DNA from: a virus
Lineage: Duplodnaviria > Caudoviricetes
Reading direction: 5' to 3' (one strand)
Virus record (IMG/VR): IMGVR_UViG_3300037479_000361
Coordinates: 1 to 42,766 of that record
Length of the DNA: 42,766 bases
How positions within the stretch are numbered: the stretch's first letter is position 1; each line of letters opens with the position of its first letter. Under the pieces are notes generated by a model. It did not search any database, was not told where the DNA came from, and saw only the letters and a program-made list of their open reading frames with translations. The position numbers and the translations under genes were made by a program. Shown piece after piece: positions 1-42,766 of this stretch.

Positions 1-11
1 GCCGCCCACAC
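1..11 (+). repeat. Terminal overlap GCCGCCCACAC, identical to 42756-42766
   Basis: Direct comparison of both ends. Confidence 0.9.
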
Positions 12-3000
12 CACCCCCTGCACCTGCACCGCCACCGGTGACGCCTCCCCCTTCCCCACCCACTACTCCGCCGGTGGCTCCGGCCGTCCCGGCCGCTCCA
101 GCTCCAGCACCAAGAAGCGGGATCACCCTCGAGGGCCGGATCAAGACGACCGCGGCGCGGTCGACGACCGTGGTAGCGCGCGTCGAACCGACAAGCGGGG
201 CGTCCTACAACGTCTTTGTCACGCGCCGCGGGCAAGAGTTCGCGGTGACCGCGGGAGTCGGATCCACAGGCACGATTCGAGTTGGCACCTTCTCTTCGTC
301 CGCGAATGCCGCGACCGCGATTGAGCGCCTCTCCAAGAAGGGCCTCTCGCTCCAGGAGATGCTCACGCGCCAGGCGAAAGCCTCGATCGCTCGCGCTGAA
401 GGCCAGCGGGCGCGCGCATCTCGAGAGTTCGAGGAAGGCCACCTCCAGGAGATCCTCCGCCAGCGCGCCGCCGAGGGCATCTCCACGCCGGCCGATGAAG
501 CCCTTGAGCAGTTCTTCGGCTACCCGGTCTACGTGCGCCAGCGGATCACACGCGCGCTCGATCGCGCCCGCCAGATCATCCGCCCCAAGCAGGAGACGGC
601 CGAAAACTTCGATCGGATCGCGCGCGCCGCGGTGCTGGAGTATCTGCGCCGCCGCCCTGACTGGGCCCCGGAGTTGGATGTCGGCTTCTTCCGCCGGTAT
701 CTGTCACAGGCCGAGGAAGCGCAGAAGTTCCGTATTACTACACCTTCCGGGGCACCGCCGTCTCCCATCCCGCCTGGGCCGCCGCGTCCCCCGGCGAGTC
801 CGACCGCCGCGCCGGCGCCGCCGACCGGTCCGCCGATCGGGGACATTGTCCGCTACCTCGATGAGCAGCTCGTGCCCATCCGCACAGGGCGCCTGGGGCC
901 GGTCAAGGCCGGCACGCGGGGCATCTTCAAGCCCCGCGCTGAAGTGGTGCGCACGAGGGAGGCCCTGGATCTCGATACGATCGGCCACGAGCTCGGCCAT
1001 GCCATCGACCAGAAGATTGGCCTGGTCCGCTCGCCATCGCTTGGCCAAGCCACGCAGTTTCTGATGGTCAACCAGTCGTCGTATTCCGCCGCCGCGCTCC
1101 AGCGCGAGCGCGTCGCCGAGTTCGTGAGGACTTGGTTGACTGACCCCGCGACCGCCCGGCGATTGGCCCCGCAGCTGACGGACGACTTCGAACGGAGTCT
1201 GCAGCTCGCGGACCCGCGCTGGTGGAAGGCGATGGTCCAGGCGCAGCAGGACATCGCCGCGTGGAAGGCGCGTACTCCCGTCGACCACGTGCTCGGGCGC
1301 CTGCGTTTCACCAATCCCGAAACACCGCAGGCCCTCAACGGGTGGCAGCGGTTCCAGCAGCAGTTCGTCAACGAGCTCGTCCCGCTCCAGGATGTCGTCG
1401 CGCGCATGACCGGCGGGCAACCACTTGACGCACTGGCGGATCCTGTCGCCCGCGCGGTACGCGCGCGGGGGTGGGGAGGCCGCGCGCAGCATTGGATCCA
1501 GTGGGGACCCGTCGATGACGTTGGGCGCCCGATGAAAGACGCCGCGGGGCGCCCGATCCCGGGGTTGGAAGAGATGCTGCGCGTGGCGCGCGGGCAGGAG
1601 GATGCCTTCTGGGCGTTCCTGGTCGCTCGCCAGGCGCAGACGTGGGAATCGCGCGGGCTGCGCACGGGCTTCGATGAAGCGAAAGTCCGCGCGATCGTTG
1701 GGTCAACGCCGCCGCACCTACAGGCGCTGGCGGATCGATGGGTCGCCTACAACAACGCGGTGCTCGATGAGCTGGTCGACGGCGGGATGTTGGCGGCGGA
1801 TGCCGCCGCCCGCTACAAACAGCGGTATCCGTATTATGTCTCGTTCCAGCGCACAGGATTCCCCGCGGAAGCACGAGGGCCTAAGCCTCGGGGTGCGCGC
1901 CGCGAAGTGAATCTGCCTGCGCCAATCCGTGCCGCCCGCGGGTCGACGATGGAGATTCTGCACCCGCTGGAATCCACGATGCGGCGCACGATCATGGCGC
2001 TGTCGCTCACCTCGCGCAACCGCGTCTGGCGGTCGCTCTATGACCTCGCGCGGGCGACCCAGGGCGCCGGCCGCGAGGTTGAGATCCTGCCGCGTCAAGT
2101 GGTGCCCGTCTCCTTCCGGCTCGAGCGCCTGGACCAGGCGCTGGCGGATATCGGCATCACGAATCTGACCCCCGCGCAGCTCCAGCAGATGATGACGATC
2201 TTCATGCCCCGCGGGCCGCGCGGGATCAGTGCCGAGAACATCATCGCCATCTGGGACGCCGGCACGGTGCGCCACGTCCAGGTCTCCCCGGACCTCTACC
2301 AGCTGGGGCTGCGCCTCAACACCGATACGGCCAACGACTTGGTGCGCTTCTTCCGCCCCTTCACACGAGCGGTGCGGGCCGGCGCGGTGCTCACGCCGAA
2401 CTTCTGGCTGCGCAACCTCGCCCGTGACCAGGTCATGGCGTTCATCAACAGCAACTACGGATACGTGCCGGTCCTCTCGATGCTCAATGGGTTGCAGCAC
2501 GTGATCCGCAAGAGCGCGACCTACAAGCAGTTCTATGGCGCCGGCGGCGCGCAGGCGACCCTAGTAGGGCTCGATGGCCCGTCGCTGGCGACGCAGATGC
2601 GCCGGCTCATCGGGAACGAGACGACGCGCGAGCGCGCCTTCCGGTACGCGACGACACCCATTGAGGCGCTGCGATTCATCTCGAATGCGATCGAAGAAGC
2701 CACGCGCGTCGGCGAGTTCGCGCAGGCGCCCCGGGGGACGCCCCAACAGATCGCCGAAGCCGCCATCTCCGCGCGCCGGCTCACACTGGACTATGGCCAG
2801 TTCGGGACCTCCGGGCGCAACTTCAACGCGATCGCGGCGTTTTGGAACGCGTGGATCCAAGGGCTCGAGCGCATCCGCATCGAGGCGAAGGAGCACCCAG
2901 TCCGCTTCACGCTCAAGAGCGCCGCGGCCATCACCTTGCCGACGTACTATCTCTACTTGCTCAACCGCGACGATCCGGAATGGCTCGCGGCGCCGCGATG

Positions 3001-3865
3001 GCGCAAAGACTTCTTCTGGCACGTGCGCCTGCGGAGCGGCGACCCGGGGCTGTGGATCGCCAAGCCGTTTGAGCTCGGGACGGTCTTCGGGTCGATCCCG
3101 GAGCGCCTCCTCGAAGCCCTGGACGGCCAGCATCCCGAAGCCTTCAATGACTTGACGACGACGCTGCGCCGCCAGCTCGTCGACCAGGCCATCCCGGTGC
3201 CCAACCTCATCTTGCCTATGCTGGAGATCGCCGCCAACTACAACTTCTTCACCGGACGCGCGATTGTGCCCACGCGCGAGCGGCTCCTGCCAGCGCGCCT
3301 GCAGGTCGGCGCTTACACGTCGACCTTCGCCCGCCGCGCCGGAGAAGCGGCCGGCGTCTCGCCGCGCCTGTTGGAACATGCCTTGATCGGGTATACGGCC
3401 GGATTGGGCCGGGTCGGTCTAGCGATTCCCGAAGAGCTCGGCGTGCTCCCGCAGCGGCCCGGGTTCACCGCGCGCACCACGGCAGAACGGGTCCCAGGCG
3501 TTCAGGGTCTCCTGGCCACACCGTATGCGCAGTCGCAAGACGTGGAAGAGTTCTATCGGCGCCTCGAGGAAGTCGAGCGCGAGATTCGCGGGCGGCAATC
3601 GGAAGGCGCGCTCCCTCGTCCTCTTCCTCGCCGTAATCGTGCGCGGCGCGCGATGATCGCCGCGGATCCGCAGCTTCAGGAACGCCAGACCCTCAAGCGC
3701 ACCGCGGACCAGCTCCGCGAACTCCAAGAAGCCATCCGTGAGACCTTGACGCGCACGGACCTCTCGGCGACCCAAAAGCGGTTTCAAATTGCGGCGTACA
3801 ACCGGCAGATGGTGGACGCCGCGCGAAGCGCGCTGCAGCGCCGTCCTTTACCGGCCGCCCGATGA
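1..3865 (+). CDS. C-terminal part of large polyvalent virion/ejection protein (zincin-like HELGH motif, LPD38-like domain); begins at 41374 across the junction
   Basis: Frame open from base 2; TIGHELGHAID followed by ERVAEFVR; C-terminal PRWRKDFFWH...IAKPFELGTVFGSIPER typical of LPD38. Confidence 0.85.
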   Translation, partial: PPTPPPAPAPPPVTPPPSPPTTPPVAPAVPAAPAPAPRSGITLEGRIKTTAARSTTVVARVEPTSGASYNVFVTRRGQEFAVTAGVGSTGTIRVGTFSSSANAATAIERLSKKGLSLQEMLTRQAKASIARAEGQRARASREFEEGHLQEILRQRAAEGISTPADEALEQFFGYPVYVRQRITRALDRARQIIRPKQETAENFDRIARAAVLEYLRRRPDWAPELDVGFFRRYLSQAEEAQKFRITTPSGAPPSPIPPGPPRPPASPTAAPAPPTGPPIGDIVRYLDEQLVPIRTGRLGPVKAGTRGIFKPRAEVVRTREALDLDTIGHELGHAIDQKIGLVRSPSLGQATQFLMVNQSSYSAAALQRERVAEFVRTWLTDPATARRLAPQLTDDFERSLQLADPRWWKAMVQAQQDIAAWKARTPVDHVLGRLRFTNPETPQALNGWQRFQQQFVNELVPLQDVVARMTGGQPLDALADPVARAVRARGWGGRAQHWIQWGPVDDVGRPMKDAAGRPIPGLEEMLRVARGQEDAFWAFLVARQAQTWESRGLRTGFDEAKVRAIVGSTPPHLQALADRWVAYNNAVLDELVDGGMLAADAAARYKQRYPYYVSFQRTGFPAEARGPKPRGARREVNLPAPIRAARGSTMEILHPLESTMRRTIMALSLTSRNRVWRSLYDLARATQGAGREVEILPRQVVPVSFRLERLDQALADIGITNLTPAQLQQMMTIFMPRGPRGISAENIIAIWDAGTVRHVQVSPDLYQLGLRLNTDTANDLVRFFRPFTRAVRAGAVLTPNFWLRNLARDQVMAFINSNYGYVPVLSMLNGLQHVIRKSATYKQFYGAGGAQATLVGLDGPSLATQMRRLIGNETTRERAFRYATTPIEALRFISNAIEEATRVGEFAQAPRGTPQQIAEAAISARRLTLDYGQFGTSGRNFNAIAAFWNAWIQGLERIRIEAKEHPVRFTLKSAAAITLPTYYLYLLNRDDPEWLAAPRWRKDFFWHVRLRSGDPGLWIAKPFELGTVFGSIPERLLEALDGQHPEAFNDLTTTLRRQLVDQAIPVPNLILPMLEIAANYNFFTGRAIVPTRERLLPARLQVGAYTSTFARRAGEAAGVSPRLLEHALIGYTAGLGRVGLAIPEELGVLPQRPGFTARTTAERVPGVQGLLATPYAQSQDVEEFYRRLEEVEREIRGRQSEGALPRPLPRRNRARRAMIAADPQLQERQTLKRTADQLRELQEAIRETLTRTDLSATQKRFQIAAYNRQMVDAARSALQRRPLPAAR

Positions 3866-4231
3866 GTCATCATCCTCCGGTCTGGGTCATCGTGCTGGCC
3901 GGGATCATGGTGATCCCGTCGTTTCTGCTCGTGCTGACCGGCCCGGGCCTTACTCGCAATAACGATTGTCACACTCGCCGGTGTCTTGCTCGCGATGCTT
4001 CGCTACCGACGGGTGTGGATGTCGTTGCTCGCGCTGGCCATCAGCTGGCAGACGGCCTACTACCTGGGGCTCGTGTTCAACGTGGCGGGGTTGCGGGAGA
4101 ACATTCCTGTGCGTGAGGTGCTCTTCCGATCGTCGCAGCTGCTGTTGTACATCGGGATCCTCGTCGTCTGCTACCAGCGCATCCTTGATCGTGTGCTGCA
4201 TCGGTGGTGGGAGAGTCATCGGCGCGAATGA
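3862..4231 (+). CDS. Multi-pass membrane protein, holin-like, split by a +1 frameshift near 3942-3947
   Basis: ATGA coupling at both ends; removing one base in CCCGGG gives a continuous hydrophobic 122-aa protein (..LVLTGPALLAITIVTLAGVLLAMLRYRR..). Confidence 0.65.
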
Positions 4232-4479
4232 CCGGTACCGAACTAGCTGCCCTGGTTGTCGCGCTGACCGGACTGGTGACCGCTGCCGCCACGGCCACCG
4301 TGTCGTTGAGGACTTCTCGACTTTCCGCGCGCCGATCAGAGATGGACCTGCTGCGCGAGGAGAATCAGCGCCTGCATCACCGCATCATCGCGCTCGAGCA
4401 GGAGGTCGCTTCGATCCGCCGTCGGCTGGAGAAGTGCGCCAAGAGCATCAAAGCGTCCCGTCGCCGGTCTCCGGACTAG
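4228..4479 (+). CDS. N-terminal TM plus coiled-coil protein (lysis-cassette type)
   Basis: MTGTELAALVVALTGLVTAA then LREENQRLHHRIIALEQEV heptads; ATGA overlap with upstream gene. Confidence 0.7.
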   Translation: MTGTELAALVVALTGLVTAAATATVSLRTSRLSARRSEMDLLREENQRLHHRIIALEQEVASIRRRLEKCAKSIKASRRRSPD

Positions 4480-4757
4480 TGTAACCCTTCTTTGGGCGCG
4501 CCGAACCGATGGTCGAGTCCCGTGGGCTCAAAGATGAATTTGTGAGTTGCCGCCGCGCCAAGAAAGACTTCGAGCGCGCACTGCACGATCTGCGTGACCG
4601 GGAAGGCGTGGCCTGGCGAGGGGTTCTGAATCAACCACGCCGCGGCGAACGCCAGGATGACCCCCGCGTACTGCGGGTAGCGGCGGAGGAAGGGAATCCG
4701 CTTCAAGAAGTCGACCAGGATCGCGACGAAGGGCGCATATTGCAAGCACACATCCAT
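4476..4757 (-). CDS. Holin-like small membrane protein
   Basis: 93 aa, 2-3 hydrophobic segments, GGAGG SD upstream; stop overlaps the convergent gene at CTAG. Confidence 0.65.
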   Translation of the reverse strand: MDVCLQYAPFVAILVDFLKRIPFLRRYPQYAGVILAFAAAWLIQNPSPGHAFPVTQIVQCALEVFLGAAATHKFIFEPTGLDHRFGAPKEGLH

Positions 4758-4772
4758 GGGAAGCCTCCGTTT

Positions 4773-4796
4773 CTGAGTATCTGAGTAACTGAGTAA
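4773..4796. repeat. Three tandem 8-mers CTGAGTA(T/A)
   Basis: ctgagtat ctgagtaa ctgagtaa, directly upstream of the SD of the minus-strand holin-like gene. Confidence 0.85.
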
Positions 4797-4875
4797 TCCC
4801 GGTGACCCGCTGTTGCCGGGCCGACAGCCAGGGGGCCTCCCCCACCATCGACGTTTCAGCGAGTCACCGGGGATT
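4795..4875 (-). promoter_or_regulatory. Long intergenic RNA hairpin
   Basis: AATCCCCGGTGACTCGCTG / CAGCGGGTCACCGGGATT outer stem plus inner stems; G-U pairs work only on the minus strand. Confidence 0.65.
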
Positions 4876-4879
4876 GTTG

Positions 4880-5239
4880 CTACAGGCTAGCGAGCCCTTC
4901 GTTGGTCGCGCTGCCACCACCTGTGGCCGGCGCACCGGACGCCGCCTCGCCACCTTCACCGCCGCGCGCCGCGTCGATGTCCTCGCCGCCGCCCATAGGG
5001 TAGGGGTCGATCCCGACGATGTCGCGCACGTAGGCATCCGCCGCGTCTTGCCCGCAGCCGCACCCTTCTCCCAGCAGCGTCTTGAAGGCTTCCGCCCGTT
5101 GTTTGAGCGCCAACTCCAGCGGCCGTCCGACCAGGTTCGCCAGAGGCGCCGGCGCATAGAGCTCGTCGTCCCAGGTGCGCTCTTTGTGCGTGAGCTGCCC
5201 GGTCTGTTCATTCCGCACCACCGTGGTAATTCTGATCAT
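4880..5239 (-). CDS. Hypothetical protein
   Basis: AAGGAGG SD, ATGA overlap with upstream gene. Confidence 0.7.
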   Translation of the reverse strand: MIRITTVVRNEQTGQLTHKERTWDDELYAPAPLANLVGRPLELALKQRAEAFKTLLGEGCGCGQDAADAYVRDIVGIDPYPMGGGEDIDAARGGEGGEAASGAPATGGGSATNEGLASL

Positions 5240-5490
5240 CGCGTAGCCTCCTTTGTAGGTCTGAGGAGCAACGTCATCTGAGGATCATCATACACTGGCA
5301 CGAACCCGCGCGCGCGCCACCACGTGTAGAGCTCCTGATAAGAATGCACTCGCCGATGGAACCACCAGGCCCTCACGCGTAGCGCCCAGGGGATGGCCAC
5401 CCAGTTGGCATGCCAGCACCCCCATTGGTGCTGCAGGCACACGGTCTCCTGTGGCTTCATCGACCTGCCGCACGAACCCAAATGCGACAC
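5236..5490 (-). CDS. Hypothetical Trp/His/Cys-rich protein (start may be 5460)
   Basis: Fills the gap in a tightly coupled operon. Confidence 0.55.
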   Translation of the reverse strand: MSHLGSCGRSMKPQETVCLQHQWGCWHANWVAIPWALRVRAWWFHRRVHSYQELYTWWRARGFVPVYDDPQMTLLLRPTKEATR

Positions 5491-5730
5491 TCAGTTTGCA
5501 GAACGCGATCCGCCGCCTTCGCCTCCGCCCGCGCCGCCGCCGCCTCCCTCCTCGAGTATCAACACGGCAGCCCGACAGTCCGCGACCGCCCGGCCCCGTG
5601 CGATCCCAAGCTGGACTGACGCGAGCATCAGCAGGAAGACGACGATGCCAAGCACGATCCGGCGCGCCGTCCGGTCATCGTGGCTGATGTCCACTGCGCT
5701 GTCCAACCCATCATCGTCAATCGTCATCAT
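5491..5730 (-). CDS. Small single-TM protein with Gly-rich tail
   Basis: GGAGGAGG SD; RRIVLGIVVFLLMLASVQLGIA hydrophobic segment. Confidence 0.65.
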   Translation of the reverse strand: MMTIDDDGLDSAVDISHDDRTARRIVLGIVVFLLMLASVQLGIARGRAVADCRAAVLILEEGGGGGAGGGEGGGSRSAN

Positions 5731-6065
5731 GAGGATCCTCCTCCCTGAAACGATCGCGCCAGGCGCGCGAGTCGCCGGATGTTGGCCGCCCGCTCCTCCG
5801 CACTGAGCCCGACGACGGCCTCGAGCGCCGGCTGCTCTGTGGGTGAAGCCGGTAGCTGCGCATACCCGCTGGCCATCTGCCACACGATCGCGGGTGAAGG
5901 GAACCGTTCCAAGCGCGTGACGACATCCCACATCGCCTGTTCGACCGCGCCATCCGGGAGGTGGCGCAGCACGCCCCACCAGACTTGGCGCTGCGCCGTG
6001 GTCAACGTGAGTCGATACGCTCCTTCGAGCACCGCGAGGGTACTCGCCAACCCTTCGAGCGTCAT
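5727..6065 (-). CDS. Replicative helicase loader/inhibitor (G39P-like)
   Basis: VWWGVLRHLP..VEQAM...ERFPSPAIV pattern; directly downstream of the initiator. Confidence 0.65.
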   Translation of the reverse strand: MTLEGLASTLAVLEGAYRLTLTTAQRQVWWGVLRHLPDGAVEQAMWDVVTRLERFPSPAIVWQMASGYAQLPASPTEQPALEAVVGLSAEERAANIRRLARLARSFQGGGSS

Positions 6066-7141
6066 GGTAATTCCTTCCTCGGCTGCCCCCGCCGTCCATC
6101 GGACACTTTTGCCCGTTGTGGTTGTGCATGTTGTGCATAGGAGGGGGAGCGGAGCGCCCCCCCCTGCGCTCGAAGATCGTCCAGAATCCGCGCCGCCCGC
6201 GCGGTCAGGTCATCTTCGTCCTCGAAGATGCGCCGCACGACCGCCGCCAGGTAACTGAGCGGCCGCTGTGCGGTCCCCAACGAGTCTTCGACCCGCCGCA
6301 AGGCCCCATCGACGGCCCTGGGGCCGTACAGCGCCACCAGGTTAGCGATCCGGCCTCCCTCGCGTGGAGACCGTCTGATGCCTGGAATGGCGCGGTATCG
6401 GCCGATAAACTCGGCGATTTGCGTCCTCAGCTGTGTCAGGTCGCCATCGGCGGCTCCGCCGCCAACAAAAAGCGTGTTGGCGGCGGTAGAAAGAGTCTCT
6501 AAGGATTGCAAGGGCTTCGGTTCAAACCGCAGTTCCAAAGAACGAGAAGCAGTACCAAACAGAGCACTTTCTACCGGCTCTGCAGTGGTAGTAGTACTAC
6601 TGGCGCCGTCCGACAATTTCTGCGCATCGGGGGGGGGGCGGAGCGCCCCCCATAGGGGGGGCGGAGCGCCCCCCCCCGAGGTTTCTCGCTTTTCGGGGTA
6701 TGGGGGGCGCTCCGCCCCCCCCTCGCCCTCGGCTTCCCAGTCCAGCACATCGTCCGCAAACGCGTCGTCGGTGTCCTCCCATCCGCCGGGGACCTCAGCG
6801 GTCAGTGGCGCATACAGCCGGTAGAAGATCCCTTGGATCCGACCGCCCGCGCCGAAGCCGCGCGCTTCCGCCATCAACCCGGCGTCGATCAGTTCCAATC
6901 GCGCACGTCGCAGCCCCCGGTTGTCCGGACGACCAGGAAGCAGCGGCTTCAAGACGGCGCTCGATGGCAAGCGGCTCGTCCCGCTCCGGTGCAGGTAGCG
7001 CGCCAGCAGACAGTACATCCGCAGCGCCATCACTGAGAGGGGCACCTTCAACACGCTGATCGGGATGCTTACCGTCTGCGCCATGCCGATGCGCGCGGGA
7101 GGAGTCGGCAACATCCGGCGCCTGCGCTTATGAGACGACAT
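6062..7141 (-). CDS. Phage replication initiator (N-terminal wHTH, low-complexity linker, helical C-terminal domain)
   Basis: LSVMALRMYCLL...GLRRARLELIDAGLM...IFYRL wHTH; PLSYLAAVV C-terminal motif; internal repeats; lies between RusA and loader. Confidence 0.75.
   Translation of the reverse strand: MSSHKRRRRMLPTPPARIGMAQTVSIPISVLKVPLSVMALRMYCLLARYLHRSGTSRLPSSAVLKPLLPGRPDNRGLRRARLELIDAGLMAEARGFGAGGRIQGIFYRLYAPLTAEVPGGWEDTDDAFADDVLDWEAEGEGGAERPPYPEKRETSGGGAPPPLWGALRPPPDAQKLSDGASSTTTTAEPVESALFGTASRSLELRFEPKPLQSLETLSTAANTLFVGGGAADGDLTQLRTQIAEFIGRYRAIPGIRRSPREGGRIANLVALYGPRAVDGALRRVEDSLGTAQRPLSYLAAVVRRIFEDEDDLTARAARILDDLRAQGGALRSPSYAQHAQPQRAKVSDGRRGQPRKELP
6629..6722. repeat. Iteron-like Gn-CGGAGCG-Cn repeats (putative origin), fourth copy at 6143-6164
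   Basis: Direct copies 6629-6651 and 6655-6677, inverted copy 6702-6722; 6631-6654 and 6699-6722 form a perfect 24-bp inverted repeat. Confidence 0.8.
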
Positions 7142-7538
7142 CAGGCGCCAACGGCGTGACCGTGATCGTGATCGCCAGCAACTCACTGTTGCGGTCAGGC
7201 GCGTCCACCACGGACCAGCGCACGGATCGAATGTGCCGGGGGCGATCGTCTGGCCAGAGGATCCCACGCCCCGCGTCCAGGACCTGCTTCTCGATGTTGT
7301 CCCCATCCGCGCTCGCTCCTGGTACGACGTGAATCGTCAGGTCCACTTGCATCGGCGCTTCATATGGCCACTGCCGCGGCTTCAAGTACTGGAAATGGCT
7401 TCGCAGCCGGTCGGCGTACTCCGCCGAGAGCGTTGGCGTGTACCACTGCACGCCTCCGCGCTGCCCCCGCCGGCCGCGCCGCGCCCTCGCTTTCGGGATC
7501 GGCCGGCCCGGGATGATGAACTCTAGGGTCGCGGCCAC
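7128..7538 (-). CDS. rusA: RusA-family Holliday junction resolvase
   Basis: IPGRPIPKARAR N-terminus; DGDNIEKQVLD...ILWPDD catalytic pattern. Confidence 0.88.
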   Translation of the reverse strand: MAATLEFIIPGRPIPKARARRGRRGQRGGVQWYTPTLSAEYADRLRSHFQYLKPRQWPYEAPMQVDLTIHVVPGASADGDNIEKQVLDAGRGILWPDDRPRHIRSVRWSVVDAPDRNSELLAITITVTPLAPDVVS

Positions 7539-8599
7539 TGCTTGAAGACGGTGGCGATCGCGGTCTCTTTCGGGATCTGCGCCGCCAACAGTTGCACCAG
7601 ACCATACAGGCGTCGATAGTCGACGAGCTCCGCTGCATGCCCGCGCGCTGGGCCCACGGCGCGCCAGAGCCGCTCGCGCTGATCAGACCTCCCAATCTCC
7701 GCCAACGTCGCGATCGTCGCTTCCCTGTACTCGTCGATGGTCTGCGGTAACCGCGCGCCACTCTCTGTCGACGCGCTCGATGGAGCAGGACTCTCGGGAG
7801 AGCTCGGAGGCTCTGCGCCCTGATGCGCGATGGCCTCGTCCACGCCCGTGACTGCCGCTTCTGCTTCCGCCGGCGTCTCGATCTCTGAGAGCCCTTTGCC
7901 TGCCGTCGCCTCTCGCGCCGCGTCCCGCACCGCCTCTGGAGACACCTTGCGCTGCTTCGCGCGCGCGAACAGGTCGCCCCACGCGCCGCCCCCGCCGCCG
8001 ATCTGATAGTCGTCCGGGTTCAGGCCGGCGCGGCGCAGGAACTGTTTGACCCGCGCGTTCACCATCTTGCGGTTGTACGCCGGGTGGCTCTCGTAGGCTT
8101 TCCCCTCGGCCTTCTCGAGCGCCACCGTCGTCGCGTGTGGGTTGGGATACGGCTTGCCGCCATCCCGCGGCACCTGCAGGCGCGGTTCCTCCTTGACCGC
8201 CCACTTCCGCAGACCGGAGAGCTCGTCAATGACGCAGACCAAGGCCCGCACCAACGGCCGGCCATCAGCGGACGTGACATCCTGGATGATTGGTGCGCCT
8301 TCGACCACGAGCTTGACCCGCCCCGTCGCGTTCATCGTGCGGACCATCGCCCGCTTGAAGTCGACGGTCGTTCCGACGATCGGCTTCGGGCGGGCCCGCT
8401 CGATGATGTACAGGAACGCGTCCGCGGCATCGACCGCCGCCGCCGTGCTCACGTCCAGCTTCGCGGTCAGGATCTCGCTCAGAATGGCGTCGTCATTCGC
8501 CCCGGCGCGAATCGCCAGGATGCCAGGCCGCACCACGGTCGCGCGCGCGGCCTCGTCGCCCTCCCCTGCCGCGTGCTCTGAAGACTCGGGATCCGTCAT
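7523..8599 (-). CDS. Putative recombination / single-strand annealing protein (start could be GTG 8716)
   Basis: Position before rusA and initiator; beta-rich core then NPHATTVALEKAEGKA helix reminiscent of phage SSAPs. Confidence 0.45.
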   Translation of the reverse strand: MTDPESSEHAAGEGDEAARATVVRPGILAIRAGANDDAILSEILTAKLDVSTAAAVDAADAFLYIIERARPKPIVGTTVDFKRAMVRTMNATGRVKLVVEGAPIIQDVTSADGRPLVRALVCVIDELSGLRKWAVKEEPRLQVPRDGGKPYPNPHATTVALEKAEGKAYESHPAYNRKMVNARVKQFLRRAGLNPDDYQIGGGGGAWGDLFARAKQRKVSPEAVRDAAREATAGKGLSEIETPAEAEAAVTGVDEAIAHQGAEPPSSPESPAPSSASTESGARLPQTIDEYREATIATLAEIGRSDQRERLWRAVGPARGHAAELVDYRRLYGLVQLLAAQIPKETAIATVFKQWPRP

Positions 8600-8712
8600 G
8601 TGTGGGTCAGCCCCCTCACCGGATGCGCGTCCCCTTGCCCTGCGCGTGGCCCTATACGCCACGGCGCGCGAATCTCCTGCTGTTGCCGCGCGGAAAATGC
8701 GTGGTCTTGGGC

Positions 8713-9648
8713 TCACTCCTTCGAGCTCACCACCTGCTTCTCCTGCCGCGCTGATCGCGCCAGGTCAAACTGCCGGCGCAGCGCGTCTGGCATCGTGTAG
8801 TCCGCATAGGTGGTCGTGGTCGCGATCTTCCGGTGCCGCAGGAACCGCTGCACCGCCCGCAGGTCCGCGCCGGCCTCCAGCATCCGCGTCGCAAAGGTGT
8901 GCCGCAGCATGTGCGGGGTCAGGCGCCGCGCTACCCCAGCTGCCCGCCCCAGACGCCGCACAACCCCCTGTCCCCACCTGGTCGTGCGCACGTGTCCACT
9001 TGGCGAGACAAACACCGGCCCACTCTTGCGGTTCCCACTGGCCGCCAGGTACCGGACCAACGCCTCCACGGTCGCGACCTCGAGCAGCGCGACTTCGACC
9101 GCACCACCCTTTCCCCGGACCCGCACGGTCGCCCGGACCCAGTCGATATCGTCGATCAATAGGCCGCCGTCTGGCGCCCCCGGCTGCCGGCACACCTCGC
9201 CGACGCGCAGGCCCGCATACCGCAACAGGTGCCCGAGTGCCCGCCAATCCCGCCGCGTGGTCCATTCGATGGCCTCCCGGACCGCGCGGTCCTCGTCGTC
9301 GGTCAAGACGCGCCGCGCGCGCCCCTCCCCCGCCCGGGCCCGCCGCTGGATCACCACGAGTTCACGCCGTACCACCGTCATGGGATTCCGTTGCCCTCGC
9401 CCGGACGCGCGCGCCCAAGCGAAGAAGCGCGCGAGTACCACCAGGTACAGCCGCCGCGTCACGGGTGCCCAGTCCCGCGCCCGCGACCAGGCCACCACGT
9501 CCGATGCGCGAACCGTCCGCAGTGTGCGTCCCTGCTCGGACAGCCACCGCTCGAACTGCCGCATGGTCCCTGCGTATTGGCGAACGGTCAACGCAGAGGC
9601 GCCGGCGGCCCGTAACGCCTGTTCCCACGCATCGACCATGGATTGCAT
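8713..9648 (-). CDS. XerC/D-type tyrosine recombinase (no arm-binding domain)
   Basis: GLRVGE, VRGKGG, TPHMLRHTFAT, FLRH, TTTTY give the R-K-H-R-H-Y set; SAM-like N-domain; AAGGAG SD. Confidence 0.95.
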   Translation of the reverse strand: MQSMVDAWEQALRAAGASALTVRQYAGTMRQFERWLSEQGRTLRTVRASDVVAWSRARDWAPVTRRLYLVVLARFFAWARASGRGQRNPMTVVRRELVVIQRRARAGEGRARRVLTDDEDRAVREAIEWTTRRDWRALGHLLRYAGLRVGEVCRQPGAPDGGLLIDDIDWVRATVRVRGKGGAVEVALLEVATVEALVRYLAASGNRKSGPVFVSPSGHVRTTRWGQGVVRRLGRAAGVARRLTPHMLRHTFATRMLEAGADLRAVQRFLRHRKIATTTTYADYTMPDALRRQFDLARSARQEKQVVSSKE

Positions 9649-9715
9649 CCCCTTGACTCCTTCCTGCGCGCTTCGTATCCTACCTGCGAGGGGCGGCCAG
9701 TTCTTCTGGTCACTC

Positions 9716-9790
9716 CTCCGCGCCCCTGGAGGGGCGGTCCTCGTCAGGCGCAGTTTCACCGGCTGCACCTGGTCTTGCCGCCCCTCCTTC
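9716..9790 (-). promoter_or_regulatory. Structured leader / inverted repeats upstream of the recombinase
   Basis: GGAGGGGCGG/CCGCCCCTCC outer stem, CAGGTGCAG/CTGCGCCTG inner stem, alternative CGCCCC-TCCA-GGGGCG hairpin. Confidence 0.5.
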
Positions 9791-10064
9791 CGTTTCGCCT
9801 CGCAACGCCTCTCGCTGCGCGCGCGGGACTCGCCCGGTGCCGCACGTCCGCCCAGTGGGCTTTGCTTTCGTCGAACCACTGGTGGATCGCCAGGTAGTCC
9901 CCTGGTGCGGGTAGCCCATGGACCTTCATTTCGGCGTCCTCGCCATGCACGCTGTCAACGAACCCTTCATCGCCTTCCCCGTTGTAGGACGCGACCAGCG
10001 CCACGATCCCCAATGGCGCCAGCCCCTCCCGCAATCCCCATATCCGACCCAGGTTGCTTCCCAT
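9756..10064 (-). pseudogene. In-frame chimera of a DUF6878-like N-terminus and a DUF6915-like fragment
   Basis: GIVALVASYNGEGDEGFVDSV joined to PGDYLAIHQWFDESKAHWADVRHRA, which ends before the expected LRHH; good GAGGAGG SD. Confidence 0.6.
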
Positions 10065-10087
10065 GATGCGCGCCTCCTCGTGGTGTC

Positions 10088-10294
10088 TTAGGTGCTGTGG
10101 TGCGCCTCGAGCATCCCTGCGGCCGGCTCATCGTACTCCGCCCCCCAAGGGTCCTGCCCATGCGCCCGGTCCCGTGCCAGAATCCGCCTATGCTCCGCGT
10201 CCCACCCCCTCGCCCATTCGATCGACCCGTCCCCATCCGAGAACGCCATCCCCATCCGCCGCGCTTCCACCCCGCGCCAGTAGGCGTCTGTCAT
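10088..10294 (-). CDS. Rmf/CrpP-fold-like small protein
   Basis: DAYWRGVEARRMG...IEWARGWD pattern; GGGAGGGGG SD. Confidence 0.55.
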   Translation of the reverse strand: MTDAYWRGVEARRMGMAFSDGDGSIEWARGWDAEHRRILARDRAHGQDPWGAEYDEPAAGMLEAHHST

Positions 10295-10335
10295 CCCGTT
10301 CCCCCTCCCCGGAGAGATGCGGCCGGCCGCGCGGC

Positions 10336-10527
10336 TCATCGGGCTTGCCTCTTGGCCGCGTCCTCCTCGGCGATCAGGCGCGCTTGCACGTCTGCTAACC
10401 GCGCCAGCGCTTGACGCCTCGCCTGATGGCGCAGCATTGAAATGGTGTTGCCGGCAACCGCTGCCCGCGCGTCCTCGAAGTATTGCGCGCCCACCAGAGC
10501 CCGCTGCCCGTCCCGGCCGACGATCAC
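10336..10527 (-). CDS. Hypothetical helical protein
   Basis: GTGA overlap with upstream stop. Confidence 0.45.
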   Translation of the reverse strand: MIVGRDGQRALVGAQYFEDARAAVAGNTISMLRHQARRQALARLADVQARLIAEEDAAKRQAR

Positions 10528-10730
10528 CAGGATACCGCCCGCAGGACCCGTCGCCCGGCGCGGTGGTGTCCCGCCACAGACCACACCCCTCCGGCCGCCT
10601 GGATGGCCGCCGTGCAGGCCCGGCAGTAGTCCCCCCGCAACAGGCGCCCGCAGTCATCGCAGATCGGGCACCGGTCACACTTCCAACAGCATCGCGTCTT
10701 CGGATGGATGCCACACGTCACGTACCCCAT
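10524..10730 (-). CDS. Cys-rich Zn-binding microprotein
   Basis: CGIH, CCWKC, CPIC, CRAC motifs. Confidence 0.65.
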   Translation of the reverse strand: MGYVTCGIHPKTRCCWKCDRCPICDDCGRLLRGDYCRACTAAIQAAGGVWSVAGHHRAGRRVLRAVSW

Positions 10731-10733
10731 GCC

Positions 10734-10985
10734 TCAAATCACCCCCCGTCGCCCCTGGAGCCGGCCCGCCAGCGTCGCCACTTCCGCCCGCAGCGCCCGG
10801 TCGCGCGCCAGAATGATCTCGCGTTCCCCACGCCGGCGCACCACCTGCACAGCGTCTGGGAACACCTCAACCACCCGCAATCCTACCCGCACGCGCACCA
10901 GGGCCGGCAGGCGCCCGACCACCACACCCCGCAGGCGCCTCCGATGTCCTGGCATCCGTACCCGTACCGCGTCGCCTTCCTTCAT
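10734..10985 (-). CDS. Small SH3/KOW-like beta-barrel protein
   Basis: MKEGDAVRVR...RGVVVGR...VRVRVG; ATGA coupling. Confidence 0.6.
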   Translation of the reverse strand: MKEGDAVRVRMPGHRRRLRGVVVGRLPALVRVRVGLRVVEVFPDAVQVVRRRGEREIILARDRALRAEVATLAGRLQGRRGVI

Positions 10986-11160
10986 TGGCCGCCCGCCTTC
11001 CCCTCGTCCCCGATCCCATCCTGCTCCCACTGCGCCACCAACTGGCGCGCCCGGTCCGTGAACAGGTCCGCCAACAGTTGCGCGTCTCGCTCCGCGTCGA
11101 TCGGGTCGCGCGCCAACAGTCCCCCAATCGCCCGCGCCAACCACCCCGACGTGGCCGAGC
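10982..11160 (-). pseudogene. C-terminal part of a small mobile-element protein (S.WL..A....RDP.DA..DA..L type)
   Basis: ATSGWLARAIGGLLARDPIDAERDAQLLADLF; no clear start of its own, abuts truncated RadC. Confidence 0.5.
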
Positions 11161-11565
11161 CAGTCCAAGCCGCGCGAAACACCGTCGATCATCGACCGAA
11201 GGCTCCGGATTCCCTGAAGGGTGGTTGTGCGCGATGATTACGGCCGCCGCCCCTAACAACAACGCCGCCCGGAACACCACCTTGGGGTCTATCTGGCAGT
11301 CAGCCTGCCCTCCTGAGGCGATTACCTTCGCAGCGATCACGCGGTGACTCTGGTTCAGGGCGATTAGCACCGTATGCTCCTGGTCTGCGTCCTCCAAGTC
11401 GATGAGCGCCTTCGCGATGCGTGATGGGCGCGTACCCCAGGCGCGCGGCGCGACGGTACGGTTCAGGCGTTCGAGCCGGTCGCGCAACTGCGGCAGGTTG
11501 CCGGCCGGTACGCGGAAGATGGTACGTGTGGGCGCGTCATGCGCGTCAGAGTTCAGAAATATCAT
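11160..11565 (-). pseudogene. radC: RadC/JAB-domain chimera, C-terminally truncated (ORF runs on to 10867 as junk)
   Basis: QEHTVLIALN...PKVVFRAALLLGAAAVIIAHNHPSGNPEPSVDD intact, but the G.....LDH tail is missing; unrelated N-terminus. Confidence 0.8.
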
Positions 11566-11687
11566 CCTTTCCGACGATTCGCCAAAATTCTCCAGGAATA
11601 GTCCCTAGCCGGCCGCCCTCACGGCCATCGGAGTGAGGAGTTCCGGGATTCAGGTTCCCGGACGGTGACGGGCAGACTTCGGTGCAT

Positions 11688-11716
11688 AGTATGGCATAAC
11701 TGCCCATTATGCGCAA
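11688..11716 (-). promoter_or_regulatory. Sigma70-type promoter for the leftward early operon
   Basis: TTGCGC-17 nt-CATACT on the minus strand, ~120 nt upstream of the first leftward gene. Confidence 0.6.
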
Positions 11717-11717
11717 G
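11689..11717. other. dif-like recombination palindrome (candidate attP or operator)
   Basis: Minus strand CTTGCGCATAA-TGGGCAG-TTATGCCATAC versus E. coli dif GGTGCGCATAA-TGTATA-TTATGTTAAAT. Confidence 0.55.
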
Positions 11718-11931
11718 TTTTGGGGGCTGTGGACTCCTCGCCCGGGCAGGCAGGCGCCCGGTCGTGCGCGCGCACGCGAGGGGGAGGGGGGAGGGCGTCC
11801 CGGCCCGCCCCCCGGTTTTTTGCAGCTTTTCTCACTTTTCCACGCCACACCTGGTCCCAAAAACTGACCCCCGGACCGGCAGGAGACGGGCTCTCTGGCG
11901 TCGTATTACCTGCCACGCAGGGGGACATCCG

Positions 11932-12033
11932 GTGGGGTCGAAGCTGCTGCTCGTGTCGTTGTGTATCTTCAACGCGATCATCTGGGGGTACGTGGTGCTG
12001 ATGATCTTCGGTGTCATCCCTGCACATCGATGA
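11932..12033 (+). CDS. 33-aa single-TM peptide
   Basis: GTG start after AGGGGG; KLLLVSLCIFNAIIWGYVVLMIFGVI. Confidence 0.5.
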   Translation: MGSKLLLVSLCIFNAIIWGYVVLMIFGVIPAHR

Positions 12034-12079
12034 AAAACCGCGTGAAAACGATGCAAACGGGTGCAAAAGGGGGCAAAAG
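12031..12079 (+). repeat. Five helically phased A-tracts
   Basis: A-runs start at 12033, 12045, 12055, 12065, 12075. Confidence 0.7.
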
Positions 12080-12550
12080 ATGAGTCAGGAACGGCAGGAG
12101 ATCCCGGGTCTGGTCACGCTGATGACGGTGGCTCGAGGGGCGGCGGTGGAGCTGTGGCAGCGCGAGCTCGAGGCGGTGCTGGCGAACATCCAGGACGTGA
12201 ACACGCCGGCGACGGCGAAGCGGCAGATCGTGCTGACGGTGACGCTGGTGCCTGACGACCGCCGGGAGATGGTGGCGCTGGCGGTGGATTGTAGTGGGAA
12301 GCTGGCGCCGGCGCTGCCGGCGGTGGGAAGCGCGTGGCTGTCTCGGCGGGACGGCGTCCCGATCGCGGTGGCGAACGATCCGGCGCAGCTGACGTTGCCG
12401 GGGATGGAGGTTCCCTCTCAGATCCAGGAGCGAGGCAAGGCGTTCGTGGTCGACCAGGCGACGGGCGAGGTCTTGTGGGAGGCGAAGCCAGGGGCGGTCG
12501 CCTACGAGGGCAACGTGATCAGGCTGCGGAAGGAAGGGGGCGGGGCATGA
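12080..12550 (+). CDS. Conserved phage protein (family often labelled replication terminator protein)
   Basis: ARGAAVE...VLANIQDVNTPATAKRQIVLTV...KLAP. Confidence 0.75.
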   Translation: MSQERQEIPGLVTLMTVARGAAVELWQRELEAVLANIQDVNTPATAKRQIVLTVTLVPDDRREMVALAVDCSGKLAPALPAVGSAWLSRRDGVPIAVANDPAQLTLPGMEVPSQIQERGKAFVVDQATGEVLWEAKPGAVAYEGNVIRLRKEGGGA

Positions 12551-13308
12551 ACCAGGACGATGGGGGAATCATCCAGGAGTTGAGCAAGCGGCTGGCGGCA
12601 CCGAAGGTGCTGACGGTCGACGGAGTGGAGCGGGCGTACATCCCGCTGGCGGACGGGTCATGGGCTCTGGCGCCGCTAGGTGGGGAGCCATGGCGCACGC
12701 GCCGGTCGGAGCCGTTGGAGCTATCGACGCTTGAGGGGCTCATGGTGTATGCCAGGAGGCAGCCGGAGTGTACGCTGGTAGTCGTCAATGAGCAGGAGGT
12801 CACGCTGTATGAAGAGTACTCGCAGGCAGATGCGCGGCATGTGCTTCGAGCAAAAGCGGTCGTGCGGGGAGTCTTCGAAGACGATCAATGGCGGCTGGGG
12901 CGCTGGTACGCGCTGGAGGACGTGGTGATCGCGTTGCAGACGCGGTTTCAACCGACAGCCATACGCTCAGGGGTGCTCGATCTGCTATCGCGGGTGCGGA
13001 ACGAAGCGGTACGGATTGACGAGAATGATGGGGCGACGCAGGTGGTAACCGTCCGCAAGGGAGTGACGGTCAACATGACGGTGCCGGTGCCAAACCCGGT
13101 CATCTTGCAGGGATACCGGACGTTTCACGAGGTCGACCCTCAGCCAGAGGGCGCGTATGTGCTGCGGGTGCGGAATCGGGCGACGGACGGATCGGTGGAG
13201 GCGGCGCTGTTCGAGGCAGACGGTGGGGCGTGGAAGGTAAGGGCGATCGAGGGGATCAAGGCCTGGTTTGGCGCGCAGGACGTGCAGCAGCACCTGGTGC
13301 TGGTATGA
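12547..13308 (+). CDS. Conserved phage protein, usual partner of the preceding gene (YfdQ/DUF2303-like role)
   Basis: VPNPVILQGYRTFHEVDPQP...ALFEADGGAWK signature; ATGA coupling. Confidence 0.8.
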   Translation: MNQDDGGIIQELSKRLAAPKVLTVDGVERAYIPLADGSWALAPLGGEPWRTRRSEPLELSTLEGLMVYARRQPECTLVVVNEQEVTLYEEYSQADARHVLRAKAVVRGVFEDDQWRLGRWYALEDVVIALQTRFQPTAIRSGVLDLLSRVRNEAVRIDENDGATQVVTVRKGVTVNMTVPVPNPVILQGYRTFHEVDPQPEGAYVLRVRNRATDGSVEAALFEADGGAWKVRAIEGIKAWFGAQDVQQHLVLV

Positions 13309-13538
13309 GAAAGCCTCTCCGGACAGCGATGGCGGCGGCGCGCTCAGGCGAGGTCGCGCCCTGGTCGTTGATCTGGTGGCGGATCGGGCTGTGGACGGGC
13401 GTTCCAGGGGCGGCGCTTGCTGTGTTCGTGCTGTGGTTCCCCGTGCCATGGGTCGTGGCGCTGGCGCGGGTGCTGACAGGAGCTGGAGGACTCAGCCTGT
13501 TCATCTTCCTCCTCGTGAACTGGGACGGGTCGATCTGA
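13305..13538 (+). CDS. Two-TM membrane protein
   Basis: Hydrophobic segments; ATGA coupling. Confidence 0.65.
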   Translation: MRKPLRTAMAAARSGEVAPWSLIWWRIGLWTGVPGAALAVFVLWFPVPWVVALARVLTGAGGLSLFIFLLVNWDGSI

Positions 13539-13681
13539 TGAGGCTGGTGTGGGTAGCGATCTTCATGGTGGCGTGGATCCTGATCCGGGTCATAGGGGCG
13601 TCTGGCGGGCACGGCGAGAAGCCGGGAGGCGGGGGCGACCGCGAGCATCCGTGTAAGACGGAGGAGATCGGATGCCGGTGA
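13538..13681 (+). CDS. Small single-TM protein
   Basis: TGATG coupling; MRLVWVAIFMVAWILIRVIG. Confidence 0.55.
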   Translation: MRLVWVAIFMVAWILIRVIGASGGHGEKPGGGGDREHPCKTEEIGCR

Positions 13682-13797
13682 GGTGCCCGCGTTGCGATGG
13701 GCAGTGTGAGAAATGGCCGTACCCGTGGCCGCGGCGAGCGTCGCGATGGGCGTGGTTGTGCAGAAGGTGTCGGATGTGGTGGGACCTGACCAGGTGA
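13672..13797 (+). CDS. 41-aa Zn-ribbon microprotein (absent from ORF track)
   Basis: MPVRCPRCDGQ...WLCRRCRMWWDLTR; GAGGAG SD. Confidence 0.65.
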   Translation: MPVRCPRCDGQCEKWPYPWPRRASRWAWLCRRCRMWWDLTR

Positions 13798-13812
13798 GAA
13801 GGCGGGCGGGCG

Positions 13813-13962
13813 ATGTGGACCATGGACTGGGAGCGCCAGCTGATTCGGATTCACCCGTTCTACGTGATGAAGTTGGTGGGGCGGCCGCGTCGGGTGCCGT
13901 GGTGGGAGCGCGTGTTGATAGCGAGCGAGGTGCTGATCAAGCGGATCCTGGGGTCATCCTGA
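13813..13962 (+). CDS. 49-aa hypothetical protein (absent from ORF track)
   Basis: MWTMDWERQLIRIHPFYVMKL...; fills operon gap. Confidence 0.45.
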   Translation: MWTMDWERQLIRIHPFYVMKLVGRPRRVPWWERVLIASEVLIKRILGSS

Positions 13963-14108
13963 TCCCGCCGCCGGCGAGGGAGGAGCGGATCTGTCTGGCG
14001 TGTGGAGGGACGATCCCGGCGGACCGATGGCTGTTCTGTGATGGTCTGTGCGCGGCGCAGTGGCGTAGGAGGGTTCAGGCGGTGAGAATCGGCTACTGGG
14101 GGCGGTGA
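13899..14108 (+). CDS. Zn-ribbon protein, DUF2116-like (start uncertain)
   Basis: ICLACGGTIPADRWLFCDGLC. Confidence 0.5.
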   Translation: MVGARVDSERGADQADPGVILIPPPAREERICLACGGTIPADRWLFCDGLCAAQWRRRVQAVRIGYWGR

Positions 14109-14123
14109 ATGGGGGGCGAGGGG

Positions 14124-14450
14124 ATGGCGACGATCCTGGCGGTGAGCAATTCGGAGGGGACGCGGCGGTGTGACCGTACCTGCCACGAGGCGAAGCGTCC
14201 GACGTGCCGGTGTTGTTGTGGAGGGCGGTATCATGGGGTAGGGTCCTCGGCCGCCGCGCAAGAGCAGTTGACCCAGGACTGGTTTGGCGAAGACTTCACG
14301 GTGGAGCAGAAGCTGGCGGTGGCGAAGGCGGACCTGGCGCTGTACCGGATGTTGATGGCGGCGGAGCGGCTGCGGCGCGAGATGCTGGCCAGGATGCCTC
14401 AGGGCATCTCGCCGATCGCCGAGGGCGCTCGGAGCGGGCGGGGGCAGTGA
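14124..14450 (+). CDS. Cys-rich phage protein
   Basis: CDRTCHEAKRPTCRCCCGGRYHG motif; GAGGGG SD. Confidence 0.7.
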   Translation: MATILAVSNSEGTRRCDRTCHEAKRPTCRCCCGGRYHGVGSSAAAQEQLTQDWFGEDFTVEQKLAVAKADLALYRMLMAAERLRREMLARMPQGISPIAEGARSGRGQ

Positions 14451-14746
14451 GTATTTCACGTGAAATACCTAAGGTGGCGCGAGGGCGACCGATGGTCTCG
14501 GCCCGTCTGCGGGGGCTGTCTGCGCATCAGCGCCGGGCATTGGCGGCGGTGGCGGAGTACTGGCTCGAGCATCGCCGAGCTCCGTCGCGCCTCGAGCTGG
14601 CGGAGCGTCTGGGGATGACCGCGCCGGGGGTGGCGAAGGTATTGCGGCCGCTGGCGGCGCGCGGGTTAGTCACGTGGATCAAGAGAGAGACTCGGACCAT
14701 TCGGATTGCGCCGGTGCCGCGCGCGGACCAGGATCCTCATCGATGA
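14447..14746 (+). CDS. LexA-like winged-helix DNA-binding protein without peptidase domain
   Basis: LSAHQRRAL...APSRLELAERLGM...LAARGLV...RTIRI. Confidence 0.8.
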   Translation: MSISREIPKVARGRPMVSARLRGLSAHQRRALAAVAEYWLEHRRAPSRLELAERLGMTAPGVAKVLRPLAARGLVTWIKRETRTIRIAPVPRADQDPHR

Positions 14747-15198
14747 CCGCAGGGGCCTGGCCGGATCGCGTCCGGATCGAAGGCGTCGGAGCATCCTGGC
14801 GCGTGATCGGGCGCGGGCGGTGTTTCAAGCGACCCGGAGGGCTCTGGGGCACCGGCTGCCGCCAGGAGATCCTCTGGGCGCTGACGGGAAAGGGAAGGCT
14901 GGTGGCGCTGGATGCCACGCCGCAAAAGGATGGTCGATACCGCCTCCACGGACCCACCTGCCCCGGGCTTCGAGTCGCTGTGGCAGGCGCGGTTGCGGAG
15001 CATGACGCTGCCGGCGCCGACCGTAGGGCTGGCGCCGCTGGGGGAGCGGGACCGAGAGATCCTGATTCGATGGATCGCGGGGGAGCGCGAGGACGAGATC
15101 GCGGCGGTGATGGGGGTTGCGCCGGCGACGGTACGAAACCGGCTGATGCGGCTGCTGGCGCTGGCGCGCCGCGTGCAGCTGGGCGGCCGCGACCTTGA
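14743..15198 (+). CDS. Small Zn-binding phage protein with probable read-through tail
   Basis: C...GCRQEILWALTGKGRLVALD...HGPTCP; ATGA coupling; tail overlaps the next gene. Confidence 0.55.
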   Translation: MTAGAWPDRVRIEGVGASWRVIGRGRCFKRPGGLWGTGCRQEILWALTGKGRLVALDATPQKDGRYRLHGPTCPGLRVAVAGAVAEHDAAGADRRAGAAGGAGPRDPDSMDRGGARGRDRGGDGGCAGDGTKPADAAAGAGAPRAAGRPRP

Positions 15199-15238
15199 GC
15201 TTGATGTCTTCCGACGACGGACTGCGGGACCTGTCTGA
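14930..15238 (+). CDS. LuxR/sigma-region-4 type HTH protein (start may be 15002)
   Basis: LGERDREIL...GEREDEIAAVMGVAPATVRNRL. Confidence 0.75.
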   Translation: MVDTASTDPPAPGFESLWQARLRSMTLPAPTVGLAPLGERDREILIRWIAGEREDEIAAVMGVAPATVRNRLMRLLALARRVQLGGRDLELDVFRRRTAGPV

Positions 15239-15902
15239 CCGGGCGCTGCTCGACCGCGCGCTGGACCGGGCGGCCACCTCGACGGATGAGGGGTACCGGC
15301 GCCTGGCGACGAACGAACTCACCGCGAAGGAATGGAAGTTCATCGAGCACTACCTGATCAGTTCTGATCCGACCGCGGCGGCGCGGGCGGCGGGATGGAC
15401 GCACGCCCCGGAGGCGGCGGGGTTGCGGGCGCTGCGTCGACCGCGGATTGCCGCGGCCTTGCGCCAGGCGCGGGATCCGCGCGTGGTCGTGGGGCAGATG
15501 AGCCTAGATATGCTGATTGCGCGCGCCATTGACGTGGCGCTCGCGCCGGGGGCGTCCCGCTCAGAGACGCTCAAGGCGCTGGCGCTGATCGCGGACTTAC
15601 GCGGGTTCCGCCCGTCTGGACGGAGCCGGCCGACTGCATCGGGGGAGGCTGTGGCCCTGCGGTCCCCGCCGGGGCAGAGTCCGTATGTGGCGCTGGTGGA
15701 GACCCTGCAGGCGTCCGCGGACGCGTTCAGCGACGAGGAGCGCGCGGCGTGGCTGGCGCGCGCGCAGGAAGAGATCCGCTGGATTCAACGAGCGATCGCG
15801 GTGTTGCGAGGGCACGAGATCACAGACGAGGGGGCATCCGGTGAAACCGCAACGGCAAAGGCAGAAGCGGCTCGTGGGTCGCACGAAGAGTCGTCAGCAT
15901 GA
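15204..15902 (+). CDS. terS: Terminase small subunit
   Basis: LTAKEWKFIEHYL..DPTAAARAAGW...LRRPRIAAAL...LKALALI. Confidence 0.85.
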   Translation: MSSDDGLRDLSDRALLDRALDRAATSTDEGYRRLATNELTAKEWKFIEHYLISSDPTAAARAAGWTHAPEAAGLRALRRPRIAAALRQARDPRVVVGQMSLDMLIARAIDVALAPGASRSETLKALALIADLRGFRPSGRSRPTASGEAVALRSPPGQSPYVALVETLQASADAFSDEERAAWLARAQEEIRWIQRAIAVLRGHEITDEGASGETATAKAEAARGSHEESSA

Positions 15903-15906
15903 AGGG

Positions 15907-16137
15907 GTGGCCTATCGTCCCGCGACGTTTTGGGCCGCGCGGGGGCCGTGGGTCTTGACCTGCTTGGGGCCAGAAGGCCGTGGGACGTGCGCGTGGGAAG
16001 CCCGGGCGAACACGATGCTGGACGTTGCGATGCTCGCTCAAGAGCATCTGGGGTTGACGCTTTCTTCTGGGCGTGGCAGTGGCGGTCGAGCGCGCCAGCC
16101 ATTCGCGGATCATTGGGTCCGATGGACTTCCGCCTGA
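15907..16137 (+). CDS. Small C..C..H..H protein
   Basis: Fills gap between terS and terL. Confidence 0.45.
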   Translation: MAYRPATFWAARGPWVLTCLGPEGRGTCAWEARANTMLDVAMLAQEHLGLTLSSGRGSGGRARQPFADHWVRWTSA

Positions 16138-16138
16138 C

Positions 16139-17692
16139 GTGAGCGCCGTGGCGACCCGTCGCCGGCCTCCTCGGGGGCTCTTTCCGATCGGGTTCATTCC
16201 CGAGGCGCAGCAGACGGCGATCGGCGATCTCTACTGGTTCGCGACCGAAGTACTGGGCAAGACGCTGCTGGAGCCTTCGCCACACCGCGAGCTCGCGGGC
16301 TTTATCCAGACGCCGAGTACAACGCGCCACCGCATGGTGTTCATGCCCCGCGGGACGATGAAGACCACCGTGGTCACGGAATGCCAATCGCTGTGGCGCA
16401 TCATCCGGGATCCCAATGAGCGGATCCTGCTCTACTCGGACCTGCGCGAAACGGCGAAGAAGTTCGCGACGCCGATTCGGCGGTCCCTCGAGGCGCACCC
16501 GCGCTTCCGGCAGCTCTTTGGCTCGCTCGAGGGGCCGACCTGGACCGAGACCGGATTCACGGTAACCCGGTCGATGGACTTTCGCGAGCCGACGGTGATG
16601 CCGGCCGGGATCGATGTGAACGTGGTGGGGCTCCACTTCCGGCGCATCATCGCCGATGATCTGGTGGGACGCCAGACGGTGACCACGAAAGAGGCGATCA
16701 CGAAGACCATGGAGACCATCGACCTGCTGGAGCCACTGCTGGAGCTGCCGGAGAACGATCCGCTGGTCGAGCTCACCTTGGTGGGCACGTTCTGGGACGA
16801 CCTGGACCCCTACTGGCAGATCCTGCGCCAGTCCGGGCTGGACGATGCGGCGATTCGCACGCGCCTGTGCGAGGGCGAATCGGTCATCGGCGAGTGGGAA
16901 GTCTTCTTCCGCGGCGCGTATCTGGACGCGCAGGGCAAGCCGCTGATCGGTGAGACGAGCCCGCGCACGCTCTGCGCGAGTCTCTCGATCGACACGCTCG
17001 AGCGCCGCCGGCGGCGGATGGATCCCTACCTGTTCGCGGCGAACTACCTGATGGACCCGGTGCCGGCGGGCTCGGCCGTCTTTCGCAAGGAGTTCATTCG
17101 CCGGTGGGCGCCGCCGCTGGCGGATGACCTCATTGTCATCATGTTCCTGGACCCGGCCATCTCGACGGCGCGGCGCAGCAGTTACTCCGCCATCGTGATC
17201 GTGGCCATCGATCCCATGGCCCCGGACCAGGCGGTGCGGATCCTGACGGCCTGGCACGACCGGGTGAACGAAACGCATCTGGCGGAGCGCGTGGTCGATC
17301 TCTACCAGACGTACCTGCCGCAGATCTGGGGCATCGAGTCGGTGATCTTTCAGAAAATCTTGCGCTACCCGATCATGGCGGCCGCGGCGCGCGCGGGGGT
17401 GTCGCTCCCGCCACCACGCGAAGTCCCGCCGTCGACGCGCACGACGTGGGAAGCGCGGGTGCGGGGGTTGCTGCTGCCGCTCTACGAAGGGGGCCGCATG
17501 TACCATCCGCCGACCGGCGCCCCGGACCTCGAGATGGAGCTGGTGCGGTTTCCGAGAGGGACGGCGACGGACCTGATCGACGGGTTGGCCGGGTGCATCG
17601 AGCTGCTGCCGCCGCCGAACCCGGTGCTCTTTGCCAGCACCGCGCGGCCGCAGACCTACCAGGCGCCAGAGAACCCGTACACCGCCTACTGA
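16139..17692 (+). CDS. terL: Terminase large subunit
   Basis: Walker A MPRGTMKTT, Walker B IIADDL, nuclease FLDPA and DLIDGLA. Confidence 0.95.
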   Translation: MSAVATRRRPPRGLFPIGFIPEAQQTAIGDLYWFATEVLGKTLLEPSPHRELAGFIQTPSTTRHRMVFMPRGTMKTTVVTECQSLWRIIRDPNERILLYSDLRETAKKFATPIRRSLEAHPRFRQLFGSLEGPTWTETGFTVTRSMDFREPTVMPAGIDVNVVGLHFRRIIADDLVGRQTVTTKEAITKTMETIDLLEPLLELPENDPLVELTLVGTFWDDLDPYWQILRQSGLDDAAIRTRLCEGESVIGEWEVFFRGAYLDAQGKPLIGETSPRTLCASLSIDTLERRRRRMDPYLFAANYLMDPVPAGSAVFRKEFIRRWAPPLADDLIVIMFLDPAISTARRSSYSAIVIVAIDPMAPDQAVRILTAWHDRVNETHLAERVVDLYQTYLPQIWGIESVIFQKILRYPIMAAAARAGVSLPPPREVPPSTRTTWEARVRGLLLPLYEGGRMYHPPTGAPDLEMELVRFPRGTATDLIDGLAGCIELLPPPNPVLFASTARPQTYQAPENPYTAY

Positions 17693-17706
17693 GAGGAGCG
17701 ACGCAA

Positions 17707-18525
17707 ATGGACCTGAGCCGGCTGATCGGTCGCAGTCTTTCCGATGGGCGCCGCTGGTGGTATTGCGGACCGCAACGATCACTCACTGTACAGCTCGCGT
17801 CGTGGCGGTGGTCCGTGGGATTCCACATCGGCGATCACGACGGGAAGGACGAACGCGGCATCGGGTTCCATGTAGGGTTCGTCTACGTTACTCTCTCCGG
17901 CTTCGGACCCCGCGTGGCGACCTCCCTTGGTCTCAAGCGATCACGCGGACCAACGCAGCGTCACTATGGAGTCTCTCTTCATGGTGGCGCTGTGTGGGTC
18001 GATTGGGCGCATGATTATTTGAGCGCGACGAAGGCGTCTGGGAAGCAGCGCCAGTGGATGGACTACGATCTCTACGGTCAGACGCCTACAGGAGGATGGA
18101 CCTGGAGCTGGTCGTGGCTCGACGCCCTGCTGGGGAAGTCCGTATATTCCTCCCGCCCCCTTCAGGGCCCAGGGAAGGCATGGGTGTATTGCCCTGAGGG
18201 ACGCTATGAGGCGATCGCAACGATCGAGATGGCAGAATGGCGGCGCCCACGGTGGCCGTGGCCAGCACGCCTCCGCCGCCTGGAGCTAAACATCCCCAGC
18301 GGCATCCCTGTGCCTGGCAAGGGGGAAAACTCCTGGGACTGCGGAGATGATGCCACCTACGGCGTCACGATGTCGATGCGCCCAGGCGAGACGTTGGTAC
18401 TCGCCATCCAGCGGTTTGTCCGGGAGTGTATCTTGCGCGATCGTGAGAAGTACGCGAACGCAAGCTGGACTCCACGGGAAGCCTGGGCGAAGGCGATCTG
18501 GGAGAAAGCAGGGACCCCGTCATGA
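17707..18525 (+). CDS. Conserved Trp-rich phage hypothetical protein
   Basis: GAGGAG SD; WRRPRWP and PGKGENSWDCGDD motifs. Confidence 0.75.
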   Translation: MDLSRLIGRSLSDGRRWWYCGPQRSLTVQLASWRWSVGFHIGDHDGKDERGIGFHVGFVYVTLSGFGPRVATSLGLKRSRGPTQRHYGVSLHGGAVWVDWAHDYLSATKASGKQRQWMDYDLYGQTPTGGWTWSWSWLDALLGKSVYSSRPLQGPGKAWVYCPEGRYEAIATIEMAEWRRPRWPWPARLRRLELNIPSGIPVPGKGENSWDCGDDATYGVTMSMRPGETLVLAIQRFVRECILRDREKYANASWTPREAWAKAIWEKAGTPS

Positions 18526-19295
18526 CGCGCGTAGTGCTCGCCATTCCGCGCTTCCGGTTCATCTACCCGGCGGCGGAGCGATTCCTCGTCGAGGCGCTCC
18601 AGCGGCTGCGCCCGCCTCAGTGGGACGTGCATGTGATTCCAGGGGATACCTTGGCGGAGTGTTATCTGGACGAGGCGCGCGAGCGGATTGCCGAAGAGGC
18701 AGTCAATCTCGGCGCAGACGCGGTGATGATGGTCGACGCGGATCAATACGTGGCTGGAGAAGAGACGGAGCGGTTGTTGACCGAGACGATCGCCGGGCAG
18801 TGGGCGGCGCTCGGCGTGCCGTACCCTTGTCGTGGGCGTGGTGATCCTGGGTGGCATCACCCGCCTGAGCGCACGTCCCCGACAGAGGACGATCTGGACG
18901 AGATGCTGGACGCGATCGAGCGCGCAGCGCCGCTGGCGTGTCGTGGGTTCATCGGCGGCAGTGCGTTTGCGATGTGGGTCCCGGCGCTGGCGCGCATTCC
19001 GCGGCCCTGGTTCTTGCGTGAGTCCACTGAACGGATGGTGGGGGAGGATGTGTGGTTCAGCCGACGAGCCCTGGCGGCCGGGTGCCGGATCGGGATTCAC
19101 TTTGGGATACGCGCCGCGACACACTATGGAGGCTACCCATGGAAAACGGACGAGATGATCGCCAGGATCCAGTTCCGCCTGAGAGCGCACCAGCTGCACC
19201 GGAAGCTGAGCCCAGCTCCCAGAAGCCCCTCACCGACGTCGACTACAAGACTGTCTGCGCCTGCGGAGCCGACCTCTCGTCCGCCAGCTTCATGA
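18522..19295 (+). CDS. GT-A fold glycosyltransferase (GT2-like)
   Basis: VMMVDADQ DxD motif; RPWF...GEDVWFSRRALAAG. Confidence 0.8.
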   Translation: MTRVVLAIPRFRFIYPAAERFLVEALQRLRPPQWDVHVIPGDTLAECYLDEARERIAEEAVNLGADAVMMVDADQYVAGEETERLLTETIAGQWAALGVPYPCRGRGDPGWHHPPERTSPTEDDLDEMLDAIERAAPLACRGFIGGSAFAMWVPALARIPRPWFLRESTERMVGEDVWFSRRALAAGCRIGIHFGIRAATHYGGYPWKTDEMIARIQFRLRAHQLHRKLSPAPRSPSPTSTTRLSAPAEPTSRPPAS

Positions 19296-19450
19296 TGACG
19301 GACATCACTGGCGCCCCGCTGCCGTTGGGACCCAACGGGACGCCGGTCGTGTTGATGCCACTGCGGTGCCGCAAATGTGGCGCATACCAATTCAAGGTTT
19401 CTGAGGGGCGCTCGCGGATCTACATTCCTGGGCGCGGCAGGATTTCCTAA
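19139..19450 (+). CDS. Zn-ribbon protein, Mu Com-like cysteine spacing
   Basis: GGAGG SD; VCACGADL...PLRCRKCGAY. Confidence 0.65.
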   Translation: MENGRDDRQDPVPPESAPAAPEAEPSSQKPLTDVDYKTVCACGADLSSASFMMTDITGAPLPLGPNGTPVVLMPLRCRKCGAYQFKVSEGRSRIYIPGRGRIS

Positions 19451-19482
19451 CCCACAGCAGAATCCTTCCCGGCGGGACGAGG

Positions 19483-19545
19483 GCTCGCTGACTCATTGAC
19501 CTGAGAGGCGCCCGAGGTCCAGGAGCGCCTCGATGGGTCACGAGC
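19483..19545 (+). promoter_or_regulatory. Hairpin ending right before the ATG at 19546, containing a CUGA-stem-AGG motif
   Basis: GCTCG/CGAGC, TGACTCATT/GATGGGTCA and GAGGCGC/GCGCCTC stems; CTGA-CTCA-ttgacc-TGAG-AGG at 19488-19508. Confidence 0.7.
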
Positions 19546-19815
19546 ATGCCGGCCGATAGCAGACTTCCGATCGGGCAGTTGACCCTCGAATCTCCTTCGC
19601 AGAAGTGTCTCGCGGTGACTCCAAGCGATAGCGTTGACCTGGATCCTTGGGCCCGTGCGCTCTATGTGGGGAACACCGGCAACGTGCGGGTACTCACCTG
19701 GAGCGGGGATGATGTGATCTTCAGCAACGTCCAAAACGGGATGATCCTGCCCGTATCCGTCAAGCGCGTCTTCGCCGCCAGCACAACGGCGACCAACATC
19801 GTGGCGTTGTGCTAA
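19546..19815 (+). CDS. Head spike base protein (RcGTA Rcc01079-like)
   Basis: AVTPSDSVDL..ARALYVGNTGNVRV...GMILPVSVKRV..TTATNIVAL. Confidence 0.88.
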   Translation: MPADSRLPIGQLTLESPSQKCLAVTPSDSVDLDPWARALYVGNTGNVRVLTWSGDDVIFSNVQNGMILPVSVKRVFAASTTATNIVALC

Positions 19816-19838
19816 GGAGTAGGAGGAGGCCATCGACG

Positions 19839-20480
19839 ATGCACACCGACTATACGCGCCTGCGGCCAGCGACCAGAGAGCAGATCCGCGCCGCGTACCG
19901 CGGACAGTTTCAGGATGAATGGCTCATAGCGTTCTGGCGCGCGTGGCGCGCACCTGGCCATGGGTCACGACTGCTCGATCTCCTATCTCCCTATCCGGCC
20001 ATCCGGGGCGGGGCCCGGAACTTCTTTGCGCAGACGACCTCGGTGCGCATCGGCACGGTGGCCGCCGCCTTCAAGACGATCTTGCAGCTGCTCGGAGGCA
20101 CCAACGTCATCACGGTGGTGCAGTGGGCGGAGATCGGCTTCTTCGGCACAAGCAACACCGCGGAGCCCGCGAACGTCGAGATCCTGCGCCAAACGTCCGC
20201 GGGCACCGGGGGCAGCCCGCGAAACCCCCTCAAGACCAAAGACACCAGCACCTCGCTGCTCGTGACCGGGCAAGAAGGACCGGCCTCGGGGGCCTGGACG
20301 ACCGAACCTACTGCTGGAGACATCCTGAAGGCCTTTCCGATCCACCCACAGTCCGGGTTCGTCTACCCGCTGCCGTTACCTGACGGTGAAGTCGAGATGC
20401 CGTCCGCCGGTCGCCTGGGCTTGCGGGTCAACATCGCCGCGGCCGTCGATGTCCGTGTGGGGTGGGGAGGCGAAGAGTGA
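19839..20480 (+). CDS. Virion beta-sandwich protein with a 58-aa N-terminal leader ending PAIRGG
   Basis: Strong AGGAGGAGG SD; composition switches from Arg/Trp-rich to Thr/Gly-rich after GG. Confidence 0.7.
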   Translation: MHTDYTRLRPATREQIRAAYRGQFQDEWLIAFWRAWRAPGHGSRLLDLLSPYPAIRGGARNFFAQTTSVRIGTVAAAFKTILQLLGGTNVITVVQWAEIGFFGTSNTAEPANVEILRQTSAGTGGSPRNPLKTKDTSTSLLVTGQEGPASGAWTTEPTAGDILKAFPIHPQSGFVYPLPLPDGEVEMPSAGRLGLRVNIAAAVDVRVGWGGEE

Positions 20481-20782
20481 CCCTGATCTGGCAACAGCTG
20501 GAGGGCCCACAGACTCTCCAGACCCTCGGCCTCGCGGCAGTCACCCTCGTGACGGTCGCCCTCGTGGCCTGGTGGCGGTCCGATCCCATCTGGGCCCACC
20601 GATTCGTTCCCTGGCGCCAGCTCGCGCTGTGGGGGTGGCAAGTCCTGTGTTGGGCTCGCGGGCATCAGTGGATGGGCCGCGAGCTCGACCTGATGCGCGC
20701 ACTGCCAGGGTTTCGCAATCCGTACCTGTGGATCTGCGGCCGCTGTGGCGCCGCGGCCGTGCGGGAAGAGGACGGGACGTAG
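20477..20782 (+). CDS. Membrane-anchored small Zn-binding protein (DUF1660-like)
   Basis: TM segment; LCWARGHQW...ICGRCG. Confidence 0.6.
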   Translation: MTLIWQQLEGPQTLQTLGLAAVTLVTVALVAWWRSDPIWAHRFVPWRQLALWGWQVLCWARGHQWMGRELDLMRALPGFRNPYLWICGRCGAAAVREEDGT

Positions 20783-20788
20783 AGTCAA

Positions 20789-21619
20789 ATGCCAGTTGTT
20801 GCTCCGGCCATCTTCCAGCGGGTCTTCCAGTCGAGCCTGACGGCCTCGGCTCGCGCGGGGGCAACCGTGACCGCCAGCGCGACGGCGCATACGATGGGGT
20901 CATGGGCCTCGCTGATCGATCCTACGAACGTCCCCAGTTACGGGATCTATGTCGTCGTGCGCGATATCAGCGGCGCGGCGGCTGACACGCGGTTCCTGAT
21001 TGATATCGGCATCGGTCCCAGCGGCGGCGGCAGTGAAGCGGTCGTCCTGCCCTTCCTCGATGTCGGCGCCGCCGACTCAGCGACGAATGCGCTGGGCAAG
21101 CAGTGGTACTTTCCGATCTACATTCCGACCGGTCTCCGCGTGTCCGCCCGCGGGCAGGCGGTCACAGGGAGCGACACCTGTACAGTCGCGATCTGGCTGG
21201 CACAGCAGCCATTGTTCCCCTACCTCGTCTCAGCGTGGGATACCTACGGTGAGAATGCCGCGGCCAGTTCAGGGACCTCGGTGACTGCAGGGAACGGCGT
21301 CTTTGGGTCCTGGACGCAGATCGTCGCGAGCACGTCTCGGTTTCACAACCTGTGGCACTCAGGGTATAGCATCGGCACCGACACGACCATCGTGGCCGCG
21401 GACACGCTGGTCGAAATCGGGCACGGGCCGGATAGCGCGAACGTCCAGTCGATCGGCATGTGGCGGTATCGCCAGAACGCGAGTGAAGCCCTGGATGGGC
21501 CGATGCCCGAAATTCCGCTCTACAAACCCGTCCCGAGTGGCGCCGGCCTGTTTGCCCGCATCGCCTCGGCGGAAGCCGAAGCACGGCGCGTCGTCATCCA
21601 CGCCGGCTTGGCGGCCTAA
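20789..21619 (+). CDS. Virion protein with internal two-domain duplication
   Basis: GATVTAS..GSWASL and GTSVTAG..GSWTQI repeats. Confidence 0.7.
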   Translation: MPVVAPAIFQRVFQSSLTASARAGATVTASATAHTMGSWASLIDPTNVPSYGIYVVVRDISGAAADTRFLIDIGIGPSGGGSEAVVLPFLDVGAADSATNALGKQWYFPIYIPTGLRVSARGQAVTGSDTCTVAIWLAQQPLFPYLVSAWDTYGENAAASSGTSVTAGNGVFGSWTQIVASTSRFHNLWHSGYSIGTDTTIVAADTLVEIGHGPDSANVQSIGMWRYRQNASEALDGPMPEIPLYKPVPSGAGLFARIASAEAEARRVVIHAGLAA

Positions 21620-21623
21620 CGCG

Positions 21624-21806
21624 ATGCCGATCCTCGCGTGTCCCATCGATGGCCTGGCGGTCGCGCTGATCTCTCCAGCACTGCGCGGGGACGTGGCGCG
21701 CGATCAAACGACGCACCTGCATCTGATGTGGGACGAGACGTTTACCTGTCTGAACGGGCACCAGTGGCGCCTACGGGCAGAGATGATCTTGGAGCGCGTC
21801 GGCTGA
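21624..21806 (+). CDS. Small Zn-binding protein
   Basis: CPIDG...TCLNGHQW. Confidence 0.6.
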   Translation: MPILACPIDGLAVALISPALRGDVARDQTTHLHLMWDETFTCLNGHQWRLRAEMILERVG

Positions 21807-21807
21807 G

Positions 21808-22146
21808 ATGGCCGTCACCGAGCACGCGAGCGGGACGCAAACCGCGACGATTGCCACCGAGCACTTCCTCGGGACGGATCCGGATTCGACCGATGGGGCA
21901 TTTCAGTTTGTGGTCGACCTCTCCAACATGGCCAATGCCGACGACCTGGAGATCCGGGTCTACGAAGCGGCACTGTCGAGCGACGTGGCCTCACAGCAGG
22001 TGCACATGTGGCCCATCAAAGACGCTCAGGCGGATGACCTGTTCATCTCGCCGGCCTTGGTCTTGCTCCATCGGTGGCGCTTCTCGATCAAGCAGGTCGC
22101 CGGGACCGGGCGCTCGTTCAAGTGGAGCATCCGGCGGGTCGCGTAG
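21808..22146 (+). CDS. Small virion beta-sandwich protein
   Basis: SGTQTATIATEH...VDLSNMANADDLEIR...QVAGTGRSF.WS. Confidence 0.75.
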   Translation: MAVTEHASGTQTATIATEHFLGTDPDSTDGAFQFVVDLSNMANADDLEIRVYEAALSSDVASQQVHMWPIKDAQADDLFISPALVLLHRWRFSIKQVAGTGRSFKWSIRRVA

Positions 22147-22494
22147 ATGAGCGGATTCGTCGGTTACGGCTTCGAGGTCCTCCACCCGGAAGCCGGCCCG
22201 CCACCGCCAACCGAGCATTATGCCGCGCGCTTGATACGTCGGCCCGCCTCCATCCGCCACCGGCGTCGAGCGGTCTGGACCGCACGGGTGCAACTATTGG
22301 CGCCGCCTCCTCCCCCAACGGTCCGTCATGCGACGATGGAGACGCAGATCGGCCGAACAGTCCGCCACCGCGCGCCTCGAGCGGTGCGCGCAAGCATGAC
22401 GTCACTGGCCCCGGCGCTCCTGGGCGCCGCGCCGGCCGCCGCAGGAGTCTCGCGATGGAGATGGATCGGCCTGAAAGCGACACTCGGGATCTGA
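22147..22494 (+). CDS. Arg/Pro-rich hypothetical protein (possible linker/adaptor)
   Basis: Abuts upstream stop and fills the gap. Confidence 0.55.
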   Translation: MSGFVGYGFEVLHPEAGPPPPTEHYAARLIRRPASIRHRRRAVWTARVQLLAPPPPPTVRHATMETQIGRTVRHRAPRAVRASMTSLAPALLGAAPAAAGVSRWRWIGLKATLGI

Positions 22495-22506
22495 GAGGAG
22501 CCGCCC

Positions 22507-23334
22507 ATGGGTAGCGTCGTCCTAGATGAAGTCACCCTGCTTGCCGCGATCGCGACCGGCAGCGCGGAGTATAACTTCAAAGGGCGCGAGGTGGCGATCA
22601 AGGTCACCATCGAGTTCTCGGTGGGTTCCGACGCCGGGGGGGTCATCCTCGAGGAAGCGGTGACCTCAGGCTTTGCGGGCACGTGGGCGCAACTGGCCAA
22701 TGTACCATGGGTCGCGGCCAACCGCGTCCATACCGTGCAGATCAATCAGGTGCTGCGCATCTTGCGCGCGCGCATCTCCCCGAACATCGGGAATGGCACC
22801 GTCACCGTCAAGCTCTCCGGAGGGCTCGACAGCACCGGCGGCGGCGGGGTCGCCATCGACGGCTTCCCGCTGGGGATCCGCTCGCTGCAGGACTGGCTCT
22901 CGCGTCTGCTCACGGGGGCGAATGCCCCAGTGGTGGAAGTCCGCGGCTATGATAGCGTCAACAACGCGATCCGCGTGATCTCGGGATCCCCGGCGATCGC
23001 ACATCTCTACAAGACCTCCAACCGGGTGAACGCGGGCGATATCATCACCTGGGTCCCGGCCAACACGCTGCGGACGCGCATAATGCAGTATTCCATGAGT
23101 GGCACGGCCGCAGGGCTTGTGGCCTATCGAGAGAACACCGGTTCGATCGGCGCGCCGGTGTGGACGAGTCGCTATGAGCATCGACTCGGCGGGGACGGGC
23201 CAGGGGTTATCAACGCGCAGCCTGAACCGATCGTGGGACCGGCCGGGGATGGCGTGGGCGCGACGGCAAAACTCGAAGTGCTCTCCGGCACCGGGACCTT
23301 CTACGGCACGATGCTGGGTTACGAAAGCACCTAA
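22507..23334 (+). CDS. Two-domain virion/decoration protein
   Basis: GAGGAG SD; two beta-rich domains joined by a Gly linker. Confidence 0.7.
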   Translation: MGSVVLDEVTLLAAIATGSAEYNFKGREVAIKVTIEFSVGSDAGGVILEEAVTSGFAGTWAQLANVPWVAANRVHTVQINQVLRILRARISPNIGNGTVTVKLSGGLDSTGGGGVAIDGFPLGIRSLQDWLSRLLTGANAPVVEVRGYDSVNNAIRVISGSPAIAHLYKTSNRVNAGDIITWVPANTLRTRIMQYSMSGTAAGLVAYRENTGSIGAPVWTSRYEHRLGGDGPGVINAQPEPIVGPAGDGVGATAKLEVLSGTGTFYGTMLGYEST

Positions 23335-23339
23335 AGGAG

Positions 23340-23636
23340 ATGGGTATGGGTCTTCCCGTGCGCGTCGTGACGGAATCGAATGGCGAGTATTCGATCCGGT
23401 CGCCGATGCAGGGCATGACGATTGAGGAAGCCCGTGCGCGTGCCCAAGAGGATCAGCCGCATGTGCGCATCGTGACGGATGCAGAAGAGATTGCGCACCT
23501 ACTGGAACTCTCCTGGGAAGACCGAAAACGTCTGGACACCGAACTCCGTGCCCTGCGCGATGCGGTAGAGGAGATGCAGCGGCGGTACGAAGCGATCATC
23601 CGGGATCTGGAGTCCCGCTTGGCGCGGCAGGTCTAA
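23340..23636 (+). CDS. Coiled-coil protein (fibre chaperone-like)
   Basis: AAAGGAG SD; C-terminal heptads. Confidence 0.65.
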   Translation: MGMGLPVRVVTESNGEYSIRSPMQGMTIEEARARAQEDQPHVRIVTDAEEIAHLLELSWEDRKRLDTELRALRDAVEEMQRRYEAIIRDLESRLARQV

Positions 23637-23637
23637 T

Positions 23638-24711
23638 ATGGCAACCCAGACCGTACGTGGATTCATGATTCAGGAACCCTGGACCAACACGTCCAACAAC
23701 ACACCCACCTACAACACCTTGCTGATGGACGCAGCGGGTGAACAAGCCGCCTATATCGTTCGTGCCCCGAAGGCGGGGAACATCCGCAATGTCCATGTGC
23801 GAGCAAATGCCGTGACGACGGCCACGGACAGCGACTTCCGCGTCGAAACAGTCAGCCTCACGACAGGATTGCCCACAGGTACGTTGTGGGCCGCCAACAC
23901 CAACGTCACTGTCGCTGCGGCCTCAATTACCGCCAACACCTGGATTCGTAGCGGGGACCTCACTGCTAGTGCGGTGGTTGCACGCCGAGATCTGCTGGCC
24001 GTTGTCGTCACGCCGACCGGCACGCCCAACTATGAACTCTCGACGTTCGCCCCTGGCGGATCGCCAGGAGCAGGATTCCCTTACGCCGCCTCGTTCACGT
24101 CAGGAGCGTGGGGGAAGATTGCGCGGGTACCCGTGGTGGCGCTTGAGTACGACGATGGCTCTTTCGACTACATGCCCGGAGTACTGCCAGCGTCAGCGCT
24201 CAATACCCATTCGTTCAACAGTAGTTCGACTCCTGACGAGATCGCTGCATTCTTCCAGTTTCCAGTTCCGGTGCGTCTCGCGGGCGTATGGTTGTGGGTC
24301 GATAGCGACAACGACTTCGACGTAGTGGTCTACAATGGAGCCGGTACGGAAGTCGAGACGGCGGCTGAAGATGCCGATGTCGATGCGGCGATAACTCCGC
24401 ACATGCCGCACTTTGTCTGGTTCGCCGCCTCTGAGGCTCAGGCTCTTAGCACCAACTTCCGAATTTCTATTCGGCCAACAACGACAGCGAATATCGCCAT
24501 CTATTCTTTCGATGTGCACACTGCCGCGATCCTCGATCAGATGGCCGGTGGCCAGTTGTGGCATCATTCGACTCGGACGGACGGAGGCGCGTGGACGCAA
24601 CTGACGACTCGGCGTCTCTTCATGGGGATCATCGTCGATGGACTCGATGATGGAGTCGCAGGCGGGGGAGGCAGTTACCAGCACAGCGCACTCGTTGGGT
24701 CATTGGGCTAG
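23638..24711 (+). CDS. Virion adhesin/decoration protein, two beta domains plus Gly-linked C-terminal peptide
   Basis: Thr/Asn-rich beta pattern; ends DDGVAGGGGSYQHSALVGSLG. Confidence 0.7.
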   Translation: MATQTVRGFMIQEPWTNTSNNTPTYNTLLMDAAGEQAAYIVRAPKAGNIRNVHVRANAVTTATDSDFRVETVSLTTGLPTGTLWAANTNVTVAAASITANTWIRSGDLTASAVVARRDLLAVVVTPTGTPNYELSTFAPGGSPGAGFPYAASFTSGAWGKIARVPVVALEYDDGSFDYMPGVLPASALNTHSFNSSSTPDEIAAFFQFPVPVRLAGVWLWVDSDNDFDVVVYNGAGTEVETAAEDADVDAAITPHMPHFVWFAASEAQALSTNFRISIRPTTTANIAIYSFDVHTAAILDQMAGGQLWHHSTRTDGGAWTQLTTRRLFMGIIVDGLDDGVAGGGGSYQHSALVGSLG

Positions 24712-24721
24712 ATGGCCATCA

Positions 24722-25094
24722 TCACCTGCGAAGAGAGGAGAGATATGACAGAACAGTCTTGCGGGTTACTCCTATATCGAAAGCGATTTTCTCGATTGAA
24801 TGGAAATCCCGCCGCATTTCCAGAATCATCTCTTTATCTCTTTGTGCAAACCGTTTTCCACTTGCCTGGCGTCCCATGTTGATGTGGCGACCGTTGTGCC
24901 GTGCGGGATCGCAGTGTGGCTATTTGTCGGGTGCGCGTAAGATGATCAGGAATCTTCAGACCAAGCCTCATGGCTTTATGTGCGATCGCTACAGGAGATC
25001 GACCCAAGAAATCAGAGACTTTCTGTCCGCCGTATTCTGCGTAGTACTTCTTGAGATATGCAATTTCTTGTTTACTCCAGCGGTATGCAAGCAT
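24722..25094 (-). CDS. Antisense low-GC insert: double-HTH DNA-binding protein with +1 frameshift at TTTT 24854-24857
   Basis: WSKQEIAYLKKYY...LGRSPVAIAHKAMRLGL, then in the shifted frame DKEMILEMRRDFHSIEKIAFDIGVTRKTVLSYL; GGGGGTG SD; 123 aa if repaired. Confidence 0.7.
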
Positions 25095-25120
25095 GGAATG
25101 ACACCCCCGGTATTCTCGAC

Positions 25121-28100
25121 GTGGCGACAAGAACAAGCATAGCCTCGGGAAACTGGACCGCCGCTATTTGGGACGGAGCAGTTCCGACCGCCGCCGACGA
25201 TGCGGTGCTCAACCATCTCGTCACTGGCGACGCCACCACGCTCGTCTGCCGAGACTGCACCATCAATGCTGGAGGTACCTACCGCGCGTCGCGCAGCGTC
25301 AATAGTACCCTGACGATTGGCCGCAACCTTGTGGTCGCTGGCGGCATCCTGGATCTGGGCACCTTCAACGATCGCATCCCCGCGAACGTCCAAACCAGGC
25401 TGCTGTGGAACATCGTCGGGCTTGAGGCCGGGTACGTGGGTGGCGACACCGAGGTTCCGCTGGCGACTGATCCTGGGCTCTGGGTCATTGGGAATGGCCA
25501 GGTCTTTGCGCACGGCGCCATCAAGGATACTTGGACCAAAATCGTCACGGCCCCCATCGGCGTCGGAGCAACCAGCGGTGCGATCTCCGGAATTTACACC
25601 CAGGGCTGGGCGCCAGGAGATGAGATTGTCTTCTCTGACACGCACCTTCGGCTCTCGAACTCCGACAACCAAGATGAGGTGCGCACGCTAAGCACGATCT
25701 CGGGAGTCGTCGGCGATGCGAGTCGCACAATTACTTGGGCGTCGGGACTCTCCTTCGCGCACGAGTACCTCGCTGTGCCAGTGTGGACCGATCCGTTCGG
25801 CGATGCCTGGAATGAAGTGTTGGCCGGCGAGGTCTCGAATCTGACCAAGAATGTCATCCTCGACACGTCGACGGGCACCAACACGGACGCGCCGCATTTC
25901 ATGGTCCTGGACAACGGGAAGGTCTATCTCGAAGACGTGCGGATCGACCACTTCTCGCCAGTTTCAACGCGCAACCCGATGGGGCGCTATGCGCTCCATA
26001 TCCACCAGCAGTTCGAAGGCTCTCGCGGCAGTTACATCCGCCGCTGCATCGTCGCCAACACTAAGGGAGGCGGCGTCTTCGTCCATGAGAGCCATGGGGT
26101 CACAGGCGAAGACAACGTGTTCTACAACGTGGCGCGCGTTTTCTCCACAGGCGAGCAGGTCTCGACGGCGCTGAACCTGGAAGTCACGGTTACCCCGCCC
26201 TCTCGCGGCCCTGACATCATCCCGGCGATCTCGGCAAATGACTTTCGGTGGGAGCGCGGCCTGTCGATGCGCACAGGCACTACGGCTGGCAGCGATACGC
26301 GATCGGCGGCGTTTTGGGCTGGCGTGGGCGCGTTCAACGCATCCTTCTTGGGTTGTGTGGCCTCGGGGCATTCTGGAGGTTCAGACTCGGCGGGGTTCCT
26401 CTGGCCTGAAGGCGCGGCAAACTCCTTTCAGCAAACCCATGCGCCGCGCTGCGAGTCGCACTCGAACTGGCCCCATGGCTTCTTCCTCCATCAGAACTCT
26501 GGCCATGTGGCTCCAATGCAGGTTATGGTCGACTGGATCGCGTGGCGCAACGGTCGCCATGGAATGCAGGAGGGCGCGTATGTCTCCGGATTTCATACGC
26601 ACCAGTTTCGCGGGATCGAAAACGGCGCAGCGCAACTGATCCACTCGGTGATCGGTCGGCAGGTCACCACGTTCCTCGCTGATCCGCGCAACCTTGCCGG
26701 CGCTTTCGGCGTGCGCATCCTGCGCTATGTTCTCGATTCGGTGGTCGATTCGTACTACCGCGATGGCGTCGTGCGGAATGTCGCGTCTGGCCAAACGGCC
26801 GTTGGGCACGACCCCACCGGCGGCGTTGCCGGCTCGCTCATTTTCGCCCAGTTCGCGCGGGTAACCTGGTCAAACATCAGTGGCACATTGCTGCTCTTTG
26901 GTCCCGGACCGCCTCCACCGGTCGGTTCGCATCTGCGGATACGCAACGCGACTGGGCTGGCGTCGCTCGGCCACGGGACCGATTTCACGATCTATCGTCA
27001 GGACGATCCCGCCAATCCAGGCGTGTTCGCCGCCAACGTCAACGGCGATGTGGACACGCCCGATACCGCGAATACGGTGCCACTGACCCCGAGGTGCTTC
27101 TTGACGATCTCGACCGGGGATGACGGCCTCGAGCCGGTCGCCAATGCCCAAGGGCAGCGGATCGTGACGCTGACAGTCGCCACGCGCGATGCGACTGCCT
27201 TTGCGCGCCCCGACGCGCATGTCGTGGATTTCTACCTGGATAATGACTCCCAACTGCTCGCCAGCGTGGTCCCCGATGCCAGCGGCGTCGCGACCTTTCA
27301 GTATAACGTTGCGGCCTTTCCGCATCGCCGGCCGTACTTCTTTGCACGCGCCCGTTACACCAGCGGTCCGAACGCGAGCGTCGAGGGCACAGCCAGCCGG
27401 GTGCTCCGGGTGCGCCGCGCGATCGGCGCCTCGCAGGTCGATCCTACCGCCCCTACCCTCACGTCGCTCACGAACCCCAGCACGGGCGTACTGCGTTGGG
27501 CCTGGGGCGACGTGGCCAACGAAGTCTCTTATGATCTCGAGACTTCGCCGGACAACAACAACTGGACCGTTCGCGGGACTGCTGGCTCGAATAGCATCAC
27601 TGCAGACTGGACCGCCGCCACGCCGGGGGCGACCTATTGGGGACGCGTAGTCGCAATCGGGCCGACCGGAAACCGGTTTCCGAGCAACAGCATTCAGCGG
27701 ACGCTGGCGGTCGCCGTCCCTGCGGCGCCGCTGAACCCGCGCGCAGCGAACGTGACGACGACCACGTTTGATGTGCAGTTCGAGGACAACAGTGGAGGCG
27801 GAGACGACGACGAGACCACCTGGCATGCGCGCGTCCGAACGCCACCGACCACTGGCACGTATGAGGCCACGATCAATCAGGCAACGGCAACTGGTGCGGG
27901 AACTGGCTCGACCGTGACGATCGCTATTACCGGACGCACGGCGTCTACGCAGTATGAGGTCGAAGTCTGGGCCTCAAATGCCAGCGGGGAATCGACCCGG
28001 CAGACCTTCACCATCACGACGAATGCCGCGCCTCCGCCCAATCCAGGGACCCCGACGATCAACAGCGCCGTGGCGATCTCGCCGACCCAGATCGACGCGA

Positions 28101-28735
28101 CCTGGACGAACGTGGCTGATGAGCAGGGGTACGATCTGGAGTCCTCACCGGCTGGGGCTGGAACTTGGACGGTGCGGCGCACCTTTTCGGCGGACGAGAC
28201 CTCTGGAAGTTGGCTGACTGCGGTGCCGAATACCGCCTACGATATCCGCGTCGTGGCGTTTTCTGGTGCAGTGCGCGCGGCTAGCGGGTCGATCGCGGCG
28301 ACGACGCCGGCGGCGATCCCGGCGGCGCCCATCTCACCGCGCGTGGCGGATATCGGGACGGGGACGGCTAATTTCATCGTGACCGACAACTCCGGGGCCG
28401 CGGGAGATCCTGAGACCGCGTTTGAAGCACAGTATCGAGACGAAACAGACCCGGGGAACCCGAGCGCCTACGTGAGCCTGTCGAACGCCGCCTCTCAACC
28501 CGGCACCGGGACGGAGATCACCTTTGCGTTGAGCGGGCTCACGGCTGGCCGGACCTACCGCGCGCGATCGCGCGCGATCAATGCGACGGGCAACTCCGCG
28601 TATGCCGAGACGACGTTCACGACGCAGCCGCCCGCGCCGCCCGGCCCTGTAGGGGGCTCCGGCAGAGCCGATGGACGCTTCGGCTCCTATCTCCGCGCGC
28701 TGGTGGTCGGCCGGCGCAAGTTCTGGTCGTCATGA
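25121..28735 (+). CDS. Large virion adhesin/depolymerase: G8-like + CEMIP/fibrocystin-type beta-helix + Ig-like + four Fn3 domains
   Basis: TSIASGNW..WDGAVP; GEVSNLTKNVIL; MGRYALHIH; VHESHGVTGEDNVFY; Fn3 W..Y..V.A patterns. Confidence 0.8.
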   Translation: MATRTSIASGNWTAAIWDGAVPTAADDAVLNHLVTGDATTLVCRDCTINAGGTYRASRSVNSTLTIGRNLVVAGGILDLGTFNDRIPANVQTRLLWNIVGLEAGYVGGDTEVPLATDPGLWVIGNGQVFAHGAIKDTWTKIVTAPIGVGATSGAISGIYTQGWAPGDEIVFSDTHLRLSNSDNQDEVRTLSTISGVVGDASRTITWASGLSFAHEYLAVPVWTDPFGDAWNEVLAGEVSNLTKNVILDTSTGTNTDAPHFMVLDNGKVYLEDVRIDHFSPVSTRNPMGRYALHIHQQFEGSRGSYIRRCIVANTKGGGVFVHESHGVTGEDNVFYNVARVFSTGEQVSTALNLEVTVTPPSRGPDIIPAISANDFRWERGLSMRTGTTAGSDTRSAAFWAGVGAFNASFLGCVASGHSGGSDSAGFLWPEGAANSFQQTHAPRCESHSNWPHGFFLHQNSGHVAPMQVMVDWIAWRNGRHGMQEGAYVSGFHTHQFRGIENGAAQLIHSVIGRQVTTFLADPRNLAGAFGVRILRYVLDSVVDSYYRDGVVRNVASGQTAVGHDPTGGVAGSLIFAQFARVTWSNISGTLLLFGPGPPPPVGSHLRIRNATGLASLGHGTDFTIYRQDDPANPGVFAANVNGDVDTPDTANTVPLTPRCFLTISTGDDGLEPVANAQGQRIVTLTVATRDATAFARPDAHVVDFYLDNDSQLLASVVPDASGVATFQYNVAAFPHRRPYFFARARYTSGPNASVEGTASRVLRVRRAIGASQVDPTAPTLTSLTNPSTGVLRWAWGDVANEVSYDLETSPDNNNWTVRGTAGSNSITADWTAATPGATYWGRVVAIGPTGNRFPSNSIQRTLAVAVPAAPLNPRAANVTTTTFDVQFEDNSGGGDDDETTWHARVRTPPTTGTYEATINQATATGAGTGSTVTIAITGRTASTQYEVEVWASNASGESTRQTFTITTNAAPPPNPGTPTINSAVAISPTQIDATWTNVADEQGYDLESSPAGAGTWTVRRTFSADETSGSWLTAVPNTAYDIRVVAFSGAVRAASGSIAATTPAAIPAAPISPRVADIGTGTANFIVTDNSGAAGDPETAFEAQYRDETDPGNPSAYVSLSNAASQPGTGTEITFALSGLTAGRTYRARSRAINATGNSAYAETTFTTQPPAPPGPVGGSGRADGRFGSYLRALVVGRRKFWSS

Positions 28736-28786
28736 CAGGAACGCGCGTGCGGCGCCGCGAAGAGTGGCCGCCGACTGGAGCCGCCG

Positions 28787-28981
28787 ATGCCTCCTGAGGT
28801 CGTGAACGCGATCACCACCGCGCTGATGGGCGCGCAACGGAAGCCGGATCTAGGCCAAGGCCGTCTGCACCCGCCCCGGCAGGACGGCTACCGGGTCATC
28901 TTTCGCGCTCGAGAGAAACGTCGTTCGACAACACACCCGGCAGCACGTGGAGGGAGGAGCACCTATGGCCAAGACCGCTGA
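28787..28981 (+). CDS. Hypothetical protein
   Basis: GGAG SD; fills gap. Confidence 0.4.
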   Translation: MPPEVVNAITTALMGAQRKPDLGQGRLHPPRQDGYRVIFRAREKRRSTTHPAARGGRSTYGQDR

Positions 28982-29171
28982 TGCCATCACCGCCGCGATG
29001 TTCCGCCGCCGCCGCGCCCCGATCACATCCCGCGCCGGCCGCGGTCGGGTCAGCGCCAAGATCAGTCACCTGCGCGGTGAAGGCGAGCCGCAGAAAAAGG
29101 CCGTCGCCATGGCGCTCAACATGGAACGCGCGGGGCGCCTGGGGCCACGCGGCGGTTATCGCCGCTCCTGA
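28965..29171 (+). CDS. Small basic phage protein (DUF6496-like)
   Basis: VSAKISHLRGEGEPQKKAVAMAL; strong SD. Confidence 0.7.
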   Translation: MAKTADAITAAMFRRRRAPITSRAGRGRVSAKISHLRGEGEPQKKAVAMALNMERAGRLGPRGGYRRS

Positions 29172-30985
29172 TGGCGCTCGCGCTTTCTGATCCCTCGTCG
29201 CCGCAGGATCCGCGCGCGGCGCGGTCCTCGCCGATCGATCGGTCGTTCGGCACACCAGACGAGCTCCTCCGGCGCGTGATCCAGGACTTCGAGGCGAGCT
29301 ATGCCTTCCTGCGCCCGTATTTCACGAAGTTCCTGCGGTTCTATCGGATGTACCGGTCACACAGTCCCAAGAAGGCGCGCCCATGGCGCGCCGATGTGTT
29401 CGTGCCGATTCCCTTTGCCTCGGTGGAACACGGCCTGGCCACGATTATCGACGCCTACAGCCAGCGGCCGCTCTTCACGGTGCTCCCGCGGGAAGGCACG
29501 GACTACACAGGCGCCAAACAGTTCGAGAAGTACTTAGAGTGGGAAGACGACGATGCGGCCACGCTGCTGCCGCTCTTCTCGAGCTGGAAAGACACGCTGA
29601 ACTACGGTACCGGGTGGCAGAAAGTGCTGTGGGATTGGGCGGCGCAGCGCAACAGCGTCGAAGACATCTCGACGTACAACTGCTTCCCGGATCCTTGGGC
29701 CGAGGATGTCGACGACGCCGAGTACATCATCCATCGCGCGCTGCGCAGCCCGACCTACGTGCAGCGCATGGTCGATGCCGGCTTCTACGACTTGCAGGGT
29801 GAGACCGTCGAAGGGCTCGCCCGGATGCCGTGGGGGCAGGATCTGGAAAGCGAGCAGCTCTTGGGCGAGATCGGGCTCTCGCGGCCTGGCGATCAAGCAC
29901 AAGGGCGGTATCGAATCGAAGTCTTGGAGCGGTGGTCAGACAATTCCATCATCACGGTGCTCAACCGCCATCGCGTCGTGCGGGCCTGGGCCAACGGCTA
30001 CGGCATCAAGCCCTTCGTCCGTTACGTCGACCACTTCGTGCCCCATGAGCTGATGGGGATTGGCGAACACGAGGTCATCGAGCGCCTCGTCAGCGAGCTC
30101 AACGACATCCGCGGTCAGCGCCTGGACGTCGTCAGCATGATGATCAACAACATCCTGGTGGCCAGCAAGCTCGCCGGGATCGATCCCGAGACGCTGATCT
30201 GGCGACCGGGGCAAACCATCTGGGCGAACGACATCCAGGGGATCCGTCCACTGATCGCCTCGCAATCGGGGAACCCCGCTCTCGGCGTCCAGGAGGAAAC
30301 CGTGGTGCGGTTCGACGTGCAGGAAGCCACAGGGAACTGGGGCTACAACCAGGGCCAGGTCCCCAACCGCCGAGAAGCCGCGACGACCGTGCTGGCGCTG
30401 CAGCGGGCGGCCGGCCTACGCTTCACGTCTAAGATGCGTTACAACGAGACCGGCGCCATGCGCAAGCAAGCTAAGCTTCGGATGCGGAACGCGCAGCGAT
30501 TTCTCCCCGCGACGCGCTGGATCCGCGTCACCAACCAGGTCCCGGTCCAACTACGCCGGGAGGATCTGGCGGGCGAATACGACTTCATCCCCACGGTGAG
30601 CAGTGCAGAGCCGCGAGAGGCCCGGCGCGCCGCGATCGGACAGATCCTGCCGATCCTGATGAACTCCGAGCGGATCCGTGACGACAAACTGCTGGCGTTC
30701 GTGCTCGATCTCTACAACGTGCGTGAGAAAGAGGCGTTTCTGCGCACCGACGAAGAGATGCAGCAGGTGGCGCTGGCGCGCGCGCTCCAACAGGTCGCCG
30801 CCCGCGCGGGCGGGAATTCTTCGCGAGGAGGCGAACGGCGCATGCCGACGATGATTGGCGGGATGGCGCCAGAGGCGGCTCAGCTTCCGAGCGAGCTTGA
30901 GGATCTGGGCGGGAATGGCGATGGTGGCGCCCTGGACGCGGCCGGGCGCCAGTATCTCGCCGAGGCGCTCCAGCTGCGAGGGTAG
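29171..30985 (+). CDS. Portal protein (podovirus-type)
   Basis: 604 aa; YGTGWQKV, FPDPWA, YGIKPF, EAATTV patterns; head-module position. Confidence 0.9.
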   Translation: MALALSDPSSPQDPRAARSSPIDRSFGTPDELLRRVIQDFEASYAFLRPYFTKFLRFYRMYRSHSPKKARPWRADVFVPIPFASVEHGLATIIDAYSQRPLFTVLPREGTDYTGAKQFEKYLEWEDDDAATLLPLFSSWKDTLNYGTGWQKVLWDWAAQRNSVEDISTYNCFPDPWAEDVDDAEYIIHRALRSPTYVQRMVDAGFYDLQGETVEGLARMPWGQDLESEQLLGEIGLSRPGDQAQGRYRIEVLERWSDNSIITVLNRHRVVRAWANGYGIKPFVRYVDHFVPHELMGIGEHEVIERLVSELNDIRGQRLDVVSMMINNILVASKLAGIDPETLIWRPGQTIWANDIQGIRPLIASQSGNPALGVQEETVVRFDVQEATGNWGYNQGQVPNRREAATTVLALQRAAGLRFTSKMRYNETGAMRKQAKLRMRNAQRFLPATRWIRVTNQVPVQLRREDLAGEYDFIPTVSSAEPREARRAAIGQILPILMNSERIRDDKLLAFVLDLYNVREKEAFLRTDEEMQQVALARALQQVAARAGGNSSRGGERRMPTMIGGMAPEAAQLPSELEDLGGNGDGGALDAAGRQYLAEALQLRG

Positions 30986-30989
30986 CAAG

Positions 30990-31301
30990 ATGCCGAAGAT
31001 GACCGTCGAGGTGGCACAGCAGCTGCTCGCGCGGCCGCAGTATGTCATCGAGTTTCTTGACGAAGCCATCGCGACGCTCGCCGCGGCCACGTTGGATGGC
31101 GATGTGACGCCCGAGGAGCTCTTGCGCCGCCGCGGGATCCGCGATGGGCTCAAGATGGCCGCAGGGTTCTTTCATGAAGCGCGCAGTGTGCTGCGAGCGG
31201 CGGCGGACGAGGCGGCTGACCAGGATGCCGCGAGAACGACCGATATGGTCCCTCCGGGGTTGCTCGATGCCTTGGTGTACCCGCGGACGAAGGAATCCTG
31301 A
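30990..31301 (+). CDS. Small helical protein between portal and scaffold (Bbp19-like position)
   Basis: EELLRRRGIRDGL helix; synteny. Confidence 0.65.
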   Translation: MPKMTVEVAQQLLARPQYVIEFLDEAIATLAAATLDGDVTPEELLRRRGIRDGLKMAAGFFHEARSVLRAAADEAADQDAARTTDMVPPGLLDALVYPRTKES

Positions 31302-31480
31302 TGGACGGCCGCGAACCCCTGCGCTCGTGTGAAGATCGGCTGCTGACCTGGTTGCGCGCGCAAGCGAAGCAGATCGCCCATGGCGCGGTGCAGGTCCAGC
31401 TGAAAGCCGAAGTTCAGGACGGCGTGGTCGTGATGATCCGTTTGACGGGCCCCGCCGAGATCGAGCAGCGGTTTCGATAG
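31301..31480 (+). CDS. 59-aa DUF2292/YezD-like protein (absent from ORF track)
   Basis: MDGREPLRSCEDRLLTWLRAQAKQIAHGAVQVQLKAEVQDGVVVMIRLTGPAEIEQRFR; TGATG coupling. Confidence 0.7.
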   Translation: MDGREPLRSCEDRLLTWLRAQAKQIAHGAVQVQLKAEVQDGVVVMIRLTGPAEIEQRFR

Positions 31481-31487
31481 ATCGTCC

Positions 31488-31539
31488 CTGACCACATCCT
31501 GGAGGGGGCGCGCAGTTGCGGCGCTCTCTCTTCGTTTTT
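31488..31539 (+). terminator. CUGA-stem-AGG motif overlapping an intrinsic terminator-like hairpin
   Basis: CTGA-CCA-catcc-TGG-AGG at 31488-31505; GAGGGGGCGC/GCGCTCTCTC stem 31502-31530, then TTCGTTTTT. Confidence 0.7.
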
Positions 31540-31551
31540 GGAGGAGGCACG

Positions 31552-32454
31552 ATGTCAACACAACCGACGCCCACTCCTGCCGTCGAGGGAGATGTGCTTG
31601 GACTCTTGACGCCGGAGGCGCCAGCTCCTGGCGCCACGGCTCCGACGCCGGCGGCCGCCGCACCACCTCCTGCGGCCCCCGCACCAGCACCTGCTCCGAG
31701 CCCCACGCCCCCGCCTGCGGCGCCGTGGCTGACTCCTGAGCAGCTGGCCCGATTCCCGGAGATGGCGCGCTTCGCGTCGCTGGACGACGCCCTGGCCGCC
31801 GCCGCCGGGCATGCGCAACTCCTCGGGCAGTACGAAGAGGCCGGGCTGGATCCCGCCGCCGTGCTGCAGGACCTCCTGGCACCAGAACCGGGGACGCAGA
31901 CCGCAACGACCGCCGCGCCAGGGATTGCACCGAACGAGGCTGAGTCTCTGGATGCCGACCTCGCCGATCCGAGTCGCTTCATTGACCGATTCACCACCGA
32001 TCCGCGCGGGACCGTGTATCACCTGATCGACCAGCGGATGCAGGAAGGGTTCGCTGGCCTGATGCAGCGATGGACCGCCGGGGCGGAAGTCGGGAAAGAA
32101 ATCTGGGAGGCGGTGAAGAGCAAGCACCCAGACGCCGCGCAATACGATCGGCAGATGGCTGAACTGATCATGAAGGCCCCGCAGTTGCTCTCGATCTACC
32201 CCAAAGAGGAACTCGGGGAACGGCTCTATGCGATGGTGACCAGCGGTACGACCGCCGCCGCCGCCGCGTCCGCCGCGGCGAGCCAGGCGGCCGAAGCCGC
32301 GCGGGTCGCCGCCATCGACGCCATGCGTGGCACCGTGGGAGAATCCGGCCGGGCCGGAGGGGCTCCTCCAGGAACACCAACGGGTGCCGGCGCTGGCGTG
32401 GTCGACGAACTGCTTGGGAGCGGACCGCCATCCGTGACGCTCCGACCACTCTAA
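31552..32454 (+). CDS. Capsid scaffolding protein
   Basis: Pro/Ala-rich acidic helical protein directly before the MCP; GGAGGAGG SD. Confidence 0.8.
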   Translation: MSTQPTPTPAVEGDVLGLLTPEAPAPGATAPTPAAAAPPPAAPAPAPAPSPTPPPAAPWLTPEQLARFPEMARFASLDDALAAAAGHAQLLGQYEEAGLDPAAVLQDLLAPEPGTQTATTAAPGIAPNEAESLDADLADPSRFIDRFTTDPRGTVYHLIDQRMQEGFAGLMQRWTAGAEVGKEIWEAVKSKHPDAAQYDRQMAELIMKAPQLLSIYPKEELGERLYAMVTSGTTAAAAASAAASQAAEAARVAAIDAMRGTVGESGRAGGAPPGTPTGAGAGVVDELLGSGPPSVTLRPL

Positions 32455-32477
32455 CCGTGAAAGGAGATTGACCGGCG

Positions 32478-33662
32478 ATGCCCACCATTGTCGCCCAGGA
32501 GCACACTGGCAACATCGTCGAGCAACAGCGTAAGCCGGACGTTGCCGACAAGATCTACCTGCTGCAGCCGCAAGAGGCGCCATTTGCGGCGCTGGTGCGC
32601 AAGCTTTCCCGCAAGTCCACGATGAATCCGCAGTTCGACTGGCTCGAGGATGAGGCCGTGCCGTGGGTCGATGCGGTCAACAACGGCGCCGGCTACACCT
32701 CGGGCGCGACTTCCATCGTCGTGGACAACGGCGCGTACTTCGCGCCTCAGGACATGGTCAAGGTCTTCCGGACCGCCGAGACGATGCGGGTCACCGGGGT
32801 CGCGACCAACACCTTGACCGTCGTGCGCGGGTGGGGCTCGACCGCCGCGGCGCTGGTCGACAACGACGTGCTGTACATCATGGGGAACGCGCACCCGGAA
32901 GGCTCGCTAACCGGGGTGGTGCGTCAGACCGTCAAGGTTCGGCGCTTCAACTACACGCAGATCTTCAAATCCCCCAGCCAGCTCACCAAGACGACCGAGG
33001 CTTCGGGGCTCTATGCCACCGCCAGCGAGCGGACGTTCCTGCGCCGGAAGTCCGCGATGGAGCACAACTGGCGCATCAATCGGCAGTTCTGGTTCGGGGC
33101 CCGGAACGAGGATCTCACCGGCTCGACCCCGGTGCGGTCGACTGGAGGGGTCACGCAGTTCGTGACCACCAACAAGACCGTGCTCGCCAACGATGCCGCG
33201 CTGACCCTGGGCGCGCTGGACTCGTTCCTGGAGACGGTGTTCTTCTACGGCTCCAGCACCCGGTGGTGCTTTGCCTCGCCCCACATGATGACGCTGATCA
33301 ACGCGCTCGGCCAGGCGAAGTTGCAGCTCAATCAGGTCGAGCTGGGCCGGGGCGCGAATAACGTCGTCTTCGGGCTCAATGTCGTGCGGTACATCTCCCC
33401 GCACGGCGAGTGTTTCTTCACCTACGATCGGGTGCTCAAGGACTGGGTCTCGACGACCTCCCCGAACGCCGCGGGCAAGGTGCTCTTTGCCCTCGATTTC
33501 GACCCGGAAGACGGCATCGCCTATAGGTACCTGCGCGAGACCGTGCTCAATCGGGACGTGCAGCCGAACGATGCCGACTACTACCTGGACGAGTTCCTGA
33601 CCGAGTGCGGCCTGCAGGTTGGGCAGGAGCGCCGGCATGGGATCTTTGAGATCAGCGGGTAA
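32478..33662 (+). CDS. Major capsid protein (DUF5309/SU10-like) with beta-sandwich insertion
   Basis: FDWLEDE, FNYTQIF, RSTGGV, FLTECGL motifs; TLTVVRGWGSTAA insertion domain. Confidence 0.92.
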   Translation: MPTIVAQEHTGNIVEQQRKPDVADKIYLLQPQEAPFAALVRKLSRKSTMNPQFDWLEDEAVPWVDAVNNGAGYTSGATSIVVDNGAYFAPQDMVKVFRTAETMRVTGVATNTLTVVRGWGSTAAALVDNDVLYIMGNAHPEGSLTGVVRQTVKVRRFNYTQIFKSPSQLTKTTEASGLYATASERTFLRRKSAMEHNWRINRQFWFGARNEDLTGSTPVRSTGGVTQFVTTNKTVLANDAALTLGALDSFLETVFFYGSSTRWCFASPHMMTLINALGQAKLQLNQVELGRGANNVVFGLNVVRYISPHGECFFTYDRVLKDWVSTTSPNAAGKVLFALDFDPEDGIAYRYLRETVLNRDVQPNDADYYLDEFLTECGLQVGQERRHGIFEISG

Positions 33663-33663
33663 C

Positions 33664-33754
33664 GGTGCGGGCCTAGCGGCAGCGCACCATCCACGGAGAG
33701 GAGGCACAGGGCAAGTGGGACCCCCTCCATTTGACCTCTGTGCCTCCTAGTGGA
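33664..33754 (+). promoter_or_regulatory. Tandem hairpins after the capsid gene
   Basis: GGTGCG/CGCACC and AGGAGGCACAG/CTGTGCCTCCT stems, no U-tract. Confidence 0.6.
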
Positions 33755-33771
33755 CGAATTGAGGAGTCACC

Positions 33772-34203
33772 ATGACCGTCACCTCACAGCAGGAGCGGGC
33801 TGTCTTCATCAGCCGATTCACCAATCAGCGGTTCGTGGTCCAGCCACCACGCCGGCGATTCCACCCAACAACGGGCGAGGAGATCGAAAACGTTGTCGGC
33901 AGCGTCATCGAGTTCCGCGCCAACCGCTTCGAGACGGACGACCCTGACCAGATCGCCTTCTTGCGAGCTCGCCTCGGCCCGGAGCTGATGGAGTTGCCGC
34001 CCGGGGCCGATACCCCTGAAGGATTGGCTGCCGACGCCGTCAAGATCGTCGGCCAGGCCACCACGCAGCGGGAACCGCTCAAGAAAGACTACCGGTGCAA
34101 GCAGTGCGGTGAAGCGTTCGCGGAACCGCTGGCGCTCGCGCGGCACACGAACGCCAAACACTCCCGCCACAAAGATGCGGAGCCATCGCCGGCGGACGGC
34201 TAA
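33772..34203 (+). CDS. Head-associated protein with C-terminal C2H2 zinc finger
   Basis: IEFRANRFETDD; YRCKQCGEAFAEPLALARHTNAKH. Confidence 0.8.
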   Translation: MTVTSQQERAVFISRFTNQRFVVQPPRRRFHPTTGEEIENVVGSVIEFRANRFETDDPDQIAFLRARLGPELMELPPGADTPEGLAADAVKIVGQATTQREPLKKDYRCKQCGEAFAEPLALARHTNAKHSRHKDAEPSPADG

Positions 34204-34206
34204 TCG

Positions 34207-34887
34207 GTGACCCGGGGGGAGCTGCGCGCGTATGCCCGTCGCCTCCTTGCGGAGCAGATCGCGAGCACGAGTTTCTGGTCGGACGCTGACCTCAACGACT
34301 ACCTGAACCGCGCGCTCGAGCAGTTCGTGTCCCTTACCGGCGTGCTGCGGTGCATCTCCACGGTGCCATCGGATGTGACACTGACGCTCTACCCGTTGCC
34401 GCAAGATACGCTGCGCGTGTTGCGCATCTACTACGCCGGCCGCGCCGAACCGCTCGACGATGCTACGATCGAGTGGCTCGACAATTGGGACCGGACCTGG
34501 CCGACGCTCACCGCCACCAGCGGGCAGACCCCGACCTGGTGGGCGCCGTTTGGACAGGGCTACTTCCTGGTCCCGAAGCCGGCCGCCAGCGGGGAGCTCA
34601 TCACGCTGTGGTGTGTCCAGGCCCCCACGCCGCTGTCTGCCGATACGGGCACCGGCAGTGTGCCGCCGATCTCGACCGCCTTCCATGAAGCCCTCGCCAC
34701 CGGCGCGGCCATCCGGGCGCTCGCGCAAGACCGCACGAATCCGGACAACGTGCGAGCCATCAAGACCTTGACGGATCTCCTCTGGACGCCGGCCATTGTG
34801 GCGGCGCAAAGCTATGAGAGTCGCAAGAGCCCACACCAGCAGATGCGCGATATCCGCGATCTCTACCCGCAGGAGTGGCGCCCGTGA
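34207..34887 (+). CDS. Head-tail adaptor protein
   Basis: MTRGELR...FWSDADLNDYLNRA...YPLPQD...FHEAL. Confidence 0.85.
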   Translation: MTRGELRAYARRLLAEQIASTSFWSDADLNDYLNRALEQFVSLTGVLRCISTVPSDVTLTLYPLPQDTLRVLRIYYAGRAEPLDDATIEWLDNWDRTWPTLTATSGQTPTWWAPFGQGYFLVPKPAASGELITLWCVQAPTPLSADTGTGSVPPISTAFHEALATGAAIRALAQDRTNPDNVRAIKTLTDLLWTPAIVAAQSYESRKSPHQQMRDIRDLYPQEWRP

Positions 34888-36383
34888 GGCGGTTCGAGTA
34901 CGCGGTCAGCAGTACCACGACTGGGCTGCCGATCCCTTCGCCGACCGTGACCGTGCGCCACGCGGGCACGGCGACCGCCGCGACGATTTACGCGGATGAA
35001 GGGATCACGCCAAAGGCCAACCCCTTCACCGGGGACGCCCAAGGACGCCTGTTCTTCTACGCGCCGGATGGGCTCTATGACGTGGTGTTGTCAGCCACCG
35101 GGTTCGCCGCGTACACCATCGAAGACGTGGCGATGGCCGATACCCGCCGCGGTGGCTGGGGGCTCACCGAGGATCTCGTCTATTCGGCGCTGGCGAATGC
35201 GTACTACGACCGAAACACGACCCAGTGGCTCCGCCGCGATGTCGCGAAAGCCGTCTGGGGACTCGAGACAGATGCCGTCAATGATCGGCTGCGCATTCTT
35301 CGGGCCGCCGCCGCCGCGAACCCGATTACCTGGACTGAGTTGCTCCGCATCGATGCCGCCGGCTTGCTCACGATTCCCGGGACGGCGACCGGAGGAGCTC
35401 TCTTCCAGACGCTGTCGACCGGGACCGGATTGCGTGTCGAAGAAGCCACGCCGGCCTCGACAGGGGTTGCCCTGGCCAAGATCATCGGCGGGTCGACGTC
35501 GACACGCATCAGCACGCTCAAGCACGGGCTGATCCTGCAGCTCTATCCTGCGGCCAGCTGGTCAGATCCAGGCGTCGCCTACTCACCACTGAACATTCGC
35601 TTTGACGTGCCCGCGGGTGTCAACTTCCACCCCTGGGCGCTGACCTCCGTGGTCTCCAGCGCCGCCGCCTTGGACACGCTCGAACATGCGGCAGGATTCT
35701 TCCGCGCCGAAGGCAGCGGTGGCTCGCCGCTGTGGGCGCTGGCCGCCGAAGTCGAAGACCGCGTGAGTGGAGTCTCGGCCGCGGCATCGCTGGTCGGCCT
35801 CGAGCTGCTCTTCTATAAGCGCCACGCCTCATCGGTCATTACCGGCCTAGACCTGGTGGCCGCCGGCGATCAGAACGCGGATCGGGCGATTCGGATTCGT
35901 CGCGGGACGGTCGCCCAAGGCGAGCGCGATTGGCTCGTCGGCATCCGCTTTGAGACGCCCACAATTCCAATGGTCTGGCGAGAGATTGACGTGGCGCTCG
36001 GCGACGGGACCGGCGCGGCGCGGATGCGCTACGAAGCCAGCGTGTGGGGGATCGATGTCAACAAGGGCACGGTGACCGAGTTCTCGACGATCCGCACACC
36101 GCTGGCCGTCGAAGGGCTCGGGGATGTGTACCTTGGCGGGCATCCCACGATCGGTGATGATCGCCAGTCCCTGCTCGCGCGCCGCAACGCGCTTGGGCTC
36201 GTGGCCGGCACCGGCGCGCTGGCCACGAGCGCGACCGATGGCTTCTGGTGGATCCCGTCGATGGCGGGTGCGGCCACCGGGACGCCCACGGCGTTTACCG
36301 GGCGTGTTGCGATGGTCTACGATACAACGAATAACCGCCTGCGAATCTACAATGGCGGGTGGGTCTCAGTCCTGCTGGCCTAA
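34884..36383 (+). CDS. Tail fibre/spike with head-binding N-terminus
   Basis: ATIYADE..ANPFTGDAQGRLFFYA; C-terminal VYDTTNNRLRIYNGGW. Confidence 0.8.
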   Translation: MRRFEYAVSSTTTGLPIPSPTVTVRHAGTATAATIYADEGITPKANPFTGDAQGRLFFYAPDGLYDVVLSATGFAAYTIEDVAMADTRRGGWGLTEDLVYSALANAYYDRNTTQWLRRDVAKAVWGLETDAVNDRLRILRAAAAANPITWTELLRIDAAGLLTIPGTATGGALFQTLSTGTGLRVEEATPASTGVALAKIIGGSTSTRISTLKHGLILQLYPAASWSDPGVAYSPLNIRFDVPAGVNFHPWALTSVVSSAAALDTLEHAAGFFRAEGSGGSPLWALAAEVEDRVSGVSAAASLVGLELLFYKRHASSVITGLDLVAAGDQNADRAIRIRRGTVAQGERDWLVGIRFETPTIPMVWREIDVALGDGTGAARMRYEASVWGIDVNKGTVTEFSTIRTPLAVEGLGDVYLGGHPTIGDDRQSLLARRNALGLVAGTGALATSATDGFWWIPSMAGAATGTPTAFTGRVAMVYDTTNNRLRIYNGGWVSVLLA

Positions 36384-36394
36384 GGAGACGTGAC

Positions 36395-36802
36395 ATGGAT
36401 CCTGCTACCACAGAACCCGCGACGCTGATCGCCATTGACCTCGCGGCACCGATGTACCGGCTCGCGCCGGTCGACCTGCAGCAGCTGCCCGAAGGTCCGC
36501 TGCCCGCGCGCGCGGAAATTTCTCGGCATCTCATCCGCCAACTGATGACGGCGGCGCACCCGCAGGGCATGGACGGCAAGGACGGCCGACTTTGGAGCGC
36601 GTTCCTCGACCGCTTCCTCGAGGAGACCATCACCATTCATGTGTCCCGGACGCACTTTGAGTGGCTGTTGCGCCAGATCCTTCGCGATGAGCTGCGCATT
36701 CCACACGGGCTCGCACACTGGCGGGCGGCGCTGGAAGAGTACCTGATGTTCCTCCAGAGCGAGCTGCGACGCGGGACACCGCCCGCTACCGCAGGAGGGT
36801 AG
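36395..36802 (+). CDS. Hypothetical protein (possible fibre chaperone)
   Basis: TAAGGAG SD; follows the tail fibre. Confidence 0.65.
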   Translation: MDPATTEPATLIAIDLAAPMYRLAPVDLQQLPEGPLPARAEISRHLIRQLMTAAHPQGMDGKDGRLWSAFLDRFLEETITIHVSRTHFEWLLRQILRDELRIPHGLAHWRAALEEYLMFLQSELRRGTPPATAGG

Positions 36803-36805
36803 GGC

Positions 36806-36907
36806 ATGCCGACGTTTATCCCGTCGTTCCGGATCCCGCTCGTCCCGGAGCTGATCTACACGAAGAGCACGCTGTTCGCCGGCGCGGTCGGGACGAAGCA
36901 GCAGTGA
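36806..36907 (+). CDS. 33-aa peptide (absent from ORF track)
   Basis: MPTFIPSFRIPLVPELIYTKSTLFAGAVGTKQQ; AGGAGG upstream; GTGA coupling downstream. Confidence 0.5.
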   Translation: MPTFIPSFRIPLVPELIYTKSTLFAGAVGTKQQ

Positions 36908-37149
36908 CGCGAGGCGATGCGCGTGAGTTCTCCGGCTATCCGCGGGACGACATTGACGTGGGACGTGCCCATGAGCGCCATTCGTTCCAGGACCGGTTTG
37001 CGTCCGTGACCGCGTTGCCAACCGCGGAGGCCTCGCAGCGCGGGCGCACAGTCGTCGTCGAAGGCGCCCCCGGGGTCGCGGACGAGTTCTACATTTGCCT
37101 GAAGTCCTCGGCGGACACGTACAGCTGGCGGCAGATCATTGTGGGGTAA
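36904..37149 (+). CDS. Small tail protein
   Basis: GVADEFYICLKSSADTYSW fibre-like motif. Confidence 0.65.
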   Translation: MTRGDAREFSGYPRDDIDVGRAHERHSFQDRFASVTALPTAEASQRGRTVVVEGAPGVADEFYICLKSSADTYSWRQIIVG

Positions 37150-37152
37150 TCG

Positions 37153-39093
37153 ATGCCACAGATCACGGTGGAACGTCACGAAGGCATCGATCGGTCCGTC
37201 GCGCCGTTTGAACTGCGCGACGGCGGCTACACGCGCCTAGAGAACCTACTGACGACACCCGAAGCTCTAGAGATTCGGCCAGGCCGCACGCGCCACCTCA
37301 CGAATGTCGCCTCCTTGCCCGCCACCGGGCTCCACCGGTTCTATCGCGGTATCGGTGGGATCGCGTTCGGCCCGCATGGGGCCGGGACGCTGATTGACGA
37401 TGCGTCCACTGGGACCATCCCGTGGGTCAATCCCACGAAAGCCGCCACGCAGAATGCCGACTACGCGACGGCCACCTCATTCACCTATGGCCTGACGCCG
37501 ACCCATCTGCTCAAGCTCACGGGGTTCGGATTCACAATCCCCGGCGGGGACATCATCAAAGGCATCCGCGTGGTGGCCCGCGGGCGCCTGGTGGGCGCCG
37601 GCAACGTGCAGCTGCTGACCGTCCAGCTCCTCAAGGCCGGCGTCGCGGTCGGGGCGAATCGTGTTCCCTCTCCAGTGGAATTCTGGGGCGGTATCGACGA
37701 GGATCACGCCTATGGAGGGTCCACGGATCTTTGGGAAACGACCTGGACCCCCGCGCAGATCAACGCCAGCGATTTCGGGGTCATCGTCCAGGCAGGCTTG
37801 GGGTATGGTGAGCAGGGCACGGGCCCAGGAGTCAACATCTTCCTGGACTCCGTGCTCATCAGCATCTTCACCGCCGCGACCGGGTCTGAAACCTTGTTCT
37901 ACGTCGGCGCGAACCTGTACTCAGATCTATCTGGCTTGTGGGCCGCCATTCAGGGCGCGAACCCGCTCGCCGCCGGCGTCAACCTCGAGATGGTCACCTG
38001 GAGAAACATCACCTACATCCAGGATGGCACCAACGGCCCCTACAAGTATGACGGCGTGACCTTCTCGACCTGGACGAGCGTGCCCCCCAAGACGCCGCCG
38101 CCGATCGCGCGAGGGATGCTCTTCGACCAGGAACGACTGTACCTCTATGCGCTGAACGCCGATCCTAACGCGGTGCGCGCCTCGACCCTTGATGATCCAG
38201 ACGACTTCCCCTCGGTCCCGCGCCCGAGCGGCAACCAGGGCGCCCTGATGTACGTCGGGAAGGACGATGGCGACTACCTGCTGGCAGCCGCGCGACTGGG
38301 AACGACCAAGTACTTTTTCAAGCGCCGTCGCACCTATCGCCTCACGGGCGACGGGGCGGACACCTGGGATCTGACGCCGCAGCCGCTCTTCCCTTCTGGC
38401 GTCGCGGGCAAGCACCTGGTCGCGGAATGCGGTGGGGTGTTGGTCTGGTCCGATGGCCGGCGCGTCTATAAGTTCGACGGGATCGCCTACGACGACCACT
38501 TCGGGCGGCCGGTTGAAGAGTTCCTGCGCGAAACGTCGCTCGATGAGTGGTCGCACCGGCCGATGGCTTACTGGAATGGCCTGCTGTTCCTGTGGTACAC
38601 ATCGACCCATGCCGTCGTCTACGACTTCCGGTCCGAGCGGTGGTTCGGCCCGTGGTTTCTGCTGCCATGCCGCGTCGCGACGGTCGACCGTGACACCGAC
38701 ATCCTCTGGATGGGGTCTTCGCTCACCGGCGAAATCTGGAAGCTGGACGCGCTCCTCGACGACGGGCAGCAGATCGCCTACCTCGCGGAATCGAAGGCGT
38801 ATGCGTTCGTGCCCGGATGGATCCACCGCCCTCGAGGGGTGTCGGTGACTGCGGATGGCTCCTTGGGGACCGTCACCGCGGATCTGCTGACTTCGGGGAA
38901 TCCTGGGCAGATGTCAGAGGCGGCTTCATCCCGGAGCATCACGTTCAGCGGCTCTTCGCGCATGACCATCTCGATCCCGGTGCCTGCCAACAATGACGGC
39001 GCGCACACACAACTGCGCCTCTCTGGGGTCGGGCAGAAAGGCGAGCGCATCTACGAGTACTCGCTGCGCGGCGATCGCGTGCGGCGCGTATAG
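37153..39093 (+). CDS. Tail nozzle / packaged-DNA stabilisation protein with inserted jelly-roll-like domain
   Basis: Beta-propeller pattern; LENL...IRPG N-terminus; insertion containing YGGSTDLWETTWT..INASDFGV. Confidence 0.8.
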   Translation: MPQITVERHEGIDRSVAPFELRDGGYTRLENLLTTPEALEIRPGRTRHLTNVASLPATGLHRFYRGIGGIAFGPHGAGTLIDDASTGTIPWVNPTKAATQNADYATATSFTYGLTPTHLLKLTGFGFTIPGGDIIKGIRVVARGRLVGAGNVQLLTVQLLKAGVAVGANRVPSPVEFWGGIDEDHAYGGSTDLWETTWTPAQINASDFGVIVQAGLGYGEQGTGPGVNIFLDSVLISIFTAATGSETLFYVGANLYSDLSGLWAAIQGANPLAAGVNLEMVTWRNITYIQDGTNGPYKYDGVTFSTWTSVPPKTPPPIARGMLFDQERLYLYALNADPNAVRASTLDDPDDFPSVPRPSGNQGALMYVGKDDGDYLLAAARLGTTKYFFKRRRTYRLTGDGADTWDLTPQPLFPSGVAGKHLVAECGGVLVWSDGRRVYKFDGIAYDDHFGRPVEEFLRETSLDEWSHRPMAYWNGLLFLWYTSTHAVVYDFRSERWFGPWFLLPCRVATVDRDTDILWMGSSLTGEIWKLDALLDDGQQIAYLAESKAYAFVPGWIHRPRGVSVTADGSLGTVTADLLTSGNPGQMSEAASSRSITFSGSSRMTISIPVPANNDGAHTQLRLSGVGQKGERIYEYSLRGDRVRRV

Positions 39094-39103
39094 GAGGACT
39101 TCG

Positions 39104-39343
39104 ATGCCCAACGACGACCAGTCGCAGTTGCCCTTGTGGCTGATGATCGCGATGGAACTCTTCCGTCGAGGCTCTGTCAGTGGCGGGCCTGGTGGCGCAG
39201 GCCCGTTCACCATGGGAAGCGCGCCTGGAAGCACACTCACTCCGCCCGGCATCACCATGACTGGTAGCACGACCGGTAGTACGACCGGATTTGAAAATCC
39301 GATCCGGCGGCGTGCGGGTCCGGGCGCGTTGATCGGCTACTAG
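39104..39343 (+). CDS. Small Gly/Thr-rich ejection-module protein
   Basis: TAGGAGG SD. Confidence 0.6.
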   Translation: MPNDDQSQLPLWLMIAMELFRRGSVSGGPGGAGPFTMGSAPGSTLTPPGITMTGSTTGSTTGFENPIRRRAGPGALIGY

Positions 39344-39355
39344 GAGGACGAGGCC

Positions 39356-39763
39356 ATGCCATTCTGGGCCGCGATCGCATCACTGCTGCTGGGAGGGTAC
39401 CAAGCCTATCAGGCGTCGCAAGCACAACAGCGTGCAGAGGCGTCCGCGCGCGAAGGTGGCTTGACATCCGAAGAGATCGCCGAGTTCCAGCGTCGTGGCG
39501 AAGAGTCCATCACGCGCGATGCCGCCCGGCGCGGTCTGCTCGATAGCGGCATCCCGGCCGGCGGGCGCGCGGCGCTACAGGCCGAGCTGGCGTTTGCGAA
39601 AGCGCGGAGCCGCCTGCCACTGCAAGGATCTTACATCCAGGCGCTGACGAACCGCGCGAATCAGCCGTCGCTGCTCAGCAGCCTGATCCCGTTGTTCCTG
39701 CGCTACGGGGTGCGCGGGCCCGGAGGGAACCCGATCATTTCGCCGGTGACCATCACGCAGTAG
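39356..39763 (+). CDS. DNA ejection/pilot protein
   Basis: Hydrophobic N-terminus, Gln/Ala helix, AARRGLLDSG motif. Confidence 0.7.
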   Translation: MPFWAAIASLLLGGYQAYQASQAQQRAEASAREGGLTSEEIAEFQRRGEESITRDAARRGLLDSGIPAGGRAALQAELAFAKARSRLPLQGSYIQALTNRANQPSLLSSLIPLFLRYGVRGPGGNPIISPVTITQ

Positions 39764-39773
39764 GAGTCGGCCG

Positions 39774-41369
39774 ATGTCGCTGTTCATCGATGCCTTCACC
39801 CGCGCGCTGACCGATGCGCTCGCCGGCTATCACGAGTTTGAGGGGCGGGTGCGGCCGGCCCTTGAGGAGCAGGCGTTCATCCGCGGCGAGCGCAAGCGGG
39901 TCGCCGGCGAGCGGGCCGCCTCCGAAGCGTCGGCGCAAGTCGAGGAGCTGGAGCGCCTCTACGGAGGACCGCAGGGTGCCTTCCAGGCGAAGGGTGACGA
40001 GTACCTCGCGCTGCGGCGCGCGGCGCGGCGCATCGTGCCGGGCATCAAGGACGTGCCGGAGACCACGCGCACGCAGACCGAGACCATCACCTATCCCGGA
40101 CAAGGCGGGTTCCAGGATGTGACCACTCCGGTCACGTACCAGCCTGGGGGGCGCGCGCCCGCAGGTGGCACTGCTGGAGCCATCGCGGACGTGTTGCGTG
40201 AGAGGACGCGCCAGGGCCCCACAGCCTTTGAGGCCGAGATCCCAGGGTTGAGCGCCGTCAGCCGTGGCGAGCAGGTTCTCGCCCAGGGCGAACCCTTGCC
40301 GATTCCTGAAGGCGAACCGGAGATCCGCCGCGCGATCACCGAGACGCCTACCGGGCGGACCGTGCGGCGCCTGGATCTGCCGGAAGGACCCGAGGAACCG
40401 ATGGTGCCGACCGCCGCGGGCCCGATCCCGATTTCGCTGCTTCATAAGTGGGGCGGCCCAGAAGCGGTGCGCAACGTCTTGGGCATCCAGGATCCACTCG
40501 CGCGCGCGCGCCTCGCCTTCGATGTGGGAAAGGCCGCCGCGGACTACTCGCTACGCCGTGCTGAGGACGCGACGCGCCGCTATCTGCATGACACGCCGTC
40601 GGCGGCCGCACAGATGACCGCTAAGCTTACGCGAATCCGCGACGAGAACACGCGACTCTATCAGGCGAGCCTACTCGAGATCCAGCGCGGCAACGCCCAG
40701 GCGCTGGCCGCCTACCGCGCAAAGCAGATCGAGCTCGAGATCGCCACGCTGGCGCTACGCCGGCAGGCCCTTGCGCAACGGACAGCGGCAGGGGGACAGA
40801 TCACCCGCGCGCAGGCACTCGCCGCCTATCGCGAGTTTGGCGAAGACTTGGACCGCTTCCAGGAACAGCTGGCGTCCTTGCGCCAGGATCGCTCGCCTGA
40901 CGCTGAGCGCACGCGGCGCACGCTGCAGATTCAGATTGAGATGACGACGCGAGAGCGCGACCGACTCCGGACGGTCCTCACGAGTGGTGGCGGCGCTCCT
41001 GGCGGTGCAGGTGCAGGGCCGTCAGCGCCCGCCGCCGCGCCGTCATTGTTGAGCCCTGGGGCGGTCCCACCGGCGTTGCGCTACCCTGCCCCGGCAGGAC
41101 CCGCGCCCGTGGCGCCCACGGTGGCCCCGCGCGCCGCGCCGACCGGCGGCGCCGCCGTCCCGCGACCGGATCAACCGGGCCGCGTGCCATTCCGGCCGGC
41201 TCGCCGAGAGCAGCGCGCGGATGGTACGATCATCTACCACACGCACGGCAGCGGGCCCATGACGAGCGCGCAGATCTTCCAAATCATCAGACAAAGCGGG
41301 CTGTCCGACGAGGAGCTTCGCCAAGCGTTGACCGAGAACGGGATCGATCCGGCGGAGTTCGGGTTCTGA
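39774..41369 (+). CDS. DNA ejection (internal virion) protein
   Basis: Coiled-coil and low-complexity segments; precedes the polyvalent protein. Confidence 0.7.
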   Translation: MSLFIDAFTRALTDALAGYHEFEGRVRPALEEQAFIRGERKRVAGERAASEASAQVEELERLYGGPQGAFQAKGDEYLALRRAARRIVPGIKDVPETTRTQTETITYPGQGGFQDVTTPVTYQPGGRAPAGGTAGAIADVLRERTRQGPTAFEAEIPGLSAVSRGEQVLAQGEPLPIPEGEPEIRRAITETPTGRTVRRLDLPEGPEEPMVPTAAGPIPISLLHKWGGPEAVRNVLGIQDPLARARLAFDVGKAAADYSLRRAEDATRRYLHDTPSAAAQMTAKLTRIRDENTRLYQASLLEIQRGNAQALAAYRAKQIELEIATLALRRQALAQRTAAGGQITRAQALAAYREFGEDLDRFQEQLASLRQDRSPDAERTRRTLQIQIEMTTRERDRLRTVLTSGGGAPGGAGAGPSAPAAAPSLLSPGAVPPALRYPAPAGPAPVAPTVAPRAAPTGGAAVPRPDQPGRVPFRPARREQRADGTIIYHTHGSGPMTSAQIFQIIRQSGLSDEELRQALTENGIDPAEFGF

Positions 41370-41373
41370 GCAG

Positions 41374-42766
41374 ATGGCGATCGATCTTCGTACTCTCGTC
41401 GCCGGCCGGCGCCCGATCGATCTTCGGCAGTTTCTATCGCCGTCAGAGGCGCCGGTCCGTCGCGTCCGCACGATCGAGGAAGAACGTCGTGGTCTGATCC
41501 CACCGCTGACGCCCGGCGTCCTGACACCTGAGGAGCGCCGGCGCACGCTCGAGGCCACTGAGCGGCGCCGCGCAGAACGCGCGGTGGCCACGCGTCGCTA
41601 CCTCGAAAGCCCAGGGGTCGCGCCTGCATTCTTGCGCGGGACGGTCAGCGAACTCGCGTCGCCGTTTGCCGCGCGCGAAGAGGCTTCGCGCGCCGAAGCC
41701 CTCGGACGGAGTACCGCCGACATCATCAGGCCCCTCGCCCCCTCACCGACCCGCTCAGCGCGGGTCGCCGAAACAGCCGGCCGGATCCTCGGCGGGATCC
41801 CGAGTGTTGCCGGGATCGCCTCGGTCCGCGCCGCCCGGCCGCTGCTGCGCGTCGGCGAAGCGGTCACGCGTCGTCTGCTCCCCGCGCATGGATTGCAGAC
41901 GGCCACCCTGATCGGCCAGTCGGTCGGATCCATCCTCCAAGGAGCCGGGATCGGAGCGACCTACGCCGGTCTGCAGGTCGCCGGCGAGCACTACAACGCC
42001 TTGCGAGAGATCGCTCGGACTGATCCCACCGCCGCCGCCCGGATCATCGGGGAATCCGCCGGCCTGGGCGCGACCTACGGGGCGGCGATCGCCACCGGCC
42101 TGCGCACAGGGTCTCTGACGCGAGAGGCCATCCGCCAGACCCTCGAAGAGATCACCGCGCAGACCGCGCGCGCGACCCGCGCGGCCGAGTCCGCCGGCCA
42201 GATTGCGGTTCCATCTCCGATCATCGGGCGTGGTGGGCGCCGCCCTGACGGCGGAGGTGACGGTGGGATCCTTGCCGACGTCGCACTCCAACGAGAAGCG
42301 ATGGCGGTCTCAGAACGCGCCAGGGAGGCCGGAAATCGGGCCGCAGAGATGATTCGCCGGCACCAGGAGGCTCGCGCATCGGCTCCGCCGTCTCGAAGCC
42401 GTCTGGTGTCACCCAGGGGCCGCCTGCTGCCTTCTACGCAGGCCCCTGCCCCGCCCGGCCCTGGCGAGCTGGTGCGAGCCCCCGTTCCCGCGGCCCCCCG
42501 GGAAGTGTTGCCAGGTCCACAGGCTCGGGCAGAGGCACGCGCCGCGGCGGCAGAGGCGGCGCGTGCGGAAACCTCTCGAGCGACAGCACGTCTTGCGCAG
42601 CTGCCGCGTGAAGCTGGCGGTGTCGTTCTTGGCGAACGCCGTCCGATCGACCTCAAGACGCTGATCCTTCCCGGAGCGCCGCAGCCCGCTCGCGGGCCGC
42701 TGATCATCCCATCTCCTCTCGCGGCGCCCCGGGAGCCGGCGCCACCACCGCCCCCGCCGCCCACAC
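41374..42766 (+). CDS. N-terminal part of the large polyvalent protein (absent from ORF track; continues at base 2)
   Basis: MAIDLRTLVAGRRPIDLRQFL... open to the window end, in frame with 38..3865 through the 11-nt overlap. Confidence 0.85.
   Translation, partial: MAIDLRTLVAGRRPIDLRQFLSPSEAPVRRVRTIEEERRGLIPPLTPGVLTPEERRRTLEATERRRAERAVATRRYLESPGVAPAFLRGTVSELASPFAAREEASRAEALGRSTADIIRPLAPSPTRSARVAETAGRILGGIPSVAGIASVRAARPLLRVGEAVTRRLLPAHGLQTATLIGQSVGSILQGAGIGATYAGLQVAGEHYNALREIARTDPTAAARIIGESAGLGATYGAAIATGLRTGSLTREAIRQTLEEITAQTARATRAAESAGQIAVPSPIIGRGGRRPDGGGDGGILADVALQREAMAVSERAREAGNRAAEMIRRHQEARASAPPSRSRLVSPRGRLLPSTQAPAPPGPGELVRAPVPAAPREVLPGPQARAEARAAAAEAARAETSRATARLAQLPREAGGVVLGERRPIDLKTLILPGAPQPARGPLIIPSPLAAPREPAPPPPPPPT

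Follow-up and report, generated by a model that had tools for sequence, protein, structure and literature searches.

The tailed-phage record IMGVR_UViG_3300037479_000361 contains a single palindrome with the geometry of a tyrosine recombinase site, two 11-bp arms around a 7-bp core, upstream of a leftward operon that encodes a recombinase together with likely replication genes. This unique 11-7-11 palindrome is a real feature of the DNA. Its most likely reading is a recombinase-type site that lies over a likely promoter and serves in autorepression. That it is a recombinase-type site of some kind is probable; that it is bound by the phage's own recombinase, which would resolve dimers there and repress its own operon, is plausible rather than probable. 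An initial annotation had proposed that the palindrome is a dif-like site at which integration would itself switch off the early promoter. We consider such an integration-triggered off-switch less likely than a site for the phage's own recombinase.

The record comprises 42,766 bases (the window, by which we mean this whole stretch), with a GC content of ~66%. It is catalogued as linear and 62% complete. However, its termini have 11 bases in common, and a large LPD38-domain gene (~41360-42766 joined to 1-3865, plus strand) reads in frame over this overlap, so a circular and complete genome is probable despite that listing. The leftward operon begins at 11565, and the rightward genes from 12 kb include those for terminase, portal, and capsid. 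There are no tRNA genes and no Rfam matches at gathering level in the window. In Pfam, the plus-strand interval 17446-18525 matches the CBASS inhibitor Acb3 only weakly (E 0.00075, under the cut-off). The phage is present in two freshwater metagenome runs, X1 and X2, from two studies. An X1 contig spans 6693-16000 unbroken and a 617-base X2 contig spans 11122-11738, each with 0 differences from the record; thus, the intact form of the palindrome exists in two studies, a count that has to be read with the possibility that X1 is the record's own source. The features discussed here are collected in Table 1.

Table 1. Features of the window and of other phage records. Promoter ranks are genome-wide and come from a score with assumed weights.
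Feature	Position	Strand	Remarks
Likely replication initiator gene	6062-7306	-	very high score to RepA_N, DnaB_2, and HTH_36 clusters
RusA resolvase gene	7128-7538	-	
Possible single-strand annealing protein gene	7523-8716	-	lead only, fairly high score; start overlaps recombinase stop
Simple tyrosine recombinase gene, 311 aa	8713-9648	-	R148-K180-H246-R249-H272-Y281 intact
Top sigma70-like match of the genome	9653-9681	+	rank 1; shortly before the recombinase start and antisense to the operon
ORF with DUF6915 fragment only	9756-10064	-	profile 17-43 of 102
First leftward ORF, RadC-like JAB domain cut short	10867-11565	-	profile 4-91 of 121; apparently out of frame near 11160
Second inverted repeat	11642-11662		7-bp arms, 7-bp spacer; in leader of leftward operon
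Rightward promoter-like site over right arm	11665-11692	+	rank 34
Degenerate additional half-site	11684-11689	+	5/6; 10 bp from right inner arm
Sigma70-like promoter of the initial annotation, predicted	11688-11716	-	-35 at 11716-11711, TG at 11696-11695, -10 at 11693-11688
Palindrome, tyrosine-recombinase geometry (11-7-11)	11689-11717		arms 11707-11717 and 11689-11699; core 11700-11706
Rival leftward promoter-like site	11706-11733	-	16-bp spacer; -10 inside left arm; called by promoter scan; rank 15
Terminator-like GC hairpin, then six T	11786-11821	+	
LexA-type winged-helix protein gene, 84 aa	14492-14746	+	no peptidase domain; predicted rival binder of the palindrome
Sigma70-r4/LuxR HTH protein gene	14912-15238	+	
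Sites of the 16-record family (L395, L397, L399, L401-L403, L405, L407, L408, L410, L412, L413, L415, L417, L418, L420)	near 5001 in most		

The minus-strand letters quoted in the initial annotation for 11688-11717 are confirmed. The two arms of the palindrome are self-complementary at 7/11 positions, and ATAA-N5..9-TTAT occurs once in the 42.8-kb genome, at the palindrome itself. The exact 6+6 palindrome arose in 0/100 shuffles, a looser form in 2/300, and ATAA-N6-8-TTAT in 10/300, figures that flatter the palindrome because the pattern was picked after the site had been seen. The palindrome is also the best genome-wide match (21.2 bits; next 11.4) to a matrix for which other phages supplied 11 distinct arms. 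Weaker copies are not above chance (2 matches at 3 mismatches, with 4.4 expected), and by AT content the site ranks in the top 2% of 30-mers. On its rightward side, the DNA immediately before the first rightward gene (12051-12078) contains three direct repeats of the GCAAA type at intervals of 10-11 bp. On its leftward side, the recombinase gene is 2.0 kb away, with broken-looking genes intervening.

Our reference for dif was that of E. coli K-12 (NC_000913.3). As the initial annotation had stated, the left arm agrees with the XerC arm at 9/11 positions, with the inner bases conserved. The right arm agrees with the XerD arm at 7/11, and its outer six bases differ at four. The core has 7 bp rather than the 6 bp of E. 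coli dif, and the first 2 core bases are common to both. In the portion of their survey considered here, Carnoy and Roten describe the dif core as a hexamer in every proteobacterial genome that they analysed and the XerD arm as the better conserved (PMC2731167). The term "dif-like" is apt for the XerC arm and the inner bases, but it is too strong overall, given the 7-bp core and the missing outer XerD arm. To judge from its letters, the palindrome is Xer-like by shape and not a canonical dif. With chromosomal dif/XerCD, and with the elements described as exploiting it, it has in common 11-bp arms and conserved inner bases (PMC2731167, PMC5357621, and PMC7062461, in part); the phage differs in its 7-bp core, its degenerate XerD arm, and the possession of a recombinase of its own.

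Less certain than the palindrome is the promoter that the initial annotation placed over it, with overlapping rivals predicted on both strands. The proposed TTGCGC-N17-CATACT arrangement is present and has a TG extension, but it is a middling match (-35, 3/6; -10, 4/6), with a genome-wide rank of 44 and no place among the promoter-scan calls. The genome's strongest match lies elsewhere, and together with the terminator-like hairpin beyond the palindrome it could yield a 2-kb antisense RNA.

The enzyme of the operon fits the simple tyrosine recombinases. Pfam shows a core-binding and a catalytic domain only, in keeping with the earlier observation that an arm-binding domain is lacking, and the R-K-H-R-H-Y residues are in place. 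The protein, called "Xer-type" in the initial annotation, fails the curated cut-offs for XerC (125/335 bits), XerD (106/330), and XerA (136/220). Its closest annotated phage matches are Gordonia and Mycobacterium integrases with 27-31% identity. Together with its two nearest relatives, it groups with Brujita-like integrases, as their sister group, in a 43-row tree built without row L428_yr2 (support 95/88) and in a 27-row tree (96/92), though with long branches and 27-31% identity. The searches returned no close relative of the recombinase: the best match has 37% identity, and viral scans gave distant ones only. It is the sole recombinase found in the window, where no serine integrase, ParA, or second integrase was found. 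Given that neither ParA nor a second integrase was found, the single recombinase may be needed for integration. Arm-less Brujita-type integrases do integrate, according to the part of a classification of recombinases drawn on here (PMC8138268).

The recombinase gene sits within the replication operon and is coupled to the gene that follows it. Further along, the likely initiator gene contains iteron-like 24-nt repeats starting at 6141, 6630, 6653, and 6699. These four G-run/C-run repeats (6141-6164 and 6630-6722), one of them inverted, are a candidate origin, and the X1 assembly breaks there. The initial stretch of the operon (9756-11565, minus strand) looks eroded, with a truncated RadC gene and a DUF6915 fragment, and the X2 contig bears out the sequence of this region over 11122-11738. 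Between 9649 and 11700 there is no HTH match, the ORF upstream of the recombinase being the DUF6915 fragment. Pfam scans of 57, 115, and 137 ORFs revealed no CI/S24 repressor, as the initial annotation had noted.

The search for integrated forms gave no attB, attL, or attR for the phage in the genomes and contigs covered. The 17 nt of inner arms and core, sought as a host site in species genomes, gave 21 matches, all chance-like: 18 lie in long open frames, the outer arms agree at no more than 4/6, and no recombinase gene is found within 4 kb. Among the contig joints and loose ends listed, none falls near 11700 (~70% of X1 was covered, and contigs cannot prove absence). Relatives of the phage proved scarce. 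In 401 + 301 genomes of two guessed host phyla, capsid relatives had at most 40% identity, a terminase scan returned nothing, the longer palindrome pattern had 0 matches in viral records, and a metagenome motif scan produced 57 loci with no close relative among them. The loose palindrome pattern is found in 2/36 records of capsid relatives, versus control matches in 3.

Viral records contain similar motifs, and these differ in their association with recombinases. The motif closest to the palindrome, TGCGCATAA-N7-TTATGC, has 36 loci, one of which has a recombinase within 4 kb (1/59 for a control pattern); it is often a stop codon, a ribosome site, and a start codon in succession. A stricter motif, derived from sites seen in recombinase loci, has 27 viral loci, and in 14 of them a tyrosine recombinase lies no more than 5 kb away. 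Sixteen of the 27 were chosen as one family by virtue of a third half-site, and these records are not independent. The third half-site is at +87 in 14 records, +86 in one, and +85 in one. The family sites are near-perfect 11-7-11 palindromes with 12 distinct cores, which are 7 bp long in 14/16, and each record has one site, mostly between an operon with a simple tyrosine recombinase and a primase gene. A large serine recombinase is encoded in 10/16 records (7 over the cut-off), and two further records have a second, longer tyrosine recombinase, bringing the records with a separate integrase to 12/16; ParA is encoded in 7/16. In three family proviruses, the site is intact and internal, between recombinase operon and primase. 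One of these has a serine integrase near the record end (76/104 proteins were scanned); in the other two, which are incomplete, no second integrase was seen. The separate integrases in 12 of the 16 records and the three intact provirus sites indicate that the motif is not attP in this family, where it acts like a site for resolution or control. No promoter is conserved across the core sites of the family. The family appears to have a resolution system, with an accessory site at a fixed position, that has yet to be described; no description of it was found in the openly accessible literature searched.

Since the family forms one clade, and a joint clade that includes the window recombinase is rejected (p-AU 0.0019), the family provides only an analogy for the window. 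The third half-site of the family, at +85 to +87, is absent at the window palindrome. The three Brujita-like phages examined have no similar palindrome within 2 kb of int. Other arrangements of the motif occur. In L053 (5810-5970) and L059 (5410-5570), a recombinase gene has an upstream 11-6-11 site with two extra half-sites; the gene adjoins an opposite-strand terminase-like gene and, in L059, lies between two such genes. In L428 (5170-5235), a cluster of half-sites of the motif precedes a second simple recombinase gene by ~25 bp.

We propose that the recombinase encoded at 8713-9648 uses the palindrome, which is positioned over the predicted promoter of the enzyme's own operon, as its core site for binding and crossover. 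Two recombinase subunits would bind the near-symmetric arms. Dimeric circles would arise by replication or by recombination involving RusA and the annealing protein, and two palindromes would then recombine within their identical 7-bp core, giving monomers and rebuilding the same promoter. As the enzyme accumulates, its occupancy of the interval between -35 and -10 would repress the recombinase-replication operon, a negative feedback that would need no CI. Several observations point this way. The genome contains just one such core site, which is near-symmetric, lacks an outer XerD arm, and is linked to the operon of the enzyme; its 7-bp centre matches the geometry of known single-recombinase sites. 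The recombinase gene is part of the replication operon, and the intact form is present in both studies. Elsewhere, the strict motif lies near recombinases in 14/27 loci, compared with 1/59 for the control (5 kb versus 4 kb). In the 16-record family, such sites mostly coexist with separate integrases and stay intact in three proviruses, and in the separate lineage of L053 and L059 the recombinase gene is closely preceded by a site of this kind with extra half-sites. Promoters inside the TnpI resolvase site are modulated by the enzyme, as the available account has it (PMC7157771). Other observations argue against the proposal: the window enzyme groups with the Brujita-like integrases and outside the 16-record family, the three Brujita-like phages lack the palindrome near int, the closest motif is unlinked to recombinases (1/36 loci), and 2 kb separate the site from the gene, with no third half-site at +87. 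Further, with neither ParA nor a second integrase, the lone recombinase may serve integration.

In the parts of the literature considered here, several systems resemble this arrangement. The TnpI-irs systems of Tn5401 and Tn4430 likewise pair a single tyrosine recombinase with an upstream site that contains promoters and modulates expression through the enzyme (PMC7157771), but they belong to transposons and have DR1/DR2 accessory sites beside the gene, where the phage has one degenerate half-site and a distance of 2 kb. Rhizobium etli IntA acts alone, and in both directions, on attA and attD, whose palindromic arms end in ATAA/TTAT around a 7-bp centre (PMC4928290); it differs in forming plasmid cointegrates and in the outer arms, and we liken the two by site and not by enzyme kinship. 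The prophage of P1 is a plasmid and has partition genes. Cre acting on loxP, like the unit proposed here, is a single recombinase encoded by the phage that maintains its circular genome in monomeric form (PMC2409434, in part). No ParA was found in the window. The mycobacteriophages BPs, Brujita, and Charlie have the arm-less integrases nearest to the window enzyme in our trees; in the available descriptions (PMC3694055, PMC4557955), integration decides the outcome, attP lies inside the repressor gene beside int, and the repressor is thereby stabilised. In the window, no repressor gene adjoins int. The IS621 circle junction also rebuilds a promoter, albeit in an insertion sequence (PMC13626964), and Pcer is a promoter controlled at a recombination site, the cer of plasmid ColE1 (PMC4393325), where repression by XerCD is a proposal only. 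As described in those accounts, neither is a lysis-lysogeny switch.

Other proteins may occupy the palindrome. It could be an operator between -35 and -10, bound by the LexA-type protein, another phage protein, or a host regulator, with the recombinase site elsewhere; this is unlikely, though far from negligible. The palindrome fills the interval between -35 and -10 exactly and coincides in part with promoter-like sites of either strand. One helical turn away there is a degenerate half-site, two HTH proteins are encoded, and the Brujita-like relatives lack the motif near int. It also fits T-N11-A, the rule for LysR-type operators. The BPs operator, in the account available, is similarly placed between the -10 and -35 of PR (PMC4557955). 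Nevertheless, it would be surprising if an operator resembled by chance the inner arms of Xer-type sites at a spacing of 6-8 bp, a second copy is absent from the genome, and the winged-helix gene is deep in the rightward operon, away from the palindrome. Host XerC/XerD serve phages and islands whose integration site is dif; as the enzymes acting here they are most improbable. The 9/11 XerC arm and the first two core bases would suit them, and phage dif motifs are reported to be most variable in the spacer and XerD arm (PMC7062461, in part), but the 7-bp core, the loss of the outer XerD arm, and the intact enzyme of the phage speak against them; the gokushoviruses of that study, as far as its available text goes, encode none. 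It is very improbable that the palindrome is an accident within an AT-rich promoter patch. The inner 4+4 pattern does recur in shuffles, the patch is AT-rich, and the motif was picked post hoc, but the 6+6 form did not recur, and the palindrome falls in the sole divergent control region.

The initial annotation had argued that exchange within an attP core would part -35 from -10 and silence the replication operon, with excision rebuilding the promoter, which we judge improbable. This scheme accords with there being a single recombinase in the window and no ParA or serine integrase, with the absence of a recognisable CI/S24 repressor, with the position of the core in the promoter spacer, and with the grouping of the enzyme with integrases that do integrate (PMC8138268, in part); if the operon used the rival promoter at 11733-11706, its -35 would be exchanged as well. 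However, positions 2-7 of the conserved left arm make up the -35. A dif-type partner therefore brings back 5 of the 6 bases of this element, and TG and -10 lie wholly in the arm that the operon retains. In silico exchange with an E. coli-type dif kept 5/6 of the -35 with a spacer of 17 or 16 bp. The base lost is the first T, so some weakening of the promoter is possible, and with a partner whose outer arm differs, more of the -35 could be lost. Silencing is therefore possible, but it does not follow from the exchange. Moreover, in the 16-record family this motif does not serve as attP, and silencing would presumably remove the recombinase needed for excision and leave no superinfection immunity. 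Alternatively, the palindrome may be attP for the phage recombinase with a promoter that survives integration, control being exerted by binding of the recombinase or an HTH protein; this is quite improbable. It draws on the same indications of attP, as well as on the retained TG/-10 and the need for any partner to conserve the inner arm. On the other hand, an attP 2 kb from int, in a control region, is atypical, and the 16-record family favours a resolution site. Even together, the attP readings are clearly unlikely.

The concept of such a switch is not new in itself, with precedents, in the parts of the sources considered, in integration-dependent immunity (PMC3694055) and circle-junction promoters (PMC13626964). 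No description of an attP core that splits a phage early promoter without a repressor was found in the openly accessible literature searched, so this arrangement would be new, if shown. It would mean a tailed phage without CI, in which one arm-less recombinase is integrase, repressor, and switch, with the attP core in the early promoter, a prospect as improbable as the silencing itself. If true, the lysogeny circuit would be simpler than the three-gene integration-dependent switches and would test the idea, put forward in the text available of PMC3694055, that recombination was the ancestral switch. On the reading that we prefer, a site for the phage's own recombinase, the significance is modest: the phage would provide one more compact unit of recombinase plus site with operon feedback, here also covering the replication genes. 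The 16-record family, with its conserved 7-bp-core site, third half-site at a fixed distance, and separate serine integrase, may be worth more.

Follow-up and report, generated by a model that had tools for sequence, protein, structure and literature searches.

In Bacillus subtilis HutP, and in BglG/LicT with their RAT sites, a small hairpin stabilised by a protein excludes an overlapping terminator. In phage Mu com–mom, as described in PMC6483171, a small CCCC-type ORF (PF10122) lies directly upstream of the target gene and an inhibitory hairpin covers the next start. That paper gives the bipartite Com consensus GAGNNCC(N)2–3GAGNNCC and has Com binding CC(N)2–3GAG in a hairpin loop, and PMC6240691 describes com-like genes upstream of genes for bacteriocins and for lysis, where their role is unexplored. 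The DUF2292/YezD/OscA proteins (PF10055), the third point of comparison, are uncharacterised.

We analysed the whole of IMGVR_UViG_3300037479_000361, a single virus record of 42,766 bases and 66% GC (hereafter the window), whose integrase, terminase subunits, SU10-type portal, capsid and adaptor genes indicate a temperate tailed phage. Public assemblies with matching sequence came from two freshwater metagenomes, one of which, possibly the source assembly, is identical over 18500–32600. No sequence variants were seen in the listed pieces of two DNA runs, those of the second run having no coverage of the motif described below. Elsewhere in the window, 38–3865 (+) encodes a large polyvalent protein with an LPD38 domain, and 17707–18525 (+), between the terminase and the spike-base leader, weakly resembles, below the cut-off, the Acb3 family of CBASS inhibitors (E = 7.5e-4) and also phrog_20814. 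The features discussed here are as follows.

19139–19450, + strand: 103-aa ORF with a CxC...CxxC zinc-ribbon pattern, Com-like by resemblance only (SD −9.3; GC3 0.75 in the non-overlapping part)
19483–19545, + strand: OFF hairpin predicted by folding, which uses both motif strands, has its last base directly in front of the spike-base ATG and lacks a U-tract
19486–19510, + strand: DUF2292/YezD-type RNA hairpin, copy 1 (core 19488–19508, CUCA/UGAG upper stem; from sequence, scans and folding)
19514–19529, + strand: bipartite SELEX consensus for Com, matched exactly here and nowhere else in the window
19521–19559, + strand: SD AGGAG (19521–19525) and an 8-codon uORF (19533–19559) that overlaps the spike-base start by 14 nt (from sequence and shuffles)
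19546–19815, + strand: head spike base protein, RCAP_Rcc01079 family (NF048002, 98.3 bits against a cut-off of 28)
19581–19591, + strand: coding-strand segment predicted by folding to re-pair with about 19530–19540, re-closing the start region
31301–31480, + strand: 59-aa distant DUF2292/YezD relative, the likely hairpin partner (profile of 28 bacterial PF10055 proteins, E = 4.8e-4)
31483–31510, + strand: DUF2292/YezD-type hairpin, copy 2 (core 31488–31505; from sequence, scans and folding)
31501–31539, + strand: intrinsic terminator predicted by folding, overlapping copy 2 and followed by a free SD and a scaffold-like ATG at 31552

The spike-base leader resembles Mu com–mom, as set out in PMC6483171, in its small CCCC-type ORF directly upstream, its inhibitory hairpin over the next start, its match to the bipartite GAG(N)2CC consensus and its predicted CC(N)2GAG loop. 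It differs in that the zinc-ribbon protein fails the tests against Com profiles and its cysteine pairs are separated by about 27 residues; according to the same source, the Mu site lies beside the inhibitory hairpin, whereas here it lies inside, and the Mu target is a DNA-modification gene, whereas here it is a head spike base. A second, DUF2292-type hairpin would also belong to the switch here. With DUF2292/YezD loci the window shares the same YYGA-stem-ARG hairpin and a distant protein similarity; unlike them, it encodes a protein below the Pfam cut-off, its 19488 copy has a CUCA/UGAG stem that we saw in phages only, and that copy lies about 12 kb from the gene of the protein. At 31488, the predicted hairpin that excludes an overlapping terminator is reminiscent of HutP and BglG/LicT, but as far as our tests reach, protein and RNA are unrelated; there is no sign of an input from a metabolite or from phosphorylation, and the second copy in the phage looks translational. 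By analogy, the 19488 copy would work in the manner of Mu com–mom and the 31488 copy in that of HutP- or BglG-type antitermination; we claim membership of neither.

Two motif copies and a DUF2292-like protein

The initial annotation read one motif at two places, CTGA-CTCA-ttgacc-TGAG-AGG at 19488–19508 and CTGA-CCA-catcc-TGG-AGG at 31488–31505, and both sequences and coordinates are correct. A strict scan (Watson–Crick stem of 3–6 bp) returned just these two copies in the window, both on the + strand, and a relaxed YYGA-C..G-ARG scan returned the same two and no others; the YYGA-stem-ARG architecture with a paired lower stem is present in both. Across 200 dinucleotide shuffles the mean was 0.84 copies on both strands and P(≥2 on +) was 0.06, which is weak by itself because the pattern was defined from these two copies, and without the stem requirement the flanks occurred 85 times against 77 expected, that is, at chance level. 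We do not retain the suggestion of covariation within one genome, because different stems in two copies alone are no evidence of it. An Rfam 15 gathering scan of the window gave no matches.

The ORF at 31301–31480 was the top and only significant match to the DUF2292 profile among 788 ORFs of the window, with 83% in hhalign. The alignment runs over a helix, a G and a β-hairpin with DG-V-V, and the predicted model contains a helix and β-strand (pLDDT 75); a structure search with this model was uninformative (best Z 4.9, GnsA, r.m.s.d. 4.4 over 55). The protein falls below the cut-off for a Pfam PF10055 match, and a homologue search with it matched itself alone.

Bacterial PF10055 loci, gathered without the motif of the window as query, carry the same kind of hairpin. 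YYGA-stem-ARG lay behind 16 of 32 such loci compared with 20 of 406 control windows, and behind 20 of 36 with a second pattern. Nearly all bacterial copies have CCRG/CYGG as their upper stem; some are linked to a terminator and others lie close to a start. In 19 bacterial copies, 95.5% of the pairs were formed and three pairs showed double changes, as in none of 500 shuffles, but these counts carry no independent weight, since pairing was the rule by which the copies had been selected. A covariance model built from these 19 copies alone placed 31488 at rank 3 of 24 (E = 0.32) and 19488 at rank 20 of 24 (E = 9, chance level). The best match of the bacterial motif model in the window, at 6908–6938 (−; E = 0.009), lacks the GA and AG positions and lies inside a long ORF on that strand.

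The pairing of protein and hairpin recurs in other phages. Among 8640 ORFs from loci found by scanning for the CUCA/UGAG form, the four best DUF2292-profile matches, from three phages, end 24–66 nt before a CTGA-CTCA/TGAG-AGG copy, each copy being followed by a terminator-like hairpin and a U-tract. These phages are L161 (E = 4e-7, above the PF10055 cut-off), L160 (the same as L292) and L217; the patterns that led to their copies derive from 19488, and scans with such patterns returned mostly chance-like matches. The L161 copy precedes genes that by appearance encode scaffold and capsid proteins, as 31488 does. In a 323-kb phage record (L195/L588, G710), the CUCA/UGAG motif is found where a short ORF ends, ahead of a gene that is holin-like by appearance, with no terminator.

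Other searches returned little. One pattern scan gave two credible matches out of six; 11 genome pattern matches had no DUF2292-like ORF among the top profile matches; 119 and 120 viral loci from pattern scans were mostly chance-like; and a motif-plus-hairpin scan found the stem in 13 of 120 matches, none of them credible. Scanning viral contigs with the DUF2292 alignment gave one locus, which lacks the motif, and a relaxed motif occurred upstream of capsid genes at 4 of 51 loci, none with a DUF2292 match. The retrieved portions of the three phage records contained no clear second copy of the motif. As for close relatives, the spike base had none in viral contigs and one irrelevant locus in metagenomes, the best capsid relative was 45% identical, and ESM Atlas yielded unnamed clusters only. 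The literature searched held no description of the motif or of RNA binding by DUF2292, although the supplement to PMC11109978 could list such a motif.

One or two small RNA-binding proteins had been proposed to act on the motif. A distant DUF2292 relative is indeed encoded, and the hairpin class travels with DUF2292/YezD genes; the likely partner is this protein and not the zinc ribbon.

Competing folds before the scaffold and spike-base genes

At 31488, the motif is predicted to fold first and then to be displaced by a hairpin at 31501–31531 with a U-rich tail (U-tract at 31532–31539), and the SD behind it is strong and free, an arrangement that points to transcriptional control. This terminator is absent from the list of a simple terminator scan, which probably missed it because of a bulge; a promoter and terminator scan of the whole window stayed at chance level.

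The spike-base leader is built differently. The family profile of the downstream gene matches PDB 6tb9 and 8cjz, a relative with 72–73% identity also starts MP at the aligned position, and 95 nt separate the gene from the zinc-ribbon ORF. Folding reproduced the hairpin claimed for 19483–19545, which excludes the motif and ends before ATG 19546 (−35 kcal/mol, z = −3.98, 0 of 200 shuffles); in a wider sequence context z drops to about −1.6, and by GC-adjusted energy this hairpin is the 13th in the window. The absence of a free SD was likewise borne out. Among 23 likely starts, a comparison that excluded one mis-placed position and the uORF start, 19546 was the costliest to open (19.8 kcal/mol) and its SD was the weakest (−3.1); an unverified terminase GTG at 16073 has a weaker SD still (−2.7). 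The second most occluded start tested was that of the portal gene at 29171 (+; 18.5 kcal/mol, SD −5.5), which overlaps the stop of 28965–29171. The strongest hairpin in the window, at 6658–6720 (−53.5 kcal/mol in 63 nt), is a near-perfect GC-rich inverted repeat.

Stepwise folding indicates when the motif could act. It is predicted to be accessible until about 19520, and forming it costs 6 kcal/mol by 19532 and 12 kcal/mol by 19545. In an RNA ending at 19575, fixing the motif cuts the opening cost of the spike-base start from 17.2 to 8.1 kcal/mol. Once 19581–19591 is transcribed, the start is re-paired and the gain from the motif is gone (16.0 versus 15.2 kcal/mol), from which we infer that any switch must be kinetic; likewise, given a predicted cost of about 12 kcal/mol for forming the motif, only kinetic capture would work.

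Of the proposal that one RNA motif stands before both operons, the positions hold, one copy being upstream of the scaffold and capsid genes and the other upstream of the spike-base gene, but the platforms differ. Post-transcriptional co-control of the two operons survives only in part, in that the 31488 copy points to transcription termination and only the spike-base gene appears translationally locked. Control of all decoration genes in the operon found no support: the gene after the spike base, starting at 19839, carries its own strong SD (−12.1; opening cost 9.6), so an operon-wide effect would need polarity.

An SD and start codon that the first reading of the DNA did not contain offer a lead. 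AGGAG lies 7 nt upstream of AUG 19533, which is 24 nt past the motif, the spike-base AUG being 37 nt past it. Ribosome entry at 19533 would explain how the SD-poor, uncoupled spike-base gene is translated. By chance such an SD and ATG arose in 130 of 2000 shuffles and in 48 of 2137 windows taken along the DNA (a null of 2–6.5%), and complementarity to the CAU of the motif may be all that accounts for the uORF AUG. Bacterial copies that lack a terminator are spaced similarly: 14 of 16 stand 18–36 nt before the next start (median 25), a count in which three loci (L441, L443 and L444) were reassigned to this class by eye on account of a U-run after the ATG, one (L447) had no start called and most spacings come from apparently one orthologous operon. 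Three bacterial copies (L434, L446 and L455) show a similar predicted sequestration of the start region, relieved by 4–5 kcal/mol. In the bacterial set (L431–L458 and L590–L592), one motif copy, or two in tandem, often stand between a DUF2292 gene and a gene of about 400–457 aa, some 25 nt ahead of the latter. Several of these loci have no predicted sequestering structure, which hints at a direct effect on initiation.

The 19488 copy could instead act on transcription or RNA processing, as a U-less terminator, a pause or an RNase III-type site that a motif-bound protein prevents from working. The arms of its inner stem (GAGGCGC/GCGCCT) are the same as in the L161 terminator, all three phage copies with a CUCA/UGAG stem are terminator-linked, and a U-less hairpin much like it stands downstream of the capsid gene, a place at which termination or processing would be expected. 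That hairpin, at 33691–33753 (+) in the gap after the capsid gene (−40.5 kcal/mol over 33686–33775; no motif), is itself possibly a terminator, processing or stability element. At 19488, however, the U-tract of the L161 terminator is replaced by a strand that is complementary to the 5′ arm of the motif and ends at the start codon. A test of 19509–19545 as an intrinsic terminator found no U-tract, yet the phage uses one at 31532–31539, and the segment is missing from the simple terminator scan list. The end of the hairpin also coincides with the start of a gene poor in SD, and 19440–20060 shows no C-over-G skew suggestive of Rho loading. We consider an action on transcription or processing distinctly improbable, and favour a translational lock at 19488.

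Nor is it probable, although somewhat less remote, that the leader holds a decayed motif–terminator cassette or a fortuitous fold that keeps spike-base output low, with no protein switch. Few copies of a pentameric vertex protein are needed. The shuffle value of 0.06, the chance-level score of 19488 with the covariance model and the rank of the hairpin by energy all fit such a relic, as does the absence of the motif within 250 nt upstream of the spike base at all 57 distant spike-base loci. It would, however, leave to coincidence that a motif, an anti-motif strand that runs up to the start codon, an SD and AUG at the distance usual for such copies and a Com-consensus site without a second instance in the window meet in one 95-nt gap, and the same phage encodes a DUF2292-like protein beside its second motif copy.

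The zinc-ribbon ORF and the Com-type site

The ORF upstream of the leader had been called Com-like. The resemblance stands (CxC, CxxC), but a family match failed: 19139–19450 had no Pfam match up to E = 10, no PHROG or NCBIfam match and no homologue that we could find. As a candidate Com (PF10122, Zn_ribbon_Com) it lacked a profile match, with E = 0.2 against a profile from 11 PF10122 loci and 48% over 13 columns in hhalign. The low-confidence model (pLDDT 55) had best structural matches at Z 2.0–2.7, several of them zinc ribbons, an uninformative outcome.

GAG(N)nCC repeats were said to lie inside the hairpin, and they do, as GAG(N)2CC-AG-GAG(N)2CC at 19514–19529. This could mean that Mu com–mom logic operates alone, the zinc-ribbon protein binding the repeats and opening the hairpin while CUGA-stem-AGG is an alternative fold and nothing else. 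The site is the only exact SELEX match in the window and lies 63 nt after the zinc-ribbon stop; shuffles contained 0.64 such matches per window length, or 7.5e-4 per 100 nt on one strand. With the motif folded, the freed segment is predicted to form a hairpin at 19513–19531 (−5.3 kcal/mol) with CC-AG-GAG in its loop, the form that Com prefers, and unpairing the core of the site lowers the opening cost from 17.2 to 12.0. Against this, the ORF matches neither PF10122 nor the Com profile, and the repeats cannot make the canonical stem: a stem of 3–4 bp closed by C-G and flanked by repeats is absent, and GGUC and GCGC are unpaired in the SELEX register. A Com-type site was nearby at just 1 of 11 true Com loci examined, and behind 2 of 34 motif copies (L160 and L451). 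Com acting alone, which also leaves the likeness to DUF2292-linked hairpins unexplained, therefore strikes us as a poor bet, and we keep the DUF2292-like protein as the likely partner of the leader.

The zinc-ribbon protein may still contribute to that scheme. The predicted cost of displacing the long stem is 12.0 kcal/mol for the DUF2292-type hairpin alone, 8.5 for the Com-type hairpin alone and 13.3 for both together, so the two small leader hairpins are predicted to cooperate. The case for a role of this protein consists of its position and one consensus site. Com membership failed the sequence tests; a Com-type second input from it at the 19488 leader is a tentative proposal that we would not expect to hold, although it deserves more credit than Com alone.

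Com-type elements were also seen elsewhere. In L160 (601–675; G706), a Com-type GAG..CC-N3-GAG...CC hairpin occupies the loop of the terminator that follows the DUF2292-type motif; this record, 51% complete, gave no Com-profile match. In G708, a Com-like ORF (L586, 17487–17842; E = 2e-5 with our own profile, 0.035 with PF10122) lies 4.8 kb after a motif–terminator copy and is directly followed by an ORF that is YezD-like by eye, with no Pfam match.

A proposed control of two head operons by one small protein

The explanation that we favour, and to which we give an even chance, is that the 19488 copy is the site at which a DUF2292/YezD-like protein unlocks spike-base translation, and that the 31488 copy lets the same protein suppress a terminator. 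The motif hairpin would fold first in the growing RNA. Without protein, invasion from about 19530 would lead to the 63-nt hairpin that buries the initiation region; early capture of the hairpin by the protein would hold off pairing of the downstream strand for some tens of nucleotides. The ribosome would load probably at AGGAG/AUG 19533, the uORF being coupled to the SD-poor start at 19546, or else at that start itself, and the zinc-ribbon protein might supply a second, cooperating input at the CC-AG-GAG loop. At 31488, the same DUF2292-like protein would suppress the terminator predicted upstream of the genes for scaffold and capsid. The new elements are the translational platform and the Com-type site embedded in it.

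The most elaborate version is a two-protein RNA gate in which DUF2292-type and Com-type hairpins, each bound by its protein, displace the inhibitory stem and license translation through the uORF, while the DUF2292-like protein antiterminates the capsid operon. We regard this version in full as unlikely. If true, DUF2292 would be an undescribed RNA-binding family that acts on both transcription and translation, and its wiring with Com-like zinc ribbons would time head assembly before head decoration. Should the zinc-ribbon protein be the second input, the leader would be a rare natural two-protein RNA gate.

DUF2292/YezD is widespread, and we found no described function for it in the literature searched. 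The phage offers a compact test case, with one small protein and two likely RNA sites, one at a predicted terminator and the other at a predicted translation lock. If binding and switching hold, the family would gain a function and an RNA class absent from Rfam 15 would be defined; the control of phage late genes would then have an extra post-transcriptional layer.

Follow-up and report, generated by a model that had tools for sequence, protein, structure and literature searches.

The late region of a virus of the class Caudoviricetes carries, between its portal and capsid genes, a very small gene followed by overlapping RNA hairpins, which raises the question of whether the encoded protein and the RNA together control entry of transcription into the genes behind them. 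The window analysed here, i.e. the whole 42,766 bases of IMG/VR record IMGVR_UViG_3300037479_000361, is linear, has a G+C content of ∼66%, and is estimated to be 62% complete. Contigs from two freshwater DNA runs are identical to its sequence, with no variants; one of these runs may be where the record itself came from.

The late region and its 59-residue protein

The genes for the small and large terminase subunits (15195–17692, + strand) were recognized by PHROG matches, and that for an SU10-type portal protein (29171–30985, +) by PF23899 (E = 7.6e-10) and PHROG portal/adaptor matches. The major capsid protein (32478–33662, +), also SU10-type (PF17236, E = 1.9e-42; phrog_1328), has its best matches at 37–45% identity, Bacillus and Paenibacillus prophages among them. 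Ahead of it lies the gene for a 300-residue protein (31552–32454, +), which a preliminary description of this DNA had named scaffold; its position before the capsid gene, as in relatives, makes this probable, but no informative family match was found in Pfam, PHROG, or NCBIfam. The gap between the portal gene and the small ORF is filled by a gene of 103 codons (30990–31301, +; start chosen by us) with coding-like codon use and no match in the same three collections, at a position where relatives carry a gene for ∼65–135 residues. Elsewhere in the window, tyrosine recombinase and RadC-like genes at 8713–11565 (−) suggest a temperate phage. A phage protein encoded at 14912–15238 has weak sigma-region-4-like matches, and the product of 17446–18525 (+), behind the terminase, has a weak, below cut-off match to the CBASS inhibitor family Acb3 (E = 7.5e-4; phrog_20814). 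The terminase-portal gap holds ∼11 kb of accessory genes within 16073–28735 (+), including one for a 1,225-residue β-helix/FN3 protein.

The small ORF (31301–31480, +), noted in the preliminary description as unannotated, is a real gene. It is preceded by AAGGA, its start overlaps the preceding stop codon (TGATG), and it ends in TAG. A phmmer search of 1.84 billion representatives yielded four small homologues (P0002–P0005; 43–53% identity, E = 5e-10 to 5e-7); P0006 (740 residues), at first a fifth, proved to be a spurious long match and was dropped. The codon score is 0.14 in frame, compared with −0.80 and −0.50 in the other sense frames, and one antisense frame over the ORF scores 0.11. The protein, a candidate RNA-binding antiterminator, is near neutral in charge, with nine Lys or Arg and eight Asp or Glu residues.

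The preliminary description had also likened the protein to DUF2292 and proposed an HMM search as a check. That search came back empty, with no Pfam DUF2292 (PF10055) match for the ORF or its four homologues at the cut-off of 22 bits, nothing for PF10055 in the window at E ≤ 10, and no Pfam, PHROG, or NCBIfam match of any kind for the ORF. A DUF2292 profile made from 32 of 42 loci from sampled genomes, leaving out tandem-domain, long-tailed, and near-duplicate forms, gave the ORF just 10.5 bits. When the ORF family was compared with DUF2292 by hhalign, the score was 31.7 (P = 88–92%), against maxima of 14.7 for 150 column shuffles, 27.8 for 150 five-column block shuffles, and 13.2 for the reversed profile; comparison with XtrA (PF17356) gave P = 0.7% and revealed no profile similarity. 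For a reciprocal test, a profile built solely from the 59-residue protein and its homologues was run against 2,382 small ORFs on both strands of 120 phage loci that had been picked by RNA pattern only. Four matches were obtained at E ≤ 1, all located 17–214 nt upstream of the hairpin on the same strand, and the top two (E = 4e-5 and 1.5e-4) are DUF2292 proteins over the Pfam cut-off.

Predicted structures share a helix-strand-strand order, on comparison of secondary structure with no superposition: the model of the phage protein (pLDDT 71) has a helix at residues 9–24 and strands at 33–39, 42–49, and 55–58, and that of DUF2292 (pLDDT 82) a helix at 14–26 and strands at 30–37 and 40–48. Relative to DUF2292, strand 1 of the phage protein contains a four-residue insertion that lengthens the β-hairpin, and the C-terminal part is longer. 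A homodimer is predicted with a score of 0.62 (best control 0.00), the runs sharing at least 83% of contacts at a partner pLDDT of at least 74; of known structures, 20 of 30 solved pairs and 1 of 23 single chains attained the mark for such a call, counts that are approximate for the alignment used. In the predicted dimer, strand 1, insertion included, would pair with its mate across the interface. Judged by profiles and models, the protein is a distant DUF2292 relative with a longer β-hairpin and no formal member, the link being called remote because a Pfam DUF2292 match is lacking; the kinship first claimed has thus held up, but membership of the family has not.

Word-index protein searches found no further homologues, and the best 120 of 1,095 proteins collected with a merged profile (A7) are all ordinary DUF2292/OscA proteins. 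The best ESM Atlas match to the 59-residue protein (0.83) is at chance level, fold searches gave nothing under E = 0.001 in BFVD and a best Z of 4.2 among PDB representatives, and no solved DUF2292 relative was found by sequence. A tblastn search of phage records with P0002 produced two weak matches (E = 4), query A1 matched two proteins in 401 Bacillota genomes, both longer and unrelated, and PF10055 was found in 0 of 50 viral records. Scans of viral, metagenome, and genome contigs with A1 and A2 confirmed no homologue locus; these blanks carry little weight, since the same scan confirmed no canonical DUF2292 in viral contigs even though such genes are present.

Two overlapping folds ahead of the probable scaffold gene

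The RNA element directly behind the small gene (copy 1; 31483–31510, core 31486–31507, +) begins its CTGA at 31488, 7 nt past the TAG of the ORF, exactly as first reported. The CUGA-stem-AGG arrangement then proposed is present, but a more fitting description has up to 7 bp in an outer stem (31483–89 with 31504–10), then a GA/A internal loop, then an inner stem of 3 bp capped by a CAUCC loop. Its 3′ side overlaps a terminator-like site (31501–31539, +), in which a hairpin of 10 bp (31502–31530; 11 bp with G31501–U31531) is predicted at −20.5 kcal/mol (z = −3.4), with 1 of 200 shuffles as strong. The hairpin is followed by UUCGUUUUU (31531–39), by the ribosome-binding site of the next gene, GGAGGAGG (31540–47), and by the ATG at 31552. 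A 10-bp hairpin whose tail adjoins the scaffold ribosome-binding site therefore exists as described, but its U-tract, with 7 U of 9, is interrupted by CG, and a stock terminator scan did not call the site. A relaxed scan returned it as the sole + strand site, with five sites on the − strand; of the three TTTTT runs that the + strand contains, one belongs to this site. A sigma-70 scan, which is blind to phage promoters, found no promoter here.

Because G31501–G31510 are common to both structures, the predicted folds exclude each other, in agreement with the preliminary description. When growing transcripts are folded at equilibrium, the element (7-bp outer stem, −14.3 kcal/mol) is the prevailing structure between 31508 and ∼31526, the two folds are mixed at 31529, and the terminator wins by 31532 with energies that are nearly balanced (−21.6 versus −18.9 kcal/mol). 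With the element held, only a 4-bp hairpin is predicted to be left, ending several bases short of the U-tract, and with the element forced in the full-length RNA, the scaffold ribosome-binding site is predicted to be paired in another way.

Copy 1 keeps every feature of the element found behind DUF2292 genes (see below), i.e. the Y-G pair, the GA/A internal loop, and the C-G closing pair; its outermost pair is C-G, as also at L238 and L239, whereas most Bacillota copies have G-C. Its folding alone is no better than that of shuffles (z = −0.26), the loose pattern CTGA-N-GAGG was seen 40 times in the window compared with 36 expected, and a covariance model built without the window gave copy 1 a non-significant 9.6 bits (E = 2.6 window-wide), ninth of 29 window matches. 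With a covariance score of just 9.6 bits, copy 1 is significant only through its position. What goes beyond chance is the coincidence by which a structured pattern, with a background of ∼1e-5 per base, is found 7 nt past a DUF2292-like gene and in overlap with a terminator-like hairpin; by arithmetic from that background, the chance of a match within 60 nt of the ORF stop is ∼0.001. The best covariance-model match in the window, at 6910–6936 (−; E = 3e-4), has GU/G in place of GA/A, lies inside a long open frame, and is probably due to chance.

No Rfam match was found at the element, either in the window or in 20 reference loci. CUGA resembles the K-turn or C/D box motif; this identity was rejected, as a box C partner is lacking and G-A-G stands on the 3′ side. 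A further candidate, Moco-II (Rfam RF01713), a short bacterial cis-regulatory hairpin that likewise has an internal loop, was also rejected, there being no Rfam match to it in the window region or the reference loci and its alignment rows showing a different sequence pattern (PMC2864571).

The hairpin behind DUF2292 genes and in other phages

The preliminary description had noted that DUF2292 genes are often followed by CTGACC...GGAGG, and this association is borne out. A fixed pattern, tuned after both the DUF2292 loci and the window had been seen, matches a hairpin at most 150 nt behind 17 of 42 DUF2292 genes, compared with 6 of 1,550 control windows, the other 25 genes having no match within that distance. 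In the recurring element, a Y-G pair closes the outer stem; next comes a GA/A internal loop, beyond which an inner stem of 3–4 bp starts with a C-G pair and ends in a short loop. Among 24 copies chosen by hand, paired cells make up 97.6% and two-sided changes affect 22 cells; on these two measures 0 of 500 shuffles came as high, and the values for slid controls were far below. As many pairs with two-sided changes arose in 34 of 500 shuffles, and all counts of this kind are inflated by relatedness. Base pairs thus change together in these copies; the covariance model, first proposed as a check, gives no significant score for copy 1. The unpaired A of the internal loop and the adjacent C are 90–100% conserved across phyla beside stems that co-vary, which suggests recognition.

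A terminator overlaps the element in 13 of the 42 DUF2292 loci; the four matched loci without one are all from Pseudomonadota. The distance from stop codon to element is 2–7 nt in the window and 2–11 nt in 7 of the 13 terminator-coupled loci, and reaches up to 102 nt. DUF2292 genes were found in 27 of 151 Bacillota and 9 of 151 Pseudomonadota genomes. At five Pseudomonadota loci (L238, L239, L241, L243, L246), oscA-like genes are followed by the hairpin, at some of these loci as a tandem pair, but by no U-tract terminator, which suggests another output there, e.g. translation or Rho control. At L205, L207, and L231, a SAM or cobalamin riboswitch directly upstream of the DUF2292 gene, with the hairpin and terminator following, may form a two-step cascade.

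A second copy, missed in the preliminary description, lies in the intergenic region at 19487–19509 (+), with G-C, C-G, and U-G outer pairs, the GA/A loop, a 4-bp inner stem, a UUGACC loop, and no U-tract on its 3′ side. The first gene behind it encodes a head spike base protein of the RCAP_Rcc01079 family (19546–19815, +; NF048002, E = 2.4e-28, over the cut-off). The same tuned pattern has two matches in 85.5 kb (both strands), both sense, intergenic, and ahead of virion genes; two or more strict-pattern matches occurred in 34 of 200 shuffled windows, and the chance of one match in the ∼1,150 intergenic sense bases of a rough gene set is ∼0.01–0.02. The covariance model gave copy 2 a non-significant 9.2 bits (E = 3.4), twelfth of the 29 window matches. 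Copy 2 is taken in by a competing long hairpin (19482–19554, +; −40.8 kcal/mol, z = −3.4), a predicted translation-level platform that pairs AGGAG, GGGU, and the region of the AUG at 19546. Forcing the element is predicted to free AGGAG almost fully, and GGGU and the AUG partly; the folding is suggestive of a translation-level gate over the spike-base start. That start is overlapped, in another frame, by an ORF of eight codons (19533–19559) that has AGGAG ahead of it.

Among 162 capsid-anchored loci (1.28 Mb, duplicates included; best identity 45%), no DUF2292-like ORF better than E = 1.9 was found, from which it follows that the cassette is dispensable for such capsid modules. The 36 pattern matches in these loci are at background level, the covariance-model matches lie inside genes in nine of nine inspected, and a comparable cassette is absent from the 17 loci that were mapped; the cassette looks like an insertion. 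One locus (L203, +4411) has a pattern match with a weak terminator call. In L003 and L004, a different, 69-residue gene, whose product may resemble Acb2, is inserted at the same place before the scaffold gene (∼3816–4130), so the site may accept insertions.

When phages were searched RNA-first, 24 of 120 matches passed a loose terminator test and ∼10 were clean by eye. The genes checked behind such gates in phage or prophage-like loci include those for sigma-region-4 proteins (L228, L370), a portal (L524), and, in an XtrA-linked case (L385), a terminase small subunit; the others belong to no clear family. Both phages and bacteria have hairpins that stand alone, next to no DUF2292 gene (L223, L524, and copy 2), and one further gene separates the DUF2292-like gene from the hairpin at L500, L502, and L510. 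Two phage DUF2292-like proteins encoded upstream of a hairpin and terminator, at L510 (2214–2378, −) and L567 (92–280, +), have short strand-1 insertions and are intermediate between canonical DUF2292 and the 59-residue protein. Two DNA-pattern scans with the window's own letters were mostly noise, the one giving 121 matches and no cassette, the other 120 matches and one that was convincing (L304). There, an XtrA gene is followed by a hairpin of DUF2292 type fused to a terminator (1498–1755, −). Behind XtrA genes at seven further loci (L370, L372, L377, L385, L386, L387, L394), a related hairpin is joined to a terminator, and a sigma-like or terminase small-subunit gene comes next.

A candidate antitermination switch and its alternatives

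It is moderately probable, in our judgement, that the locus works by protein-dependent antitermination, in which the 59-residue protein on the element lets transcription into the scaffold and capsid genes. The protein, as a predicted homodimer, would bind the GA/A-loop hairpin in the nascent RNA behind its own gene, and the bound element would keep the overlapping terminator-like hairpin from forming, with read-through to the probable scaffold and capsid genes. Since the element loses to the terminator by ∼3 kcal/mol at the U-tract, termination is the predicted default, and modest binding, worth ∼3 kcal/mol, would flip the choice. The regulator lies upstream of its own gate, is apparently translationally coupled to the portal run, and may therefore accumulate first. 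As the protein would come from the portal transcript, we infer a positive feed-forward arrangement in which capsid is switched on only once the protein has built up, placing portal before shell. More tentatively, the protein might act in trans at copy 2 and free the spike-base start region; a terminator at that upstream position might shut off the regulator itself, should all the late genes be transcribed as a unit.

Several other readings account for part of these observations. A host factor, whether a DUF2292/OscA protein, a Nus-type factor, or a small ligand, might read the RNA switch, the phage ORF being a passenger or modifier. The stand-alone hairpins and the frequency of host DUF2292 genes (above) are in its favour; the phage nevertheless keeps a DUF2292-like gene 7 nt from the hairpin where relatives lack both, and a trans-acting protein equally predicts stand-alone copies, and we hold this reading, the foremost of the alternatives, to be unlikely. 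Less likely again is that capsid levels are set by a leaky constitutive terminator or a separate late promoter, with the hairpin a ligand-free kinetic trap and the ORF in an unrelated role. Dominance of the element in folding up to ∼31526, the imperfect U-tract, and the protein with weak sigma-region-4-like matches would fit it, but the near-invariant A and C beside co-varying stems point to recognition, and the sigma-70 scan, which cannot see phage promoters, found none.

Ribosome-coupled attenuation would dispense with RNA binding by the peptide altogether, as a ribosome at the ORF stop would cover the 5′ arm of the element and so favour termination. The short stop-to-element distances here and in 7 of the 13 terminator-coupled loci are what it predicts; against it, the distances extend to 102 nt, a whole gene may intervene, and the protein is a conserved folded domain, which makes the idea improbable and places it behind the previous two. 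The protein could also bind the RNA and repress, favouring termination or blocking translation to limit capsid output, and the scaffold ribosome-binding site is indeed still predicted to be paired with the element forced. However, of the two folds it is the terminator-excluding one that is conserved and co-varies, and a ligand stabilizing it would favour read-through; repression accordingly ranks below attenuation. That an ordinary terminator lies by chance beside an unrelated small gene agrees with the weak covariance-model score and the lack of a Pfam match, but it needs a ∼1e-5-per-base pattern at most 10 nt from a gene independently ranked as DUF2292-like, and we regard it as very improbable.

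Protein-dependent antitermination has precedents. HutP of Bacillus subtilis, a hexamer needing histidine and Mg2+, binds NAG motifs and destabilizes a terminator, and in hutP-hutH, as here, the regulator gene comes first and an intercistronic terminator next, with read-through brought about by an RNA-binding protein, according to the available text of a 2025 review of RNA-binding antiterminators (PMC12591593). The phage protein differs in its 59 residues, its predicted dimer, the lack of a sensor domain, and a co-varying structured hairpin as target, and HutP is not among the sequence or fold matches listed for it. In BglG/SacY CAT-RAT and ANTAR systems, as the same text describes, the protein stabilizes an RNA hairpin overlapping a terminator, and ANTAR targets can overlap ribosome-binding or start sites (PMC12591593). 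The competing hairpin of copy 2 overlaps such sites as well. The phage system is set apart from these by a different RNA, the absence of regulatory domains, and its late-gene context, and Pfam and NCBIfam revealed no HutP, CAT, or ANTAR domain in the ORF; what it shares with all three is a predicted element fold that overlaps and excludes the terminator (through 31501–31510). In phage lambda, N, acting with nut, and Q let transcription pass terminators before later genes by modifying RNA polymerase processively. The likeness lies in a phage protein carrying transcription past a terminator ahead of later genes; here, however, one overlapping fold would suffice, a single + strand terminator-like site having been found.

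Also close to the locus are DUF2292/YezD/OscA (PF10055, NF033785) and PBSX XtrA (PF17356). The former share a helix and β-hairpin, the [YH]G..QDG.V pattern, and the order of a gene followed by a GA/A-loop hairpin, often with a terminator. They differ in that the phage ORF is under the Pfam cut-off, with four extra strand-1 residues and a longer C-terminal part, in that the phage loops are CAUCC and UUGACC whereas those of bacterial copies are A-rich, and in that the phage copy lies within a late gene run whereas bacterial copies precede sulfur or transport operons. XtrA is alike as a small phage gene followed by a related hairpin and terminator before sigma-like or terminase genes, and the DUF2292 and XtrA profiles match each other at P = 78.5%; the ORF family, by contrast, does not match XtrA (P = 0.7%), and most XtrA-linked hairpins have other internal loops and poor covariance-model scores. 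The preliminary description knew of no characterization of such a system, and our search agrees: no paper on a DUF2292-type protein-RNA pair appeared among literature listings and abstract openings, a set outside which lie the original OscA and PBSX papers that could bear on novelty. No mechanism for the DUF2292 family was found in print, and "DUF" does not occur in the available text of the 2025 review (PMC12591593).

The gene at the locus is real, and so is the family-typical RNA structure paired with it, which most likely serves as a gate in the manner of HutP or CAT-RAT antitermination, though the minimal protein is unrelated to theirs and the RNA undescribed. The locus contributes a lengthened variant, its placement in mid-operon, with the portal gene before it and the capsid gene after it, and possibly a second, translation-level gate. 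A wider reading, which we put forward as a speculative possibility, is that DUF2292 and XtrA form one large unrecognized class of dimeric RNA-binding activators of 50–70 residues with matching hairpins, and that the phage's lengthened variant, insulated from the host copy by its own loop sequences, serves as a two-platform late-gene timer, with antitermination before scaffold and capsid, translation release before the head spike genes, and a regulator translated from the transcript of the portal gene, which would put portal ahead of shell.

If antitermination by the 59-residue protein is correct, it would provide a function for the widespread, unexplained family DUF2292/YezD/OscA, and possibly for XtrA, and would lengthen the short list of known protein-RNA antitermination pairs by a very small one. 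B. subtilis carries both families, as search controls revealed, and the general claim is therefore testable in a laboratory strain. Diverged protein-hairpin pairs could, moreover, serve as orthogonal switches. For the phages themselves, it would mean that ordering late genes within a single run of genes need not call for a new promoter or a new sigma factor.
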